From an uncultured Kiritimatiellota bacterium (GTDB lineage: Bacteria; Verrucomicrobiota; Kiritimatiellia; RFP12; UBA1067), in the NCBI GenBank assembly GCA_934675625.1, contig CAKURH010000003.1:4503-68502 (forward strand): DNA of 64,000 nt, written 5' to 3'. Position 1 is the first letter of the stretch. Each line of letters starts with the position of its first letter. The notes under the pieces are model-generated. The model was given only the letters and a program-made list of their open reading frames with translations, did no database searches and had not been told where the DNA came from. Below are positions 1-64,000 of the stretch, in pieces. Made by a program: the position numbers and the translations under genes.

Positions 1-6097
<6,097 letters not shown>

Positions 6098-6123
6098 CGC
6101 TCTCTCCATTGTCTGTTCAGCTG

Positions 6124-8787
6124 TCAGCGGATGATGAAAAGGGCGCCGGACTGGTAGGCGAGCGTCGGGAGGACGGCGCCGCCCGCGTCGCGGAAGCCCG
6201 GATAGTAGGTAAAGGACACCTCGGCCGTCCGCATCTCGCCCGACAGGCGCAGCGAGGCCGCCTCTCCGACACGGACGACCCGGCAAGGCGCCCCGTCCTG
6301 GTGGACGACGAGGACGCCCGTGCCCGTGACGGAAAACGGCACGGTCACGAATCCACCCTTCCACGTCACCGTGACTGGAAGCGTCCCGGACTTGAGGAGG
6401 ACGGTCCCGTCCTCCCCGAGCGTCGCATCCGCCCCGTTCAAGGCGACGCGGGCGCATCCCTTGGCGTTCAGCGCGTCCGACAGCGTATCCGTCCAGTCGG
6501 CGGCAAAGGCTCCGATGCCGCGCGTCGCGACCGCATTCGTCGGCGACCCGTTCGGCACGCCGTCCGCCGTGCCATCGAACGCCGCGAAGGCGGGCAGGCA
6601 GTCCGAAAACACCGTATTGTCCGCCCACTGGCACGTGGCGAGGTAGGCGCAGTTCGTCAGCGTGAGCGAATACGTCTCGGGTTTTTCCGGGTTCGGCTGC
6701 GAACGGCCGAGGAACAGCGAGTCGCGGACGGTTCCGCTCCGGGGTCCGAACAGGCGCCCCAGCTCATCCTGCTTCTCGCCCCAGTTGTTCGGCCCGAACG
6801 TGCAGCCGACGACGGAATCCCAGAAGTAGAAGAGGCGGAAGCTGCCCCAGCAACCGTCGATGTACGTGTCGTGCAGCGCGAGACGCGCGCCGTCCGTTCC
6901 CGCACGGTTTCCCTGCGTCCCGGCGCTGCCGATGAAATTCGAACGGCAGTCGAGGATCCGGCACCGCCGGTAGGTGCCGTTGAACACACCGCCGCCGCGC
7001 GGCGCGAAACAGTTCGTGATGACGCAGTTCTCGACGACGGTGTCGGCGTGGACGCAGTAGACGCCGCCGCCCTTGTACGCGTCGGCGTCCGTCGTGGCGT
7101 CGTTCTTCGCCGTACCATTCACGAACGTGAAGCCATCGACCTGCACGGGATGCGTCGATTGGCAGGCAAGGCCGCGCGCAGCCCCCGCGCCGTCGACGAC
7201 CGTCACGTCCGCGCCGTCCGTCGAAACGAGGCGAATGCCCTTGCCCGCCGGGATCGCCACACGGCTCGCGCAGCCGACCTCGCCGCCGCCTGTCTTGTAG
7301 ACGCCCGGACGTACGCGGATGACCGCGCGGTCATTCGCGGCGTTGACGGCGTCCTGGATAGTCTTGTAGGTCTCGTCTTTGCCGACGAACAGCTCCTCCG
7401 ACGCCGCCGCGACGTCCAGTCGGCGGACGCCTGATTCGGGGACGGCGACCTCGACGGTCCCGTCGCGGCTTGGCCAGAACACCTCCGTCGCGTTCGTGAC
7501 TGCGTAGACGCTACCGCCGGACACCAAGGGGACAAGACGGAACGTCGCGTTCGGCGTGTCCGCGTAGAAGCGGCTCAGCGGGAAGGACGCGGGAATCGGG
7601 TGCCCGTTGACGGCGAAGTCAGTGCAGCCGGACGACCCCGTCGCGTGGGAGGTCGTCACGTAGCCGCCGACGGGCGCGGCCGGGACGACAATCGCGCCAC
7701 ACGTCACCGAGCCATCCTCCGCCGCCGTCACGGGATTTCCGTCGAAGTCGATTTGGCGGTAGCCTTCCGGCACGCGTTCCTCCAGCCACGCGAAAAGCCC
7801 CGCGCCGACCGCTTTCGACGTCACGAGCGGACGGAAGTCGTCCGAGCAGGGCGCCATCAGCGTCTCGTAGTAAGCCTCCCGGATGCACGCGCTGGCGAAA
7901 TTTTCGCTCAGCTGCGTGCTCACCACGCAGTTGGTCATGTAGGAATTGAGATTCTTCTTGGCCGAGATCGCGACGCAATTGAGCGACGGGCCTCTCGCGC
8001 CGGCGAAATAGTCACAGCCGACGAAGAACGTACAGTTCACGGACGGCGCAGTGTAGCTATAGACGGGCGTCATGTCGAAGCCGTCGAACACGCAGAACCA
8101 GCTCGGGACTTCCCGGACAGCCGCACCGACGGACGAGGCGGAACAGCCGATGAAGCGGCAGCGCACGGCCGCGCCGAAGGCCTCGTTTACGCCCTTGGCG
8201 TTGTTTCCGACCCCAAGCGCCATGCCGCCGCCAGCACGCGCGACGCAGTTCGAGAACAGGCAGTCGACCGCATATCCCCTCGCCTTCGGGAGGACGAGAA
8301 GGCCCCCGCCGCGGTTGTCCACCGCATCGCCCGAGCCGGCCTTCGTCGCGCCGTCCGTGAGCGTGAAGCCCTCCAGGGTCGCCCCGACCCCGGCGGCCTC
8401 GATGCTGACGCATCGCACGGCATTGTCGCCCAGGCCGCCGTTCTCGGCGTCGCGCGCGCCCCGGATGACCGTGACATCGCGCGTGGCGCGCCCGCCGACG
8501 GACCTGAGCGTGACGGCCTTCGTGATGCGGCAGCGCGTCTGCGCTCCGGAGGCGTCCGCCTCGGACCGGTCGCCGTAGACACCCGGCAGCGCGAGAACGG
8601 TGTCGCCGGCTTCAAGTCCGGGTATGGACATCGCGCCTGTGAGCGTCCGGCGCGCGTCCGTCACGGACGTGCCGCCGTTCTCGTCGTTGCCGTTCACGGC
8701 ATCGACGTACCACGTGGCCGCAAACCCGCCCATGGCGGCAAGCGTCGCCAGCGTCGCGAGAAGCACTTTCGTCTGGACTGCGTTCAT
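6124..8787 (-). CDS. Secreted right-handed parallel beta-helix repeat protein (two helix modules), adhesin/polysaccharide-active candidate
   Basis: Signal peptide MNAVQTKVLLATLATLAAMGGFAA. It has DUF1565-like openers (WYVDAVNGNDENGG...GDTVLALPGVYG, and again YKTIQDAVNAANDRAVIRVRPGVYK) and repeated G-x-x-C/N turn motifs. A strong SD (AAGGAGG) lies upstream. The protein ends ...SGALFIIR. Confidence 0.85.
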   Translation of the reverse strand: MNAVQTKVLLATLATLAAMGGFAATWYVDAVNGNDENGGTSVTDARRTLTGAMSIPGLEAGDTVLALPGVYGDRSEADASGAQTRCRITKAVTLRSVGGRATRDVTVIRGARDAENGGLGDNAVRCVSIEAAGVGATLEGFTLTDGATKAGSGDAVDNRGGGLLVLPKARGYAVDCLFSNCVARAGGGMALGVGNNAKGVNEAFGAAVRCRFIGCSASSVGAAVREVPSWFCVFDGFDMTPVYSYTAPSVNCTFFVGCDYFAGARGPSLNCVAISAKKNLNSYMTNCVVSTQLSENFASACIREAYYETLMAPCSDDFRPLVTSKAVGAGLFAWLEERVPEGYRQIDFDGNPVTAAEDGSVTCGAIVVPAAPVGGYVTTSHATGSSGCTDFAVNGHPIPASFPLSRFYADTPNATFRLVPLVSGGSVYAVTNATEVFWPSRDGTVEVAVPESGVRRLDVAAASEELFVGKDETYKTIQDAVNAANDRAVIRVRPGVYKTGGGEVGCASRVAIPAGKGIRLVSTDGADVTVVDGAGAARGLACQSTHPVQVDGFTFVNGTAKNDATTDADAYKGGGVYCVHADTVVENCVITNCFAPRGGGVFNGTYRRCRILDCRSNFIGSAGTQGNRAGTDGARLALHDTYIDGCWGSFRLFYFWDSVVGCTFGPNNWGEKQDELGRLFGPRSGTVRDSLFLGRSQPNPEKPETYSLTLTNCAYLATCQWADNTVFSDCLPAFAAFDGTADGVPNGSPTNAVATRGIGAFAADWTDTLSDALNAKGCARVALNGADATLGEDGTVLLKSGTLPVTVTWKGGFVTVPFSVTGTGVLVVHQDGAPCRVVRVGEAASLRLSGEMRTAEVSFTYYPGFRDAGGAVLPTLAYQSGALFIIR

Positions 8788-8809
8788 CTTGTGCCTCCTT
8801 TTCAGGTTA

Positions 8810-10345
8810 TCATTTCGGGGCGTCGGCTGACGCCTTCAGTTCGACAGTCTCGCGTTCGGCGACGAGCGCCGGCGCGTCGCGGAGGGGGATTTTCCGCACG
8901 CCCTTGGGCAGGGCCCAGACGCCGCCCGTGACCAGGTCGACAAAGACCGGGTCGTTGAACGCCGGCAGCCCCGGCACCGTGACGTTCGGCATCCAGGCGA
9001 ACGAGTCGTCCGGCCTCCGCCCGGAGAACCAGGCCGCGACAATCGGCCGCCCCTTCTTCTCGAAGCGCGCGAGCGTGACCGCGCGGCCGCCCGCCTTCGC
9101 TGTCGAGAGGCCGAGGGGCTTCACGTCCGCGTCGAAGAATCCATAGACGTTGCGCATCGCGTAGTAGGCTGGTCGGCGGTAGACGAAGCGCTTCAGGAGG
9201 TCACTGCGGATCAGCCCGAAGCTCTGGAGCATGTTCGCGTACAGGTTGTCCGTAATCGCGAAATGCGAGGAGAAGAGGCCGCGCGCGACGTCGCCAATCG
9301 CCCGGCGCAGGACCCATTTCGCCTGCGACACCTCCGTCCACGGCCAGCCGCACAGCGCGTGCGTGAACTCGAGCTGCGCGGGACAGCCGCACTCGCCCTG
9401 GAGGATGTCGTACTTCGGATTGAGGCTCTTGACCCACGCCCGGCGTTCGTCCAGCGGCATGTGCAGCCCCTTGCACCAGTCCCACGACCGCTCGCAGGGA
9501 TAGTGCGGCCCGTCGCAGGGCGCAGAATATGAGTCGTCCGGATTCGCGCGGTAGGGATGAACGGCCCACCAGCGGATCGCATCCTCGAGCCCCATCGCCT
9601 TCACGGCGTCGTAGACGGCCTGCGGGTCCTTCGGATAGCGGCAGGCGGAGATGACGATCTCGGCCTCCGGCTGGACTTTCACGATGCGCGCGATTGTCTC
9701 CGCGCAGAGCTTCGCGTAGGCCTCCGTCTGGTCATAGGGCTCATTCCAGATCTCCCAGCGCGTCACGCGGTCGCGGTAGCGCGAGACGACCGTCTCTGCG
9801 TAGGCGAGCCACGCCGACAGGCCTTCAGGACTGCCCACGACGTCCGCGACCTTCACGCCCAGCCAAGGACGCGAGCCGTAGAGCGAATTGCCGTAGCAGA
9901 GCGTGATCCACGGCGCGATCGCGTTCGTGACGAGGTAGTCGACCTGCGCGTCCAGCCACGCGAAGTCGTAGACGCCCTTCGTCCGCTCCGTCTTCTCCCA
10001 GCCGGACTGCAGGCGCGCCCACTTGACGCCGAGGTCGGGCAGGAACGTCTTGTACATCTCGAAGTTCGCGTAGTCGCGGTCGAGGCATTCGCAGCCGACC
10101 GACCAGGATGACGCGGCGATCTCGCCTGACCGGCGCGTGCGGAGCGTCCCGAGACGCGGCGACGCCAGCGGCGGCGGGGCCTCGTTGAACGCCTTCCAGA
10201 CGACGGACGTCGTCTTGCGGCTCCGGACGCCGGGCGGCAGCCCGCCCACGTCGTCCTCGATGAACGGCTCTGGGGCCTTCGCCGCGGCCGCAGCCGCCGA
10301 ACAGCACAGCGCGGCCAACGCCGCGAACAGGGGCTTCCGCTTCAT
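8810..10345 (-). CDS. Secreted clan GH-A glycoside hydrolase (GH39/GH5-like), tandem paralog 1
   Basis: Signal peptide MKRKPLFAALAALCCSAAAAAA. Motifs WEIWNEP (acid/base) and ILQGECGCP (nucleophile-like). ATGA overlap with the upstream paralog at 10342-10345. Confidence 0.85.
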   Translation of the reverse strand: MKRKPLFAALAALCCSAAAAAAKAPEPFIEDDVGGLPPGVRSRKTTSVVWKAFNEAPPPLASPRLGTLRTRRSGEIAASSWSVGCECLDRDYANFEMYKTFLPDLGVKWARLQSGWEKTERTKGVYDFAWLDAQVDYLVTNAIAPWITLCYGNSLYGSRPWLGVKVADVVGSPEGLSAWLAYAETVVSRYRDRVTRWEIWNEPYDQTEAYAKLCAETIARIVKVQPEAEIVISACRYPKDPQAVYDAVKAMGLEDAIRWWAVHPYRANPDDSYSAPCDGPHYPCERSWDWCKGLHMPLDERRAWVKSLNPKYDILQGECGCPAQLEFTHALCGWPWTEVSQAKWVLRRAIGDVARGLFSSHFAITDNLYANMLQSFGLIRSDLLKRFVYRRPAYYAMRNVYGFFDADVKPLGLSTAKAGGRAVTLARFEKKGRPIVAAWFSGRRPDDSFAWMPNVTVPGLPAFNDPVFVDLVTGGVWALPKGVRKIPLRDAPALVAERETVELKASADAPK

Positions 10346-11835
10346 TTCATTGCCTCCTCATCCTTGATTTCGACGACGTCCCGGTTCGCGACCAGCACGG
10401 GTGAATCCCGCAGGGGAAGTGCCGTTTTGCCCGCCGGGAGCGCGTAGACACCGCCTGTGACGAGATCGACGAGCACGGGGTCGGGGAAGTCTGCGACGCC
10501 CGGCACGGGAACGTTCGGCTTCCAGGCGAGCGAGTCGTCGGGACGGGCGTCCGAGAACCAGGCGACGAGCACGGGACGCCCCTTCTTCGCAAAGTGCGCG
10601 ATCGAGATCTCCCGCCCGCCCGCCACGGCCTTCTCGAACCAGAGCGGCTTCACGTCCGCGTCGAAGAACCCGTAGACATTGCGCATCGCGTAGTAGACGG
10701 GCCGCCGGTAGACGAAACGACCGAGCAGGTCGCAACGTACGAGGCCGTAGCTCTGGATCATGTTCGGGTAATGGTTGTCCGTGATCGCGAAATGCGACGA
10801 GAAGATGCCGCGCACGGCGTCGCCCATCGCCCGGCGCAAGACCCATTTCGCCTGAGACACCTCCGTCCACGGGACGTTGCAGAGCGCGTGGGCGAACTCG
10901 AGCTGCGCGGGGCAGCCGCATTCGCCCTGGAGGACATCCCACTTCGGGTTCCGCGCGCGCACCCAGTCGCGCCGCCGCTCGACCGGCGTGTGCAGCCCCT
11001 TCGCGACGCCCGCATACGAGGCATCCGGATTCTGGTGGTAGGGATGGCACGCCCAGTACCGGATCGCGCCTGCGACGCCCTTCTCGCGGACGGCCTCGTA
11101 GACGGCCTCCGTGTCGGACGGGAAGCGGCAGGCGGAGATGACGATCTCGGCCTTCGGCTGGACTTTCACGATGCGGGAGATCGTCTCCGCGCAGAGCCGA
11201 CCGTAGGCCTTGCCCTGGTCATACGGCTCGTTCCAGATCTCCCACATCGGCACGCGGTCTCGGTAGCGCGCAACGGTCGCCTCCACGTAGGCGAGCCACG
11301 CGGCAAAGCCTTCGGAATTGTCCACGAGCGGCGCCATCGCCATGCCGAGCCACTTGCCCGACTCGTAGAGCGGGTTGCCGTAGCAGAGCGTGACCCACGG
11401 CGCAATCGCGTTCGTGACGAGATAGTCGACCTGCGCGTCCAGCCACGCGAAGTCGTAGACGCCCTTCGTCCGCTCCGTCTTCGCCCAGCCGGACTGGAGG
11501 CGCGCCCACTTGACGCCGAGGTCGGGCAGGAACGTCTTGTACATCTCGAAGTTCGCGTAGTCGCGGTCGAGGCATTCGCAGCCGACCGACCAGGACGATG
11601 CGGCGATCTCGCCTGACCGGCGCGTGCGGAGCGTCCCGAGCCGGGGGAGAGGCGGCGGGGCCTCGTTGAACGCCTTCCACGTCGTCGATGCCACATGCCG
11701 CGTCCGCACGCCAGGCGGCAGCCCGCCCACGTCATCCTCGACAAACGGGGCTTTCCCGCCGGCAAGCGCCGTCGAACAGCACAAACAGGCGACCGGCATC
11801 CAGTCCAACCGCCTTCTCCAGCTCTTTCGCTTCAT
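10342..11835 (-). CDS. Secreted clan GH-A glycoside hydrolase, tandem paralog 2
   Basis: Track ORF 10342..11979 trimmed to MKRKSWRRRLDWMPVACLCC (ATG 11835, AGGAG upstream). Motifs WEIWNEP and LQGECGCP. A ~100-aa block is essentially identical to paralog 1. Confidence 0.85.
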   Translation of the reverse strand: MKRKSWRRRLDWMPVACLCCSTALAGGKAPFVEDDVGGLPPGVRTRHVASTTWKAFNEAPPPLPRLGTLRTRRSGEIAASSWSVGCECLDRDYANFEMYKTFLPDLGVKWARLQSGWAKTERTKGVYDFAWLDAQVDYLVTNAIAPWVTLCYGNPLYESGKWLGMAMAPLVDNSEGFAAWLAYVEATVARYRDRVPMWEIWNEPYDQGKAYGRLCAETISRIVKVQPKAEIVISACRFPSDTEAVYEAVREKGVAGAIRYWACHPYHQNPDASYAGVAKGLHTPVERRRDWVRARNPKWDVLQGECGCPAQLEFAHALCNVPWTEVSQAKWVLRRAMGDAVRGIFSSHFAITDNHYPNMIQSYGLVRCDLLGRFVYRRPVYYAMRNVYGFFDADVKPLWFEKAVAGGREISIAHFAKKGRPVLVAWFSDARPDDSLAWKPNVPVPGVADFPDPVLVDLVTGGVYALPAGKTALPLRDSPVLVANRDVVEIKDEEAMK

Positions 11836-11845
11836 CTTGCTCCTC

Positions 11846-12937
11846 TCATCCTTTCGTCTTGCGTTGCGTCGAGGCCCGAACGACGAGCCGCTCGGGCAGA
11901 AAGAGGCGAACTGGCAGACCGAAGGGTCGTTCGACGCGGTGCAGAAGCCGGTCGAAGACTGTCTGCGCGATCTCGGCATAAGGCTGCTGGATTGTCGTCA
12001 GGGCCATGACCCGGGCAATGTCCATGCCATCGAAGCCGCCGATCATGACGTCTTTGGGAATCGCATATCCAAGCGCCCGCAGCGTCTGCGCGAAGTCCGC
12101 CGCAAGCGCGTCGTTCTGACAGACAAACGCATCCGGGCGCGGACGTCGCTTCATGTAAGCCCGAACCGCCTTCACGTCCGTCGGCTCGGCCCGAAGCACG
12201 TTTCGCGCGTTCGACCAGGCCCGTCCCGACTGGACGACGGCACTGGCGACGCCTCGCACACGCTCCATCTGGTTGGGGAAGGTCCTCGGAAGCATCGCCA
12301 CATGGACGTTTCGCGCGCCTTCCGCGAGGAGATGGCTCGCAAGCGATTCGGCCGCCAGCGCATTGTCGATCGACACGACATCATGCCCGCTTCTGGCCGG
12401 CGGAAGGACGACATCGCTGTCGAGCAGCACGACGGGTATCTTCGCCCGGCGGAAGACGGACACGATGTCCGCGTTCGTCGTGTCGTCTGCCGACAGGAAC
12501 TCGACCGGATGGTAGATCACTCCCGAGACGTGCCGCTTGATGAAGTCGGCCGCGAGCTCGCGGACGTTGTGGCGCAACTGCTTCGGCTCCGCCGCGTCAA
12601 TGTTCACGAACAGGAACGCGCAGTGCGCACGTTGCGCGATCCGAACGAGTTCCAGGGCAATCGGATTGAAATACTCGTAGCGAGAGACTCCCGGCAGAAT
12701 CAGTCCGAACGTCTTCATTTCGGCGCGCTCCGTCACGAAGACGCCCTTCCCCTGACGGCTGCGCACAAGCCCCTCATGCCGAAGCTCGTCCATCGCCTTC
12801 CTCACCGTCGTGCGCGAACAGGCGCAACGGCGGGAGAGCTGCATCTCGCTGGGGACGGCGCGTGACTTCCCGTACTTTCCCCCGAGGATCTCGCCCTTGA
12901 GAAGCGCGTAGACTTCGCTGTGCTTTGTTTCGGTCAT
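11846..12937 (-). CDS. GntR-type winged-HTH regulator fused to a LacI/PBP-type sugar-binding domain
   Basis: Trimmed to MTETKHSEVYALL (ATG 12937, AAGGAG upstream). The N-terminus VPSEMQLSRRCACSRTTVRKAMDELRHEGLV is GntR-like, and the rest resembles a periplasmic-binding-protein fold (IPVVLLD, CQNDALA). Confidence 0.85.
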   Translation of the reverse strand: MTETKHSEVYALLKGEILGGKYGKSRAVPSEMQLSRRCACSRTTVRKAMDELRHEGLVRSRQGKGVFVTERAEMKTFGLILPGVSRYEYFNPIALELVRIAQRAHCAFLFVNIDAAEPKQLRHNVRELAADFIKRHVSGVIYHPVEFLSADDTTNADIVSVFRRAKIPVVLLDSDVVLPPARSGHDVVSIDNALAAESLASHLLAEGARNVHVAMLPRTFPNQMERVRGVASAVVQSGRAWSNARNVLRAEPTDVKAVRAYMKRRPRPDAFVCQNDALAADFAQTLRALGYAIPKDVMIGGFDGMDIARVMALTTIQQPYAEIAQTVFDRLLHRVERPFGLPVRLFLPERLVVRASTQRKTKG

Positions 12938-12963
12938 CGGTCTGCTCCTTGCGGTCTGGGAAC

Positions 12964-12994
12964 ATTGTAGCATATTTCCCGAAACGGATGTCAA
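12964..12994 (-). promoter_or_regulatory. Sigma70-type promoter of the GntR-led operon (TTGACA ... TGCTACAAT)
   Basis: The minus strand reads TTGACA (12994..12989), a 19-nt spacer including TGC, then TACAAT (12969..12964). This sits ~27 nt upstream of ATG 12937. Confidence 0.6.
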
Positions 12995-13009
12995 CTTGTC
13001 ATGACAAGT
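12994..13009. promoter_or_regulatory. Perfect 16-bp palindrome ACTTGTCATGACAAGT, candidate GntR operator
   Basis: Read directly from the sequence. It abuts or overlaps the -35 TTGACA. The GT-N-AC core is typical of GntR-family operators. Confidence 0.5.
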
Positions 13010-13015
13010 TTTTCG

Positions 13016-13040
13016 CCGCCAGGCCGAGCAGGCCTGGCGG
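13016..13040 (-). terminator. 10-bp perfect GC-rich hairpin between GH16 and the GntR promoter (atypical terminator candidate)
   Basis: CCGCCAGGCC-GAGCA-GGCCTGGCGG. There is no U-tract on the minus-strand transcript, so assignment as a terminator is tentative. Confidence 0.35.
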
Positions 13041-13071
13041 ACTGAAGGCGCGACAGAAGACGGGTACGCGA

Positions 13072-13854
13072 TTAGTTCCAGTATCGGAACCAGTCGATCT
13101 CGAACGTGGCCGGAAGCTCGGCGGGCTCCGGCTCGCCGACCCAGCTGTACATGATCTCGCAGTCGAACGTGACGTGCAGCGGACGGTGGAAATGGTCGTT
13201 CGCCCGCGCGAAGACCGCCTCGCCGTCAATGAACCACGTCAGCTCCGTCGGCGTCCAGAGAAAGCCGTATTCGTGGAAGTCCGCCGCCGGATCGAACGCG
13301 AGCGCAATCTTGCGACTCTTCTCCGGCAAGACCTCGACGCCGCCGTGGACGACGCCCTCCAGATACGGCGTCTTCAGGCGATGGACGGTTCCGTACCAGT
13401 CGCGCAGCGAGCCGAAAATCTCGAAGATGTCGATCTCCTCGCTGAAGTCGCCGACGCGGAACTTTTTCTCAGGCGCGTCGGAGAGCGGATCGTAAAGCCA
13501 GAAGGCGTTGCAGACCTTCGACCGCATCGTCCGCGCGCGGCAGGCGTAATAGCCGTAGAACGTCTTCTGCTGCGCGCGCACGTAAGCGGTCGCGTACGTC
13601 GTGAAGCCGCGCCGCAGGTTCTCGACCGTCTTCTCGTCCGCCCGCAGCCGCCGCGCCGTCAGGCTCAGGCAGCCGTTCGTGACGGACACGTTGTCGCGCG
13701 CGAACAGGAACCCGGCCGAGCGCCCCGGAAACGAGGCGACCCAGTCGGACCACTTCGCCTCGTCGAGCGTCGCGCCGTCAAAGTCGTCCGCAAAATCCGG
13801 CGGACGACTCGGCGCGACGAACGCGGCGAGCAGGAACAGCGCGGCGGCGAGCAT
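13072..13854 (-). CDS. GH16 family glycoside hydrolase (beta-glucanase/galactanase type)
   Basis: Catalytic E-x-D-x-x-E motif SEEIDIFEI, a concanavalin-like fold signature, and a hydrophobic N-terminus MLAAALFLLAAFVA. Confidence 0.85.
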   Translation of the reverse strand: MLAAALFLLAAFVAPSRPPDFADDFDGATLDEAKWSDWVASFPGRSAGFLFARDNVSVTNGCLSLTARRLRADEKTVENLRRGFTTYATAYVRAQQKTFYGYYACRARTMRSKVCNAFWLYDPLSDAPEKKFRVGDFSEEIDIFEIFGSLRDWYGTVHRLKTPYLEGVVHGGVEVLPEKSRKIALAFDPAADFHEYGFLWTPTELTWFIDGEAVFARANDHFHRPLHVTFDCEIMYSWVGEPEPAELPATFEIDWFRYWN

Positions 13855-13858
13855 CGCC

Positions 13859-14506
13859 TCAACCGCGCAGCTTCTTCACAAGCGCGGCGGCATCCGCCGC
13901 CAGCTTCTCGATGGCCGCGTAGTCGCCGGCCGCCAGCGCGTCCTTCGGGACAATCCACGTGCCGCCGCAGCAGACGATCTCCGGGACGGCGAGGTAGTCC
14001 GCGACGTTGTCGAGCTTGACGCCGCCCGTCGGCATGAACTTCACGCCCGTGAAGCGGAACGCGCCGAGGAGGTTCCTGATCATCTTGACGCCGCCCGCCG
14101 CCTCCGCCGGGAAGAACTTGACCATCCGGCAGCCCGCCGTCAGGGCCTGCGAGAGCTCGCTCGCCGTCGCGATGCCGGGGCACATCGGAAGCCCCTCGGC
14201 CTGCGCCGCCGCCATCACGACCGGGTCGAGGCCCGGCGCGACGCCGAACACCGCGCCCGCCGCCTTCGCGGCCTTCACCATCTCGGGCGTGAGGAGCGTC
14301 CCCGCGCCGAGGATCGCCTCCGGCACCTCGCGCTTGATTGCCGCGATCGCGCCCGCCGCCGCCGGCGTGCGGAACGTGACTTCGAGGACGGGCAGCCCGC
14401 CCTTCACGAGCGCCCGCGCGAGCGGCACGGCCTGCTCTTCCTTCTCGATGACGATGACCGGGATGATCCCCGCCTTGCCCAACGTTTCAACCATGTTCAT
14501 GTCCAT
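13859..14506 (-). CDS. eda: 2-dehydro-3-deoxyphosphogluconate (KDPG) / 4-hydroxy-2-oxoglutarate aldolase
   Basis: Full-length Eda-like sequence (IIPVIVIE..., VLEVTFRTPAA, VKFFPAEAAGG, FMPTGGV). The SD position suggests the real start may be the third Met (14500). Confidence 0.9.
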   Translation of the reverse strand: MDMNMVETLGKAGIIPVIVIEKEEQAVPLARALVKGGLPVLEVTFRTPAAAGAIAAIKREVPEAILGAGTLLTPEMVKAAKAAGAVFGVAPGLDPVVMAAAQAEGLPMCPGIATASELSQALTAGCRMVKFFPAEAAGGVKMIRNLLGAFRFTGVKFMPTGGVKLDNVADYLAVPEIVCCGGTWIVPKDALAAGDYAAIEKLAADAAALVKKLRG

Positions 14507-14530
14507 CTCTCCTTGTTTTCGTTCCAGCTT

Positions 14531-15130
14531 TCACGGATGCGCCGTCGCCGCCGCGCGACCGAGCGCGAACGCCTTCAGGTTGATGTCGAGCAGCTTCGCC
14601 TTCGGCCCCGTCAGGAGCTGCGCGAGCGCCTCGCGCCAGGTCTTCTCCTCGAACGGGCAGAACGCCGAGAGCGCGCCCGCGATGACCATGTTCATCGTGC
14701 GCGGGTTGCCGACCTCTTCCGTCGCGACCTTCATCGCGTCGACGAGGACGAGCTTCCTGAACGCCTTCTTCAGCTTGCCGTCGAGATCCTCGACATCCGC
14801 CTGCTGTCCGGAGGAGACGGTGACCGGCGTCAGGTACGTGTCGTTCACGAACGCCGTGCCGCCCTTCGCGAGGATGCCCGCATGGCGCAGGGCCTCCAGC
14901 TTGTCGAACGAGACGAGCACGTCGGCCGAGCCCTCCTGGATGATTGGCGAGGCGACGGACGCGCCGAAGCGCACCTGGCTCGTCACCGAGCCGCCGCGCT
15001 GGGACATGCCGTGGATCTCGGACTTCTTGACGTCGTAGCCCGCGAGGGCCGCCGTCTTCGCGAGGAGGTCGGCCGTCAGGATGATGCCCTGCCCGCCGAC
15101 GCCGACGAGCGAAACGTTGACCGTCTTCAC
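14531..15130 (-). CDS. IorB-like subunit of indolepyruvate/2-oxoacid:ferredoxin oxidoreductase (beta/gamma type)
   Basis: Track ORF trimmed to a GTG at 15130 (VKTVNVSLVGVGGQGIILTADLLAK...HGMSQRGGSV). GTGA overlap with the nifU-like stop. No alpha subunit is present in the window. Confidence 0.8.
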   Translation of the reverse strand: MKTVNVSLVGVGGQGIILTADLLAKTAALAGYDVKKSEIHGMSQRGGSVTSQVRFGASVASPIIQEGSADVLVSFDKLEALRHAGILAKGGTAFVNDTYLTPVTVSSGQQADVEDLDGKLKKAFRKLVLVDAMKVATEEVGNPRTMNMVIAGALSAFCPFEEKTWREALAQLLTGPKAKLLDINLKAFALGRAAATAHP

Positions 15131-15348
15131 GCCTCGACCCTCTCGACTGTGATTTCGGGGTCGATCTCCTGCAAGCCCACCTCGATGCCCTGCTTGAGCG
15201 TCATCATCGCGAAGGGACAGCTGCCGCAGTGCCCAACGAGCTTGAGGTACACGACCTTGCCGTCGATCTTCACCAGTTCGAGGTCGCCGCCGTCGGCCTG
15301 AAGCCCGGCGCGCAGCTCCTCCAGTTTCGCCTTGATTTTCTCTTCCAT
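15127..15348 (-). CDS. NifU-like (Nfu C-terminal domain) Fe-S cluster scaffold/carrier protein
   Basis: MEEKIKAKLEELR...GGDLELV...VYLKLVGHCGSCP. The CxxC motif is present. The start sits 10 nt downstream of a TGGTATAAT box. Confidence 0.85.
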   Translation of the reverse strand: MEEKIKAKLEELRAGLQADGGDLELVKIDGKVVYLKLVGHCGSCPFAMMTLKQGIEVGLQEIDPEITVERVEA

Positions 15349-15358
15349 AATGGTTCGT

Positions 15359-15367
15359 ATTATACCA
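15359..15367 (-). promoter_or_regulatory. Extended -10 promoter TGGTATAAT (near-leaderless nifU-like transcript)
   Basis: The minus strand reads TGGTATAAT, followed by ACGAACCATT and then ATG (15348). Confidence 0.6.
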
Positions 15368-15436
15368 CGAATCGGCCTCGGCGGGCAATCGCCCGGCATG
15401 GCCGCAAAAAATGGGTGCGCCCGGCGGGCGTGGCCG

Positions 15437-16513
15437 TCAGTAGCCGCAGTCCATGATCGTCCGCTCGAAGCCGAACGTCGCGGCGATGAGCGCCGCGCGA
15501 ATCCACATGCCGTTGCGCATCTGCCGCCAGTACATCGCGCGCGGGTCGCGGTCGCAGCACGTCGCGATCTCGTCGCGGCGCGGCAGCGGATGGAGAATCG
15601 CGCCCGTCGGCTTCAGGAGCTTCAGCTCCTCCACACCGAACTTGAAGCGCGACGTGTCGATGCGCGCGGACGCGCCCTTCGACGAGTCCCACTCGTCCTG
15701 GATGCGCGTCATGTAGACCGCGTCGGAGATCTTCACCGCGTCGCGCAGGTTGTCGCAGACCTCGAAGGAGATGCCCTTCTTCGCGAGGATCATCACGACG
15801 TCCGCCGGCACCTGCAACTCCTGCGGCGCGACAAAGACCTGCTTCACGTCCCGGAAGTTCGTGAGGAGGTAGGAGAGCGAGCGCACCGTGCGCCCACGCA
15901 TGAGGTCGCCGCAGAACGTCACGGTCTTGCCGTCGATGCCGCCCGACTTCTCGAAGGAGCGCATCAGCGTGTAGATGTCAAGGAGCGCCTGCGTCGGGTG
16001 CTGGTCCTTGCCCGAGCCGGCGTTCAGGATCGGGATCGGGCGATCCGAGTTCGAGAGCTCCCACGCCATCTTTTCCGCGAGCCCCTGTTCGGGGCTGCGC
16101 ATGATGATCATGTCGAAGTAGGACGAGAAGGTGCGGATCGAGTCTTCCTTCGACTCGCCCTTGAACTCGGACGACGTCGACGCATCGCGCACGCTGCCCG
16201 TCGTGATGCCGAGCAGCTGGCAGGCGGCGAGGTGCGAGAGGAACGTGCGCGAGCTCGGCTGCGAGAAGTAGAGCATCGCGCGCTTGTGCGCGAGGACGTT
16301 CTTCAGGTAGAGCGCGCCTTCCTTCGACTTGTTGATGAAGCGGATGCGGTTCGCGAGCGCGCAGAGCCGTTCAAGCGTCGCGCGGTCGAACTGCTGCGCG
16401 AAGAGCGTGTGGTACGGCAAGCCGTCCCCTTCCTCACGCTCCAAATACGGACGCTTGGCGTCCAGTGAAAGTTTCGAGTAGTCTTCCCAGCTGATTTCCG
16501 TAAGTCTGTCCAT
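15437..16513 (-). CDS. pyrB: Aspartate carbamoyltransferase catalytic chain (PyrB-like, with ~35-aa N-terminal extension)
   Basis: Motifs SSRTF (for STRTR), FKGES, IMRSP, DQHPTQ, RGRTVRS, MTRIQ and HPLPRRDEI align with E. coli PyrB carbamoyl-phosphate and aspartate ligands. Confidence 0.8.
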   Translation of the reverse strand: MDRLTEISWEDYSKLSLDAKRPYLEREEGDGLPYHTLFAQQFDRATLERLCALANRIRFINKSKEGALYLKNVLAHKRAMLYFSQPSSRTFLSHLAACQLLGITTGSVRDASTSSEFKGESKEDSIRTFSSYFDMIIMRSPEQGLAEKMAWELSNSDRPIPILNAGSGKDQHPTQALLDIYTLMRSFEKSGGIDGKTVTFCGDLMRGRTVRSLSYLLTNFRDVKQVFVAPQELQVPADVVMILAKKGISFEVCDNLRDAVKISDAVYMTRIQDEWDSSKGASARIDTSRFKFGVEELKLLKPTGAILHPLPRRDEIATCCDRDPRAMYWRQMRNGMWIRAALIAATFGFERTIMDCGY

Positions 16514-16551
16514 CTTTTCGTTCCCCGAAGGTTTGCAGTCCTTGGTCGCTT

Positions 16552-16560
16552 ATTATAGCA
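16552..16560 (-). promoter_or_regulatory. Extended -10 promoter TGCTATAAT upstream of pyrB-like gene
   Basis: The minus strand reads TGCTATAAT ~38 nt upstream of ATG 16513. Confidence 0.6.
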
Positions 16561-16587
16561 TAATCGCCGCTGTCCCGCGTGGTTGCC

Positions 16588-17445
16588 TCACAGCCGTTCC
16601 AGCAGCGGCGCGATGAACGCCTCCGAGACGCGCATGCCGAGCGGAATCGACGGCTTGTTCGCCCCGTGGAAGTCGCTGCCGGCGGACTTGATAAGGCCGA
16701 GACGGGTCGCCATGCGCGTGAACTCGACGTTCTCCTCCGGCCGGTTCGCCCGATAGAGCGACTCCAGCCCGTCCAGCCCCTTCTCCTTCAGCACCGCCAG
16801 TTCGCGCTCGGCCGCCGCAAACTCGCAGCCGACGTGCTGCCACGGCACGCGCCAGTACTTCGGGTGCGCCATCACGCAGAGTCCGCCGGCCGCGTGGACG
16901 ACGGCGAACGCCTCTTCCTGCGGTGGATGGTAGCGTTCCTCGTAGCAGCGCGTCGCGACGGGCGACTCGGGCAGCAGGTAGGTCTCGAACGCCGCGAAGA
17001 TCGACTTCGCGTAGCCGTGCTCCACGAGCCACCGCGCGAAATGTGGACGCGCCAAGACGTCGCCGTGGGCGTAGGACGCGATCTCAGCGCCCATCTCGAT
17101 GCCGAGCCGCCGGAAGTTCGCGAGAATCTGCTCGTTGCGCGCGTTGCGCCCGTCGAGGATTCGCCGCTGGAACGCCTTCAGCGCGGCGTTCGCAGGGTCG
17201 ATGCCGAGCCCCAGCAGGTGGAAGCGGTCGAACGTCCGCCCCGGCTCGATGCTCAGCTCGACGCCGGCAATCGTCCGCACGCTCCGCCGCGCGCCCGCCG
17301 ACAGGAACGCCGCCACGCCGTCCGCATTGTCGTGGTCGGTAAGCGCAAGCGCGGCAAACCCCTCCCGCGCGGCCTTTTCGACGAGTTCGCACGGCGAAAA
17401 CGTGCCGTCCGACGCCGTCGAGTGAACATGGAAGTCAACCGTCAT
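16588..17445 (-). CDS. PHP-domain metal-dependent phosphoesterase (TrpH/YciV-like)
   Basis: N-terminal MTVDFHVHSTASDG, plus LALTDHD and MAHP motifs. The length and architecture are typical of the family. Confidence 0.85.
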   Translation of the reverse strand: MTVDFHVHSTASDGTFSPCELVEKAAREGFAALALTDHDNADGVAAFLSAGARRSVRTIAGVELSIEPGRTFDRFHLLGLGIDPANAALKAFQRRILDGRNARNEQILANFRRLGIEMGAEIASYAHGDVLARPHFARWLVEHGYAKSIFAAFETYLLPESPVATRCYEERYHPPQEEAFAVVHAAGGLCVMAHPKYWRVPWQHVGCEFAAAERELAVLKEKGLDGLESLYRANRPEENVEFTRMATRLGLIKSAGSDFHGANKPSIPLGMRVSEAFIAPLLERL

Positions 17446-17475
17446 GAAACGTTCGCCCTGTGCGCCTCCCCTGTC

Positions 17476-18474
17476 TCAGCCGATTCCAATTGCCCGCGAC
17501 AGGGCCGCAACCCACGCCGCACATTTCGCGGCGGCGTCCGCCTCGACCAAGAGCCGCAGGTAGGGCTCGGTGTTCGACTTGCGCACGCTGATCCAGCCGT
17601 CCGCAAATTCGAGGCGCACGCCGTCAATCTCGCTGCGCCCCGTCTCAGCGCCGAACGCGCGGGCGGCCGCAAGCGCGCGCGCAATGGCCGCATCCTTGTC
17701 CTCGACCCTGAAGTTGAGCTCGCCCGAATTCGCGTAGCGCGAGACGATGGGGCGCATCAGCTCGGAAAACGTCTCGCCGCGCGCCTTCGCGGCGGCGACC
17801 GCACCGAGAACCCGCAGTGCCGCAAGCGCGCCCGAATCGCAGCCGAAGAACTCGCCAAAATAGTAGTGGCCCGCGAGTTCGCCGCCGCAGAGCGCGTTCA
17901 GCTCGCGCATCTTCGGCTTCGCGAACGCATGCCCGACCGGCACCATCACCGGCACGAAGCCCTCCTCGCGCAACGTCTCGATCGCCCCGCGCGACGTGCG
18001 CACGTCATGCAGAACAATCGGCCTCTCGCCCAGTGTGATGGACGCCTGTGCCTGCCGGTTCTGTGCGGCGGGCGCGTTCGCCCGCCGCGTCGCTTCGGCG
18101 ACAACGGGAATCAGGTAGTCGGGCTGGACGAACGCGCCGTTCTCGTCGACGAACATCGCGCGGTCGGCATCGCCGTCGAAAATGACGCCGCAGTCAAGCC
18201 TCTTGTCTCTCACGCACGCGGCGACCTGCGCGCGCGCCTCAGCCTTGAGCGGATTCGGCGAATGGTTCGGGAACGTCCCATCCAGCGTGTCGTTGAGCAC
18301 GACCGCGCCCGGAAACAGGTCGTGCACGAGCAGCGACGCCATGCCGTTCGAGCAGTCGACGGCGAAGCGGAGCCCGTCAAGTTTCGGCTTCCGCCCTTTC
18401 ATCCAGTCCAGATAGCGCGCGCGAAAGTCCATGTCCGCCGACCTTTCTCCGTAATCAGGCGAACCCCAGGACAT
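17476..18474 (-). CDS. Phosphomannomutase/phosphoglucomutase family protein lacking domain I (N-terminally truncated; possible pseudogene)
   Basis: Contains the metal loop FDGDADR, the sugar loop GGELAGHYYF and the phosphate loop RKSNTEP (domains II-IV). It has no TASHNP-type phosphoserine domain. Its 5' end is overlapped by the dapB 3' end. Confidence 0.65.
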   Translation of the reverse strand: MSWGSPDYGERSADMDFRARYLDWMKGRKPKLDGLRFAVDCSNGMASLLVHDLFPGAVVLNDTLDGTFPNHSPNPLKAEARAQVAACVRDKRLDCGVIFDGDADRAMFVDENGAFVQPDYLIPVVAEATRRANAPAAQNRQAQASITLGERPIVLHDVRTSRGAIETLREEGFVPVMVPVGHAFAKPKMRELNALCGGELAGHYYFGEFFGCDSGALAALRVLGAVAAAKARGETFSELMRPIVSRYANSGELNFRVEDKDAAIARALAAARAFGAETGRSEIDGVRLEFADGWISVRKSNTEPYLRLLVEADAAAKCAAWVAALSRAIGIG

Positions 18475-19180
18475 GGCGCATCGTGTAGATGCCGGGGGCC
18501 TGTCCCCGCGCCCAGACGAGCGCCTTCAGCGCGCCGGCGGCGAACGCCGCGCGATCCTGCGCCTTGTGCGTCAGCTCGACGCGCTCAAGGTCGCCCGCAA
18601 ACATGACGGTGTGGTCGCCGACGACCGCGCCGCCGCGCAGCGCGTGAATCGCAATCTCGCCGACGGGACGTTCCCCGATGTCGCCGTGGCGGCCGAAGAC
18701 GAAATCGTCGCCCAGTCCGCGCCCCTGCGCCGCCGCCTTGGCCAGCATGAGCGCCGTGCCCGACGGCGCGTCCTTCTTATGGCGGTGGTGCATTTCCGTC
18801 ACCTCGATGTCGTAGGCGGGCCCCAGCACCGTCGCCGCCCGCTGGACAAGCTCCAGCAGGAGGTTCACGCCGAGCGAATAGTTGCCGCTCTGCACGACCG
18901 GGATCTTCTGCGCGGCGGCATCCACGACCTTCTGCTCGTCGGGCATGAGGCCCGTCGTGCCAATCACATACGGGATTCCCTGCTCGGCCGCCTGCGCGAC
19001 GAAGCCGGGCACGCCCGCGTGATACGAGAAGTCGATGACGCCCTCGGTCTCCTTCGGCCATGTTCGGTCGTAGCCCTCCGCCACGTCGACCTTGGCAACG
19101 ACCTCCAGCCCGGCGTCCTGCGCCAGCTCAACCAGTTTCTTTCCCATGCGCCCGGCGGCGCCGACAAGTGCGATTTTCAT
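18455..19180 (-). CDS. dapB: 4-hydroxy-tetrahydrodipicolinate reductase
   Basis: MKIALVGAAGRMG (NAD(P) fold), EMHHRHKKDAPSGTA signature, full length at 241 aa. Confidence 0.92.
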   Translation of the reverse strand: MKIALVGAAGRMGKKLVELAQDAGLEVVAKVDVAEGYDRTWPKETEGVIDFSYHAGVPGFVAQAAEQGIPYVIGTTGLMPDEQKVVDAAAQKIPVVQSGNYSLGVNLLLELVQRAATVLGPAYDIEVTEMHHRHKKDAPSGTALMLAKAAAQGRGLGDDFVFGRHGDIGERPVGEIAIHALRGGAVVGDHTVMFAGDLERVELTHKAQDRAAFAAGALKALVWARGQAPGIYTMRHVLGFA

Positions 19181-19212
19181 GTGTCTTCTCCCATCTCCGC
19201 TGTTGAGGCCGT

Positions 19213-19221
19213 ATTATAGCA
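19213..19221 (-). promoter_or_regulatory. Extended -10 promoter TGCTATAAT upstream of dapB
   Basis: The minus strand reads TGCTATAAT ~32 nt upstream of ATG 19180, with GGGAGAAG as the SD. Confidence 0.6.
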
Positions 19222-19334
19222 AAATCATCCCCAGCCGTCTTGACGCGGGCTTTCAGGGTTTCCATGCGCCCGTGGGGGGCTGACCACACTTTCCCGCCGA
19301 TTTCACGACGTCCGTCGCCCGCGTTCCCTTCGCA

Positions 19335-19877
19335 TCAGGCCGCTTCAGGGCTTTCGGGAAGAGGCGGCGGGCGGGGCGCAGGAGGCCGAAGAGGTTCGAG
19401 ACGAGCCGAAGCGAATCGTGCCGCTTGGCCGTCGCCGGGGCGCGCGTCGCCGAGAAGTCCGTCCCCGCGCGGAAGCGGAGGCCACGCGCGGCCGCCGATG
19501 CGGCGACCCACGCCCGCGAGCGCGTGGTCGTCCTCGTAAAGCCCGCCGACGTCGCTGTGGACACCAGGAAACAGCGCCTCCTCGACCTGCCCGCCCCGGA
19601 GCGGCACGTAGGCGTAGAAGCACCGCGCCTCGTGTTCGGCGACGGCGTGGCGCGCGAAGCGCACGTTCGCCGGACAGTCCTCCGCGACGGCAAGCCCCGG
19701 CGTCGCGTCCACCGTGTCCCAGAGGCCGAGGTATTCGACCCGCTTCGCCGCCCCGGCGTCAACCGCGTCGCCCGCATTGAGGGGATAGTTGTAGTAGCCG
19801 GGCCAGCGCTCCAGCTGCCCCGCCCGGTACGTCCCGACGAGGACGACCCTCTTCCCTGTCTTCACCTTGAAACTCAT
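19335..19877 (-). pseudogene. Remnant of a DUF2235 (Tle1-like alpha/beta-hydrolase/lipase) gene lacking the nucleophile half
   Basis: Retains YLGLWDTV, HAVAEHEAR-F and FPGVHSDVGGLY, which are C-terminal-half DUF2235 motifs. It has no GxSxG region, the N-terminal 50 aa are unrelated, and the tail is Pro/Arg-rich and low-complexity. Confidence 0.5.
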
Positions 19878-19893
19878 GCCCGTATTATACCAT
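19867..19893. repeat. 27-bp direct repeat copy 1 (TTGAAACTCATGCCCGTATTATACCAT)
   Basis: Identical to 25040..25066. It contains the -10 box plus the first 11 nt of the ORF (ATGAGTTTCAA). Confidence 0.9.
19884..19892 (-). promoter_or_regulatory. Extended -10 promoter TGGTATAAT giving a leaderless transcript
   Basis: TGGTATAAT-ACGGGC-ATG(19877). Only 6 nt separate the -10 from the start codon. Confidence 0.55.
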
Positions 19894-20289
19894 CTTGTCC
19901 GCGCCCCCGCGTCGCGCCAACAACCTCAAGCGCCCAACGCCAGCCTGTCGTGCCGGGCTGGGCCGTCGCCGGGGATAGGCGGGAGGGACGCGCTTGTCGC
20001 GTCCGTTCGCCCCCCTGACTTTACCACAGAGCACACAGAAAGTCGCGAAGGTTTTGCAATGACCTCATGTTTCCCTAAAGCCCTCGGATCCGCTCGGCAA
20101 CCGTCTTCCGGCTGACGCGCGATTCAACAACCGATTTCATGACACCCGCCATCTCCCACATCTGTTTCATTCATCGATCTCACATTTTGTTATGCGCCAC
20201 GCGCCATTTCGGTTTTCCAATCTATAGATGCGGCAATAAATCAGGTTGATTTTTCCCGATGTGAAGACAACTCCGATGATCGGCTTTCT

Positions 20290-20745
20290 TCATTTAGACC
20301 CTGCGTCTTGAGAGGCAAGTGGAAGCAGCTGCAATCCGTAGAGACATCTACCTTTTGTCATGCGCACCGCCATGGCTGTTGGTTCGGGCACGGAAACCAA
20401 GCACGCGGAATTCGTGGTGAAAGATGCTCCCATCGAGCGGAAATCTTTTTTGTACGCCAAGCGGAAACTCACAGCCTCTTGCGTGTTGCGCATCGGTATG
20501 AATGACAGCGAAAGATGCCGGTCACAAACCATGAATTCTGAATCACAAGGCACAGAAACAGCCTCTCCATACCGACTGATCTGAGGATCATGGCCGCCAA
20601 TCGCGTAAAGGTAGCGTCCTCCTGACTTCTTGAATGTGAACACGACATTTGTGCCTGTGGACTCAATGGAATCAAAGAATGACTTTAACGTGGCTTCCGT
20701 GATTTCCGGTTGCTGTACGGCTACGCTTCCACCCTGCGCAAGCAT
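20290..20745 (-). CDS. Hypothetical protein (151 aa), third gene of the low-GC island
   Basis: Track ORF 20290..20994 trimmed to MLAQGGSVAVQQ (ATG 20745, GGAAGGGGA upstream). It overlaps the upstream stop by 25 nt. I recognise no motif. Confidence 0.5.
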   Translation of the reverse strand: MLAQGGSVAVQQPEITEATLKSFFDSIESTGTNVVFTFKKSGGRYLYAIGGHDPQISRYGEAVSVPCDSEFMVCDRHLSLSFIPMRNTQEAVSFRLAYKKDFRSMGASFTTNSACLVSVPEPTAMAVRMTKGRCLYGLQLLPLASQDAGSK

Positions 20746-21743
20746 TCCCCTTCCGTTAACGCTTGCAACAGCCGCTTGCCAAACGTCGTCTTGATTTCGG
20801 ATACAGGCTTCAGAATCTTCGGGCAGCGCAAGACGGCCGCCGCATACCCCTTCGCGTCGTCCCCATCGACGAGATAGGCGAGATAGACGAGTTCGGACAC
20901 TTCCTCCGCCGACAGATGCATCAGCACGGAATTGCCGGCCTGAATGCTTTTCAACCGCTCCATGTGCCGCTCCTTCGGCTCCAAGCCACGCCACGTCAAG
21001 CCCAGAGTTTCGGGAAGCTGATAGTCTACCTGAAAGTCACAGCCTTCGTTCATGCGGAACACGCGATTTGAGAATGCAGCCTCTACCTTGAGTTTCTGCA
21101 TGGCCTGCCGTGACACCATGTTTGTGTAGCCAAGACCAAGAATTCCCGTGAGCGTTTTCTCGCTGGGATGCCATTTGTTCGGCTTTAGTCGAGCCATGTC
21201 CAGTTGAGTCTCTGGCGTCAGCAACATCAAGTGAACGAATTCATCCATGTAAGACTGGTATGGGTCATACGGCGGAAGGTATTTCCAGATCATTCGCCCT
21301 GTCACCCAAACACGCTTTCCCGCCCTCGGATTGCTTCGCGTTCCCTCGTCGAAATAGCAAAAACTCGACGGGGGGGCGATGAGGCCAAAAACATCAAATA
21401 GCGGCGGCAGAGCCTGTGCGCGCCGCGCAGTCTCATAGAGATAGCATCTCCTGTATCCGCCAACGGATACATCGCCCTTCAAGACTTCAACGCAGTATTT
21501 TTCATGCAGTCCAAGTTCTCGTCCCAGAGCGCGAGTGATCAGTGGCAAGTGCCGCTTGTCCTCTTGATGCGACGGCTCATGCATCAGCGCGATTTGCGCC
21601 CCCCTTAGGCAATTCGTGATTTCAGCGACGACAAATTCTTGAATCTCCGTCGAGGCATCGTCAAATCGGAAAGGCACGGCGTTCCCATCTAGGACAAACG
21701 CCAGCAGTCCTGACACGACAAATGCGAATCGAATGCATTTCAT
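20721..21743 (-). CDS. Hypothetical secreted/membrane-anchored protein (340 aa), second gene of the island
   Basis: N-terminal hydrophobic segment MKCIRFAFVVSGLLAFVL. ATGA overlap with the TSP3 gene stop (21740-21743). Codon usage matches the island. No recognisable domain. Confidence 0.6.
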   Translation of the reverse strand: MKCIRFAFVVSGLLAFVLDGNAVPFRFDDASTEIQEFVVAEITNCLRGAQIALMHEPSHQEDKRHLPLITRALGRELGLHEKYCVEVLKGDVSVGGYRRCYLYETARRAQALPPLFDVFGLIAPPSSFCYFDEGTRSNPRAGKRVWVTGRMIWKYLPPYDPYQSYMDEFVHLMLLTPETQLDMARLKPNKWHPSEKTLTGILGLGYTNMVSRQAMQKLKVEAAFSNRVFRMNEGCDFQVDYQLPETLGLTWRGLEPKERHMERLKSIQAGNSVLMHLSAEEVSELVYLAYLVDGDDAKGYAAAVLRCPKILKPVSEIKTTFGKRLLQALTEGECLRRVEA

Positions 21744-24700
21744 GGTTGCTCTCCTTCTTTTACATAGGCCGGATGGACATGATTAATCGGATTGGAACCA
21801 TAGGCTTCCTCATACGAGCAATGGTACCTGTAAGCGGCATTGTAGTTCAAATGGCGTTTGACCGAATATTCCATAAAACCACGGTCTTCAAACCTAATCC
21901 TCAAGGATTCGGCCAATTCCTGATTCACGGCCCTGGCAATCACCGCATCTGCGTTGTCTTCCGCATCTTGCCGTGTCTCGCCCTTCACAATCCATGTTGA
22001 AGTCACAACATTCTGATTCGAGATCGCCTGTTGCGAAACGAAATACTTTAAGCCCTTTATCGTATAGCAGTCCCCTTGTCCGCCTTGAGATGTCGGAACC
22101 TCGCCCCTCACTTGTTTGATGTGAAACTCTTCCTCGGCTCGTACCTTGTCCGCATATTGCCCCGTCCATGTAAAGTTCTGTCCGTCCGGTTCGGTATAGA
22201 TGGAACCTTCCTCAAACTGAAAGGGCTTGAAGACTATTTCACAATACCAATAGTCTTCGCTTGTCGAATGATAGAACTTCGCCTCTCCGCGATGCGTATC
22301 GTTTCCAGTCGGTGGCAACACCAAGGAATGCGCATTTGACTCCGGCCATCCGACAGGACATTTCCTTGAAAGGACAGTTAACCCGTTCTCGCGCAAATCA
22401 AACGCATATTCATGGTGGTATTTGGCGCAATCTCGGTCCGGGAGAACGCCGTACCAATAGATGGGCGATGTCCGCCAAATATGGGTGCCGGTCTTCTCCG
22501 TCGTCACGGTTGTGCCGTGATTGTCATTTACAAGCGTCCCACTTCCAACGGGCCTACAAAGCAATTCAAAGTTTCTGATAGTCAGAGCCGAACCTGTGAC
22601 ACAGGGCTCGACACGGACTGTTGCCGTACGGCTGTCGATCAGCTCCCCATCTTGACACACATCATACGGCATTATCCTGTCTGACCGGACGACGAGTTTG
22701 ACAACATCCAGATAAGCCGCCTTGCTCTCGCCTGAAAAACGGGTGCTCGTGTTGTCGTCCGTGACGAACAGTCCCTTTGGGTCGTCCAGAAAAACGCCGG
22801 ACGTCTGGTCGGTGTCCACCAACAGGAGGCGATAGTCATAATCCGGGTATCCTTCGCCGGAATTTTTGCAAGCCGCCCATCTGAGCTTCACCTCATACCG
22901 CCAGCCAGGCTTAAGCGCAGCCGTCTTCGTCTCGCACTCGCCATACTCTCGGTTCAGGAACACATGCGAACGCGGTAACGGCCCATTCCCAGAGCCCGTC
23001 ACCGGGATGACTGCAAGCGAATACTTCTCGGAACTGCTGCCGCTCGGATCGCCAAACTCCAGACGTACAGGTCTGCAGCTGCCGGGCCTTCCGACGTCCG
23101 ACGCATCGAGAGGATCGCTGGCACCCAGAGCCTCGGCACCGTCCGACACGCCATCTCCGTCGGTATCGGATTGATTCGGGTTCGTCCCCCAGTCGTTTTC
23201 TTCGCCATTCGTCAAGCCATCACCATCGGGGTCGGCATCGGCATCATTGTCAGGGTCTGCGTCCGTGTTGTTGTCCACGGTCGGGTCATACCCCGACTCA
23301 TCTTCCCAGCCATCCGTCAGCCCGTCACCATCCGTATCAGGCTGTCGCGGATCTGTGCCGAGCAACAGCTCAAAGCCGTCATTCAAGCCATCATAATCCG
23401 TATCAGAACGAAACGGGTCTGTTCTGCGACTGATTTCCGCGCCGTCCTTCAGCCCATCGCCGTCTGTGTCGGGGTTGGTCGGGCTTGTCCCGTACACGTT
23501 CACTTCCTGACCATCCGAGAGCCCGTCCCCATCCGTGTCGGCACGGAGCGGATCCGACCCGTGCCCCAGGCGGTACTCGACCGTCGTCCCCGGCAGGATC
23601 GGCCCGCGCTCGGCGAAGTCCCACGTCAGGTTGTAGAGCCCGTCCGGCGTGACGATGCGCCGGACCTGCACGCCGACGACGGCATCCGATCCGTCAAGCC
23701 AGACGTCCGACGCAAGGTAGCTCACGCGCACGACGGAACCAGTCCCGCCGGGGACGATGACCTGATAGGTCATCCTGCGGTCGTCGGACGTCCCTCGCAG
23801 CCTCACGTTGCGGTATTCGACGACGAAGCAGCCGTTGCTCTCGACGATCCCCGTCCGCATGCACGACGAGGCGTCGCCGTCGACCAGCGCCGTGCTGCAC
23901 CAGTAGGGCGCAACCAGGATGTCGCCCATGCTGTAGGTCCCCCTGTCCAGCGGCGTCGCGAGTTCGGGGAAGACAAGAGCAACGTTCGATCCGGGCGCAT
24001 CCAGGTACATAACCCCGTTGTCGAAGCACACCGCCTTCGACATCAGGCTGCCAAGGACCGTCAGGCCGTCAGGCAGCGAAGCGATCGCTAACGCCCCCCA
24101 GTAGCTGTGCAGACCCTCTCCGTATGAGGTTCCGTAGACCGTCGCCCAGCCCGACGTGTCGTACCACTCGAAAGCGTCCGTCCTGACGATGCATCCCGTC
24201 TCCACGCCGTCCGCGAGCCCGTCGCCGTCGGTGTCTGCGCCCAGGGGGTCTGTCCCCAGGGCAACCTCATCGCCGTCGCCCAGCCCGTCCCCGTCCGTGT
24301 CGGGGTTCGCGGGGCCTGTCCCCAGCGTCCACGCCTCATAGGCGTCCGAGAGGCCGTCGCCGTCCGAGTCGTCCTGCGTGGCGAGCCGGAAGAACGCCGC
24401 GCGTTCCATCGCGTTCGTCTGGAAGCTGTCAATGCCGATCTCGACAGCCGCGGGGGACTGCGCGCCGGACACGTCGACCTGCGCGAGGCGCGTCCAGCCG
24501 CCCGATGCCAGCTGCCAGTGCCCAAAGACGTCGAGACGGCCGTTGGGCAGGGAGAGGCCGTCCGGCCACGCCACCCCCAGCGTCACCGTGTCAGTTCCCC
24601 TCTCGATTCCATAGAAACAGGGGTTTGTCACCGAAGACAATGTGAGGTTGCTGTCGCTTAATGCGGAGTTGTTGGAGGCGGGGAGGCGCGGAGGGTCTTT

Positions 24701-25021
24701 GACAGGATTTACAGGATTTGAGGCGTTTGGCGTATCCGTCTCGGCAATCCTGTCAATCTTGTCAATCCCGTCTAAAAAACCACCCGCCGCTTCGGCGCAC
24801 CGTTCCTTGTACGTCCGCGTCACCGAGCCCTCCATCGTCGCAAAGGCCATGAAGCCGCCGAGGACGAAGACCGTCGGCCAACCAAGCCGCCGGACCGCCG
24901 CGCGCACACGGGCGGAACAGCGCGACAGGCCAAGCGCCAGCGCGGCAAGGGCGACACCGCCCAAGCCAAGGCAACAGCCCCACAGCACGACCGAGTCGAA
25001 AGCCGCTCGATCCATCGTCAC
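21740..25021 (-). CDS. Membrane-anchored thrombospondin type-3 repeat protein with NIDO-like insert and ~450-aa C-terminal domain of unknown function
   Basis: Two N-terminal TM helices (aa 10-32 and 48-62). D-x-D-x-D-G-x-x-D-x-x-E Ca-binding repeats lie at aa 217-274 and 489-640. The insert carries ILVAPYW...VVEYRNV (NIDO-like). GTG start at 25021, with an alternative ATG at 25015. Confidence 0.85.
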   Translation of the reverse strand: MTMDRAAFDSVVLWGCCLGLGGVALAALALGLSRCSARVRAAVRRLGWPTVFVLGGFMAFATMEGSVTRTYKERCAEAAGGFLDGIDKIDRIAETDTPNASNPVNPVKDPPRLPASNNSALSDSNLTLSSVTNPCFYGIERGTDTVTLGVAWPDGLSLPNGRLDVFGHWQLASGGWTRLAQVDVSGAQSPAAVEIGIDSFQTNAMERAAFFRLATQDDSDGDGLSDAYEAWTLGTGPANPDTDGDGLGDGDEVALGTDPLGADTDGDGLADGVETGCIVRTDAFEWYDTSGWATVYGTSYGEGLHSYWGALAIASLPDGLTVLGSLMSKAVCFDNGVMYLDAPGSNVALVFPELATPLDRGTYSMGDILVAPYWCSTALVDGDASSCMRTGIVESNGCFVVEYRNVRLRGTSDDRRMTYQVIVPGGTGSVVRVSYLASDVWLDGSDAVVGVQVRRIVTPDGLYNLTWDFAERGPILPGTTVEYRLGHGSDPLRADTDGDGLSDGQEVNVYGTSPTNPDTDGDGLKDGAEISRRTDPFRSDTDYDGLNDGFELLLGTDPRQPDTDGDGLTDGWEDESGYDPTVDNNTDADPDNDADADPDGDGLTNGEENDWGTNPNQSDTDGDGVSDGAEALGASDPLDASDVGRPGSCRPVRLEFGDPSGSSSEKYSLAVIPVTGSGNGPLPRSHVFLNREYGECETKTAALKPGWRYEVKLRWAACKNSGEGYPDYDYRLLLVDTDQTSGVFLDDPKGLFVTDDNTSTRFSGESKAAYLDVVKLVVRSDRIMPYDVCQDGELIDSRTATVRVEPCVTGSALTIRNFELLCRPVGSGTLVNDNHGTTVTTEKTGTHIWRTSPIYWYGVLPDRDCAKYHHEYAFDLRENGLTVLSRKCPVGWPESNAHSLVLPPTGNDTHRGEAKFYHSTSEDYWYCEIVFKPFQFEEGSIYTEPDGQNFTWTGQYADKVRAEEEFHIKQVRGEVPTSQGGQGDCYTIKGLKYFVSQQAISNQNVVTSTWIVKGETRQDAEDNADAVIARAVNQELAESLRIRFEDRGFMEYSVKRHLNYNAAYRYHCSYEEAYGSNPINHVHPAYVKEGEQP
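23102..23557 (-). repeat. Coding TSP3 repeat block 2 (~7 units)
   Basis: DTDGDGLSDGQE, DTDGDGLKDGAE, DTDYDGLNDGFE, DTDGDGLTDGWE, DPDGDGLTNGEE, DTDGDGVSDGAE. Confidence 0.85.
24200..24373 (-). repeat. Coding TSP3 repeat block 1 (3 units)
   Basis: DDSDGDGLSDAYE / DTDGDGLGDGDE / DTDGDGLADGVE. Confidence 0.85.
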
Positions 25022-25039
25022 GGATCAATCACGGGAACA

Positions 25040-25066
25040 TTGAAACTCATGCCCGTATTATACCAT
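25040..25066. repeat. 27-bp direct repeat copy 2 (contains TGGTATAAT -10 box and ATGAGTTTCAA)
   Basis: Identical to 19867..19893. The flanking bases differ on both sides. Confidence 0.9.
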
Positions 25067-25106
25067 ACTCATGTCCGTCGATTCTCTAAGGCCCGATGGA
25101 TGACAA

Positions 25107-28100
25107 TCACAAGTCCACGGCCTTGGACGGCCTGATCTCATCGGCGAAAAGGGAAACGAAGCCTGTCGCAAACGCATGGCAGCAACTTGCCTGCGGCGCG
25201 TCATGTTCCCACAGTGTTCCGGTGCGGTCTGCCATGTCCGCATAGTAGGCAAGGGCTTCCTTTCGGGCGAGTTCGGGCATTCCCGCACGCGCAAGGCAGA
25301 GGAAGCGCAATTGCATGCCGGGGAAGAGGCCGGCCTTCTTCAGAGAGCCGCGTTCGCCCCGCACCAGACGCCCCCAAAGTTCGGCGTCGCGGACAGAGTC
25401 CGCCGTACCCGTGAAGAACGCATAGTACTGACACGTCTCGGTCGCTTCAGGACGCACGGCAAGTGCGCCATCCTTCCCGCGCACCGCATGGTCACGGAAC
25501 TGGACGCCATCAAATGCCTGTGCCCGGACAGCGGAACGGATCGCATCCGCACGACGGACGCAACACTCCCATCCGTACAGTCGCCCGACCGCATCCAATG
25601 CGGCGGCATAGAGCATGTTCGCCGGATAGTTCACGTCCTGCACATAGCCGTTTGACGCATCCCAACCGACGAATACCCATGACGGAAGCTTTTCAAGAAG
25701 TCCATCTGCGTTGACATATCCATCAAACCACTTCAACAGCTCCCTCACGCGTCCCTCCAGCAGCTTCGCCGTCTCGCGATCTCCGGTTCGGCGCACATAG
25801 TCCTCGATTTCAAGGAGGAACCACAGCGCATACGTCGGAATGTAGAGCCCATCCGTATGATCCGACGGATAGCACATCGCCACCATGCCCTTCGGAAGAT
25901 GCGGAAATCCCTTCGCAAGCGCATAGTCGCGAAGGAACGCACGCTCTACCGACGCATTGCCTGCAAGCAACTGCAGACTTGGGCCCGAAAAATAGGAATC
26001 TCCCAGCCAGCCGGCGCGTTCGCGGCTCGGGCAGTCCATTGGCACGTCCGTTGCGCACTGCGCAAGCGTCCGGGCGGCCGCCGCCAAGACCTTGGCGGCC
26101 ACGGGATCCGCCCCCACATAGACGTTGTTGAAAGCCTCGGCATTCCGATAGCGACGCACGACAGGCGCCTTCCACGTCGCCTTGCCGGAGAGCATCGCCA
26201 AGCGGGCAAACTTGAACGTCTGAGGCTCGAAGAACTCCAGCACATATCGCCCCGGGCGCCTGATGTCCCATATTGCGCCGGCCGCGATTTCGATGCGTAG
26301 CGGGTTCACGTCTCCATCAGGCGTACGCAACTCGTCCACGGCCGCCATGAACCGCCCCGGCTCCGTACACGCCAGCTCGACCTGAAGGAATCCAGTGGTG
26401 TTATGCTCTCCGGCATAGAGCTTCGCCGGAACCTTTCGCCCTGCCACGCCAGGCTTGGCCCTACGCCATTTTGCCAGTTCGTGCCACACGTTCACGTCGC
26501 ATTCCTCTGCCTTATACCCGCAGAAGACAGGCGGCGCGACATTCTCGAAGCATCGCGTCCTGGGCAAAGGCGTCGATTCGTCGCAGACAATGTCGTAGGC
26601 ATCGACCTCGACGAACGACCTGTCGAGACTGAAGTCACAAAGCGGCACCTCCCGTGCGAGAAAGCGCGGCGCGGTGACAGTTTCCAATTCCCGCGACGGA
26701 GCCGGCGCACCGCCGATCAGGTACGCCTCCGAGAAGCCTCTCTGGAAACTGGCTCGCGGCGTCTTGACGATGCGTTCGGATGCCCGTGCCGTCCAGTTTG
26801 TTCCGCCAGTCGCGGAAAGGACTCGCCCGTTTTGCACGACTTCCGCCGCGAGAAACGGAGACTGGTCCATGTACACGAAGTTGTTGCACCGATACGCGTT
26901 CACTTCGACGCGCAGTCGGTTTCTCCCCGCATTCAGCCGAACCGGAAGAGCATCGACACGCGCAAGGCCAGTCGGCGCGCGCGCAGGGCCCGCCGAGACG
27001 AATGCGCCGTTCAACTCGGCCTTGTAGCAGGACGCGGCCGCAATCCGCAACTCTGCCAGGCCATCCTCAGCCGTCAGTTCCGTCTCGAATGCGAACGTCT
27101 CGTTCATCGTGTCGCCCGCGCCCTTTGGCCACACCGCCTGTGCAGCAAGGAACAGGTCAGGCGCATTGAATTTCTTGTGGTTCAGGAACTCCCAGACGCG
27201 ATCCAGCCACGTGTAGCTGCCCGTACCCGGTGCGGCGGCGTTCATGAAGCAGTGATCCCTCGTCGCCAACGTATGCAAATCGCCCTGCACCCCCATGCGA
27301 CGCAACTGTTCCCAGCACTTGACCGAATTCATCGCCGCCCATCCGTCCGCATCGCCGTGCAGGAACAGCATCGGACAGGTCGAAAGGTCGAAGGAGAACT
27401 CCGGCGCGAGACGCGCCGCATCGTCATTGCCGCCCGTGCGATTCGGCTCGTCAAGACCGTCCGTCAGTGCATAGGCCGGATACAGCGCAATGCCCCACTG
27501 CACATTGCACGGAATAAGATCTGTCTCATCGACCGGCCAATATGACTTGCGCCGAGAACTTGTCGCCCCCATGATCGTGAGATGTCCACCGGCGGACGCA
27601 CCCATGATCCCAATGCGGTTCGGATCGAGGTGACGCGCCTCCGCTTCGCGGCGCACGACGCGGACTGCACGCTGAAGATCCTGCCAGGCGCTCGTATGCT
27701 TCGCGAGGCCTGTCGGACGCGGTGTGCGGTATTTGAGCGTCACGACCGTCATGCCCTTCTCGTTCAGGTAGCGTCGCGCCGACGTTACGCCATCCCAGGA
27801 ATCCGGACGGTTATCGAAGTAGGCTCCGCCGGAATAGATGATCTGGATGCCCTTGGTGCGAGGCGTCTTCGGAAGATGCCATTCGAGATATGGAACGCAC
27901 TGGTTCGTCTGTGCAGCCGGCATCTTGCCTTCTGGCCAAAGGGGCATCCGTTCGTAGCCACCCCGATCGGCATCATCCGGGAAACGCGCGGCAAGGCCGA
28001 CCTCATCGCCGAGCCGTCCATCGAAGTTCATCTGGCGGATGAACTCAAGCGCGCGGTCAAACCAGTGATCCCATGCCGTGCCGTCATCGCCACGGTTCAT

Positions 28101-29009
28101 GTCGCCGTGAAACCCATGCCAGCGATCCGCGAAAAGATGCAGCTCGGCAGGTATCTTCATCCGGCGGAGCTGACGGTATATCTGCGTTGAACCCAAAGGG
28201 GAGAAATCGTCCGCCCCCCCGTGGAACAGGCACATCGGGCAGGTCTTGCCGTCAAACGCAAGCTCTTTCACGAGCGCGACGTCGGGCGCATCTCCCTCGC
28301 GGGCGTTCGGCACGCCCTCGCCGTCTGTCAGCACGTATGCCGCAGCCTGCGGCACGGCGAAGAGCAGGTTGCACGGCAAGGCATCGAGTTCGTCGACCGG
28401 GGCATACGCCGCCGTCTCCGACGATGTGGCCAGAAGGAGGACGAGCTTGGCGCCGGCCGATATTCCCGTGGCGCCGATCTTCTCCGGGCTGAAGCCCCAC
28501 TTCGACGCATGCGCCCGCATGAACCGTATGGCCCTCTGCGCATCTTCCCAGCCGGACTGGTGTATTGCAAGCCCCTTCGGACGAGGTGTACGGTACGTCA
28601 GGTTCGCGACCGTCACGCCCGCGCGGACGAATCTGTCAATGGCCGGCTGCAGGCGTTCCGCGTCACAGCAGGACGAGAAGCCGCCGCCCGAGACCATGAG
28701 CACGGCAAGGTCGGTTCGATTGGACGGATTCGGCGCGTACCAGTCGATGTACGGTCGCCGAAAGTCCTCCGCGCGAAACATCTGGGCACGGGTCTCTTCC
28801 GCCTGCGCGGCGATCTGATGCGGCTGCTCGTCCGGCATCTTGCCTTCGGGCCAGATGTATTCGCGCAGGACTGGCCTTGCCGAAGGCGTCAGCGGCCCGA
28901 ACGACGCCCGGTCATCCGGCGAACCCCATGTCCCAAACGCCCAAGACGATGCCGCCGCCACAAGGCAGACGAGTGACACGGCACACTTTCGCACGCATTC
29001 AGCGTACAT
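25107..29009 (-). CDS. Secreted tri-domain enzyme: two tandem alpha/beta-hydrolase (carbohydrate-esterase-like) domains fused to a GH78 alpha-L-rhamnosidase domain
   Basis: Start at MYAECVRKCAVSLVCLVAAASSWA (ATG 29009, GGAGAGGA upstream). Esterase motifs are SGGGF/GISAGA and SGGAY/GASAGG, each followed by H(G)GADD or HGDADG. The GH78 hallmark DCPSRERAGWLGD is present. Confidence 0.85.
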   Translation of the reverse strand: MYAECVRKCAVSLVCLVAAASSWAFGTWGSPDDRASFGPLTPSARPVLREYIWPEGKMPDEQPHQIAAQAEETRAQMFRAEDFRRPYIDWYAPNPSNRTDLAVLMVSGGGFSSCCDAERLQPAIDRFVRAGVTVANLTYRTPRPKGLAIHQSGWEDAQRAIRFMRAHASKWGFSPEKIGATGISAGAKLVLLLATSSETAAYAPVDELDALPCNLLFAVPQAAAYVLTDGEGVPNAREGDAPDVALVKELAFDGKTCPMCLFHGGADDFSPLGSTQIYRQLRRMKIPAELHLFADRWHGFHGDMNRGDDGTAWDHWFDRALEFIRQMNFDGRLGDEVGLAARFPDDADRGGYERMPLWPEGKMPAAQTNQCVPYLEWHLPKTPRTKGIQIIYSGGAYFDNRPDSWDGVTSARRYLNEKGMTVVTLKYRTPRPTGLAKHTSAWQDLQRAVRVVRREAEARHLDPNRIGIMGASAGGHLTIMGATSSRRKSYWPVDETDLIPCNVQWGIALYPAYALTDGLDEPNRTGGNDDAARLAPEFSFDLSTCPMLFLHGDADGWAAMNSVKCWEQLRRMGVQGDLHTLATRDHCFMNAAAPGTGSYTWLDRVWEFLNHKKFNAPDLFLAAQAVWPKGAGDTMNETFAFETELTAEDGLAELRIAAASCYKAELNGAFVSAGPARAPTGLARVDALPVRLNAGRNRLRVEVNAYRCNNFVYMDQSPFLAAEVVQNGRVLSATGGTNWTARASERIVKTPRASFQRGFSEAYLIGGAPAPSRELETVTAPRFLAREVPLCDFSLDRSFVEVDAYDIVCDESTPLPRTRCFENVAPPVFCGYKAEECDVNVWHELAKWRRAKPGVAGRKVPAKLYAGEHNTTGFLQVELACTEPGRFMAAVDELRTPDGDVNPLRIEIAAGAIWDIRRPGRYVLEFFEPQTFKFARLAMLSGKATWKAPVVRRYRNAEAFNNVYVGADPVAAKVLAAAARTLAQCATDVPMDCPSRERAGWLGDSYFSGPSLQLLAGNASVERAFLRDYALAKGFPHLPKGMVAMCYPSDHTDGLYIPTYALWFLLEIEDYVRRTGDRETAKLLEGRVRELLKWFDGYVNADGLLEKLPSWVFVGWDASNGYVQDVNYPANMLYAAALDAVGRLYGWECCVRRADAIRSAVRAQAFDGVQFRDHAVRGKDGALAVRPEATETCQYYAFFTGTADSVRDAELWGRLVRGERGSLKKAGLFPGMQLRFLCLARAGMPELARKEALAYYADMADRTGTLWEHDAPQASCCHAFATGFVSLFADEIRPSKAVDL

Positions 29010-31035
29010 ACGTGATCCTCTCCCCATCTGCTTCAATGAATGGCACGCCCTCCTCCGGCATTCCGGCCTTCACGCCGAGCCCCTCAATCCACCAGCCATA
29101 GGGCGCCAGGCGATGCCCGTCAATCGTCCGAGGCACATCGCCAAGGTTCACGAGGAAGCGCACGCCACCGTATGTCGCCACAACGGTTCCGTCGTCGGAC
29201 GGCGTGGCCGGATCAATGCCACGCGCGAACAGGGGTGATCTGTCGTGTACAAACTCCGTGACACGGCCACCAACAGTCCGTGAAAGCACACGGGACTGTA
29301 GGGCGTGCAACCAGGCATACCAGCGCCGAATACGCTTATCCTTCGTCAGCTCATCTGCCTTGTACGCCACGACAATGTTGTAGCCGAGCGCAAGAACCCA
29401 CGCGAGGACACGCTCGTTCCTGGTGAAACCCGCGAGATCATGATGGTAGAAAAGGAGCTTGTCTCGGAAGAGGCGCTGGGCCACAGGTTCGAGAACCCAC
29501 GTGTCAGCGGGGAAACGCTTTTCCTTGTGCAGTTTCCGTCCGACCATGTCCTCAAGCGGAACAGTCCCCCAGGCGCAGCCGGTCAGTCCGAGTTCTGAAT
29601 CCGCCACCATGTCAAAGCCGTCCTCCGTGAAGAGCGGCATGTGGCGGCTGTCCTCCTCTACAATGGAAATCATACCCTCCTCATGCGCCGTGACGGACGG
29701 GGAATGCGGGCTGAAGTCGCGAAACCACGGCAGGGAACCGCACTGATCCTGAAACAGGATGTCAGAGCCATAGGTCTCGCGCGCTTCACGCCGGGTGGCG
29801 CGGTTCGCCGCCTGCACGACCGGATGCCAGTACGTGATGTTGTAGCCCTTGTGCGGCCCGTACCTGAGCGTAATCGGGCTGCCGTCGCGCTTTCTGGCGA
29901 TCGGCTCCATGCCGGCCTTCTTGAACACCTCCGACTTAAAGGGTTCGGAACCCCACCAGCATGGATTCGTGTACGGCATGAACAGTCCGCCACGGGCATG
30001 GATGGCCGCCACCATGTTCTTGAAGTCGTCGGAGCTGCCAAACGTCTTCCGGGGCGGGAAGAAATCGGGATATGCGTTGTCGAAGCCATGCGGCATGTAG
30101 TCGTGGATATGGACGAGCGTCGGCATCGGCAAGTCCTCGGCAAGTGAGGTAATCCGCTTCGCGTCGGCAGCGAGGACGAGCAACAGCGGAGAGGCGGCAA
30201 GCTTGCGCAGAAACGCCGTCCCGTCACGCGGCGGCAGTTTCGACGACAGCGAACGGCCGAGGCCATTTTCCTTCAGGTACGCCGCGAGGGACGAATCGAC
30301 GGTTCCGCCCTCGACGATCCGCACCACTGGCGTCTCGACCGATTCGCCGGGCTTCAGCCAGTACGCCGATGCATGCGAATAGTATCCGCCACGGCTATCG
30401 CCAGCCACAGTCGCCGATCCCGGAACGAACGGATGCGGATTCTTCCACGGCGCAAAATACCCGCGACGCTGGACGCCATAGACCTGGATGGACGCGCCGG
30501 ATTTCGTCTCCAGCCGCGCCCAGTCCGCAAAGAGCGGCGGGTAGGGGACGGAGTAGTTGCACTTGGACGTGAAGAATTTCTCGTTGAGCGCCATGCCCGT
30601 CGTCTCGTTGCCGCGACCCGGGTAGACGAACCTCGCCACATCGGCTGGACGAAAGCGCAGGTTCGCAGGGAAGTGGAATTCCTCGACGATGCCCTCCTTC
30701 GCCGTCAAACGGGCTTTCATCGTCAAGGATCCGTCGCGCGGACGCACCGTCGTTACCGTGACATCCAAGACGGGAGACGACCATTTCGAGACAACCGTAT
30801 CGCCGCGTCGCGTCTCTGTGAATCGTCCGCCGATGCGGTCCTCCCGTTCGACCTGCGCCGCAGAAAGCCTATTCGTCTCGGCGAACTTCACGCGCCACAG
30901 GCCGTGTTCGCCGGATTCAAGATAGGTCTTTCCATGGACATCACGGGCCACGATACGCCCCTTCTCGCACCGCACCTCGCCCTTGGCGACCAAAAGCGTG
31001 CAAGCAACCGCCGAAAACGCAAGCAAAGCTCTCAT
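28999..31035 (-). CDS. Secreted hypothetical protein, putative glycanase-like (distantly resembles the 54.5-61.9 kb paralog family)
   Basis: Trimmed to MRALLAFSAVACTLLVAKG (ATG 31035, GGGAGGGG upstream). The HGFDNAYPDFFPPRKTFGSS...MPYTNP and LFTEDGFDMVADSELG segments parallel GGHDGPFPDLFPADERFGG...HLNQHN and FGGYSSECGCDHFAAELDN. Confidence 0.6.
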   Translation of the reverse strand: MRALLAFSAVACTLLVAKGEVRCEKGRIVARDVHGKTYLESGEHGLWRVKFAETNRLSAAQVEREDRIGGRFTETRRGDTVVSKWSSPVLDVTVTTVRPRDGSLTMKARLTAKEGIVEEFHFPANLRFRPADVARFVYPGRGNETTGMALNEKFFTSKCNYSVPYPPLFADWARLETKSGASIQVYGVQRRGYFAPWKNPHPFVPGSATVAGDSRGGYYSHASAYWLKPGESVETPVVRIVEGGTVDSSLAAYLKENGLGRSLSSKLPPRDGTAFLRKLAASPLLLVLAADAKRITSLAEDLPMPTLVHIHDYMPHGFDNAYPDFFPPRKTFGSSDDFKNMVAAIHARGGLFMPYTNPCWWGSEPFKSEVFKKAGMEPIARKRDGSPITLRYGPHKGYNITYWHPVVQAANRATRREARETYGSDILFQDQCGSLPWFRDFSPHSPSVTAHEEGMISIVEEDSRHMPLFTEDGFDMVADSELGLTGCAWGTVPLEDMVGRKLHKEKRFPADTWVLEPVAQRLFRDKLLFYHHDLAGFTRNERVLAWVLALGYNIVVAYKADELTKDKRIRRWYAWLHALQSRVLSRTVGGRVTEFVHDRSPLFARGIDPATPSDDGTVVATYGGVRFLVNLGDVPRTIDGHRLAPYGWWIEGLGVKAGMPEEGVPFIEADGERITYVR

Positions 31036-31066
31036 CCGCCCCTCCCAGCTTCCAGGCCTCATACCA

Positions 31067-32602
31067 TCACACCAACTTCATCCAGTTAGACGCGACAGAA
31101 TGCCCCTCATTTCCCCAGCAATCCGCCGGCGTGACCACAAAACGCACACTTCGGTTGCGCGGTATCACGTCACCGAAGAACGCACAGGTGCAAGAGCCCT
31201 TCTCGCGAGACTCGGCCTGCATGCCATCCGGCGGGAAAACCCGGCTCTCGGCTGCCGTCCGCACCGTATCCGCATCGCGCACCTCGCAACGAACGCCAAA
31301 ATCGTAGGCCCGTACCGGCGAACCGGCAAGCGTCGTGACGGGCGGGAACGAAACCACGACCTGCTCGCGCGGCGTCTTGTCGTCACTGTAGCCGTCCTTC
31401 GCCCGGCGATGTCCATCCTTCACGCGCTTGGCCGTCACCTTCGCGCCCGGCGCGAACTGGGGAGGCGTGGCCTTCGCAGCCTCGGCGCGGCGGCGGAAGT
31501 CGAACGTCGCCACGCCCTGCGGCGGAACCGTGCGCCCGCCGTAGAGAGGAATAATCCAGTCCGGTCCAAGCGACTGGTCGTGCGTCCACTCGCGCCGCTC
31601 GAATACGATGCGGTCTCCGTAGACCGACATCAGCATACCCTGCCGGACGCTGTGCACGTCCACCTTCGGCATCTCCTGCGGCGGCGTGCGGTTGAAGTCG
31701 GCGCAGTTGAAGCCGTTTTCCCTGCCCGGAACGGTGAACTCGTGCCCACGTGCACAGGAACATCCGACCGAGGTGAACTCACCCTGCCAAACGCACTTCT
31801 CGTCCGTCAGCGACTGGTGCTCGTGCCCCGTGAGCGCAAGGCAGTTGGGATAGCCGTTCAGGGCCTTGCGCGTCAGGCCCCTGTCAAAGGACTTGATCCA
31901 CTTTTCGCCGCGCAGGAGCCACGTTGCGTATGTCGTGTCCTCCACATACTCGTGCTGGACGTAGAAGAACGGCCGATCCTTGGGGAGATCGAGCGTGGGC
32001 AGGAACTCCGGCAGCGGCGTACGCTCGTTTTTGAAGCCCTTGGCGTACTTATGGCCCTGCTCGTCGCCGAGGATGCTCATCCAGTTGCGCAGAATGAACG
32101 TGTACCCCTTCACGGTCTTCGCGCAGATCGGCTTGTAGTCCTCGCCGAAGCAGCTCTGCCAAACCTCCTGCTTGCGCCAATGGAACGCTTCGGCCTTCGA
32201 CTCGTCAAACGTCTTGTACCAGCTTCCGGCGAATGCGTCCTCGTCGTGGTTTCCGGTCACGAAAAGCTTCTCGATGCGTACGCCGTCCGAACGTCGGTCA
32301 TCCGGGAAGACCTTCCGCCAGGTACGTGCCACCGACTCGAACTCGCACCTGCGGCTCGTGGTCGTGAGATCCCCGGCGATCAGCACGGCGTCGACCTTGC
32401 GGCTGTCGTAGAAGCGCAGCGCCTTCTCGAAGAAATTGGCGTTGTCGTCCCGCGTGATGTGGATGTCCGAAAGAACCCCCACGACCAGGTTGGGCCTTGC
32501 GCCCTTCGGCAAGGAGGCCAACGCCGTGTGCGCCGTCTTCGACATGGCAGACGGCACAAGCGCCGCCCCTGTCGCACCGAAAAGGAATTCGCGTCTGTTC
32601 AT
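31067..32602 (-). CDS. Tat-exported calcineurin-like metallophosphoesterase
   Basis: Twin-arginine signal MNRREFLFGATGAAL. Motifs LSDIH, AGDL, GNHD and GHEH. Confidence 0.85.
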   Translation of the reverse strand: MNRREFLFGATGAALVPSAMSKTAHTALASLPKGARPNLVVGVLSDIHITRDDNANFFEKALRFYDSRKVDAVLIAGDLTTTSRRCEFESVARTWRKVFPDDRRSDGVRIEKLFVTGNHDEDAFAGSWYKTFDESKAEAFHWRKQEVWQSCFGEDYKPICAKTVKGYTFILRNWMSILGDEQGHKYAKGFKNERTPLPEFLPTLDLPKDRPFFYVQHEYVEDTTYATWLLRGEKWIKSFDRGLTRKALNGYPNCLALTGHEHQSLTDEKCVWQGEFTSVGCSCARGHEFTVPGRENGFNCADFNRTPPQEMPKVDVHSVRQGMLMSVYGDRIVFERREWTHDQSLGPDWIIPLYGGRTVPPQGVATFDFRRRAEAAKATPPQFAPGAKVTAKRVKDGHRRAKDGYSDDKTPREQVVVSFPPVTTLAGSPVRAYDFGVRCEVRDADTVRTAAESRVFPPDGMQAESREKGSCTCAFFGDVIPRNRSVRFVVTPADCWGNEGHSVASNWMKLV

Positions 32603-32627
32603 TTTTATTCCTCTCTTTTGTTCATGG

Positions 32628-34925
32628 TTAACGAATAATCAGGCAGAAGCCAATACCCAAAGTCACCGAACCAAGACCTTCCACCCAGTCGCAGTCCAAG
32701 GCCGTCCACGTGCCGCGCCGGAAGGTCTCCCCCGACACGGTCGCACTGCGGAAAAAGGCCGCTACCCCCGGTGCCACAGACAGTCTCGCTCCTCGTGAAA
32801 GTCTTGCACGCGTTCCGCTCGTGACCTTGTCGTTGCGGTCGATGCCGAAATCCACGGCATCGAGCGACAGGATGGAATCTGTCGGCAACGACAGCACACC
32901 ATCCGTCTCAATCCCGAACCGATCATCTGACGCATAGGCGACCTCAAGGCCATCGATCAAAACAGATGTCGTGCGGCCACCGGTGGCCGACGTGAACGCA
33001 AGGTAGGCCTTTTCGCTACCGCAGATTTCCGTAAGATCCACCCCCGTCCACATGCGGGTAAACACGACAGGCTCAACCTTGTCGTCCTGCTCCTGCTTGA
33101 GCGTAAGCGTCACAGTCTTTGCGACCGTATCGCTTTCAAGCGCAAAGTCAAAGATGCGCGTCAGCAGGATGTCCTTGCCGTTCGCATCCTTCTCCCCCGC
33201 ATACGTGTTGAAGTAGATCATCGGGTCTGTGATGTAGCGGTTGTCCGGGCTCTTCCTGTCAAAGGCGTCCTCCCACCTGCCGTTTCGCCCGAAGCGGTAC
33301 TGCCCCATGTGATCTGCCATGCTGTAGTTGACGAAGCCGACAGCCAAGCTGTTCGTGATCGAGGCGGACGCATTTGTCGCCGAATAGTAGCCCAAGTCAC
33401 TGCTCACATTCCATTCGCCGCAAGCCGAGAAGCCGCGCGGATCGTTATGGAGGACGAGCGCAAAGCCCCATGCGCCCGAACCGGTCATCGCTGCCCGTCC
33501 GGAAACTTTCATCCGCCCGGCAATCGCAAGGGGACGCTTTCGCGCCGTCAGGGACACGCTGTTTCCAGCCGCACTCCCAACCCGTAAACCAAGCGTGCCA
33601 TTCGCATTCTGCTGATAGGGAGATTCTGATGCGGTAGCGACAGAATCGCCATTGGCATTGAACCTATCATAATGCCAAAGTCCGTTCGCGGCATCTGATG
33701 GCACCGAAACGGTATCCGGTAGGCTTGAAAACGCGATGTTACCGTCTGACACGCAGGTGCCGAAGTTCAATGCCTGATCGTGGGAATCGAGATTCACGAG
33801 AGACACGTCCGTCTGTGTCGCAGCGAAACGGACGGATTTCGCCAGACGATTGGTCGCAAACGTGGAATTCGACGAAACAAAAATCTCTGGTGATGCCGTC
33901 GTAACGACAAGCGACTTCAAGAATGTGTCATCCTGTCCGTCTTCGATTTTGAGATTTGAAACCGTGCCAACCGTCGTACGTCCGCCCGAATCCGTCGTAA
34001 ACGCAAGGTACGCCGTGTTGCCTTCGCAGATCTCCGTCAGGTCCGTGTCCGTCAGCGTACGCGTAAAGACGACATCCGCGCCGTCCTGTTCCTGTGTGAG
34101 CGTCAGCGTCACCGTCTTCGCGGACGTGTCGCTCACAAGCGCGAAATCAAACACCCGCGTAGAGGCGACCTCGGGCGTCACCGTCGTGTCAGCCGTGTTG
34201 AAGTAGATCATCGGATCCGTCGTCGCCGTCTCCGTCCAACTGCCGTTTCGTCCAATCCTGTAGCGGCCAAAATAGCCCTGCTGGTGGAAATTGACGAAGC
34301 CAACGGCAAAGCTCTTCAGGATTGGATCGGTCGTCTGGGCATAGCAAAGTCCCTCGTTGCCGGCTTGCGCCCCCTTCGCCTCGTAGCCACGCGGATCGTT
34401 GTGAAGGACAATCGCAAGACCCCAAGCACCGGCGCCGGACAGCGTTACGCGCCCGGAGATCGACATCTTGCCATCGAGCCGCACCGGCACCTTGCGAGAC
34501 GTGACCGTCGAGCTCCAACTGGCATTGGTGCCGACGGCAAGCGCCCCTCCGCCAAGATCAAAAGGATCGCCCGTCTCGGTTCTGATTGACTGGGTCTCGT
34601 TCCCGACCTTAATTGCAGTCTCGGCCCGATAATACCAGTCTTCAGGCACCTCCCTCGCACACATAAGCTCCAGAGAACCGGCCTCGTAGACAAGGTCAAG
34701 GTCTCTCGCCGCAGTCCTCGTCAGCGCAAGCCGCCCCTCGCCACGCTTGTGGACGGTCTCGCCCGCAAGTGAAGCAAAGTCCGAGGCCGTCGGCCTTGCA
34801 CACGCTTCGGCAGGGACATTCACGACCCACGTGCCGTCCTCCTTCTCCACGATTTGCGCAAACAGAAGCAGACACGGAAAAAGAGCCGTGACCAGGCTGA
34901 CGACCGCCTTTTTACTGTTGAACAT
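32628..34925 (-). CDS. Secreted protein with two tandem concanavalin/L-type-lectin-like domains
   Basis: ATG at 34925 follows AAGAGG, with signal peptide MFNSKKAVVSLVTALFPCLLLFAQ. There is an internal duplication (about 33942..34559 and 32937..33599) sharing G(A/S)GAWG(L/F)A(I/L)VLHNDPRG, AVGFVN, DPMIYFNT, AKTVTLTL and AYLAFT. The protein ends ...GFCLIIR. Confidence 0.8.
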   Translation of the reverse strand: MFNSKKAVVSLVTALFPCLLLFAQIVEKEDGTWVVNVPAEACARPTASDFASLAGETVHKRGEGRLALTRTAARDLDLVYEAGSLELMCAREVPEDWYYRAETAIKVGNETQSIRTETGDPFDLGGGALAVGTNASWSSTVTSRKVPVRLDGKMSISGRVTLSGAGAWGLAIVLHNDPRGYEAKGAQAGNEGLCYAQTTDPILKSFAVGFVNFHQQGYFGRYRIGRNGSWTETATTDPMIYFNTADTTVTPEVASTRVFDFALVSDTSAKTVTLTLTQEQDGADVVFTRTLTDTDLTEICEGNTAYLAFTTDSGGRTTVGTVSNLKIEDGQDDTFLKSLVVTTASPEIFVSSNSTFATNRLAKSVRFAATQTDVSLVNLDSHDQALNFGTCVSDGNIAFSSLPDTVSVPSDAANGLWHYDRFNANGDSVATASESPYQQNANGTLGLRVGSAAGNSVSLTARKRPLAIAGRMKVSGRAAMTGSGAWGFALVLHNDPRGFSACGEWNVSSDLGYYSATNASASITNSLAVGFVNYSMADHMGQYRFGRNGRWEDAFDRKSPDNRYITDPMIYFNTYAGEKDANGKDILLTRIFDFALESDTVAKTVTLTLKQEQDDKVEPVVFTRMWTGVDLTEICGSEKAYLAFTSATGGRTTSVLIDGLEVAYASDDRFGIETDGVLSLPTDSILSLDAVDFGIDRNDKVTSGTRARLSRGARLSVAPGVAAFFRSATVSGETFRRGTWTALDCDWVEGLGSVTLGIGFCLIIR

Positions 34926-34981
34926 ACACACCTCTTATGGTTTGAACAATTATTGGACAGTGCCTCTTCAAAGGCATTTGA

Positions 34982-34990
34982 ATTATACCA
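34982..34990 (-). promoter_or_regulatory. Extended -10 promoter TGGTATAAT upstream of the lectin/CAZyme block
   Basis: The minus strand reads TGGTATAAT ~57 nt upstream of ATG 34925. Confidence 0.6.
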
Positions 34991-35058
34991 AATTCGGTCA
35001 CGCAACAGAGAACAATCTATCCGCTAAAAGGCGAACAAATCGTCCGATACGCCGAATC

Positions 35059-36252
35059 CTATCGACACGCCGAACGCGACTTTTCGCGCCACTGCGTGAG
35101 CGTGTGTCCCGTTGCCGCCTTGAACACGCGGCGCAAGTCGACCAGAGACGAAAAGCCGCAGTAGTCGGGCAGGGACGCCAGGTCATGGCCACCGCCCCGA
35201 ATCAGTTCCTTCACCCGCGCAATGCGCTGACTGCGAATCTCATCCAGAATCGTATGGCCCAGGCACGCGCGAAAACGCTGATAGCCGTAAGAACGCCGAC
35301 AGCCCATGACCGCGATGACATCCTCCGACGTGATGCGGTCGGTCGCGTGTCGGCGGATGAACTCCAGCGCCCGCATGACGCGCCCGTCACAGACGGGCAG
35401 CCGCTGCGTCGACGCACGGCGCACGACCTGCGCAACGCCAAAAGTCACAGCCTGTCCCCGGACGTCCTCGCCCGACAACAGCCGATCTAGCGTCTGCGCG
35501 GACAGGTAGCCGCACGACTCGAAGTCCTGTTCGACGCTCGTCAGCGTCGGGTCGACGCTTTCGCAGATGTCGCGCCGGTTGTCCACACCCACGAGCGCGA
35601 TCTCCTCCGGGATGCCGATGCCCTCCGCCAGGCAGATGCTGCGGACGCACTCGGACACCACGTCGTTCGCGGCGAACACGCCGCAGGGTTTCGGCAGAGC
35701 CGTCAGCCATGTCCGCAAGGCGCGCATCTGCCGTGCCGCCGTCGTCGCCGGGACGGAAAACCGGCTGAACGTCGCGCCGTGGGCTCGCGCCCGCCGCGCA
35801 AACACGTCGCCGCGCCCCATGCTCCACGCGCGGCGCGGGTCGGCGACGAACGGCACATAGGCGAAATGGCCAAGACCCTGCCGGACAAGCTCGTCGAACG
35901 CCGCGCCCGCCACGGCTTCCGCATCGCTCGACACGTACGCGCTTGGCGCCTGGCCTGCGCCAACCGCGTCCGGCGAGCTGTCGCAGAACACGACCGGGAC
36001 CCCGTTCAGCCCGGGAACTTCGGACAGCGTCTCGGCCGAAAGCCCCGCATCCGCCAGAAGCCCGACCGGACGCCACAGGTCAACGAGCCCGTCCAGGATG
36101 TCCCGGTAGTCGATGCGGAGCAGCGTCCAGCCCGCCATGTCGGCATAGCGCCGAATGCCCTTCACAAGGCGCACAGACGACTCGTCCACCGCAATTCTCA
36201 AGACCAGCACGCACGGACGCGCGGCAGCCACGACAGAGGGGCGTTTGACCAT
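35059..36252 (-). CDS. XylR-like regulator: PBP-type sugar-binding domain fused to C-terminal AraC-family HTH
   Basis: The N-terminal domain resembles the LacI/PBP fold (CGVFAANDVV, ALVGVDN). The C-terminus RALEFIRRHA...ITSEDVIAVMGCRRSYGYQRF...GFSSLVDLRRVFK is AraC-type. SD GGAAGGAG. Confidence 0.85.
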   Translation of the reverse strand: MVKRPSVVAAARPCVLVLRIAVDESSVRLVKGIRRYADMAGWTLLRIDYRDILDGLVDLWRPVGLLADAGLSAETLSEVPGLNGVPVVFCDSSPDAVGAGQAPSAYVSSDAEAVAGAAFDELVRQGLGHFAYVPFVADPRRAWSMGRGDVFARRARAHGATFSRFSVPATTAARQMRALRTWLTALPKPCGVFAANDVVSECVRSICLAEGIGIPEEIALVGVDNRRDICESVDPTLTSVEQDFESCGYLSAQTLDRLLSGEDVRGQAVTFGVAQVVRRASTQRLPVCDGRVMRALEFIRRHATDRITSEDVIAVMGCRRSYGYQRFRACLGHTILDEIRSQRIARVKELIRGGGHDLASLPDYCGFSSLVDLRRVFKAATGHTLTQWREKSRSACR

Positions 36253-36276
36253 ATGCCGACTCCTTCCGCAGCCTCT

Positions 36277-37614
36277 TCAGACCGGGACGCCAATCAGAAT
36301 CTGCGGATGCGCTTCGGTGATGCGGATGCGGACGAGCGAGCCGATGGCCGGCGTCTGCCGCGCACAGGCCGGATCTCCGGCCGGCTCCCAGACGACGATG
36401 CGGTTGCCCGAATCGCGTCCCGACAGGCGCGCCCGGTTGCGCTTCGACGGCCCTTCGACCATGACCTCGCGCACCGTGCCGACAAGCGCGTCGTTGCGCC
36501 GCTGGCCGCGCACCTCCTGGTCGGCGAGGAGCACCTGGTCGCGGCGCTCCTTCTCCGCCGTCGGCACGTCGTCCGGCAGCGCCGCGCTGCGTGTCCCCGG
36601 TCGCGGCGAGTACTTGAAGACGAAGGCGTTGTCGAAGCCGGCCTCATCCATCAGCGACCGCGTCGCCTCGAAGTCCGCCGCCGTCTCGCCCGGATAGCCG
36701 ACAATCACGTCCGTCGTCACCGCAAATTCGGGGTCGAACGCGCGGAGCTTGCGCACCGCGTCGAGATATTCCGCACGCGTGTAGTGCCGTCCCATCTCCT
36801 TCAGGATGCGGTCGGAGCCAGACTGCACCGGCAGGTGCAGATGGCGACAGACCTTCGGGCAGTCCCGGTAGGCGGCCAGCAGCTCGTCTGTGCACCCCTT
36901 CGGATGCGCCGAGGTGAAGCGGATGCGTTCCAGTCCGTCGATTTCCTGCAACGCGCGCAGGAGGCGCGGAAACGCCTCGCCTTCGTCCGTCTCCCACGCC
37001 TTGTTGCGGATGCCGTAGCGGAGGACGCTCTGCCCGAGGAGGCAGACCTCCTTCACGCCACGCGCGGCGAGGCTCTTCACCTCGGCGATGACTTCCTTCG
37101 CGGGCCGCGAATACTCATGGCCGCGCACATCCGGCACGATACAGTAACTGCAGCGGTTGTCGCAGCCCAGCAGCACCGTCACGTAACTCTGCACGGCGGC
37201 GAACGTCCCGGCGCGGCGCGTGTCGGGATGGGCGTCCAGCCCCTGCGGCACCTCGTCGTCGCCCAGCTCCAGCGTCGGATAGCGCGCGTCCGCCACGATC
37301 TTCGGAATGAGGCCGAAGCGACGCGGCCCGACGGCGAAGTGCAGTTTCGGCAGACGTTTGAAGACGTCCGCCCCCATCCGCTTGACGGCACAGCCCATCA
37401 TCCCGACAATCTTGCCCGCCGCGAGCAGGTTCCCGGCCTTGCCGACGGCCTTCTCCTCGGCCTTCTGGCGGACGGTGCAGCTGTTGATGAGAACGAGGTC
37501 GGCCGCGTCTTCCGTCGCGACCTCCTCATGGCCCGCCGCGACGAGCAGCGCCGCGACCGCCTCCGAGTCGCGCACGTTCATCTGACAGCCGTAGGTATGG
37601 ATGAGGAACTTCAT
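36277..37614 (-). CDS. miaB: tRNA-2-methylthio-N6-dimethylallyladenosine synthase (radical SAM methylthiotransferase)
   Basis: MKFLIHTYGCQMNVRDSE, the radical SAM motif CDNRCSYCIVP and a TRAM-like C-terminus. ATGA overlap with the ABC-F stop. Confidence 0.9.
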   Translation of the reverse strand: MKFLIHTYGCQMNVRDSEAVAALLVAAGHEEVATEDAADLVLINSCTVRQKAEEKAVGKAGNLLAAGKIVGMMGCAVKRMGADVFKRLPKLHFAVGPRRFGLIPKIVADARYPTLELGDDEVPQGLDAHPDTRRAGTFAAVQSYVTVLLGCDNRCSYCIVPDVRGHEYSRPAKEVIAEVKSLAARGVKEVCLLGQSVLRYGIRNKAWETDEGEAFPRLLRALQEIDGLERIRFTSAHPKGCTDELLAAYRDCPKVCRHLHLPVQSGSDRILKEMGRHYTRAEYLDAVRKLRAFDPEFAVTTDVIVGYPGETAADFEATRSLMDEAGFDNAFVFKYSPRPGTRSAALPDDVPTAEKERRDQVLLADQEVRGQRRNDALVGTVREVMVEGPSKRNRARLSGRDSGNRIVVWEPAGDPACARQTPAIGSLVRIRITEAHPQILIGVPV

Positions 37615-39599
37615 AAGCCTTGCGCATGCGAGCCCGACTCAAGGGATTCAAGCTCCGTCGCCGCCTCTTCCCAGTCGGCCGTGTAGCGGTCAATCTCGAA
37701 CTGGAGCGTCCGCACCTTCCGGTTCGCCTCGGCGAAGTCGGTCGTCGGCTTCGGGTTGAAGAGTTCGGCGGACGCCTCGTCGAGCGCCTTCTGCAGCTCG
37801 TCGATCTTCTGCTCCGCCGTCTCGACGCGCTTCTTCAGCTCGCGCAGCTTCGGCGCGACCTTCGCCCGCTCCGCCGCGCGCTGCTTCCGCAAGTCCTTTT
37901 GGGACAGCCGGACGGGTGCCGAGGCCTCCGTCCCTCCCGTCTCTCTCGCCTCACGCGTCTCGCGCGCCCGGCTCTCGCCCGACGCCGCCCGCTCACGCTC
38001 CGCCTTCTTCTCACAGTAGTAGTCGTAGCCGCCCGGATACTGGCGGATGCCCTCGCGCGTGATCTCCAGGATGCTCGTCGCGACGGCCCGCACGAAGTCG
38101 ATGTCGTGCGAGACGAGGAGAATCGTCCCCGCGTACTTCTGGAGCGCGTCCTGCAGGAGGCGGCGTCCGTCGAGGTCGAGGTGCGTCGTCGGCTCGTCGA
38201 GCAGCAGGAAGTTCGGCGCCGTCAGGAACAGCCGCAGAAACGCGAGGCGAATCTTCTCGCCGCCCGAAAGGACGCCCGCCGGCTTCTCGACGTCGTTCTC
38301 GTCGAAGCCGAACGCGCCGAGCTGGTTGCGAAAGACTTTCTCCGGCCCGCCGCCGTGTGCGTCCCAGGCGTTCTTTGCGTTGCGGTAGACGGTGAGGTCG
38401 GGCGGAATCGTCTCGGCGAACTCCTGCGAGAGGTAACCGGGCACGACGTTGTGCCCGAGGACGGCCTTGCCCTCCGTCGGCGAGCGCGTCCCGGCGATAA
38501 TGCGCATCAGCGTCGTCTTGCCGAGGCCGTTGTAGCCGATCAGGGCGACCTTGTCGCCGCGCGTGATGTTGAATTCGAGCCCCGAAAAGACCTGCTTCAC
38601 GCCGTCGTAGCTGAAGCCGAGGTTTTCGCAGCGGAACATCTCGATGCCGCTCGGCGGCGGCTCCGCAAGCCGCAGACGCCCGGAGTTTGTGTAGCGCTTC
38701 GGCAGCACGATCCGCGCCTCGTCGATCTTGTCGATGAGCTTCTGCCGCGACTGGGCCTGCGCGGCCTTTGTCGCCTGTGCGCGGAATCGGTCCACGAACC
38801 GCTGCAGCTGCTCGCGGTGATGGTCCTGATTCTCCTTCGCGGCCTTCAGGTGCGCGTAGCGCACTTCGCGCTCGTTCAGGTACCAGTCGAGGTTCCCCTC
38901 GTAGCGCGTCGCCGTGCCCGCGTCGACCTCGACGATGATGTTCGTCAGCGTCCGCAGGAGATAGCGGTCGTGCGAAATGAGCATGAGCGTGCCGTCGTAC
39001 GCCTTCAGGAACTTCTGCAGCCAGTCGACGGCAGGGAGGTCGAGGTAATTCGACGGCTCGTCCAAGAGCAGCAGGTCGGGCTTCGACGCGAGGACGCGCG
39101 AGAGTTCCGCGCGCATGCGCCATCCGCCGGAGAACGACTTGAACGGCTTCGTGAACTCCTCCGTCGTGAAGCCGAGGCCGCCGAGGGCGATCTTGACGCG
39201 CGTCTCGATGTCGTAGCCGCCAAGATGCTCGAACTTCGTCTGAAGTTCGCCGTACCGCTTCATCTTCGCGGGATCCGCGAGGTCGGCCTCCAGCGACGCC
39301 ATCTCGGCCTCCATTTCGGAGAGGCCGGGGATGCCCCTGAGCGCGTAGTCCAGCAGCGTCTCCTCCGGCGTGTCCGGCGCGGGGTTCTGCCGCGTGAAGC
39401 CGATGCGCGGATTCGACTCGATGACAAGCTCGCCCGTGTCCGTCGACATCTCGCCGAGGATGATCTTGAAGAGCGTCGACTTGCCCGAGCCGTTCGGGCC
39501 GACGACACCGATGCGGTCGCCCTTGTTGACGCGGAACGTGACATCCGTGAGGACGTCCTGATGTCCGTAATGGACGGAAATCCCCTTAAAGTCCAGCAT
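37611..39599 (-). CDS. ABC-F family ATPase (two ABC domains, no TM domain; translation-factor type)
   Basis: Two Walker A motifs (GPNGSGKST, GYNGLGKTT), two signature motifs (FSGGWRMR, LSGGEKIR) and a charged C-terminal coiled coil. Confidence 0.9.
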   Translation of the reverse strand: MLDFKGISVHYGHQDVLTDVTFRVNKGDRIGVVGPNGSGKSTLFKIILGEMSTDTGELVIESNPRIGFTRQNPAPDTPEETLLDYALRGIPGLSEMEAEMASLEADLADPAKMKRYGELQTKFEHLGGYDIETRVKIALGGLGFTTEEFTKPFKSFSGGWRMRAELSRVLASKPDLLLLDEPSNYLDLPAVDWLQKFLKAYDGTLMLISHDRYLLRTLTNIIVEVDAGTATRYEGNLDWYLNEREVRYAHLKAAKENQDHHREQLQRFVDRFRAQATKAAQAQSRQKLIDKIDEARIVLPKRYTNSGRLRLAEPPPSGIEMFRCENLGFSYDGVKQVFSGLEFNITRGDKVALIGYNGLGKTTLMRIIAGTRSPTEGKAVLGHNVVPGYLSQEFAETIPPDLTVYRNAKNAWDAHGGGPEKVFRNQLGAFGFDENDVEKPAGVLSGGEKIRLAFLRLFLTAPNFLLLDEPTTHLDLDGRRLLQDALQKYAGTILLVSHDIDFVRAVATSILEITREGIRQYPGGYDYYCEKKAERERAASGESRARETREARETGGTEASAPVRLSQKDLRKQRAAERAKVAPKLRELKKRVETAEQKIDELQKALDEASAELFNPKPTTDFAEANRKVRTLQFEIDRYTADWEEAATELESLESGSHAQGL

Positions 39600-39607
39600 A
39601 GCCGATG

Positions 39608-39628
39608 GCGCGGCCGTGCACGCCGCGC
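39608..39628 (-). other. GC-rich inverted repeat GCGCGGC-N7-GCCGCGC between fucosidase stop and ABC-F start
   Basis: Read directly from the sequence. No U-tract. It could be a terminator or attenuator, or a processing site. Confidence 0.3.
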
Positions 39629-39644
39629 ATGGAACAGGAGCCCC

Positions 39645-41078
39645 TCACTTCTTCAGCCAGATCTCGATGACGGGAATCTCGACATTCGGCTTCTTCATCG
39701 GCAGGACGATGTTGTCGCGCCGGCCGAGGTCGCCGCCCTGCGAATGCTGGATCGACGCGCCCTTGCGGATTCCGAGTTCCGAGGCGTCATGCAGGAACTG
39801 CGCGTACTCGACCCTGTCCGCGAAGTCGAACGGCAGCGCGCCCATCGGGTAGTTGACGAGGTGGATGTAGAGCCGGTTCGTCTCGGGGTTGTAGGTGAGC
39901 AACGAATCGACCGGCGTCTTGAATTCGGCCGGCGCGGCGGTGCACCCGTAGATCGCGCGGCTGTTGACGCGCATCCAGTCGCCGATCGCGTCGAGGCGGT
40001 CGCAGGCCCGATAGTCGAATTCGCCGCGCCCCGTCGGGCCGACGTTGAGGATGAGGTTGCCGCCGAACGCGACCGAGTTGACCAGAAGCTCGATGAGCTG
40101 GTGCGGGCTCTTCCACGTCTCCTCATCGCGGTAGTAGCCCCACGAGCCGGAGAACGTCTGACACGTCTCCCACGGCGCGTTCTTGCCGTCCACCTGCGGC
40201 CACTGGGTGACGCGGCACTGCTCCGGCGTCACGAAGTCCCAGCCGTCCTCGGTGTCCATCAGGTCGAGGCGGCTGTCGACGAGGATGCCGGGCTGAAGCT
40301 TCCGCGTGAGCTTCATCAGCTCGACCGACTCCCAGTGCTTCCAGTTCTTGCCGTATTTCGACTTGACCGTGTAGTCGTACCAGATGATGTCGATCTGCCC
40401 GTAGTTCGTCAGCAGCTCCCGCACCTGCGCGTACATGTAGTCGCGGTAGCGGTTCCAGTCGCGGCCCTTGTTAAGTTCTTCGTAGATCTCGTCGGTAAAC
40501 TTGCCGTCCGCCGGGCGGAGCGGGTGGGTCTGGTCGATCAGGTAGTCGGGGTGGTGCCAGTCCTTGATCGAGAAGTAAAGGCCGACCTTGAGCCCTTCCG
40601 CACGCGCCGCCTCGACGTATTCGCGCACGAGGTCGCGTCCGAACGGGGTCTTCGTGATCTTGTAGTCGGTCGTCTGCGTGTCCCAGAGGCAGAAGCCCTC
40701 GTGGTGCTTCGCGGTAAGCACCATGTACTTCATGCCGGCCTTCTTCGCGCGGCGCGCCCAGTCCTTCGCGTCGAAGAGGTCGGGGTTGAAGCGCGGCAGG
40801 TAGCGCTTCTCGTAGGCGTCGGGGGCGATGCGGCGGTTCGACTGCACCCACTCGTGGGCGGCGAGCTCGGAGTAGAGGCCGAAGTGGATGAACATGCCGA
40901 AGCGGTCATGCGTCCACCACGCGCGGCGGGCGTCGCGCTGCGCGGCCGTTTCGCCGAAGATGTTCCGAGGGGGCGTCGGACGGTCCTTGAGCGCGTCAAA
41001 GGCCGAGGCCGGGAGGATGGTCGCGGCCAGCGCCGCCGTCAGGATCGTGGTCTTCTTCATTGTCTGTGTCGCTTTCAT
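39645..41078 (-). CDS. Secreted GH29 alpha-L-fucosidase
   Basis: FGMFIHFGLYS, LTAKHHEGFCLWDT, IIWYDY and NVGPTGRG are GH29 hallmarks. Signal peptide MKATQTMKKTTILTAALAATILPASA. The start may instead be 41060. Confidence 0.88.
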   Translation of the reverse strand: MKATQTMKKTTILTAALAATILPASAFDALKDRPTPPRNIFGETAAQRDARRAWWTHDRFGMFIHFGLYSELAAHEWVQSNRRIAPDAYEKRYLPRFNPDLFDAKDWARRAKKAGMKYMVLTAKHHEGFCLWDTQTTDYKITKTPFGRDLVREYVEAARAEGLKVGLYFSIKDWHHPDYLIDQTHPLRPADGKFTDEIYEELNKGRDWNRYRDYMYAQVRELLTNYGQIDIIWYDYTVKSKYGKNWKHWESVELMKLTRKLQPGILVDSRLDLMDTEDGWDFVTPEQCRVTQWPQVDGKNAPWETCQTFSGSWGYYRDEETWKSPHQLIELLVNSVAFGGNLILNVGPTGRGEFDYRACDRLDAIGDWMRVNSRAIYGCTAAPAEFKTPVDSLLTYNPETNRLYIHLVNYPMGALPFDFADRVEYAQFLHDASELGIRKGASIQHSQGGDLGRRDNIVLPMKKPNVEIPVIEIWLKK

Positions 41079-41104
41079 GTTGATGTCGTGTCGTATGGTC
41101 GTGT

Positions 41105-41113
41105 AGTATAGCC
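41105..41113 (-). promoter_or_regulatory. Possible -10 element GGCTATACT upstream of the fucosidase gene
   Basis: The minus strand reads GGCTATACT 26 nt upstream of ATG 41078. The match is weaker than the other boxes. Confidence 0.35.
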
Positions 41114-41154
41114 TAAACCCAAGGCCCAAATCAAGTGCCGAACCGGGGCGCGCG

Positions 41155-43602
41155 TCAGAAGAACGTCATCTGCCCCGGCATGTCCGAGAGGCGGCGGCGC
41201 GGCTTGCGCACGGCCTTCGGCGCATTCACGTCAAGCTCGTTCGCCTCCAGGTTCTTCAGGATCTCGCCCGCGCGCGCGACGACTTCCGCCGGCAGCCCCG
41301 CCATCGCGCCGACGTGGATGCCGAAGCTCTTCTCGGCCACGCCGGGGGCGATGCGCCGCAGGAAGACGACGCGCCCGCCCTCCTCCTTCACCTTCACCGT
41401 GTAGTTCTTGATGCCGGGGAACGTGTCCGCGAGGTCGGTGAGCTCGTGGTAGTGCGTCGCGAAGAGCGTCTTCGCCTTCGCCTGCGCCTTGCCGTAGAGG
41501 TACTCGGCGACCGACCACGCGATCGAGATGCCGTCGAACGTCGACGTGCCGCGCCCGATCTCGTCGAGGACGATGAGCGACTTCGGCGTCGCGTTGTTGA
41601 GGATGTTCGCCGTCTCCTGCATCTCGACGAGGAACGTCGAACGGCCGCGCGCGAGGTCGTCGCCCGCGCCGATGCGCGTGAAGACGCGGTCGAGGACGCC
41701 GAGGCGCATCTTCGCCGCCGGCACGAACGAGCCCATCTGCGCCATCACGGCGAGCGTCGCGACCTGCCGGATGTACGTCGACTTGCCGGCCATGTTCGGC
41801 CCGGTGATGAGCATGATCTGGTCGGTCGTCGTGTTGAGGAACGCGCCGTTCGGCACGAACGGCTCCGCGTCCGGCAGCTGCTCGACGATCGGATGCCGCC
41901 CGTCGACGATCTCCAGCACGTCCGAGTCGTCCACGTCGGGACGCACGTAGCCCGCCGCGAGCGCGCGGTCGGCGAGGGCGAGCGTCGCGTCAAGCGCGCC
42001 GAGCGCGAGGGACGTCTCCTGGATCTCGACCGTCTTCGCCGCGATCGTCGCCAGGATCTCCTTGTAGAGCTTCTGCTCCAGCGCGACGGCCCGGTCGTGC
42101 GCGCCAAGCACCTTCTGCTCGTATTCCTTCAGCTCGGGCGTCACGTACCGCTCGCCCGTCGTCAGCGTCTGCCGCCGGATGTAATCCGCCGGGGCCTGCG
42201 CGACAGACGCCTTCGGGATCTCGATCAGGAACCCGAAGGCGGGCACGTGCTTCACCTTCAGCTTCGCGATGCCCGTGCGCTGCTGCTCGCGCGCCTGGAA
42301 CTCGGCGATCCACTGGCGGCCCTCGGTCGCGATCTGCCGCAGCTCGTCCAGCTCCGCCGAATGGCCGGACGCGATGAAGCCGCCGTCGGACAGCATCACC
42401 GGCGGGTCTTCGGCAATCGCGCGGTCAATGAGCGAAACGATGTCGGGCTGGGGCGAGAGATTCTTGACGTGAGCGGCAAGAGGGGCTTGAGAGACCTGAG
42501 GCCGCGCGTCGCTCTCGTCTCTCATGTCGCCCAACCGTGCCAAAATCTCCGGGATCGGGCGGAGCGACGCGGCGAGGCCCTTCAGGTCGCGCGGGTTCGC
42601 GCGGCCGGCGTCGACCTTGGCGACGAGCCGCTCCAGATCCCGGACGCCCGTCAGCTGGCTGCGCAGGTGCGCAAGCGCGGCGCGGTCGTCCACGAACGCC
42701 TGCACGGCGTCGAGCCGCGCGTTCACGTCCGCCGCGCGCGCCAAGGGCCGCGCGATCCAGTTGCGCAGTGTCCGCGCGCCCATCGGCGTCTTCGTGACGT
42801 CGAGGACGCCGAGCAGCGAGGCGTCTTTCGCGACGTCCCCGCCCGGCAGGAGCTGCAGGTGGCGCAGCGTCCCCGAATCGAGCACGAGCCCGTCGTCGGA
42901 CTGGCGGATGCGCACCTTGCGAACATGGCCGAGCGAGTGGTGCAGGGTCGTCCCGACGTAGTAGAGCAGCGCGCCGGCGGCGCAGATGAGGTCGGGCCGC
43001 CCCGTGAGGCCGAAGCCGTCGAGCGCGAGCACCTTGAAATGGCGCGTCAGGCAGTCCCACGCCGCGTCCAGCGAGAACGTCCAGCTGTTCGCGTCCGTCG
43101 GCTTCAGCAGTTCGGCGGGGCAGTCGCGCGCAAGCGCCTCGTCGAGCTTTTCCTGCGACGCGAACGGCTCCACGACGAACTCGCCCGTCGAGAGGTCGAG
43201 GAGCGCGAGCCCCAGGCCCGAGACGGCCGCGACGTAGTTGTTCGTCGTCTCGTCGAGGAGTCCGTCCTCCGTGACGGTGCCGGGCGTGACGATGCGCGTC
43301 ACCTCGCGGCGCACGAGCCCCTTCGCGGTCTTCGGGTCCTCCACCTGGTCGCAGAGGGCGGCGGTCTTCCCCGCGCGGATGAGCTTCGCGAGATAGGCGT
43401 TGAGCGCGTGGTGCGGCACGCCGCACATCGGCTGGTCGTTGCGGTGCGTGAGCGTCGCGCCGAGAATCGGCGAGGCGACGATCGCGTCCTCGCCGAACAT
43501 CTCGTAGAAGTCGCCGAGGCGGAACATGACGATCGCGCCCGGCGGCACCTCGCGCTTGATCGCGAGGTACTGCCGCATCATCGGTGTCAGTTCGGCGGCC
43601 AT
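41155..43602 (-). CDS. mutS: DNA mismatch repair protein MutS
   Basis: N-terminal TPMMRQYLAIK...FRLGDFYEMF, Walker A GPNMAGKST and STFLVEM. Length 815 aa. Confidence 0.93.
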   Translation of the reverse strand: MAAELTPMMRQYLAIKREVPPGAIVMFRLGDFYEMFGEDAIVASPILGATLTHRNDQPMCGVPHHALNAYLAKLIRAGKTAALCDQVEDPKTAKGLVRREVTRIVTPGTVTEDGLLDETTNNYVAAVSGLGLALLDLSTGEFVVEPFASQEKLDEALARDCPAELLKPTDANSWTFSLDAAWDCLTRHFKVLALDGFGLTGRPDLICAAGALLYYVGTTLHHSLGHVRKVRIRQSDDGLVLDSGTLRHLQLLPGGDVAKDASLLGVLDVTKTPMGARTLRNWIARPLARAADVNARLDAVQAFVDDRAALAHLRSQLTGVRDLERLVAKVDAGRANPRDLKGLAASLRPIPEILARLGDMRDESDARPQVSQAPLAAHVKNLSPQPDIVSLIDRAIAEDPPVMLSDGGFIASGHSAELDELRQIATEGRQWIAEFQAREQQRTGIAKLKVKHVPAFGFLIEIPKASVAQAPADYIRRQTLTTGERYVTPELKEYEQKVLGAHDRAVALEQKLYKEILATIAAKTVEIQETSLALGALDATLALADRALAAGYVRPDVDDSDVLEIVDGRHPIVEQLPDAEPFVPNGAFLNTTTDQIMLITGPNMAGKSTYIRQVATLAVMAQMGSFVPAAKMRLGVLDRVFTRIGAGDDLARGRSTFLVEMQETANILNNATPKSLIVLDEIGRGTSTFDGISIAWSVAEYLYGKAQAKAKTLFATHYHELTDLADTFPGIKNYTVKVKEEGGRVVFLRRIAPGVAEKSFGIHVGAMAGLPAEVVARAGEILKNLEANELDVNAPKAVRKPRRRLSDMPGQMTFF

Positions 43603-43609
43603 GCGGCGT

Positions 43610-45691
43610 TCAGGCCTTGACCTTGCCGAAGATGTTGCCGTAGCGGTTGACGTTCAGGGCCTCGACGAACGAGGCGATCTTCGTCACCGTCGAGCACGGG
43701 TCGATGGACGCGTCCATGCAGTCGCCCTCCAGCGTCAGGAGCGGCACGTTGATCGAGCCCAGCTCCTCGCGCAGGTGCTTCGAGAGCGCACGGTCGGCGA
43801 GCGAACAGCGCCCGAACCCGTGCGTGTAGAGGATGACGCCGTTGAACTGGCCCGCCGGCACGGCGCGCTTGACGTACGAGACGCGCAGCTCCGGGTCGAG
43901 GAAGCCCGACTGCAGCAGCTTCTTCGCGAGCGAGCGGTACGGGTCCTTCGGGTCGAGCGGATCCCAGCCGACGAAGTTCGTCTCCTCGAAGACGATCGGC
44001 GCGTTGCAGGTCGTCTCGATGTAGTCGAGGTGCCGCGTGTCGTAGAACGGCGGCAGGTGCAGCCAGAGGAGGCGGTGCGTGTCGCCGATCGCGTAGCGCT
44101 TCTCGGCCCACTCCTTCTTCATCAGCAGCTCGTCGAGATACGCCTTCTGGATGTCGACGAGCTCCTGCCGGCCCCAAAGCTGCGAGAAGACGATCGCGTT
44201 GTAGACCGCCTCGCTGCCGCGCACGAGCGGCGGCGACGCGAAGCGGAGCTCCTGGCACTTCTTCGCGAGCGCGGCCGCCTCGTTCGAGAGGACGCACGCC
44301 TCTTCGAGCCGCGCCGGGTCGAGCTTGCGCCCGAACGCCTTCTCCATCTCCGAGACGGCCTCGGCAAGCCCGTCCGCCATCATCTCGATCGCGTTGCGCG
44401 AATGCGCGTTGATCGGCGTCTGCAGCGAGTAGAGCCGATCGGAGATCTTGTATTCGCGCGCGAGGTCGGCGAAGACGCGCTCGGCCTGCTGGCACGGCTG
44501 GACGGTCGAGACGATGAAGTCGGGCCGGTCGAGATCCATGCCCTCCAGCATGCGGAGGAACGAGCAGGTCTGGCCGTCGAAGCCCTTCTGCGCGGCGCGG
44601 CCGAGGGCCTCCTTCACCTTGTCCGCCCGGCGGCCGAAGAGCGCGGCGTACGTCTCCAGCGTCCGCACGCGGCAGTCCATCGCGTTCAGGATCTCCGTCG
44701 GGAAGAAGAGGTTGCGCCAGACGAGCGGCTTCGACGTGTCCTTCGAGAAGAAGTCGTGCTTCGTCGACTTGATGCGCAGGAGGACGGACTTGCCGCGCGT
44801 CGGCTCGTACTCGACCTTCGCGAGGTCGAGCTTGCCGGTGTCCTTCAGGCCGTCGAGCTGCTTGGCGATGACGGCCGCGCCGAGGGCGCCCATGACCTCG
44901 TGGTACTGCGGGATGATGATCTCGCTGCCGGTGAGCTTGCCGAGGAAGTAGGCGACGGCCTTGTTGAACGCGACGCCGCCCTGGAAGAGGATCTTGCGGC
45001 CGGGGGCGTTCAGGAGCAGCTGGCCGACCGAGTTGAGGATCGTCCGCGCCTGGGCCTTGCACGCGCCGGCGAGCAGGTCGCCGATCGGCACGCGATTCTT
45101 GAACTTGTTGATCGACGTCGCCGAGAGGACGGCGCAGACGGAGCTGAACTCGGTCTTCGAGTCGTAGTTCACGCGGTCGGCGACGTCCTCGATCTTCACG
45201 CCGAGCTTCTGGGCGACGGAGTCGAGGAAGCTGCCCGTGCCCGCCGCGCAGACGCCGCTCATCATGCTCGTCCAGAGGTTCATCGGCGGGTTGTAGACCA
45301 TGCACTTCGAGTCCTGCCCGCCGCAGTCGATGATCGCGTCGACGTCGGGGTGCAGGAACTTCGCGCCCGCGACGTGCGCCGTCACCTCGCTGACCTGGAA
45401 GTCGTAGGGGATGAACCGCTTCGTGTCCTCGACGATCTGGCTGCCCGTGACGACGATCGCGGCGATCTTGTCGAAGCTCGTGCCGGCGACCTTCAGGAAC
45501 TCCAGCGCGAGGCGCTTCACCGCGCCGCCCGAACAGCAGCCGCACGCGCTGCAGCGGCCCGTGCAGGCGACCTTGCCGGCCTCGACGGGCTGCGTGCGCT
45601 TGTAGACGGAGCGCAAGACCTTGCCGTCTTCCGAGAGAAGGACGGCCTTGAAGGTCGTCGAGCCGATGTCGATGCCGAGATACGTTTTCAT
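43610..45691 (-). CDS. Fusion of BadF/BcrA/HgdC-type ATPase (radical-enzyme activase) with a 2-hydroxyacyl-CoA-dehydratase/BcrB-like domain
   Basis: Trimmed to MKTYLGIDIGSTTFK (ATG 45691). DCGGQDSK and VCAAGTGSFLD are activase motifs. The C-terminal ~400 aa resembles HgdB/DUF2229-type dehydratase subunits. An unusual CTGRCSACGCC insert is present. Confidence 0.75.
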   Translation of the reverse strand: MKTYLGIDIGSTTFKAVLLSEDGKVLRSVYKRTQPVEAGKVACTGRCSACGCCSGGAVKRLALEFLKVAGTSFDKIAAIVVTGSQIVEDTKRFIPYDFQVSEVTAHVAGAKFLHPDVDAIIDCGGQDSKCMVYNPPMNLWTSMMSGVCAAGTGSFLDSVAQKLGVKIEDVADRVNYDSKTEFSSVCAVLSATSINKFKNRVPIGDLLAGACKAQARTILNSVGQLLLNAPGRKILFQGGVAFNKAVAYFLGKLTGSEIIIPQYHEVMGALGAAVIAKQLDGLKDTGKLDLAKVEYEPTRGKSVLLRIKSTKHDFFSKDTSKPLVWRNLFFPTEILNAMDCRVRTLETYAALFGRRADKVKEALGRAAQKGFDGQTCSFLRMLEGMDLDRPDFIVSTVQPCQQAERVFADLAREYKISDRLYSLQTPINAHSRNAIEMMADGLAEAVSEMEKAFGRKLDPARLEEACVLSNEAAALAKKCQELRFASPPLVRGSEAVYNAIVFSQLWGRQELVDIQKAYLDELLMKKEWAEKRYAIGDTHRLLWLHLPPFYDTRHLDYIETTCNAPIVFEETNFVGWDPLDPKDPYRSLAKKLLQSGFLDPELRVSYVKRAVPAGQFNGVILYTHGFGRCSLADRALSKHLREELGSINVPLLTLEGDCMDASIDPCSTVTKIASFVEALNVNRYGNIFGKVKA

Positions 45692-45748
45692 TTTTGCAGC
45701 AGGTTCCTCTGGACGTTCATTCTTAGGCTTCCCTAAAAAAGAGCGCAT

Positions 45749-45757
45749 ATTATAGCA
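45749..45757 (-). promoter_or_regulatory. Extended -10 promoter TGCTATAAT upstream of the activase-fusion/mutS unit
   Basis: The minus strand reads TGCTATAAT ~57 nt upstream of ATG 45691. It also rules out the track start at 45748, which lies 1 nt from the box. Confidence 0.6.
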
Positions 45758-45828
45758 TAAACTGCCGCCATGCGGTTTCTCGAATCATCAACGCAAAAGT
45801 CCGCAACGAAACCCCGCTCAACTTCCCC

Positions 45829-47859
45829 TTAAAACCAGATCGAGAAGAGGTCGCCGCCCTCGCTGCACGGCACGTCCGTCCCGCTCGCGAAGTCGCAGAC
45901 CTTCGCCCGAATCGTCCGCGCACCCGGCTTCGTCAGCTCCAGATTCCAACGGCCCCACACGAGGCCGTCCGACGGGCGCGGCGTCAGCGTCGCGCGGTAG
46001 CCCTTGCCGTTCACGGTGAACGCTTCGCCAATCTCCTCGCGCGTGGCGCCGGCGAGCCGCGACTTCGCCAGAACCAGCGGCCCCCACATCACCACGGCGG
46101 CCGGTGTCGTCCGATAGCCGTCCGTAAGATCGCGGTTCACGAGGGGGCTTCCGTGGTCGGGATAGCGGCGGAAGGCCCAGTTCTTCCGGTCTTGCCCGTT
46201 CAGCTCCGGCACCGTCGCCAGCCGGTCGACGACGCGCGCGTTCATGTCGAACGAAAGCGCGTAGACCTGCGCCGCGCGGACGTCCTCCGCGCCGATTGCC
46301 GCCACCTGCTCCACATTCATCTGCGGACACCACGCCGGCTTTCGGAACGCGACCTTCGCGGACGGATCCGACACCCGAACCGTCACGACGCCCTCGACCG
46401 GGTAGTTGCCCGCAATCGTGAACGTGACGTCCTCGAACGTGACCGTCGCGTCCTGATAGAGGTTCACGTGGAAGACGCCCGTCCGGTCACGCGTGACCGT
46501 CACTTCCGCAATGTCCATGAACGTGCGCGGCAGGTTGTTCACGCAGCACTGGTTGTAGGCGTAGCCGCACTGGCGCTGCTCCGTGTGACGACCGTGGCCG
46601 CGCAGGAAGAACGGGCCGAAGGCGCCGTCGCGCCAGATGCCGGCGAGGAAGCCGTTCAGGTAGGCCGCCTCGACCGAATCAAGGTGCTTCTCGTCGCCCG
46701 TCACAAGAAAGAGGTCGACGTTCAGGCGAATCCAGTGGATGACGTCGCAGACCTCGTTCAGGGCGTTGCAATACTGCGGCGCACCGATGAGCTTGTCGCC
46801 GTAGCCCACGGCGCCGAGCGGATTGGCGTCCGTCTGCGCGAGGTTGTCGCGCACGCGGCGCGCCGTCTCAAGGCAGCGCGTCTCGCCCGTCACACGATAG
46901 TATTCGAGAAGCCCGTCCACGCAGCTCAGGAACTCGTAGGTCTTCGCCCAGCGCTCGGGCTTCGGATACCACGTGTGGAGCGGCTGATCCTTGGACGCAT
47001 TGCGGAAGAAGTTCGGGATCCGCCCGTCGTCGCGATCCCAGTCGGACAGAATCTCGGCGGCGTAGTCGAGGTATTTCCGGTTCCCGGTCTCCTCGTAGAG
47101 CAGGACGAGCGGCTTCAGAATTGACATCGAGGGAAGACCGCCCAGCGCCCCGGTGTCGCACAGGCGCAGCCCCAGACGGCGGAGCATGTCGATGAGCTGG
47201 TTCGCCTGACGCTCGACCGAGGCGAGAATCGCCCGGTCGCCCGTCGCCTTGTAGGCCCTGAGCAGGCCCCACAGGCAGTATTTGCGATTCCAGACGTTCC
47301 AAACGGTCTGCCAGCCGTAGACCTTTCGCGTCGCTTCGGGGTCCCTGATCGAGACGAGTTCCTTGTCCTTGTAAGAGCCGAGGTAGCCGTCGGGATCCTC
47401 CAGCGCGATCAGCCGATGACATTCCGCCGCAACAAACGCCTTGACGGACGGATCGTCCAGGTAGTCCGCGACGCGCGCGGCGCCCAGCATGAGCTTGCCC
47501 CAAAACTCGCCGCGCCAGACGCCGCCGTGCCCCAGCACGTCGTCGTCGCGTTCCTCGAACGCGCGCCGGGCCTCGCCGAAGACGTTCTTCTGCGCAAACG
47601 CTGAGGTGACGCGCGCGTGGATGAGGGCGTCGAGCTTCTGACCCGGATAGCCCAAAAGTCTGACGTCCCGAAGCGGTGGCGTGCGCATCGCGTCCGGCAC
47701 CTCGCACAAGAGACGACCGTCGGCCGGCCCCGCAAGCCCGGCCTGAGCCAACCCGATCAGGGACAGGACGGCGAAGACCTTGCCCAACCCGACCACTCGA
47801 ACCCGACCACGGGGGTCAGACACTTTTTCAGACGTATGTTTTTTCGTATGTTTTTTCAT
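45829..47859 (-). CDS. GH127/GH146-like (DUF1680, beta-L-arabinofuranosidase-type) Cys-glycosidase
   Basis: Trimmed to MKKHTKKHTSEK (ATG 47859, ATGA overlap with the upstream stop). E-x-C (NEVCD) and C-C-x-x-N (NQCCVNN) match the GH127 Zn/Cys catalytic-site pattern. Confidence 0.8.
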   Translation of the reverse strand: MKKHTKKHTSEKVSDPRGRVRVVGLGKVFAVLSLIGLAQAGLAGPADGRLLCEVPDAMRTPPLRDVRLLGYPGQKLDALIHARVTSAFAQKNVFGEARRAFEERDDDVLGHGGVWRGEFWGKLMLGAARVADYLDDPSVKAFVAAECHRLIALEDPDGYLGSYKDKELVSIRDPEATRKVYGWQTVWNVWNRKYCLWGLLRAYKATGDRAILASVERQANQLIDMLRRLGLRLCDTGALGGLPSMSILKPLVLLYEETGNRKYLDYAAEILSDWDRDDGRIPNFFRNASKDQPLHTWYPKPERWAKTYEFLSCVDGLLEYYRVTGETRCLETARRVRDNLAQTDANPLGAVGYGDKLIGAPQYCNALNEVCDVIHWIRLNVDLFLVTGDEKHLDSVEAAYLNGFLAGIWRDGAFGPFFLRGHGRHTEQRQCGYAYNQCCVNNLPRTFMDIAEVTVTRDRTGVFHVNLYQDATVTFEDVTFTIAGNYPVEGVVTVRVSDPSAKVAFRKPAWCPQMNVEQVAAIGAEDVRAAQVYALSFDMNARVVDRLATVPELNGQDRKNWAFRRYPDHGSPLVNRDLTDGYRTTPAAVVMWGPLVLAKSRLAGATREEIGEAFTVNGKGYRATLTPRPSDGLVWGRWNLELTKPGARTIRAKVCDFASGTDVPCSEGGDLFSIWF

Positions 47860-48941
47860 CGTTTTAATGGTGGACGGGCGAGGAAGAGCGCGAGCGGCGC
47901 TTCGGCCCTGATTCGGAATGCCCCGCAGGCGGCGGGGACGAAAAACTGGTCTCCGGGGCCGATCGGCGCCACACCGGCGGCCGTCTCCAGCGCGCCGCGC
48001 CCCGACAGCACGAAGAGCCCGCAGAACGTCCCGTCCGCCGCCGGGAACGGCATCGCACCCGTGACGTCCAGCCGCTCCAGCGCGAAGCACGGCGTCGTGC
48101 GCGGCCCGACGAGCTCCGTCCGGCAAAATCCGTCGCCCGCTTCCATGACGCGCGGCGCCACCCGCTGTCGCGCGCGCGTCTCGGCCTCGTTCCGTCCGTC
48201 GTAGTGGAAGCACGTGAACATGCTGTCGAACCCGACGCCATAGTGGCACGCCGCATCGGAAATGCGGAATCCCTGCGGCGTCACCTTCTCCGTGCGGAAC
48301 GTGTAGTCGGTCGGCTCCTGAATCTCGACGAGAAGGCAACCCGCGCCGATGGCGTGCGGCGTGCCGCCCTCGATGAGGAACGTGTCGCCCGGCGCGACCT
48401 CGATGCGGTTGAGCATCGCAAGCATGGCCGGGATGTCCTGCCGGTCGAAGACGTTGCGCCACGCCGCCGGCGTCACGCCCGGCCTGAAGCCCAGGTAGAC
48501 GCACGGTCGCGCGCCGCCGATTTCCCGTCCGCCGACGATGTGCCAACATTCGGTCTTGCCGAACGGCGAGCCGAAGAGCCGTTGCGCCGCCGCGCGGTCG
48601 GGGTGGACCTGCACGCCGAGGCGCTCGGCCGCGTCGATGAGCTTGACGAGCACGGCGGGGGTCTGTCCCCACGTCGCGACGTGCGCCGCGCCGAGCAGTT
48701 CGACCGGATGCGCAGCCAGCGCGGCCTTCAGCGTGAGGTCTGTCCCCGCGACGCGGCAAAGTCCCTCGACGATCTCCTCGCGCCCCGGGTTGACGGCGCG
48801 GACGGCGGAGCAGATCCACTCCTCCGGGAAGTGCGTGTCGGCGGCTGGCGTGACGCCGTGCAGCTCGTCGAGGAACCTGCCGCCGAGATACGTCCGCCAC
48901 GCACGCGCGGACGTGAGCCGGATGGGCGCGTCAAACCTCAT
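47856..48941 (-). CDS. Class I phosphomannose-isomerase-like cupin
   Basis: Trimmed to MRFDAPIRLTSARAW (ATG 48941, ATGA overlap). Metal-ligand pattern QVHPD ... KTECWH ... GTPHAIGAG. Confidence 0.8.
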   Translation of the reverse strand: MRFDAPIRLTSARAWRTYLGGRFLDELHGVTPAADTHFPEEWICSAVRAVNPGREEIVEGLCRVAGTDLTLKAALAAHPVELLGAAHVATWGQTPAVLVKLIDAAERLGVQVHPDRAAAQRLFGSPFGKTECWHIVGGREIGGARPCVYLGFRPGVTPAAWRNVFDRQDIPAMLAMLNRIEVAPGDTFLIEGGTPHAIGAGCLLVEIQEPTDYTFRTEKVTPQGFRISDAACHYGVGFDSMFTCFHYDGRNEAETRARQRVAPRVMEAGDGFCRTELVGPRTTPCFALERLDVTGAMPFPAADGTFCGLFVLSGRGALETAAGVAPIGPGDQFFVPAACGAFRIRAEAPLALFLARPPLKR

Positions 48942-51169
48942 GCCGCCGTCGCCTCCGGGTTGACGCTCCGCACGCGGTCGACCACCAGCTTGCGGAACTT
49001 CGGCGAGAGCATCGCGAAGAACGCCGTGAACCCCGTCACGCGCACGACGAGGTCCGGATATTTCGCGGGATCCCTGTCCGCGTCGAGGATCTTCTGCGCG
49101 TCGACGATGTTGACGTTGAGGAGCGTGTTGCCGGTCGCGAGGATGGCGCGAACCATCGCGCACATCTTGTCGAGGCCCTCCGCGTCGTTCGCGACCATCG
49201 GGTCGACCTCCAGCTGCACCGGCGCCGTGTTGCCGTAGCCGGGCTGGATCGCCGCGATGGAATTGCACATCGCCGAGACCGCGCCGTCGTGCCGAAAGCC
49301 GCCGTTCGGGTTCGCGCCGTGGTTGATCGGCTCGCCCGCCTTGCGTCCGTTCGGCGTCGCCTTCAGCCGCGCGCCGAGCAGGATCGTGTTCGACCACGAG
49401 AAGAAGCCCGGAATGAAGTTGACGTGACGATAATCGTCCGCATGCTGCCGCACGAGGTCGCGCACAAGCGCCGTCCACAGCTTCGAGACGCGGACGGCCC
49501 AGGCGTCGCCGCGCGTCTCGCCCCCGCCGTAGCGTTCGGAGTGGCTGAGAAGCTGCCGGACGCGCTCGCCCTCGACGCCCGCGAAGTCCGCGTCGAGCCA
49601 CCGCTTCAGTTCCGCATACGAGAGGCGCTTCTCGCGGTCGCAGCGCTGTTCGAGCGCGGCGAAGCTGTCCGCGACGACCGCGAGCCCCGCGCCGTCCACG
49701 CAGATGTTGTAGTAGCTCGCGCCGCCGTCCGTGATGTTGACGCCCTTCTCGACGAGGCCGTGCTGCATCAGGTTGAGGATCAGCTCGGGCTGGCTTTCCG
49801 TCTGGTAGTTGAGATGGTGGATGATGCCCCGCCCGGTCGCGTCGACGGCGACCTTGAGGTGACGTCCGTAGATCTCCCAGAGCGCCTCCGCCGACTTCGC
49901 GCCGTCGGATGCCATCAACTCGTCCCACGCGACCTCGAACACTTTCGCGAGGTTGACCTTCACGGTGTCGTTCATCGTGTACTCGCGTCCGGGGATGCAC
50001 ATCCAGTGACATCCGGCGGCGACGCGGCGACGCGCGAGCTCCTTCGGGTAGCCGCAGCGCATGAAGCCCTCCATGAGCGCTTTGTCCGAGGAGTAGCGCG
50101 GCCAGCCCTGCCGGTTGCGGAAGAGACATTCGACCGACTTGCGGAAGAAGACGGGGTCGAGCCGGTCATGCACGCGGATCGTCAGGTTCGTCGCGAGATT
50201 GAGCCTGTCCGCCGCATCCAGCGCGAGGTAGCTGAGGTGGCACGTGCGGTCGTTGTCGTTCTCGTCCGGCCCGGCGAGCTGCCAGTAGCGGCTGTCCTGC
50301 AGGAAGAGGCACGCGAGGTAGAAGACGGCCTCGTCGTCCGTCAGGCGTCCGGCGGCGACGTCGCGTTCGTAGTAGGGATTGAACAGATCCTCCAGCTGTC
50401 CGCCCGCACTGCCCCGGTTGTAGGTGCGCGAGAGCATCGAGAACCAGCAGCTCCACTGAATCGCCTCGCGGAACGTCTGCGGCGGCTCGGTCGCGAGCCG
50501 CAGGTCAATCTCGCCCATCGTGCGCAGGTTCGCGGCGAGCTGCGCGTTGCGCTCCGTCCGCGCCAGCGCAAGGATCTCCTCGCCCGCGCGGCGGATGAAC
50601 GCGCTGACATGCTCGACGACGGTAATCTCCGCGTCGTAGAATGCGTGGTGCGTCGCGTCGTGCCGCGCGCGACAGTCCTTCAGCTCCTTCAGCACGCCGC
50701 CCCAGCCCTTCGCGAGCCCGATCTGCAGGTCGGGCGTGAAGTGGTGGCAGTTGTCGATGCCGGAGATGACCTGGTAGCGGTCGAAGACCGCCTGAAGGTC
50801 GGGGTAGGCGTAGGCGGGGTTCCACTTGCACATCGGCGGGCGCAGCCGCTCCAGGAAGAGGAAGCCCTTCGCCGCGAAAGCGTCGAGCGCGTCCACGTAG
50901 ATCGGGTGCTGGTCGAGGAGCGCGCAGTAGTTCTCGCACCACGCCTCGTAGCCGTAGATGGAGCCGTTCGGGTGGTTCGGCTTCAGCTTGTAGCGGAAGA
51001 CGTCCTGCTCGATGAGGCCGTAGTCGTCCTCGTCGGCGCCGCCGGCCTTCGCCTTCTCGGCGGTCTGCGCGACCTTGCGCGCCCGCAGGAGCGCAATGCG
51101 CTCGTCGTAGGTGAACGTGCGGTCGGCCGGAAACTCGTTGACGAACTGGATCTTGCTCATGGCCGTCAC
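48938..51169 (-). CDS. Glycyl radical enzyme (PFL2/dehydratase-like fold), divergent, 743 aa
   Basis: C-terminal glycyl-radical motif VVRVTGFTAFFAM (Gly713). The Cys loop AAGCHWMCIPG (Cys387) lies 326 residues upstream, which is the expected spacing. The N-terminus is PFL2-like. Confidence 0.88.
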   Translation of the reverse strand: MTAMSKIQFVNEFPADRTFTYDERIALLRARKVAQTAEKAKAGGADEDDYGLIEQDVFRYKLKPNHPNGSIYGYEAWCENYCALLDQHPIYVDALDAFAAKGFLFLERLRPPMCKWNPAYAYPDLQAVFDRYQVISGIDNCHHFTPDLQIGLAKGWGGVLKELKDCRARHDATHHAFYDAEITVVEHVSAFIRRAGEEILALARTERNAQLAANLRTMGEIDLRLATEPPQTFREAIQWSCWFSMLSRTYNRGSAGGQLEDLFNPYYERDVAAGRLTDDEAVFYLACLFLQDSRYWQLAGPDENDNDRTCHLSYLALDAADRLNLATNLTIRVHDRLDPVFFRKSVECLFRNRQGWPRYSSDKALMEGFMRCGYPKELARRRVAAGCHWMCIPGREYTMNDTVKVNLAKVFEVAWDELMASDGAKSAEALWEIYGRHLKVAVDATGRGIIHHLNYQTESQPELILNLMQHGLVEKGVNITDGGASYYNICVDGAGLAVVADSFAALEQRCDREKRLSYAELKRWLDADFAGVEGERVRQLLSHSERYGGGETRGDAWAVRVSKLWTALVRDLVRQHADDYRHVNFIPGFFSWSNTILLGARLKATPNGRKAGEPINHGANPNGGFRHDGAVSAMCNSIAAIQPGYGNTAPVQLEVDPMVANDAEGLDKMCAMVRAILATGNTLLNVNIVDAQKILDADRDPAKYPDLVVRVTGFTAFFAMLSPKFRKLVVDRVRSVNPEATAA

Positions 51170-51981
51170 CCCACCTTGACCGTCAGGCCCTTGACGTCCG
51201 CGAGTGCCGCGCGGATCTCGGCGAGCCTCGCCTCCGGGAACGGCTTCGCGTCCGCAAAGGCGTCCGCGACGCCCAGCGCCGCGCGCTTCGCGCCGCCGAG
51301 CGGATTGAAGTTCAGAACCTCATAGCGGACGATGTTTTCCATCTTCGAGATGTACTCGGCGATCGCGTGCAGGTTCTCGATGTCGTCCGTCACGCCCGGC
51401 ACGAGAGGCGTGCGCACGACCATCGGGATGCCGAGGCGGGACGTGCGCCCGATCGAGTTGAAGACCGTCGGGTTGTCGAGCCCCGTCTGCTCCTGATGCG
51501 GAATCGTCAGGTTCAGCTTCAGGTCGCACATGATGAAGTCCATCTTGCGGAGCATCGGCTCGATGACCTGCCAGGGCCGCGACATGTTCGTCTCGATCGC
51601 GACGGAGATTCCCTCGGCGTGGCAGGCGTCCGCGAGCGCGCACACGAATTCGGGGTGCAGCGATGGCTCCCCGCCCGAGACCGTCACGCCGCCGCCCGAC
51701 TCGGCGTAGTAGGCCCTGTCCTGCACGACCTCGCGCATCACCTCGGCGACGTCCATCTCGCGCGACGAGCGGACGCGCGCGCCGGCCGTGCAGCCCTCGG
51801 CACAGTGTCCGCAGCCGAGGCACTTTTCCCGGTAGAAGAGCTCGACCGGCTTCAGCGGAATCGTCTCCGGGTTGTGGCACCAGGGGCAGTGCATGTTGCA
51901 GCCCTGCAGGAAGACGGTCGTGCGGATGCCCGGCCCGTCCTGAAGCGAGAACCGCTGGATGTCCGTGACGTAGGCCTTCAT
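51166..51981 (-). CDS. Glycyl-radical-enzyme activating enzyme (radical SAM)
   Basis: Trimmed to MKAYVTDIQRFSLQDGPGIRTTVFLQGCNMHCPWCHN (CX3CX2C), with an auxiliary CLGCGHCAEGC motif. ATGA overlaps on both sides. Confidence 0.9.
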   Translation of the reverse strand: MKAYVTDIQRFSLQDGPGIRTTVFLQGCNMHCPWCHNPETIPLKPVELFYREKCLGCGHCAEGCTAGARVRSSREMDVAEVMREVVQDRAYYAESGGGVTVSGGEPSLHPEFVCALADACHAEGISVAIETNMSRPWQVIEPMLRKMDFIMCDLKLNLTIPHQEQTGLDNPTVFNSIGRTSRLGIPMVVRTPLVPGVTDDIENLHAIAEYISKMENIVRYEVLNFNPLGGAKRAALGVADAFADAKPFPEARLAEIRAALADVKGLTVKVG

Positions 51982-52760
51982 CGGCGCACCCCCTTCGCGT
52001 CGAAGGCGGCGTGCTGGCCCGTCGGGATGTGGGAGGCGTCCAGCCGCCGAAGCGCAAGCTCGTTGTCCGGGTAGAAGTCGATCCAGAGGTAGTGGCAGTG
52101 CTGGCCCGCGCGGATGTCGACGCCGTGGATCGACCCCAGCGGGATGTAGAGGAGCTCGTTGCCCTTCATCGGCGCCGCCTCGTAGTCGATCAGGACGTCC
52201 ATCTCGTTCTCCTCGAAGCTGAAGAAGAACTGGTCGAGCATCGGATGGTCGTGGCTCTTCACGGCGTCGATGCCGTAGGTCTCGACCGAGCCGAGCGCGA
52301 AGCGCGGAATGCGCCGCTGGTCGACGCAGCTGCGGGAGATCGTCTTCGCGCTCTTGTTGCGGTCGCGATACTGCTTCGAGTTGCGATAGACCTGAATGAG
52401 CGGAAACTGCGTCTTGTAGTCGGCCGCGAGCCGGTCGTCCTCCCCTGCGCGCCGAAACCAGCGGATCTCCAGGATCTGCACGTCGGAAAGCGCCTCGATG
52501 CGCACGGCCCGCTCCGGCGCGGGAACGAAGACGACGCGTTCGTGAAAGACGTATTCGTTGCCGTCCGTCGCGAAGCGCACGTCGCCCTTCAGGACGGTCA
52601 GCACATGGTGTCCGTCCATCGGGGCGAGTTCGAGCGCCGCGCCCGCGCGAATCGTGTGATGCCAGGGCGTCGCGCCCGGGATGCAACCGTCCAAGGCCTT
52701 CCGCGACTGGCTCTCCGTCGCCGAGAAGTCGAGGGCAACCTTCTGGATGTCGTATTTCAT
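51978..52760 (-). CDS. Bicupin protein (two cupin barrels), function unknown
   Basis: Trimmed to MKYDIQKVALDF (ATG 52760, ATGA overlap). The C-terminal barrel carries SHDHP...E...HGV metal-site-like residues. Confidence 0.7.
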   Translation of the reverse strand: MKYDIQKVALDFSATESQSRKALDGCIPGATPWHHTIRAGAALELAPMDGHHVLTVLKGDVRFATDGNEYVFHERVVFVPAPERAVRIEALSDVQILEIRWFRRAGEDDRLAADYKTQFPLIQVYRNSKQYRDRNKSAKTISRSCVDQRRIPRFALGSVETYGIDAVKSHDHPMLDQFFFSFEENEMDVLIDYEAAPMKGNELLYIPLGSIHGVDIRAGQHCHYLWIDFYPDNELALRRLDASHIPTGQHAAFDAKGVRR

Positions 52761-54487
52761 TTTCTCTTTTCGTTGTTCAGTTTCTTCAGGATGGGCCGCA
52801 GGGCGAGGCCCGACAGGGCCGCCACGGCCGTCAGCGCGCTCGCCGGGGCCGTCCGACCGTAAATCCACAGGCCGACGGCGAACATGAGCGCATAGACGCA
52901 GACGCACGCCACCGTCATCGCGAACAGGCCCCAGGCGATGTCATGCCGGTCGCCGCCGACCTTCGCGCGGAACGCCGCCCGCTTCGCCGCCTCGGTCGGC
53001 GGCGTCAGGAGCGTGACGGCGACCCACGCCGCCGTCGTGACCGCCATGACGACGAGGAGCCGCTGCCACGCGGCGAGCGCCGGCCCGCCGAGGTGCGGAT
53101 AGACGAGCTGCACGAAGACGGCCACGGCGAACGAGACGGCCATCGCCGTAATCTCGCTCCACGCGTTGATGCGCATCCAGAACCAGCGCAGGAGGTAGAT
53201 GAGGCCCGTGCCCGCGCCGATCTGGAGAATGAGGTTGAAGACCGCGCCCGCCGAAACGAGGTAGGGCGCGAGGACGCTGGAGAGGATCATGAGGACGACC
53301 GCCGAGACGCGCCCGACGTGGATGAGCTCGCGCTCGGACGCCGCCGGGCGGACGAACCGCTTCCAGAAGTCGTTCGCGAGGTAGTTCGAGCCCATCGACA
53401 GGTGCGCCGCGACCGTCGAGAACAGCGCGCCCATCATCGCCGCCGCGACGACGCCCAGCCAGCCGTTCGGCACGAACGTCAGCATGGCCGGATAGGCGAG
53501 GTCGCCCTTCACGAGCGACGGGTCGACGTGCGGGAACGCCCGCTGGAGCGAGGCGAGGTCGGGGAAGACGATGAGCGAGGCGAACGCCGTCAGGTACCAC
53601 GGCCAGGGGCGGATCGCGTAGTTCACGACCTGGTAGAGCATCGAGCCCGCGATGCAGTGGCCCTCGCTCTTCGCCGAGAGCATGCGCTGGACGATGTATC
53701 CGCCGCCGCCCGGCTCGCTGCCCGGATACCAGACGTTCCACCACTGGATCGCGACCGGGATCACGAACACGGCGACGAACGTGTCCGTGTCGTCGAGGGA
53801 CGGGAAGAACGAGAGGTGCGCCTGCACGGACGGGTTCGCCATCATCTGCGCGAAGCCGCCGACCTCCGGCAGGGCCAGCGCATAGTGCAGCCCGACGAAC
53901 GCGCCGACCAGGATGACAAGGAAGAGAACGAAGTCCGTGTAGATCGCGCCGCGAAACCCGCCGAGCGCCGAATAGGCGATCGAGGCGACCGACGTGACGA
54001 CCAGCACCGTCGTCTGGCTGACGCCGAAGAGCGTCTGCCCGATCTTGATCGCCGCGAGCATGCAGAGCGCCGTCGTGATCACGTTGAAGACGAGGCCGAG
54101 GTAGACGGCCCGGAACGCGCGCAGGAACGCCGCCGGCCTGCCGGAGTAGCGCAGCTCGTAGAATTCGACGTCGCTCTGCGCGCCCGACCGCACCCAGAGC
54201 TTCGCGTAGACGAAGACCGTCAGCATGCCCGTGAGGAGGAACGCCCACCACTTCCAGTTCTCGCCGAGCGACGAGTTGCGGATGAACTCGGTGAACATGT
54301 TCGCCGAGTTCGAGGAGGTCGACGCCGCGCACATCGAGACGCCGATGAGCCACCAGGGCATCGACCGCCCCGAGAGGAAGAAGTCCTTCGCGTCGCGGCC
54401 CGCCTTGCGCGAACACGCGAAGGCGATACCGAAGAGGACGGCGAAGAAGCCGAGGATGACGAGACCGTCGACGAGATTCAGGCGCAT
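52757..54487 (-). CDS. Sodium:solute symporter family (SSS/SGLT-like) transporter
   Basis: About 13 hydrophobic segments, with an N-terminus DFFLSGRSMPWW typical of the SSS family. Confidence 0.88.
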   Translation of the reverse strand: MRLNLVDGLVILGFFAVLFGIAFACSRKAGRDAKDFFLSGRSMPWWLIGVSMCAASTSSNSANMFTEFIRNSSLGENWKWWAFLLTGMLTVFVYAKLWVRSGAQSDVEFYELRYSGRPAAFLRAFRAVYLGLVFNVITTALCMLAAIKIGQTLFGVSQTTVLVVTSVASIAYSALGGFRGAIYTDFVLFLVILVGAFVGLHYALALPEVGGFAQMMANPSVQAHLSFFPSLDDTDTFVAVFVIPVAIQWWNVWYPGSEPGGGGYIVQRMLSAKSEGHCIAGSMLYQVVNYAIRPWPWYLTAFASLIVFPDLASLQRAFPHVDPSLVKGDLAYPAMLTFVPNGWLGVVAAAMMGALFSTVAAHLSMGSNYLANDFWKRFVRPAASERELIHVGRVSAVVLMILSSVLAPYLVSAGAVFNLILQIGAGTGLIYLLRWFWMRINAWSEITAMAVSFAVAVFVQLVYPHLGGPALAAWQRLLVVMAVTTAAWVAVTLLTPPTEAAKRAAFRAKVGGDRHDIAWGLFAMTVACVCVYALMFAVGLWIYGRTAPASALTAVAALSGLALRPILKKLNNEKRK

Positions 54488-54491
54488 GCGG

Positions 54492-56354
54492 TCACTTCCC
54501 GTAGAAGACGTAGCCGAGCGGCTTCACCTCGCGGCCGCGATAGGTGAACGGCGTGTCGTCGGAGTAGTTGACGACGATCTCCTCGCCGTTCTCCCAGCGC
54601 GTGCGGAAGACGTTCTCGGCGAGCCGGTCGTGGCGGTCGATGAACTCGTAGACGAGGTGCTTCATCGGCTGCCAGGCGTCGTACATCTCCTTCATCGGCG
54701 CGAGCGTCGCGTACTGCTGGAAGTAGAACGTCGGGCGTCCGCCGTATTCCCAGACCTTCAGCGTGCGGTGCGCCGCGTCCCACAGGTAGTCGCTCATGCC
54801 CGACATCTTGTGGATGTCCGTGCGCTTCGCGGGCGGAACGACCTTCTTCAGCGGGTCGCCGCCGCGTCCGTAGGAGGCGTCGACCGTCGCCCAGTAGGGC
54901 TGGCTCAGGATGATGCCGTTGTAGGCGATCTGCCAGAGCGGCACCTCGCCGTCGACGAGTTCCGTCGCCGGCTGCTGCTTCGAGGCGAACGTGCCCACGT
55001 AGAGCGCGTTGTCGAGCCCCGGCGCAAGGTGATCCATGCCGGCCTCGGACGAGTAGCCGCCGAAGACGGCGCGCGCCTTCTCGCACGTCTTGAGCTGCCA
55101 CTCCGCCATCTCCTTGCGGTTCGCGGGGTGGTTCGGCGCGTGGCACGGCGTCGGGTAGCGCGCGCTCGTCACGTCCACGTGGTGGATGCCGTCGAGGCCC
55201 ATCTCCTTCAGGTGCGCCAGATCCTCGTCGAGCCAGCGGTTGTTGACGACCTGGAAGCACGTGTGGTAGGCGAGACCGCCCTGCAGATAGCCGTAGACGC
55301 GCAAGTGGCCCTTCGGGTTGACGCACACGTCGTCCTCGTTCCAGCGGGGCCGTCCGCACGCGCGGTAGATGTTGTGGTTGTTCACGTGCACGCTCATGCG
55401 GTAGCCGAGCGACTTGCCGTAGGCGATCGCGTCCCTCATGCCCGCCTCGCCGCCCAGTTCCTCCGGCACCGGCCAGAGCTTCGGGAACGGGCCGTCGAAG
55501 CCGAGGTAGTTCCAGCCGACGATGCACATGTCGACGTCGTCCATCCCCAGGTCCTTCACCTGCTTCATGAGCTTCTTGTAGTCCGCGAACGTGCGCTTCC
55601 AGAGGATCGGCGGCATCGCGTGCGTCGGGTTGTCGCGGCTGTGCCCGTCGCAGTGCGCGAGCTTGCAGCGCATAAAGACGGACTTCGCCGACCATTCGAG
55701 CGCGGGGTTCCCCTTCACGCGTTCGCGGAGCGGCTTCACCCAGCCGCGCGCGAGATTCCAGTTCCGGTAGACCTTGGCCATGCCGGAGTAGTTCGCGTCG
55801 TCGCCCGTCAGCTCGTAGTAGTCGACCACGATGTCCTCGTAGGGGTCGAACTCGATCTGGTCGATCTCGAAGCGCGGATAGTAGTGGTAGACGCCCTTCT
55901 CGACGGACAGGTTCAGGATGAACTCCAGCCGCAGGCCCTTGACGATGCCGACCCAGCAACGGTCAGCCGTCTTGAGCCCGAAGATCGGCATCTGGAGGTG
56001 GCCGCGCGTCGACTGGAACTGGCCGTGCTCGCGGTCAAGCCGCCCGTAGCGGTTGTCGCCCGCGACCCAGTAGCCGTCCGCGCAGTTCGGCGCGAGCGCG
56101 CCATCCGGCACGACGTCGATCCACCGCGTCCGGCGCGGGATGTCCTTTGTCGCGAGCCGGTAGCGGTAGGCGCCGTCCGGCATGCGCTCGGCCTTCTGCG
56201 AAAGGCGATACTTCTCGCCATTCTGCTTCCAGATGCGGAAGAAGCCCTTCTCCAGTCCGGCGTCGGCCCGCGCCGCCGCCGTCGCGCATGCGAGCGCCGC
56301 GCCCAGCGCCAGCGCCTGCGGCAGAAGCCGGACGCGCCGCCCCGCCGTTTCCAT
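54492..56354 (-). CDS. Secreted paralog A (type 1) of an unassigned putative glycanase family
   Basis: Trimmed to METAGRRVRLLPQALALGAALACATAAARA. Shares FDPYEDIVVDYY, MCIVGWNYLGFDGPFPKLWPV, MSVHVNNHNIYR, HHVDVTSARYPTPCH and FGGYSSEAG with paralog C. Confidence 0.75.
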   Translation of the reverse strand: METAGRRVRLLPQALALGAALACATAAARADAGLEKGFFRIWKQNGEKYRLSQKAERMPDGAYRYRLATKDIPRRTRWIDVVPDGALAPNCADGYWVAGDNRYGRLDREHGQFQSTRGHLQMPIFGLKTADRCWVGIVKGLRLEFILNLSVEKGVYHYYPRFEIDQIEFDPYEDIVVDYYELTGDDANYSGMAKVYRNWNLARGWVKPLRERVKGNPALEWSAKSVFMRCKLAHCDGHSRDNPTHAMPPILWKRTFADYKKLMKQVKDLGMDDVDMCIVGWNYLGFDGPFPKLWPVPEELGGEAGMRDAIAYGKSLGYRMSVHVNNHNIYRACGRPRWNEDDVCVNPKGHLRVYGYLQGGLAYHTCFQVVNNRWLDEDLAHLKEMGLDGIHHVDVTSARYPTPCHAPNHPANRKEMAEWQLKTCEKARAVFGGYSSEAGMDHLAPGLDNALYVGTFASKQQPATELVDGEVPLWQIAYNGIILSQPYWATVDASYGRGGDPLKKVVPPAKRTDIHKMSGMSDYLWDAAHRTLKVWEYGGRPTFYFQQYATLAPMKEMYDAWQPMKHLVYEFIDRHDRLAENVFRTRWENGEEIVVNYSDDTPFTYRGREVKPLGYVFYGK

Positions 56355-56358
56355 CTTC

Positions 56359-58197
56359 TCAGTTCTCGAACAGTTCATGGCTGACCTCCTTGATGATGCG
56401 TCCGCGATAGGCGAACGGCTTTTCCGAATAGTTGACGACAAGTTCCTCGCCGTTCTCGTAACGCGTCGCGTAGACCTGCGGCGCGAGCTCGGCATGCTCG
56501 CGGATGAATTCCAGCTGAAGATGCCGCAGGGGCTTCCACGCCCGGTAGACGCGCGCGACGTCCGCGATCTGGCGGCGGTAGTCGGTGTAGTAGAACATCG
56601 GCCGCCCGCCGAACTCGAACAGCGTGAGGAGCGACTTCTCCGGCGTCTCGAGGAACTCGAAGACCTTGCGGCTCGCCCCCACGGCGTCCGACGTGCCGTT
56701 CGGCTCGCGCGGCACGCCCGCGTCAAGCGTCGCGTAGAACGGCGTGGACATGATGATGCCGTTGTAGACGATGGACCACGTGGGCAGGTAGCCGTCCACG
56801 AGCGACGTCTTCGGCACGCTCCAGCCGGGATACGGCGCCTGGTAGAGCACGTTGTCGAGCTCCGCCGCGAAGTGGTCGCAGCCGCACTCGGACGAATAGC
56901 CGCCGAACGCCGCGCGCGCCTTCCGCGCAATCCGGCGCAGCCAGCCGCGTTCCCCTTCGGACGAGTTCGGGTGGCGCGGGTCGTGGCACCGCTCCGGCAG
57001 GCGCGCGCTCATCACGTCAACATGGACGAGCCCGTCGAGGCCGAGATCCTTCATGTCCGCAAGATCCCTGTCAAAATACCTGTTGCAGATGACCTCGTAG
57101 CAGCTGTGGTAGACGGGTCCGCCGGGGAGCGTCGTGTAGCGGCGCACCTTCCCGTCCGGCCCTTTCGCGACGTCGGCTTCGCACCACCGCTTCGCGTTGC
57201 GGTAGAAGTTGTGCTGGTTCAGGTGAATCGACATGCGGTAGCCGAGCGACTTGCCGAACGCGATCGTCTCGCGCATCCCCGCGTCGCCGCCGAAGCGTTC
57301 GTCCGCCGGGAAGAGGTCGGGGAACGGGCCGTCGTGTCCACCCGGCTGAAAGCCGACGAGGCACATCTCCGCCTTGTCGATGCCCGCGTCACGGCAGTCC
57401 TGCATGACCTTCCGGAAGTCGGCGAACGTGTAGTCGACGACGACGGGCGGCATGTTCGTCTCCCAGTCCGCCCGCGTCGACGTGCGGCGGTCGCAGCGAC
57501 CGAACTTGCAGCGGAGGAAGATTGATTCGGACGCGTACGCGAGCGCGGGATTTCCTTTTATGCGTTCCCGCAGCGGACGGCATCCGCCCTCGGTGAGCTG
57601 GTGGGCGCGGTAGCGGCGCGCCATGCCCGAATAGTTTGCGTCCGCGCCCGTGAGCGGATAGAAGTCGACCACGATGTCCGCGTAGGGGTCGAACTCGATG
57701 CGCGGCAGGTCGTAGCGCGCGAAGACGGAGTAGACGCCGTTTGTGACGTGTACGTACTGCCGGTGTTCGAGCGGCATGCCCTTGACAATCGCAACGAAGC
57801 AGACTTCCGGCGTCTTGATGCCGAAGATCGGCATCCGCCACGTCCGCGTGAACGTCTCCTGCGGCTTCTTCTTGCCCGGTTCCGGCACGGCTGCGTCGCG
57901 GTTGAACGCGCCCCAGCGGCAGTCGCCGAGCGTCCAGTAGCCGTCGCATTTCGGCACGACCGCCGCGTCGGAAACGACGTCAAGCCATTTCATGTCGCGC
58001 GTCATGTCGATTGTGCGGAACTGCGCGCGATAGGCGCCGTCCGGCTGACGCGCGGCGGTGGCCCTGCGCGTCTCGACGCGCCCGTCGGCGTAGGTGATGC
58101 GGTACGTGACCCGCGCGAGCGGACTCTCCGCCCGCGCCGCCATCGCGCACGCACAGAAAACACCCGCGAGAAACAGTCCTTTGATCGTCTTCTTCAT
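56359..58197 (-). CDS. Secreted paralog B (type 2) of the same family
   Basis: Signal peptide MKKTIKGLFLAGVFCACAMAARA. Motifs MCLVGFQPGGHDGPFPDLFPADERFGG, HLNQHNFYR, CHDPRHPNS and FGGYSSECG. Closest to paralog D. Confidence 0.8.
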   Translation of the reverse strand: MKKTIKGLFLAGVFCACAMAARAESPLARVTYRITYADGRVETRRATAARQPDGAYRAQFRTIDMTRDMKWLDVVSDAAVVPKCDGYWTLGDCRWGAFNRDAAVPEPGKKKPQETFTRTWRMPIFGIKTPEVCFVAIVKGMPLEHRQYVHVTNGVYSVFARYDLPRIEFDPYADIVVDFYPLTGADANYSGMARRYRAHQLTEGGCRPLRERIKGNPALAYASESIFLRCKFGRCDRRTSTRADWETNMPPVVVDYTFADFRKVMQDCRDAGIDKAEMCLVGFQPGGHDGPFPDLFPADERFGGDAGMRETIAFGKSLGYRMSIHLNQHNFYRNAKRWCEADVAKGPDGKVRRYTTLPGGPVYHSCYEVICNRYFDRDLADMKDLGLDGLVHVDVMSARLPERCHDPRHPNSSEGERGWLRRIARKARAAFGGYSSECGCDHFAAELDNVLYQAPYPGWSVPKTSLVDGYLPTWSIVYNGIIMSTPFYATLDAGVPREPNGTSDAVGASRKVFEFLETPEKSLLTLFEFGGRPMFYYTDYRRQIADVARVYRAWKPLRHLQLEFIREHAELAPQVYATRYENGEELVVNYSEKPFAYRGRIIKEVSHELFEN

Positions 58198-60080
58198 TCT
58201 CTCCGTGCCTCCGTGACGCCGTGTGACTTTTCGGCCTGACTGTCTGCATAGAATTCGTAGCCGAGCGGCTTCACCGTGCGCCCCCGGTAGGCAACAGGCC
58301 TGTCCGAGTAGTTCACCGCGATTTCATCGCCGTTCGCCCACGTCGTCACAAAGGCGTCCGCCGCGATTTCGCGATGGTCGTCGATGAGCTCAAGCTGCAA
58401 GTGCTTCAGCGGCTGCCAGAGGTCATACATCCGCTTCATCGGCTCCAGCGTCTCGTATCGGTTGAAGTAGAACGTGGGACGTCCGCCCCATTCCAGCACC
58501 TTGAGAATCCGCGCCGAGGCGTCGGCGCCGCCCAGCCAGTCGCCCGGCCCCATTTTCGCAAGCGGGAGGCTGCCGTTCCCGTGCGGATAGGTCGGGTCGC
58601 ACGTCGAGAACGTCGGCTGGCTCATGATGATGCCGCCATAGGCGATCGGGAAGAGCGGCAGGATGCCGTCCGACATCCAGCGGCCCTCCTTCGGTTCCTC
58701 GTCCCGATACTGGTTGACGGGATACGGGCAGACAAAGAGCACGTTGTCGAGCGCGGGCGCGAAATGGTCGAAGCTCGACTCCGAGCTGTAGCCGCCAAAG
58801 GCCGCCCGCGCCTTGAGCGCCGTCTTCATCTGCCAGTCGGCCATCTGCTGCCGGTTCGCCGGATGGCGCGGGTCATGGCACGGCGTCGGGTAGCGCGCGC
58901 TCGTCACGTCCACGTGGTGCACGCCGTTGAGGCCCATGTCGCGCAACTGGCGGAAGTCGGCGTCGAGCCAGCGGTTGTTGACGACCTGAAAGCACGTGTG
59001 GTAGGCCAGCCCGCCCATGATGACCTGGTATTCGCGGCAGGTGCCGTCGACGTTCTTGCAGACGTCCTGCCGCTTCCAGAACTGGCCGCTCCCGCGATAG
59101 ATGTTGTGGTTGTTCACGTGCACGCTCATGCGGTAGCCAAGCGACTTGCCGAGCGCAATCGCCTCGCGCATCTTCGCCTCGCCGCCAAGCGGCTCGTAAA
59201 CCGGCCAGAGCTTCGGGAACGGCCCGTCGAAGCCGAGGTAGTTCCAGCCGACGATGCACATGTCCAGGTCGTCCATGCCCATCGCCTTGGCCTGCCGCAG
59301 GAGATCCATGTACGAATCGAACGTGCGGTTCACGACAATCGGCGGCATCGAGTAGTTCGGCATCTGCCGCGCATGTCCCTGGCAGTTCGCCAGTTTCGTG
59401 CGCACGTACATCGACTTCGCCGACCACGCGAGCGCCGGGTTGCCGACGATGCGCGCCTTCAGCGGCTTGACCCAGCCGCGCGCGAGGTTCCAGTCGCGAT
59501 ACTTCCGGGCCATGCCGGCGTAGCTCGCGTCCCTCCCCTCCAGCGGATAGACGTCAACGACGATGTCCTCGTAGGGATCGAACTCGATGCGGTCGATGTT
59601 GAAGCGCGGGAATATCCAGTACTTGCCCCGTTCGCCCTTTTCGGCGACGACCTTGAGCGAATATTCGAGGCGAAGGCCCTTCACGATGGCCACAAACGCA
59701 TAGGCGTCGCGCTTGACGCCGAAGATCGGCAGATGGCTCTCGCGGATCTCCAGTTCGCCCGCGTCCCGGTCGAAGCGCCCCCAGCGGTAGTCGCCGCTGA
59801 CCCAATAGCCCGGCCCCTTCGAGATGTACGCCGCCACGTCGGGGATGACGTCGAGCGTGCGCGCCTCGCGCGGGATGTCGGCCGTCGGCACGCGGTAGCG
59901 GTAGGCGCCGTCAGGCTCGCGCGTCGCCTGGATCCGGCGTTGCTGACACGGCTTTCCGTCGCCCGGCGTGATGCGCAGGACGCCCTGCTCGAATCGCGGA
60001 TTCGCCCAGAGGGCGGCCGCCGCGCCCGACAGCGCAACCGTCAGGATCCATGTGCGGCTCATTGTCTTTTTGTTTTTCAT
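58194..60080 (-). CDS. Secreted paralog C (type 1) of the same family
   Basis: Signal peptide MKNKKTMSRTWILTVALSGAAAALWA. Near-identical blocks to paralog A. A 16-aa C-terminal extension is read through the duplicated leader. Confidence 0.8.
   Translation of the reverse strand: MKNKKTMSRTWILTVALSGAAAALWANPRFEQGVLRITPGDGKPCQQRRIQATREPDGAYRYRVPTADIPREARTLDVIPDVAAYISKGPGYWVSGDYRWGRFDRDAGELEIRESHLPIFGVKRDAYAFVAIVKGLRLEYSLKVVAEKGERGKYWIFPRFNIDRIEFDPYEDIVVDVYPLEGRDASYAGMARKYRDWNLARGWVKPLKARIVGNPALAWSAKSMYVRTKLANCQGHARQMPNYSMPPIVVNRTFDSYMDLLRQAKAMGMDDLDMCIVGWNYLGFDGPFPKLWPVYEPLGGEAKMREAIALGKSLGYRMSVHVNNHNIYRGSGQFWKRQDVCKNVDGTCREYQVIMGGLAYHTCFQVVNNRWLDADFRQLRDMGLNGVHHVDVTSARYPTPCHDPRHPANRQQMADWQMKTALKARAAFGGYSSESSFDHFAPALDNVLFVCPYPVNQYRDEEPKEGRWMSDGILPLFPIAYGGIIMSQPTFSTCDPTYPHGNGSLPLAKMGPGDWLGGADASARILKVLEWGGRPTFYFNRYETLEPMKRMYDLWQPLKHLQLELIDDHREIAADAFVTTWANGDEIAVNYSDRPVAYRGRTVKPLGYEFYADSQAEKSHGVTEARRE
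58195..58227. repeat. 33-nt repeat (start codon plus 30-nt leader of type-2 genes), copy 1
   Basis: CATTCTCTCCGTGCCTCCGTGACGCCGTGTGAC is identical at 61914..61946. Confidence 0.9.
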
Positions 60081-60110
60081 GGTCTTCTGCCTGTCTTCGG
60101 ATTTTCCGTT

Positions 60111-61916
60111 TCAGTTCGCGGACGCATACAGCTCATACGCGAGCGGCTTCACCGCGCGCCCCCGGTAGGCGAAGTCCGAGGCCGTGTAGTTGACGACGAC
60201 CTCCTCGCCGTTCTCGTAGCGCGTCGCGAACACGTCCGGCGCGAGTTCGACATGCTCGCGGATGAACGCGAACTGCAGGTGCTTCAGCGGCTGCCAGAGG
60301 TCGTACATCCGCTTCATCGGCGCGAGGTCCCGGTAGTCCGCATAGTAGAACATCGGACGCCCGTTGAGCTCGAAGACCTTGAGCGTGCGCCGCGCCGGCG
60401 TCCCGAGATAGCCCGTGACCTCCGTGTGGGGGCCGACCGCGTCCGTCCGTCCGCTGCCTTCGCGCGGATAGGGCGCGTCAATCGTCGCGTAGAACGGATT
60501 CGACAGGATGATGCCGGAATACGCGACGTGCCAGACGGGGAAACAGCCTTCGACCAGTTCGGTCTTCGGACTGTGCCACCCCGGATAGCTGCTGACATAG
60601 AGCACGTTGTCCAGAATCGGCGCCACGTGGTCGATGCCGCATTCCGAGCTGAAGCCGCCGAAGCGGGCACGCGCCTTCTCGCCGATGCGCTTCTGCCACT
60701 CGGCCATGCGCGCACGGCTGTTCGGATGGCGCGGGTCGTGGCAGGGGATCGGCGCGGTGGCGCTCGTCACGTCGACGTGGAAGAGCCCGTTGATGCCGAA
60801 CGACGCCATGTCGTCCATGTCCTTGTCGCAATACCTGTTGCAGATGACCTCGAAGCAGCTGCGGTAGACCTGTCCGCCGGGATAGACGGTATACTTGATC
60901 GGCTGGCCGTACCGGTCCTTCGCGACGTCCGCCAGGTTCCAGCGCTTCGCGCTCCGGTAGAAGTTGTTCTGGTTGATGTGCATGTCCATGTGATAGCCGA
61001 GCGACCGTCCGTAGCGGATGGCCTCGACCATCTTCGCCTGCCCGCCGAAGCGTTCGTCCGCCGGGAAGAGGTCGGGGAACGGGCCATCGTGCCCGCCCGG
61101 CTGGAAGCCGACGAGGCACATCTCGGCCTGGTCGATGCCCATCTCCTTCGCGCGGCGCATGATGTCCTTGAAGTCGTCGAACGTGTGGTCGACCACGACG
61201 GGCGGCATCGCCTTCAGCCAGTCCGCCGGCCCCGACTTCGTGCGGTCGCAGCGGCCGAACTTGCAGCGGACGAAGATCGACTCGGCCGCATACGCGAGAT
61301 TGGGATTCCCCTTGACCCGTTCACGCAGCGGCTTCACCTCGCCACGGCCGAGCTGATAGGCGCGGTAGAGCCGCCCCATCGCCGAGTAGTTCGCGTCCGC
61401 GCCCGCAAGCGGATAGTAGTCGATGACGAAATCCTCGTAGGGATTGAACCCGACGGCCGTCAGGCGCAGCTGCACAAAGTGCTCGTAGACGCCCTCCCGC
61501 ACGTCGATGCCCTCGGTCGTCTCGTAGCGCATGCCCTTGACGATGCCGCACCAGGCCGTCTGCGGGCCCGTCTTGCCGCCAAAGAGCGTCGTGCGCAGAT
61601 CCATCCGAATCGGCTGGCCGTCCCGGCGCGTGTAGGCGCCCCAGCGCCCGTCATTCAGCATCCACCAGCCCGGTTCGCCCGCCCGGCAACGGCCCGCGAG
61701 GTTCAGGACGCGGATCGAGCGGATGTCGGGCGTCATCCGAATCGTCGGGAAGGCGAAGCGCCAGGCGCCATCCGGCTGTCGCGCCAGACGAACAACATTC
61801 GTCTCAACGGTGCCGTTCAGGCGCTCGACCGCCACTTCCGCCTGATCGAGCGGCCCCGCCGCCTCGGCGGCAAGCGCCGCGCAAAAAGCGACCGCAAAAA
61901 ACATCCCTTTCATCAT
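60111..61916 (-). CDS. Secreted paralog D (type 2) of the same family
   Basis: Signal peptide MMKGMFFAVAFCAALAAEAAG. Motifs as in paralog B. Confidence 0.8.
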   Translation of the reverse strand: MMKGMFFAVAFCAALAAEAAGPLDQAEVAVERLNGTVETNVVRLARQPDGAWRFAFPTIRMTPDIRSIRVLNLAGRCRAGEPGWWMLNDGRWGAYTRRDGQPIRMDLRTTLFGGKTGPQTAWCGIVKGMRYETTEGIDVREGVYEHFVQLRLTAVGFNPYEDFVIDYYPLAGADANYSAMGRLYRAYQLGRGEVKPLRERVKGNPNLAYAAESIFVRCKFGRCDRTKSGPADWLKAMPPVVVDHTFDDFKDIMRRAKEMGIDQAEMCLVGFQPGGHDGPFPDLFPADERFGGQAKMVEAIRYGRSLGYHMDMHINQNNFYRSAKRWNLADVAKDRYGQPIKYTVYPGGQVYRSCFEVICNRYCDKDMDDMASFGINGLFHVDVTSATAPIPCHDPRHPNSRARMAEWQKRIGEKARARFGGFSSECGIDHVAPILDNVLYVSSYPGWHSPKTELVEGCFPVWHVAYSGIILSNPFYATIDAPYPREGSGRTDAVGPHTEVTGYLGTPARRTLKVFELNGRPMFYYADYRDLAPMKRMYDLWQPLKHLQFAFIREHVELAPDVFATRYENGEEVVVNYTASDFAYRGRAVKPLAYELYASAN

Positions 61917-61946
61917 TCTCTCCGTGCCTCCGTGACGCCGTGTGAC
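61914..61946. repeat. 33-nt repeat, copy 2
   Basis: Identical to 58195..58227. Here it is intergenic. Confidence 0.9.
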
Positions 61947-61952
61947 CCTTGT

Positions 61953-64000
61953 TTACCGAATGAGCAGGAGCGACCCGCGCGCAAGCCGCAGGACGGGGCC
62001 GGTCGCCGCGCCACCGTCCGCGACAAGTTCGACGACCGCGCCCGCCGGCAGGCGGCCGAGCTCCAGAATCCCCGTCGCCGCGTCCAGTTCGCCCACGACG
62101 ACGCCGTTGACCTTCACGACGAGCTTGCCGTCCGTCACCGTCGCCCGAACCAGCCACGACAGGTCAGACGCCGCGTCCACGACCGCCGTGAGGCTGCCGC
62201 CGGACGCGAGCGAGAGCCGCCCGTCCTCTATGCGCACGTCGCCCGCTGTCCCTGTCACGGTCGCCGTGCCGCGCCGCGCGAACGCCTTCGTGCAGTCGGC
62301 CATCCGATCCAGCTCGTAGCAGCCGATGTCGATCGTGCCGTTCTGGACGCGCTGGACGCCCGCGAGATCCGTCCCGTCCGGCGCGGCCGCATTAGCGCCG
62401 CGATCCACACCGACGAAGTCCGCCGTCGGATGCCCGTCCCACGCTTCCGCCCAGGTTACCTCGACCGTCTGGTTGTCGAGGAGACAGTCCGTCGCGTTCA
62501 CGCCGTTCGTCACCACCCAGTTCCACGACTGCCAGCCAATCTTCGGCACGAGGCAGTTCACGAGCGTCGGCATCGCCATGTTCGCCATCGTCGGCGCGAG
62601 GATCAGCGCCGAGTTGCGGATGACCGCGCCGTCCGCCGCCTCGCCGAACGAGTAGGCGCGCGTCGCGTTGCCGAGGCTTGCGTTGTCATTGAGGAACGTG
62701 CAGCTGTCGATCCGCTCGTAGCCCTTCAGGAGGCTGCCGCCGCGATTGCCCGTGAAGAGGCAGTTCTCCGCGACGCGCAGCCAGCCGACGGAATACGCCC
62801 CGCCCATCGCCCAGTTGTTGCGGAACACGCACCGCCGGAACGTGCCGCCGACGACTGCGCCGTACTGATACGAATGGCTGTTCTCGATCACGCAGTCCTC
62901 GACGGTCGCCGTCGCGTCCGCCAGAACGCCCGCCGCGCAGCCGTCATCCGTCGCGGTCGCCTTCGTCTGGCAGAGCCCGTCCGCGACCGTGACGCCCTTC
63001 AGCGTCGCGCCGGCCATCAGGACAACGCCACGGACAAGCTCGCCCGCGCCCTCCGCCACGAAGCCGCCGCGAATCGTCGTCTGGTCGGACCCGGCACCTG
63101 CCAGCGTCATCTGCTCCCGCACGCAGACGCGCGCCGGCACGGCGAAGCTCTTGCCGTCGACAAGCGGCTGAAGCTGCGTCATCGTGCCCTCGGCATACGT
63201 GCCGGCCGCCAGATGCAGCGTGTCGCCGCAGCCGGCAACCGCGAGCGCCCCCGCCAGCGTCCGCTTCGCCGTCGCCGCCGTCAGGCCGTCGCCGCTGTCG
63301 TCCGGACGCGCCGCGTCCGCATAGACGTCCTTCGGCTCGTAGCGCGTCTGGAACGCGCCCGCCGTCACCTTCCCCGCCACGACTTCGACGGGATTCCCCT
63401 CCAGGTCGTCCACGAGAACCGTCCACGGCGCAGGCAGGCTGATCGCGGCCTTCTGCGCCACGTCCCACGCGCCGATCGCCGCCGAACCCGCCAAGAGACG
63501 GCCGAAGCCGCCGTCGGGATTGGCCACGAGGGCCGCATCCGTCGTGAAGCCGCCCGTCACGGCAATCGCGTACGGGTTCTGGTCGAAGACGGAGCCGACG
63601 GTCGGCGTCGCCTTCTCGAGCTTGCCGCCGCAGACGACGACACCCTGAAGGAAGCTCGACACCGAGGCCACGCTCTTCCACACGCCCTGATACCGTGCGG
63701 ACACGGTGCAGCAATTGGCCTCGCATCCGTTGGCCAGCAGCTGATTGTTCCTGAAGTCGTTCTCGTAGAGGTAGCACGACGAGAGAATCGCCTGACGCAC
63801 GACCGAATTGCCGCCCGTCGGCTGGGCGCTGCCGCGAATCACGCACCGCTGAAGCCAGCCGCCCCAGACGGCCGCCGCGTTGCCGCCCGCACAGTCCACG
63901 ACGTCGCTGTCGAGCAGCTGGACGCGCGTCATGTCAAAGCCCTGCGCCTTGTCCGCCGCGACGAAGAAGCCGCCGGCCTTCGCCGCGTCGCCCCACGTCT
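61953..64000 (-). CDS. Right-handed parallel beta-helix repeat protein (5' end beyond window)
   Basis: Track ORF 61953..63932, but the frame stays open to 64000 (…TWGDAAKAGGFFVAADKAQGFDMTRVQ…). Has the DUF1565-like opener TAKRTLAGALAVAGCGDTLHLAAGTYAEG. The protein ends ...RGSLLLIR. Confidence 0.8.
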   Translation of the reverse strand, partial: TWGDAAKAGGFFVAADKAQGFDMTRVQLLDSDVVDCAGGNAAAVWGGWLQRCVIRGSAQPTGGNSVVRQAILSSCYLYENDFRNNQLLANGCEANCCTVSARYQGVWKSVASVSSFLQGVVVCGGKLEKATPTVGSVFDQNPYAIAVTGGFTTDAALVANPDGGFGRLLAGSAAIGAWDVAQKAAISLPAPWTVLVDDLEGNPVEVVAGKVTAGAFQTRYEPKDVYADAARPDDSGDGLTAATAKRTLAGALAVAGCGDTLHLAAGTYAEGTMTQLQPLVDGKSFAVPARVCVREQMTLAGAGSDQTTIRGGFVAEGAGELVRGVVLMAGATLKGVTVADGLCQTKATATDDGCAAGVLADATATVEDCVIENSHSYQYGAVVGGTFRRCVFRNNWAMGGAYSVGWLRVAENCLFTGNRGGSLLKGYERIDSCTFLNDNASLGNATRAYSFGEAADGAVIRNSALILAPTMANMAMPTLVNCLVPKIGWQSWNWVVTNGVNATDCLLDNQTVEVTWAEAWDGHPTADFVGVDRGANAAAPDGTDLAGVQRVQNGTIDIGCYELDRMADCTKAFARRGTATVTGTAGDVRIEDGRLSLASGGSLTAVVDAASDLSWLVRATVTDGKLVVKVNGVVVGELDAATGILELGRLPAGAVVELVADGGAATGPVLRLARGSLLLIR

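Follow-up and report, generated by a model that had tools for sequence, protein, structure and literature searches.

Which reaction can be expected of a glycyl radical enzyme (GRE) that carries a tryptophan where known GRE eliminases carry a glutamate? The question is raised by a gene in a 64,000-nucleotide stretch of DNA from an uncultured Kiritimatiellota bacterium (hereafter the window, Table 1). In strict anaerobes, GREs are the main route to redox-neutral cleavage of chemically hard bonds, and so far each GRE clade, once assigned, has brought to light a new pathway of the gut or the environment (choline to TMA, hydroxyproline, sulfonates, anhydroglycolysis). Whole GRE clades are still unassigned, and all characterised GRE eliminases and isomerases share a CXE motif (2026 review). 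Its Glu, two residues past the catalytic Cys, is hydrogen-bonded to the substrate and acts as general base; CutC Glu491 is essential.

Table 1 Features of the GRE locus, in window coordinates.
Feature	Position	Strand	Basis or remark
PMI-like cupin (class I phosphomannose isomerase, PMI)	47856..48911	(-)	Start codon uncertain; in cassette at most loci
GRE, PFL2-type, CxW clade member	48938..51169	(-)	ORF, Pfam and PDB match
Glycyl radical motif R-V-T-G713-F	49028..49042	(-)	Gly713 at 49031-49033; translation-checked
Glu462	49784..49786	(-)	Clade-specific invariant acid; candidate relocated acid/base
Asp401	49967..49969	(-)	Equivalent of glycerol dehydratase (GD) Asp447, at Cys+14
Cys loop G386-C-H-W-M-C-I-P-G-R-E-Y397	49979..50014	(-)	Translation-checked
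Cys391	49997-49999	(-)	Cys loop, Cys+4
Trp389	50003-50005	(-)	Cys loop, Glu position of CXE
Cys387	50009-50011	(-)	Cys loop; aligns to catalytic Cys of solved GREs
His143	50741..50743	(-)	Equivalent of GD His164, proposed general acid
GRE-activating radical SAM enzyme, 271 aa	51166..51981	(-)	Stop codon overlaps GRE start
Metal bicupin, 260 aa	51978..52760	(-)	Always adjoins activase and GRE
Sodium:solute symporter (SSF)	52757..54487	(-)	Pfam SSF 5e-31
Four tandem DUF5696 (GH101-like, DUF6259-like) putative glycosidases	54492..61916	(-)	Upstream, same orientation; Pfam

Read from its GTG codon, the GRE gene encodes 743 aa; an ATG at 51160, three codons 3' of the GTG, gives 740 aa, which is probably the true length and matches homologues of 739–740 aa. 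Pfam recognised PFL-like (6e-81) and Gly_radical (8.4e-13) domains, and the top sequence relative in the PDB was PflD (8yjo, 5.5e-49). The AF2 model (pLDDT 91.3, pTM 0.91) matched more than 40 GRE chains in Foldseek, PFL2-type enzymes among them, at TM-scores of 0.75–0.82 (0.74–0.82 for GD and other eliminases), and the predicted structure has the ten-stranded beta/alpha barrel of the GRE superfamily (PFL-like, IPR004184). With the glycyl fingerprint, the catalytic Cys, the barrel and the activase, the sequence and predicted structural features of that superfamily are present, and we read the sequence as that of an active GRE, an oxygen-sensitive radical enzyme.

Translation confirmed the starting points of the original prediction, namely the reading frame, a GCHWMC loop (residues 386–391, with Cys387, His388, Trp389 and Cys391) and Gly713, 326 residues from Cys387. 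The glycine lies in RVTGFTAFF (residues 710–718), and the C-terminal segment RVTGFTAFFAMLSPKFRKLVVDR (residues 710–732) follows the published GRE fingerprint, RVxG[FWY]x6-8[FL]x4Qx2[IV]x2R, with Arg for Gln as its sole departure. The radical Gly was 100% conserved in an alignment of 158 sequences, and its presence here sets the protein apart from aminoacyl radical enzymes (AAREs), in which Ala, Ser or Thr replaces it. The sequence thereby marks Gly713 as the storage-radical residue, and the adjoining activase could install the radical. This activase scored 246 bits against NCBIfam TIGR02494 (cutoff 174), matched Pfam Radical_SAM and Fer4_12, and contains a CX3CX2C motif and a single CX2CX2CX3C motif.

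When the Cys loop was aligned to solved GREs by phmmer and profile searches, AAGCHWMCIPGREY paired with VVGCVELSIPGRTY of PflD, LMGCVEPQKSGRIY of CutC, IIGCVEPQKPGKTE of GD and TDGCVEIAPFGNSF of A. fulgidus PFL2. The alignment identifies Cys387 as the catalytic Cys and sets Trp389 at the Glu position of CXE. By homology Cys387 is the thiyl-radical residue, as had been proposed. The catalytic Cys was 100% conserved across the 158 sequences, and Cys387 lies between two short strands in the AF2 model. At Cys+2, Trp was present in all 79 CxW clade members and in none of the 79 other GREs of the same alignment, 67 of which have Glu; chance falls far short of such a split. The original prediction that the protein has neither the Glu of eliminases nor the adjacent cysteines of PFL therefore stands: Trp389 fills the Glu column, and the loop reads C-H-W-M-C. 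Complete retention of a bulky aromatic residue over sequences down to ~25% identity suggests a positive role for the Trp rather than a mere loss of Glu. As a defining loop, GCHWMC survived in part. The clade is defined by its invariant Trp389, not by His388 or Cys391. The Cys+1 residue is chiefly His or Asn, with Phe or Gln in an outer subclade, which rules out His388 as an obligatory general base.

A tree of the same 158 sequences (79 with Trp at Cys+2, 79 other GREs) gathered all 79 Trp-bearing sequences into one exclusive clade, here called CxW. The clade is abundant: of the 126 nearest representative clusters at 50% identity whose sequences span the loop, 59 carry C-x-W, and more than 120 metagenome clusters at 90% identity are close to the query. 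Clade members share the signature G-C-[HN]-W-x-x-[ILV]-P-G-x-E-[YF] and, in keeping with the predicted short length, have a median of 736 aa, as against 787 aa in the PFL2-type sequences sampled outside the clade. No PDB entry was found to cover the clade by phmmer, profile and Foldseek searches. Among NCBIfam equivalogs, which include HypD, CutC, HpsG, HpfG and PFL2-3 subfamily models, none scored above its cutoff on the GRE: eliminase equivalogs gave 157–194 bits against cutoffs of 1000–1109, 5–7 times below, and the best-scoring model, TIGR01774, gave 244 bits against 678. A C-x-W GRE was likewise absent from the 2026 review and from the full-text literature searched for the clade, for its host taxa and for recent GRE discoveries. 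The GCHW loop is thus not typical of any characterised GRE family in the PDB, NCBIfam or the 2026 review, and by phylogeny and motif CxW stands as a clade of its own among the PFL2-like GREs, widespread and not yet characterised. More distant members, in other gene neighbourhoods, are found in the cultured species Neglectibacter timonensis (SN17) and Faecalicatena fissicatena (KCTC 15010), whose GREs share 40–50% identity with the query and occur without the cassette described below. Through its function the clade probably has a share in how carbohydrates are turned over in the gut, the rumen and sediments.

The original prediction had also called for a mechanistically distinct subclass. The separate clade was upheld; a distinct mechanism may reasonably be deduced from the loss of the CXE Glu, but phenylacetate decarboxylase (PAD), a GRE without this residue, indicates that Glu loss alone does not define new chemistry.

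Other residues could take over the catalytic duties of the missing Glu. The profile alignment sets 'qHlapD' (His143, 96% conserved in the clade) on 'gH164vsvD' of GD. Asp401 is found in 100% of clade members versus 19% of outside sequences, and Glu462 in 100% versus 8%. Glu396 is near-invariant in the clade, the clade-specific set also includes P650 and T712 (Thr712: 97% inside versus 10% outside), and an F590-S591-W592 strand is conserved. With equivalents of the dehydratase His and Asp (H143, D401) kept, the enzyme has not lost the eliminase machinery as a whole, and general acid/base catalysis has probably shifted away from the Cys loop.

We next turn to the neighbouring genes. The activase, the GRE, the 260-aa bicupin and usually the PMI-like isomerase form a cassette, whose co-occurrence across loci was followed by tblastn with the proteins of the window. 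The homologue search for GCHWMC proposed earlier returned a subgroup at 67–99% GRE identity that always lies within this cassette, and at these identities the four genes are kept together in two phyla, in Kiritimatiellia/Verrucomicrobia and in Bacillota. Across the 62 loci subjected to neighbourhood clustering, the activase was the only universal neighbour. The bicupin had no significant Pfam or PDB sequence match, and every one of its 277 homologues is named 'hypothetical'; it has an invariant HxH...H metal motif (H169, H171, H211) and a generic bicupin fold (AF2 pLDDT 93.4). We rejected this fold as a guide to the substrate, as the model matched only generic bicupins at 7–14% identity (DR1152, EF2996, ureidoglycine aminohydrolase, BacB and an IolB-like protein). 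The PMI-like protein contains Pfam MPI_cupin_dom, falls below the cutoff of TIGR00218, and aligns to B. subtilis PMI (1QWR; 2e-17), whose metal-site motifs HPD, ECW and HA it keeps. The gene order that includes SSF is the same in loci L083, L084 and L062, and the SSF protein is likely the operon's substrate importer in the Kiritimatiellia-type version. DUF5696 genes precede the cassette also in L083 and L084; a literature search on DUF5696 found nothing. BcrAD/HGD-D and GH127-like genes downstream were excluded from the system, as they are not kept beside the cassette elsewhere.

The cassette loci are carbohydrate-utilisation loci. Clade neighbourhoods contain SSF, TRAP and CUT1 ABC transporters together with GFO/IDH/MocA, xylose-isomerase-like TIM barrel, ROK, LacI/AraC, GH31, GH38 and DUF5696 genes, and the neighbour genes suggest that the GRE is a step in anaerobic sugar breakdown. 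Beyond the subgroup of at least 67% identity the neighbourhoods differ widely, so several substrates are probably used within the clade. Quinate or cyclitol, uronate and anhydro-sugar substrates were each considered; each fits some neighbours (GFO/IDH/MocA, AP_endonuc_2, UxuA, GH127-like), and none was discriminated. A sulfoquinovose or sulfosugar C-S lyase was rejected, as neither an equivalent of the Arg/Gln/Arg sulfonate triad nor sulfite-handling genes were seen. That idea had arisen from the PMI-like isomerase, the TRAP transporter and, beside a Faecalicatena clade member, a GH31 gene; a 2026 SQ review makes no mention of such a GRE.

Taken as a whole, the best explanation, which we hold with somewhat more confidence than doubt, is that the CxW GRE acts on a sugar-derived substrate with its base off the Cys loop. 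Trp389 and the F590-S591-W592 strand would form an aromatic platform for the carbohydrate-derived substrate, while H143, D401 and E462 would supply the acid/base steps in place of the Cys-loop Glu. Overall, a C-O bond would be cleaved without net redox change, by dehydration or by isomerisation with ring opening. Around it, the SSF transporter would import the substrate, the upstream DUF5696 putative glycosidases may free it from a glycan, and the two putative metal-dependent cupin isomerases of the cassette (bicupin and PMI-like) would either act on the product of the GRE or make its substrate ready.

The enzyme might instead be an ordinary GRE dehydratase or isomerase, working by ketyl-radical elimination with the base relocated to, for example, Asp401 or Glu462, so that only residue placement is new. 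The nearest relatives in sequence and structure (PflD, GD, PD, CutC), the retained equivalents of GD His164 and Asp447, the carbohydrate context and a closest solved relative that acts on anhydro-sugar phosphates are consistent with this possibility. It has to accommodate, however, the CXE rule that holds for every characterised eliminase and isomerase, CutC with its essential Glu included, the invariance of a bulky Trp over such divergent sequences, and the distance of all NCBIfam equivalogs from their cutoffs. We consider it possible, though rather unlikely.

A bolder form of the sugar-directed reading, in which CxW is a new functional GRE class performing a radical carbohydrate transformation not yet known for GREs, is put forward tentatively, and we are inclined to doubt it. 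Hydrogen would be abstracted at a carbon without a free hydroxyl (a ring or ether carbon), and cleavage would proceed without a ketyl intermediate. If true, such chemistry would account for a Cys loop that can do without its Glu and has a sugar-stacking Trp in that place. The GRE, the bicupin and the PMI-like isomerase would then make up an unrecognised anaerobic sugar catabolic route, horizontally spread among gut, rumen and sediment anaerobes of at least 10 phyla, including a Bathyarchaeia MAG.

The second Cys of the loop raises the prospect of a two-cysteine mechanism, with Cys387 and Cys391 as a PFL-like acyl/radical pair or an RNR-like reducing pair in a lyase or reductase. No orthologue linked to the cassette (67–99% identity) departs from Cys391, and an equivalent Cys reappears in a Clostridia subgroup with a GCNWMC loop. 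Across the clade, however, Cys at +4 occurs in only 13 of the 59 representative clusters and 21 of the 79 aligned members, so this part of the observation does not generalise; the other 46 clusters have Ala, Ser, Gly, Val or Asn. Such variability argues against a general catalytic role for Cys391 and against a two-Cys mechanism as a family property; as judged from the alignment, Cys391 is a trait of the GCHWMC orthologous subgroup and not of the whole CxW clade. The loop lacks the adjacent Cys-Cys of formate-lyases, similarity to PFL/TdcE is weak (E 1.6e-17; 67 bits to TIGR01255, whose cutoff is 994), and the cassette has no CoA-handling, formate or thioredoxin genes, all of which makes the mechanism improbable.

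We give least credence to decarboxylation of a carboxylated substrate, possibly a sugar acid, by the GRE: among characterised GRE decarboxylases, too, some lack Glu at Cys+2 (PAD Gln484), the predicted active-site strands are rich in aromatic residues, and the Bacillota version is flanked by TRAP transporter, UxuA and short-chain dehydrogenase genes, the first of which would suit an acidic substrate and make decarboxylation conceivable, but no decarboxylase or X-succinate synthase family was matched, decarboxylases are among the weakest matches (98 bits for indole_decarb and 91 for HPDL, with cutoffs of 1100–1150), the Kiritimatiellia version has an SSF transporter and glycosidase-like genes, and the operon has no small-subunit-like ORF, a weak context test given that small Fe-S subunits are an HPAD/XSS trait.

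Whichever reaction applies, the CxW clade now has a simple sequence signature and a clear contrast to the CXE rule used to predict eliminases. The candidate catalytic residues come down to a short list (H143, W389, D401 and E462), and the four-gene cassette is portable and suited to heterologous expression.

Among known GREs, PFL/TdcE belong to the same superfamily as the query and also have a second Cys on the Cys loop; in PFL, however, Cys418 and Cys419 are adjacent, whereas the second Cys of the query is at +4 and is not clade-conserved. PAD/PhdB, with a catalytic Cys that we take to be Cys482 and hence with Gln484 at Cys+2, is a characterised GRE without Glu at this position, showing that not all GREs have the CXE Glu. 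Its Gln484 is essential (2026 review). PAD/PhdB differs from the query in its distant sequence, its arylacetate substrates, its Gln instead of Trp and its genomic context. GD and the 1,2-eliminases (PD, CutC, HypD, IslA, HpsG) share with the query the fold, the catalytic Cys, the equivalents of His164 and Asp447 and a dedicated PFL2-type activase, but the query lacks their CXE Glu and falls in a separate, exclusive clade of the tree. Closest of all are PflD and YbiW, the GRE isomerases for 1,5-anhydromannitol-6-P and 1,5-anhydroglucitol-6-P (PDB 8yjo, 8id0, 8id7), which gave both the best sequence match (4e-102 with the clade profile) and the best structural match. They have in common with the query the PFL2-type fold, the Gly loop, the Cys position, the IPGR segment past the Cys, the His ('gqgHiiiDY') and Asp ('glHD') equivalents and a setting in carbohydrate metabolism. 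The Glu of their C-V-E loop deprotonates the C2-OH, whereas the query has C-H-W; the query shares only ~24% identity with them, is shorter by ~40 aa, diverges at its N-terminus, and is encoded in a cassette without PTS or aldolase genes.

The gene for the glycyl radical enzyme (GRE), a PFL2-type protein, reads as 743 aa from a GTG that shares bases with the upstream gene's stop codon; if translation begins instead at the ATG three codons on, the product is 740 aa, as long as nearly all of its close homologues. The loop GCHWMC occupies residues 386–391 and RVTGFTAFF residues 710–718, placing Cys387 and Gly713 326 residues apart. Pfam matched PFL-like (6e-81, leaving out the first ~140 residues) and Gly_radical (8e-13), and translation reproduced the originally predicted ORF, loop and spacing. 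The protein was compared with all PDB chains using phmmer, and a 15-sequence clade profile with the PDB using hmmsearch. Both searches set AAG-C387-H-W-MCIPGREY against the loops of four solved GREs: E. coli PflD (VVG-C-V-E-LSIPGRTY), CutC (LMG-C-V-E-PQKSGRIY), C. butyricum glycerol dehydratase (GD; IIG-C433-V-E435-PQKPGKTE) and A. fulgidus PFL2 (TDG-C-V-E-IAPFGNSF). Because it aligns with these loops, Cys387 is identified as the thiyl-radical cysteine, as had been proposed. His388 takes the usual Val/Ile position and Trp389 that of the CXE glutamate, the Cys+2 Glu of eliminases and isomerases; the reported absence of the eliminase Glu is thus borne out.

Relatives at graded distances were recovered from 1.84 billion representatives clustered at 50% identity, and a MAFFT alignment of them revealed Cys-x-Trp in 59 of the 126 representatives covering the loop. 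We then assembled 158 sequences from full-length representatives and full-length genes found by scanning GTDB species genomes. Trp occupied Cys+2 in exactly 79 of them, and a neighbour-joining tree (n = 158) placed all 79 in one exclusive clade with zero non-Trp members, hereafter the CxW clade. Trp389 is therefore present in 100% of the clade (n = 79) and 0% of the other 79 sequences, which carry Glu (67/79) or Gln (6/79) at Cys+2, among others. Within the clade, Cys+1 includes Asn (41), His (28), Phe (5) and Gln (3), and Cys+4 includes Ala (26), Cys (21) and Ser (19) as well as Gly, Val and Asn. The conserved loop pattern reads G-C-[HN]-W-x-x-[ILV]-P-G-x-E-[YF], and an outer subclade has G-C-[FQ]-W-[YF]. 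Homologues sharing exact GCHWMC form the orthologous subgroup of the window gene (67–99% identity), in which the motif is strictly kept. The original prediction had stressed His388 and a second cysteine at +4. Its unusual loop indeed marks the whole clade, but the emphasis shifts to invariant Trp389, and the second cysteine, strictly conserved among the GCHWMC orthologues, does not hold as a clade feature. The noted shortness of the protein is shared (median 736 aa in the clade versus 787 aa in other GREs). Other positions also separated the 79 clade members from the 79 others: Asp401 (100% versus 19%), Glu462 (100% versus 8%), Glu396 (97% versus 16%), Pro650 (96% versus 5%) and Thr712 of RVTG (97% versus 10%); His143 was common to both (96% versus 92%). 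Collectively, the sequences show the loop to be the mark of one large monophyletic GRE clade that is still uncharacterised. Everything needed to install a glycyl radical and to form a thiyl radical is present and strongly conserved.

All solved GRE structures aligning over the loop have C-x-E, or C-C in PFL. Among NCBIfam models, the window GRE matched only the broad PFL2-3 subfamily (244 bits versus a cutoff of 678) and fell far under the cutoffs of the HypD, CutC, HpsG, HpfG, IAD, HPAD and PFL equivalogs. According to a June 2026 superfamily review, CXE is retained in all six C–O eliminases, CutC, three C–S lyases and the isomerases HplG, YbiW and PflD, two cysteines occur only in PFL and TdcE, Gln484 is among the essential residues of phenylacetate decarboxylase, and entire GRE clades remain unassigned. 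Full-text literature on recent GREs, host taxa and DUF5696 described no C-x-W clade. These four sources thus gave no evidence that the loop is typical of a characterised GRE family. Phenylacetate decarboxylase appears to be one characterised exception to the Cys+2 Glu rule, since its catalytic cysteine is, we assume, Cys482, which would put Gln484 at Cys+2.

A confident AlphaFold2 model (pLDDT 91.3, pTM 0.91), for which the clade alignment was the input, has its residues 384 (Cys387) and 710 (Gly713) flanked by short strands, in keeping with the two finger loops of a GRE. Its best Foldseek matches were PFL2-type GREs (TM 0.75–0.82, identity 18–24%), namely PflD, glycerol and propanediol dehydratases, CutC, HpzG and HplG. 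In the profile alignment, His143, Asp147 and Asp401 are equivalent to GD His164 (in the 2026 review, proposed to act as general acid on the departing hydroxyl), Asp168 and Asp447, and F590-S591-W592 to the GD strand Tyr640-Pro641-Ser642. Given these equivalences and the clade conservation, the Cys-loop base is gone while other dehydratase-type active-site parts are kept. The enzyme has also gained an invariant acidic residue elsewhere (Glu462), and its pocket appears aromatic-rich.

The genes of the operon share the minus strand, and neighbouring genes overlap or nearly touch.

Features of the GRE operon and of the surrounding window
Feature	Position	Strand	Remarks
Four tandem DUF5696 putative glycosidase paralogues	54492-61916	-	weak GH101 and DUF6259 similarity; upstream of operon
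SSF symporter	52757-54487	-	
Bicupin	51978-52760	-	260 aa
Activase	51166-51981	-	271 aa; CX3CX2C radical SAM motif, then single CX2CX2CX3C ferredoxin-like motif
GRE	48938-51169	-	743 aa
Class I PMI-like protein	47856-48911	-	after GRE
GH127-like (DUF1680) protein	45829-47850	-	directly after PMI-like gene
BcrAD/BadFG-type activator ATPase–HGD-D fusion	43610-45748	-	712 aa; two genes downstream of GRE operon; HGD-D of 2-hydroxyacyl-CoA dehydratase or double-cubane-cluster type
GH29 alpha-L-fucosidase	39645-41129	-	beyond MutS
DUF6259-like gene	28999-31062	-	
Multi-domain CAZyme, unusual	25107-29036	-	1309 aa; two esterase/alpha-beta-hydrolase regions (BD-FAE, Abhydrolase_3, Peptidase_S9), alpha-L-rhamnosidase-like six-hairpin domain
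Protein with eight bacterial TSP3 repeats	21740-25021		1093 aa; low-GC region

For this locus the closest named relatives come from a Kiritimatiellia rumen MAG and from Verrucomicrobia UBA3624, so the window probably derives from a polysaccharide degrader of the PVC group. The gene order recurs in UBA3624 (L062) and in loci L083–L085, relatives at 88% identity. Bacillota MAGs (67–80% GRE identity) keep a core in the order activase, GRE, bicupin, followed in most loci by the PMI-like gene, which is missing after the bicupin in one locus (L087). The Bacillota transporter is a TRAP system, and the flanks encode a LacI-type regulator, GFO/IDH/MocA oxidoreductases, xylose-isomerase-like TIM barrels, UxuA, a short-chain dehydrogenase and a PfkB kinase. 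By tblastn, bicupin and PMI-like genes accompany only the GCHWMC subgroup (9–10 of 82 loci). The bicupin family is small (277 matches, all named 'hypothetical'), and every homologue with examined context adjoins activase and GRE, including two down to 48–55% identity. The bicupin has an invariant HxH...H metal motif and a confidently predicted generic bicupin fold, for which structure comparison found no specific functional match; the PMI-like protein keeps the HPD, ECW and HA metal-site motifs of B. subtilis PMI. A Bacillota activase orthologue (locus L001, 312 aa) has two CX2CX2CX3C motifs, so the Kiritimatiellia-type activase, with one, may bind one auxiliary cluster fewer. The DUF5696 proteins, not mentioned in the literature searched, resemble a glycosidase family not yet characterised, whose genes lie alongside the GRE cassette in Kiritimatiellia-type loci.

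The window is CAZyme-rich DNA of 65–70% GC, with a GC content of 0.62–0.71 outside 20001-24000. In that region GC drops to 0.52–0.58; besides the TSP3-repeat protein it encodes a 340-aa ORF without Pfam matches, and it could be of foreign origin or an island of surface-protein genes. The GH127-like and GH29 genes are not conserved beside the cassette in other loci, and in tblastn the BcrAD/BadFG–HGD-D fusion had no counterpart beside any other GRE of the CxW clade.

In the clade as a whole, the activase is the sole universal neighbour. The other neighbours that recur are nevertheless carbohydrate-related: CUT1 ABC permeases with binding proteins, ROK kinases, AraC/LacI regulators, GFO/IDH/MocA proteins, TIM-barrel isomerases, URO-D-like proteins, GH31 and GH38. 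Clade members in the scanned genomes come from Kiritimatiellia, Verrucomicrobiota, Planctomycetota, Lentisphaeria, Bacillota (including cultured Neglectibacter timonensis and Faecalicatena fissicatena), Bacteroidales, Chloroflexota, Latescibacterota, Spirochaetota, Armatimonadota, Ignavibacteria and one Bathyarchaeia MAG. In the cultured gut Firmicute F. fissicatena KCTC 15010 (L040, 2712-11454), a GCHWMS enzyme has two URO-D-like genes, a GH31 glycosidase and a phosphotransacetylase as neighbours; clade members in Latescibacterota and Rikenellaceae loci likewise sit beside URO-D-like genes. These neighbours suggest a different substrate for this subgroup. The Bathyarchaeia-binned contig (L026, 7962-10226) carries a GCHWFA enzyme with an activase, which, if binned correctly, would be an archaeal PFL-like GRE. 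One representative (P0130, 1052 aa) has an N-terminal extension of ~300 aa fused to the CxW GRE.

Taken together, the window protein is very probably an active GRE of the distinct CxW clade, its activity being predicted; a carbohydrate substrate is favoured, with less assurance. The operon's transporter would import a sugar-derived small molecule. Stacking platforms are common in carbohydrate-binding sites, and Trp389, possibly with F590 and W592, could provide one. H143, D401 and clade-specific E462 might carry out the proton transfers in place of the Cys-loop Glu, a specific acid/base proposal that we regard as doubtful. The outcome would be redox-neutral C–O cleavage, by dehydration or ring opening, with the two metal-dependent cupin isomerases tidying up the product or preparing the substrate. 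One alternative that remains, standard eliminase chemistry in which the base has moved, overlaps strongly with this model; decarboxylation of an acidic substrate is another. The third, a two-cysteine mechanism, loses weight because residue +4 varies. With a sequence signature, candidate residues and a compact cassette, an unassigned GRE clade is now directly testable. Compared with known systems, the CxW enzyme is a predicted variant within a known kind of enzyme, and not a novel kind of system.

Follow-up and report, generated by a model that had tools for sequence, protein, structure and literature searches.

Gene Organization of the Array

In a gut Kiritimatiellia bacterium, the minus strand from position 54492 to 61916 of a 64,000-nt stretch of DNA (the whole of which is referred to here as the window) is filled by four long open reading frames, designated P1 to P4 in transcription order (Table 1). 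The encoded proteins are 601–628 aa in length, none of the four copies is truncated or disrupted, and their GC3 values of 0.87–0.89 are those of genuine genes in this window of 65–70% GC. At the DNA level the array repeats four times, once every 1.85 kb or so, at 61–79% identity. P1 and P3 (type 2) carry the signature MCLVGFQPGGHDGPFPDLFPADERFGG and share 56% protein identity over trimmed columns (57% in the full alignment), P2 and P4 (type 1) carry the signature MCIVGWNYLGFDGPFPKLWPV and share 60% (59%), and identity between the types is 43–47%. The reading frames and the alignment agree with the original prediction of four tandem paralogs whose types alternate 2/1/2/1 in transcription order. 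Seven motifs had also been listed as common to all four, which does not hold for P1 at four of the seven (FNPYED, GNPNL, HINQNNFYR and NGRPMFY). The two types are separated by 23 fixed differences, 18 of which fall within residues 200–375 of P4, inside the catalytic barrel described below. Because the type-specific positions concentrate in the barrel, the two types probably represent two different linkage or subsite specificities.

The mechanical P4 reading frame opens with TTG and extends to 56930; P4 really begins at the ATG at 56378, with AGGAGG 6 nt upstream, or at the ATG at 56354. The P3 start overlaps the P2 stop (ATGA). A perfect 34-nt leader repeat precedes P1 and P3 and occurs exactly twice in the window, where no occurrence is expected by chance; the 15-aa C-terminal tail of P2 is this repeat read as coding sequence.

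Table 1. Features of the array and its surrounding gene cluster, in transcription order (positions counted from the first nucleotide of the window).
Feature	Position	Strand	Description
Upstream protein	61953-64000	-	3′ portion, encoding the C-terminal 659 aa of a predicted exported protein of 1262 aa; the cluster begins with this gene, which continues beyond the window
Leader repeat, copy 1	61913-61946	-	34-nt leader plus ATG of P1, GTCACACGGCGTCACGGAGGCACGGAGAGAATGA
P1	60111-61916	-	DUF5696 paralog, type 2, 601 aa (gene D of the original prediction)
P2	58194-60080	-	DUF5696 paralog, type 1, 628 aa (gene C)
Leader repeat, copy 2	58194-58227	-	P3 leader and its ATG, overlapping P2 at the 3′ end of the latter
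P3	56359-58197	-	DUF5696 paralog, type 2, 612 aa (gene B)
P4	54492-56378	-	DUF5696 paralog, type 1, 628 aa (ATG 56378) or 620 aa (ATG 56354) (gene A)
SSF sodium:solute symporter	52757-54487	-	576 aa; Pfam PF00474, E 5e-31; start 4 nt past the P4 stop
Cupin-like protein	51978-52760	-	260 aa; conserved, weakly cupin-like; constant GRE-cassette member
GRE activase (radical SAM)	51166-51981	-	271 aa; NCBIfam TIGR02494, 262.8 bits vs cut-off 174
Glycyl radical enzyme (GRE)	48938-51160	-	740 aa; Pfam PFL-like plus Gly_radical
PMI-like cupin	47856-48941	-	361 aa; class I phosphomannose-isomerase-like; constant GRE-cassette member
GH127-like protein	45829-47859	-	676 aa; predicted exported; Pfam PF07944, E 3.6e-27; signal-like N-terminus

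Immediately downstream of the array come a transporter and a GRE module, as had been noted. From the upstream protein gene to the GH127-like gene, all junctions are 4-nt overlaps or gaps of at most 36 nt, no terminator-like site above chance was found between cluster genes, and the cluster appears to be co-transcribed. The GH127-like gene is the last tightly coupled gene in this species only. The same cluster is present in human-gut contigs of the same species, three of which (L002–L004) contain the full-length upstream protein gene. A Pfam search with the upstream protein gave no match; its sequence contains two “YVDA..GDG..TA.AKRTI” repeats typical of the starts of right-handed beta-helices. 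Its AF2 model is poor (pLDDT 58), and Foldseek returned only generic beta-helix matches (TM ~0.2). Homologs, of which only nine were found in the database, precede DUF5696 pairs in loci L040, L010, L009 and L195.

P1–P4 begin with charged residues, which lead into a hydrophobic stretch (12-aa Kyte-Doolittle mean 1.95–2.5) and an Ala-rich end (ARA/AEA/WAN). Similar hydrophobic segments are found in the upstream and GH127-like proteins and are absent from the cassette proteins (cupin-like protein, activase, GRE and PMI-like protein; N-terminal Kyte-Doolittle at most 0.53). By hydropathy P1–P4 look exported, in keeping with the signal peptides originally ascribed to them, and are likely periplasmic.

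Assignment to DUF5696

All four proteins score above the gathering threshold of the Pfam family DUF5696 (PF18952; cut-off 25.6 bits), at 98.7 (E 4e-28), 109.1 (E 2.9e-31), 110.0 (E 1.6e-31) and 118.7 bits (E 3.5e-34) for P1 to P4, respectively, confirming the family that had been guessed. The best stretches cover approximately positions 122–492 of the 612 in the profile, with a second stretch in each protein. Close homologs of P1–P4 all have the same precomputed Pfam assignment, and on these matches we regard P1–P4 as a divergent subgroup of DUF5696. Fusions to GH76-like or GH43/GH130-like domains occur in some family members. We found no mention of DUF5696 in the literature, and Pfam and NCBIfam searches bear out the earlier description of P1–P4 as unassigned, neither placing them in a characterized family. 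A Pfam scan at E ≤ 1 returned only DUF5696, GH101 and DUF6259, with no match to a GH129 model. The GH101 match spans a region of about 90 aa, scoring 29.8 bits in P1 and 24.2 bits in P3, the latter under the cut-off. A dbCAN match to GH129 is possible, because a profile of 63 family members matches the GH129 enzyme NagBb at E 1e-34.

Predicted Fold and Catalytic Residues

The AF2 model of P4 (pLDDT 93.8, pTM 0.91) is a (β/α)8 glycosidase flanked by β-sandwich domains, the barrel fold that had been anticipated. It reproduces the three-part architecture of GH129: an N-terminal β-sandwich, a (β/α)8 barrel and a C-terminal β domain. The top Foldseek matches are all GH129 enzymes, led by NagBb from Bifidobacterium bifidum (PDB 5wzn/5wzp/5wzq/5wzr; E 2e-29, TM 0.71–0.73 over ~600 columns, the full length). 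Second is ZgGH129/DagB, an alpha-1,3-(3,6-anhydro)-D-galactosidase from Zobellia galactanivorans (PDB 5opq, 8rzg–8rzk; TM 0.63–0.66). GH101, GH36 and GH31 enzymes follow at E ~1e-12. The GH101 endo-alpha-N-acetylgalactosaminidases EngBF and SpGH101 share the barrel core (Foldseek E ~1e-12 to 1e-13), but they are multidomain enzymes exceeding 1100 aa, in which only a short motif region is alike. Membership in GH101 was rejected on the ~90-aa extent of the Pfam match and target-normalized TM values of 0.23–0.29.

The relationship to NagBb is also detectable by sequence, with P2 retrieving it from the PDB by phmmer (E 2.7e-5). In the profile alignment, HVDV falls on YLD435V and SSE on SSE478 of NagBb, so that its nucleophile Asp435 and acid/base Glu478 correspond to the Asp of HVDV and the Glu of SSE, which are invariant in P1–P4 and in 63 diverse homologs. 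About 30 further positions are invariant across these homologs, which are 32–89% identical. In P4 (620-aa numbering) the predicted nucleophile is Asp394, encoded at 55173–55175, and the predicted acid/base is Glu437, encoded at 55044–55046. The Cys and His of a C-x4-H motif are also common to both (CSHPEH vs CHDPRHP). P1–P4 also differ from NagBb: identity is only 16–17%, and Pfam assigns them to DUF5696. They have predicted export signals, whereas NagBb resides in the cytoplasm of a Gram-positive bacterium. Trp398 of NagBb, the stacking platform for GalNAc recognition, is replaced by Tyr in P1, Ile in P2 and Leu in P3 and P4, Leu being the family consensus. Three of the four positions altered in a NagBb quadruple mutant also differ in the alignment (His to Arg, His to Cys, Asp to Val). 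Since neither Trp398 nor these three positions are kept, the sugar pocket of P1–P4 differs from that of NagBb.

[quoted passage not shown] The cluster likewise contains a GH127-like gene, and the nucleophile Asp is shared. The sequence relationship is weaker, however, the profile match to ZgGH129 (ZGAL_3152) reaching E 5e-13 and being confined to the first half of the barrel, and DUF5696 keeps the equivalent of Glu478, which ZgGH129 lacks.

The DUF5696 family is best explained as sister to GH129 of the CAZy classification. We infer the hydrolase activity, stereochemistry and substrate of DUF5696 from relatives at 16–17% identity; on this analogy P1–P4 are probably periplasmic retaining alpha-glycosidases with exo action. 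The depolymerase role first proposed for them is doubtful, as the closest characterized relatives, NagBb and ZgGH129, are exo-acting and release one sugar. An exo role following an endo-acting partner appears more likely, and the upstream beta-helix-like protein is a candidate for that partner.

The Glycyl Radical Enzyme and Its Cassette

The four-gene cassette consists of the activase, the GRE, the 260-aa cupin-like protein and the PMI-like isomerase. The GRE, an uncharacterized, oxygen-sensitive enzyme, has the Gly loop VRVTGFTAFF and the Cys loop AGCHWMCIPG, which lacks the canonical CXE glutamate and is invariant in 71 loci. Its best relative in the PDB is Escherichia coli PflD (170 bits), a C-O lyase of 1,5-anhydromannitol-6-phosphate. 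PflD and YbiW, the GREs of E. coli “anhydroglycolysis,” offer a parallel insofar as PflD is a sugar-metabolizing GRE with a dedicated activase. However, their Cys loop is CVE rather than CHW, the 170-bit match is far under the NCBIfam equivalog cut-offs, every one of which the cluster GRE fails to reach, and the cluster has no phosphotransferase system or aldolase, its constant partners being two cupin-type proteins. The PMI-like protein scores 68.5 bits against NCBIfam manA, under the cut-off of 116, and matches PDB 1qwr at E 2e-17. Sequence and profile searches of the PDB with the 260-aa protein gave no relative beyond marginal cupin matches.

Some 70 genomes from the gut and rumen retain the cassette; they span three phyla, comprising Clostridia, Spirochaetes and Kiritimatiellia or other PVC bacteria, with GRE identities of 65–84%. 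The cassette is flanked by genes for Gfo/Idh/MocA and xylose-isomerase-like TIM proteins. In other PVC genomes a 440-aa Gfo/Idh/MocA protein lies behind the cassette, and the SSF gene belongs to it (L043, L091 and L109). DUF5696 never adjoins the ~70 cassettes outside the present lineage.

Comparative Genomics and Age of the Paralogs

Adjacency of DUF5696 and SSF genes recurs in three species, in two of which the full cassette is visible. In locus L040 the genes run upstream protein, P3-like, P4-like, SSF (88%), cupin, activase, GRE (88%), PMI-like, with no GH127-like gene after the cassette. Locus L195 has the order P1-like, P4-like, SSF (78%), at which point the contig ends. Because the three species are close relatives, shared ancestry could explain the adjacency.

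Orthologs of each paralog exist in other species: of P1 in L010/L005 (89%) and L195 (75%), of P2 in P0014 (77.5%, adjoining a GH92 gene), of P3 in L040 (87%) and L001/L012/L011 (79%), and of P4 in L040 (91%), L010 (89%), L001 (83%) and L195 (80%). P1, P3 and P4 group with their orthologs from other species (bootstrap 97–100%), and P1+P3 or P2+P4 were recovered as exclusive sisters in none of 500 bootstraps. The two-gene units are old, since P1–P4 are each closer to orthologs in other species than to their in-cluster partners. The duplicated two-gene unit of the original prediction stands as a description of the arrangement but not as a recent duplication, each lineage having closer orthologs (75–91%) elsewhere. 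The array is best explained as two old, diverged type 2 plus type 1 units that were joined in this species. Many genomes contain tandem DUF5696 arrays of up to four copies. DUF5696 pairs without the cassette are followed by GH2 in L001 and by a radical SAM gene plus GH31 in L010, and lie behind GH92 in L194; no neighboring gene family is enriched around the wider DUF5696 family.

Proposed Function

We favor, at a probability of roughly 55%, the reading that P1–P4 are exported retaining glycosidases whose sugar product passes through the SSF symporter to the GRE cassette, two old units having been joined in the array. Each paralog would use the double-displacement mechanism of GH129 and GH101, with the Asp of HVDV as nucleophile and the Glu of FGG(Y/F)SSE as acid/base. 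The beta-helix-like protein perhaps makes oligosaccharides that P1–P4 would trim, releasing a small sugar, which the adjacent symporter would import and the cytoplasmic cassette of cupin-like protein, PMI-like isomerase, GRE and activase would catabolize. Four enzymes, a transporter and a GRE in one tight cluster suggest a glycan-use route not known before. That the array feeds the GRE pathway, as was originally proposed, is plausible: the adjacency recurs, but some 70 cassettes lack DUF5696 and some DUF5696 pairs lack the cassette.

This distribution could also mean that the array and the SSF-GRE cassette are independent modules brought together by insertion in one Kiritimatiellia lineage, P1–P4 acting with GH29, GH92 and GH2-type exo-glycosidases on glycoprotein or plant glycans. 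We consider this possible, although not the better explanation. The cassette is mobile over three phyla and outside this lineage never lies beside DUF5696; the L001 pairs have the same type of PAS-AraC regulator, followed by GH2; orthologs adjoin GH92, GH29 or GH31; and the fusions to glycosidase-like domains point the same way. Against this, only 4 nt and no terminator-like site separate the P4 stop from the SSF start, in three species the SSF gene comes immediately after one of P4 type, and a set of products of which some are exported, one is a membrane transporter and others are cytoplasmic has the look of one catabolic operon. Somewhat more tentative still is the proposal that DUF5696 is a new glycoside hydrolase or lyase-type family releasing an unusual sugar from dietary or host glycan, which would enter a previously unknown radical route through the four-gene cassette. 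If so, the Kiritimatiellia cluster would be the first glycan-to-GRE operon and a clue to what a mechanistically new class of GRE acts on.

It is unlikely that P1–P4 are ordinary GH129 alpha-N-acetylgalactosaminidases acting on mucin (Tn antigen) or blood-group glycans, with the GRE genes as unrelated neighbors. NagBb is the closest relative in structure and sequence, both catalytic residues are kept, and the human-gut habitat would suit such a role, as would the Gfo/Idh/MocA protein behind the cassette in other PVC genomes, this being the fold type of the GH109 alpha-N-acetylgalactosaminidases. However, the low identity to NagBb, the loss of the Trp398 platform and the Pfam match to DUF5696 rather than GH129 all argue otherwise, and two distinct types in arrays of up to four copies argue for several specificities.

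Less probable again is that P1–P4 are ZgGH129-like anhydro-sugar-releasing or lyase-type enzymes and that the GRE opens the ether ring in the manner of PflD and YbiW. ZgGH129 as second-best structural match, the GH127-like gene, the C-O lyase PflD as the best solved relative of the GRE, and the Gfo/Idh/MocA and xylose-isomerase-like genes flanking GRE cassettes are all consistent with such a scheme. Yet a carrageenan-utilization locus is defined by sulfatases, dauABCD and GH127, and of these only the GH127-like gene was found, Pfam scans of the window revealing no sulfatase or dau-type gene; even this gene is missing from the cluster of the sister species. The bacteria inhabit the gut or rumen of hosts, human and animal, whose diet contains no red algae, the family matches NagBb far more strongly than ZgGH129, the GRE lacks the CXE glutamate used by PflD and YbiW, and the cluster has no kinase or phosphotransferase system to make a sugar phosphate. 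Finally, it is very improbable that P1–P4 lack catalytic activity and serve to bind glycans or as structural proteins on a fold inherited from a glycosidase, given four intact, full-length copies and a nucleophile Asp, acid/base Glu and ~30 other positions that are invariant in 63 homologs.

The DUF5696 gene array

Four consecutive minus-strand genes, P1 to P4, lie at 54492-61916, and they alternate as type 2, 1, 2 and 1; both the four-gene array and the order of types agree with the original prediction. At the DNA level the array is a four-fold repeat with a period of ~1.85 kb and 61-79% identity. The GC3 of the genes (0.87-0.89) is like that of other real genes in this window of 65-70% GC. 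On trimmed columns, P1 and P3 are 56% identical as proteins, P2 and P4 60%, and members of different types 43-47%; the full alignment gives 57% for P1/P3 and 59% for P2/P4. The claim that seven motifs are common to all four proteins holds only in part, as P1 deviates in four of them (FNPYED, GNPNL, HINQNNFYR and NGRPMFY). An AGGAGG box precedes the ATG of P4 at 56378 by 6 nt, and a mechanical open reading frame up to 56930 was rejected as an upstream extension running into P3. Residue numbers of P4 refer to the 620-aa form that starts at the second ATG, at 56354.

The N-termini of P1-P4 consist of a charged start, a hydrophobic segment and an Ala-rich end, and nothing comparable is found in the cytoplasmic neighbors. 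The four proteins are thus probably exported, and an RRxRLLP stretch in P4 and its orthologs could be a Tat signal.

Coordinates of the array, the associated genes and other features of the window
Feature	Position	Strand	Description
P1	60111-61916	minus	601 aa, type 2
P2	58194-60080	minus	628 aa, type 1
P3	56359-58197	minus	612 aa, type 2
P4	54492-56378	minus	628 aa from ATG 56378, type 1
34-nt repeat, first copy	61913-61946	minus	before P1
34-nt repeat, second copy	58194-58227	minus	before P3
P2 C-terminal tail	58194-58240	minus	15 aa
Upstream protein	61953-64000		C-terminal 659 of 1262 aa, exported
GRE cassette	47856-52760	minus	activase, GRE, 260-aa cupin-like protein, PMI-like cupin
BcrAD/HGD-D fusion	43610-45748	minus	712 aa
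GH29	39645-41129		alpha-L-fucosidase
DUF6259 protein	28999-31062	minus	687 aa
Low-GC region	20000-35000		GC 0.52-0.63
GH16 protein and KDPG/KHG aldolase	13072-13854 and 13859-14506	minus	GH16 protein 260 aa
GH127-type protein	2471-6634	minus	1387 aa, weak match

Family, fold and catalytic residues

Pfam PF18952 matches all four proteins (99-119 bits), which bears out the earlier guess of DUF5696; weak local matches to the GH101 model and to DUF6259 were also found. A search of NCBIfam returned no family for P1-P4. Full-text literature searches for DUF5696 and PF18952 returned no mention of the family, and those on GH129, new GH families and Kiritimatiellia returned no characterized DUF5696 member. 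Few of the 125 homologs carry a source name, and those that do are called "hypothetical protein" or "DUF5696 domain-containing protein". The family comprises ~500 clusters at 50% identity (E <= 1e-30), or ~2300 at E <= 1e-10.

With 63 homologs as input, P4 gave a confident AlphaFold2 model (pLDDT 93.8, pTM 0.91) that has an N-terminal beta-sandwich, a (beta/alpha)8-type core, as had been proposed from the sequence, and C-terminal beta domains. The top eleven Foldseek matches of this model in the PDB are all GH129 or GH129-like. NagBb, the GH129 alpha-N-acetylgalactosaminidase of Bifidobacterium bifidum, aligns with E 2e-29 and TM 0.71-0.73 over ~600 columns at 16-17% identity, and ZgGH129, the 3,6-anhydro-D-galactosidase of Zobellia galactanivorans, with TM 0.63-0.66; GH101, GH36 and GH31 are next in the ranking (~1e-12). 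A sequence profile of the DUF5696 family likewise finds NagBb (E 1e-34), ZgGH129 (5e-13) and GH101 (1e-7). Asp435 and Glu478 of NagBb, its catalytic residues according to the literature, align with the Asp of the HVDV motif and the Glu of the SSE motif, respectively (positions counted from the printed alignments). Both residues are invariant in the 63 homologs (32-89% identity) and in P1-P4. The sugar pocket differs. Trp398 of NagBb, its GalNAc stacking platform, aligns with Tyr, Ile, Leu and Leu in P1, P2, P3 and P4, and three of the four positions changed in the NagBb quadruple mutant also differ in P1-P4. A His, Cys, Cys, His set of NagBb matches the conserved Cys277, Cys366, Cys404 and His409 of P4, which may form a metal site.

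This evidence supports placing P1-P4 in the GH129/GH101 lineage, as retaining glycosidases whose sugar pocket is different; an uncharacterized sister family of GH129 is the best description for them. Exo-alpha-glycosidase activity is favored because alpha-linked sugars of galacto configuration are the substrates of all characterized relatives, the two closest of which are exo-acting. Types 1 and 2 are set apart by 23 positions, each of them fixed within a type, and 18 of these fall within P4 residues 200-375, inside the barrel; this concentration suggests that the two types represent two specificities. The neighbors of orthologs (GH29, GH92, GH2, GH31 and GH127-like genes, and GH76-like and GH43/GH130-like fusions) loosely hint at substrate glycans of the glycoprotein or plant-wall type. 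DUF5696 is a catalogued family without assigned function, expanded in tandem arrays in Kiritimatiellia, Lentisphaerae and Opitutales of the gut and rumen, glycan degraders about which little is understood. As GH129-like retaining glycosidases of two specificity types, its members would be a concrete target for a new CAZy family or a GH129 subfamily.

The window also encodes a DUF6259 protein which has the motif region "GhDxxxPdffP...GG" in common with DUF5696 and NagBb (probability 19% and E 0.0012 in hhalign); this protein may be a further remote member of the GH101/GH129 lineage.

History of the array

A recent in-situ tandem duplication of P1-P4 is ruled out by phylogeny. In a neighbor-joining tree (500 bootstraps), P1 groups with sequences from metagenomic loci L010, L009 and L008, P3 with those from L040, L001, L012 and L011, and P4 falls in a clade without P2, each with 100% bootstrap support. 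Type 2 as a whole is supported at 97% and type 1 at 100%, and exclusive sisterhood of P1 and P3 or of P2 and P4 at 0%. The P2 ortholog P0014 is 77.5% identical to P2. The two type 2 + type 1 units in the window split long before the species compared; MutS identity between the window and UBA3624 is 68%.

The pair of a type 2 and a type 1 gene is a recurrent unit given the gene orders of five other loci, in which primes mark orthologs: upstream protein, P3', P4' and a sodium:solute symporter (SSF) in L040; GH29, P1', P4' and SSF in L195; upstream protein, P1', P4', rSAM and GH31 in L010; a divergent AraC regulator followed by P4', P3' and GH2 in L001; and GH92, P2' and the start of an upstream-protein-like gene in L194. 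MAGs of Opitutales, Lentisphaeraceae and Verrucomicrobiaceae likewise have arrays of two to four tandem DUF5696 genes. A GH29 alpha-L-fucosidase is encoded 13 kb downstream of the array in the window, and its 55% ortholog at L195 6596-7930 is directly upstream of the P1-like, P4-like and SSF genes; its presence in both loci makes a fucosidase a recurring companion of DUF5696.

A perfect 34-nt repeat, made up of a 31-nt leader and the ATG, precedes both P1 and P3. Its flanks diverge at once on both sides, and the coding DNA of P1 and P3 is just ~61-65% identical despite the perfect repeat. Within the 34 nt, CACGG occurs three times and GGA twice, with one GGA inside the Shine-Dalgarno box. The repeat was not found in the ortholog leaders of L040 and L010. 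It could be a recent recombination junction uniting both units, or a selected translational element. P2 ends in a tail, SQAEKSHGVTEARRE, that the other paralogs do not have; it is the repeated leader in translation, with the terminal TGA overlapping the P3 ATG, and this origin suggests a junction formed by recombination.

The gene cluster and the GRE cassette

The cluster begins with the gene for the 1262-aa upstream protein and continues with P1-P4, the SSF symporter, a 260-aa cupin-like protein, a glycyl radical enzyme (GRE) activase, the GRE itself (740 aa), a PMI-like cupin and an exported GH127-like protein. Junctions are 4-nt overlaps or gaps of <=36 nt, and terminator-like sites within the cluster are not above chance. 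The cluster combines exported enzymes with a membrane transporter and enzymes of the cytoplasm, the pattern expected of a catabolic operon. Beyond the cluster, 80 nt on, are the BcrAD/HGD-D fusion, mutS, GH29 and an ABC-F gene. The fusion, which joins a BcrAD_BadFG (acyl-CoA-dehydratase-activase-type ATPase) region to an HGD-D/double-cubane-like one and lies between the GH127-like gene and mutS, was ruled out as a cassette member because other GRE loci have no counterpart.

The SSF gene is directly preceded by a P4-type gene in three species, and the whole cassette is visible in two. The constant set of activase, GRE, 260-aa cupin-like protein and PMI-like cupin recurs in loci L038-L113. GRE identity is 65-84% over 72 such loci, all in MAGs of the gut or rumen, and DUF5696 is found nearby only in the lineage of the window. 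The hosts belong to Clostridia (Oscillospiraceae, Christensenellaceae and Lachnospiraceae among them), Spirochaetes (Sphaerochaetaceae and other Spirochaetales among them) and Kiritimatiellia. No Pfam family is enriched among 107 neighbors at 22 loci of the wider DUF5696 family, and the three contexts in L035-L037 are unrelated to one another. On the basis of synteny in three closely related species, the odds that P1-P4 are linked to the GRE pathway are roughly even. This link is the most interesting part of the cluster: the sugar released by P1-P4 would be the candidate GRE substrate, and coupling to the SSF transporter and to a widespread, uncharacterized cassette would offer a way into the function of both DUF5696 and the GRE.

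The commonest of 129 cassette-flanking proteins are Gfo/Idh/MocA oxidoreductases (27), xylose-isomerase-like TIM barrels (18) and AraC regulators (14), consistent with the breakdown of a polyol or a free sugar. The GRE scores under all NCBIfam equivalog cut-offs, and hydroxyproline dehydratase, propanediol dehydratase and choline lyase were rejected, with scores far under theirs. Among solved structures, E. coli PflD is its best relative (170 bits); however, the Cys loop AGCHWMCIPG, invariant in 71 loci, is non-canonical, so PflD chemistry is not transferable. The characterized GRE eliminases and isomerases all have the CXE glutamate, whereas the cassette GRE does not, and its loop suggests a chemistry beyond these known classes. 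Sequence and profile searches of the PDB with the 260-aa cupin-like protein gave only marginal cupin matches. Literature searches found no description of the cassette, and a GRE review of June 2026 includes no such enzyme among those covered.

In a sister species (L005 3888-6304 and L010 ~13739-16128), the P1-like/P4-like pair is followed by a 260-aa GRE-activase-type radical-SAM protein, 32% identical to the window activase, and by GH31. No GRE is visible in this neighborhood.

The upstream protein, encoded in full at L002 1290-5078 in the same species, has no Pfam match and only 9 homologs among 5.8 billion proteins. Its AlphaFold2 model is poor (pLDDT 58), and the Foldseek matches to beta-helices (TM ~0.2) are only a hint of such a fold. 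It has a possible lipobox (LLAC) and two internal repeats starting "YVDA/YADAARP.D.GDGLT.ATAKR", similar to the starts of right-handed beta-helix domains.

Organism and remainder of the window

The window MutS shares 94% identity with its counterpart in a Kiritimatiellaeota MAG from a Nepalese human gut, and the remaining good matches are all gut or rumen Kiritimatiellia or "Verrucomicrobia" MAGs. The P1-P4 cluster itself occurs at 99-100% protein identity in several human-gut metagenome contigs, including Hadza samples.

The GC content of 20000-35000 contrasts with 0.65-0.71 elsewhere in the window. An rRNA operon was ruled out there, as an Rfam scan of the window found no RNA family. Horizontal transfer may have brought in this region. 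Its products are a 1309-aa esterase (BD-FAE/alpha-beta hydrolase) with a fused rhamnosidase-like six-hairpin domain, a bacterial TSP3-repeat protein of 1093 aa, a metallophosphoesterase and several proteins without a Pfam match. Further glycan-related genes in the window are those for the GH127-type and GH16 proteins and the KDPG/KHG aldolase.
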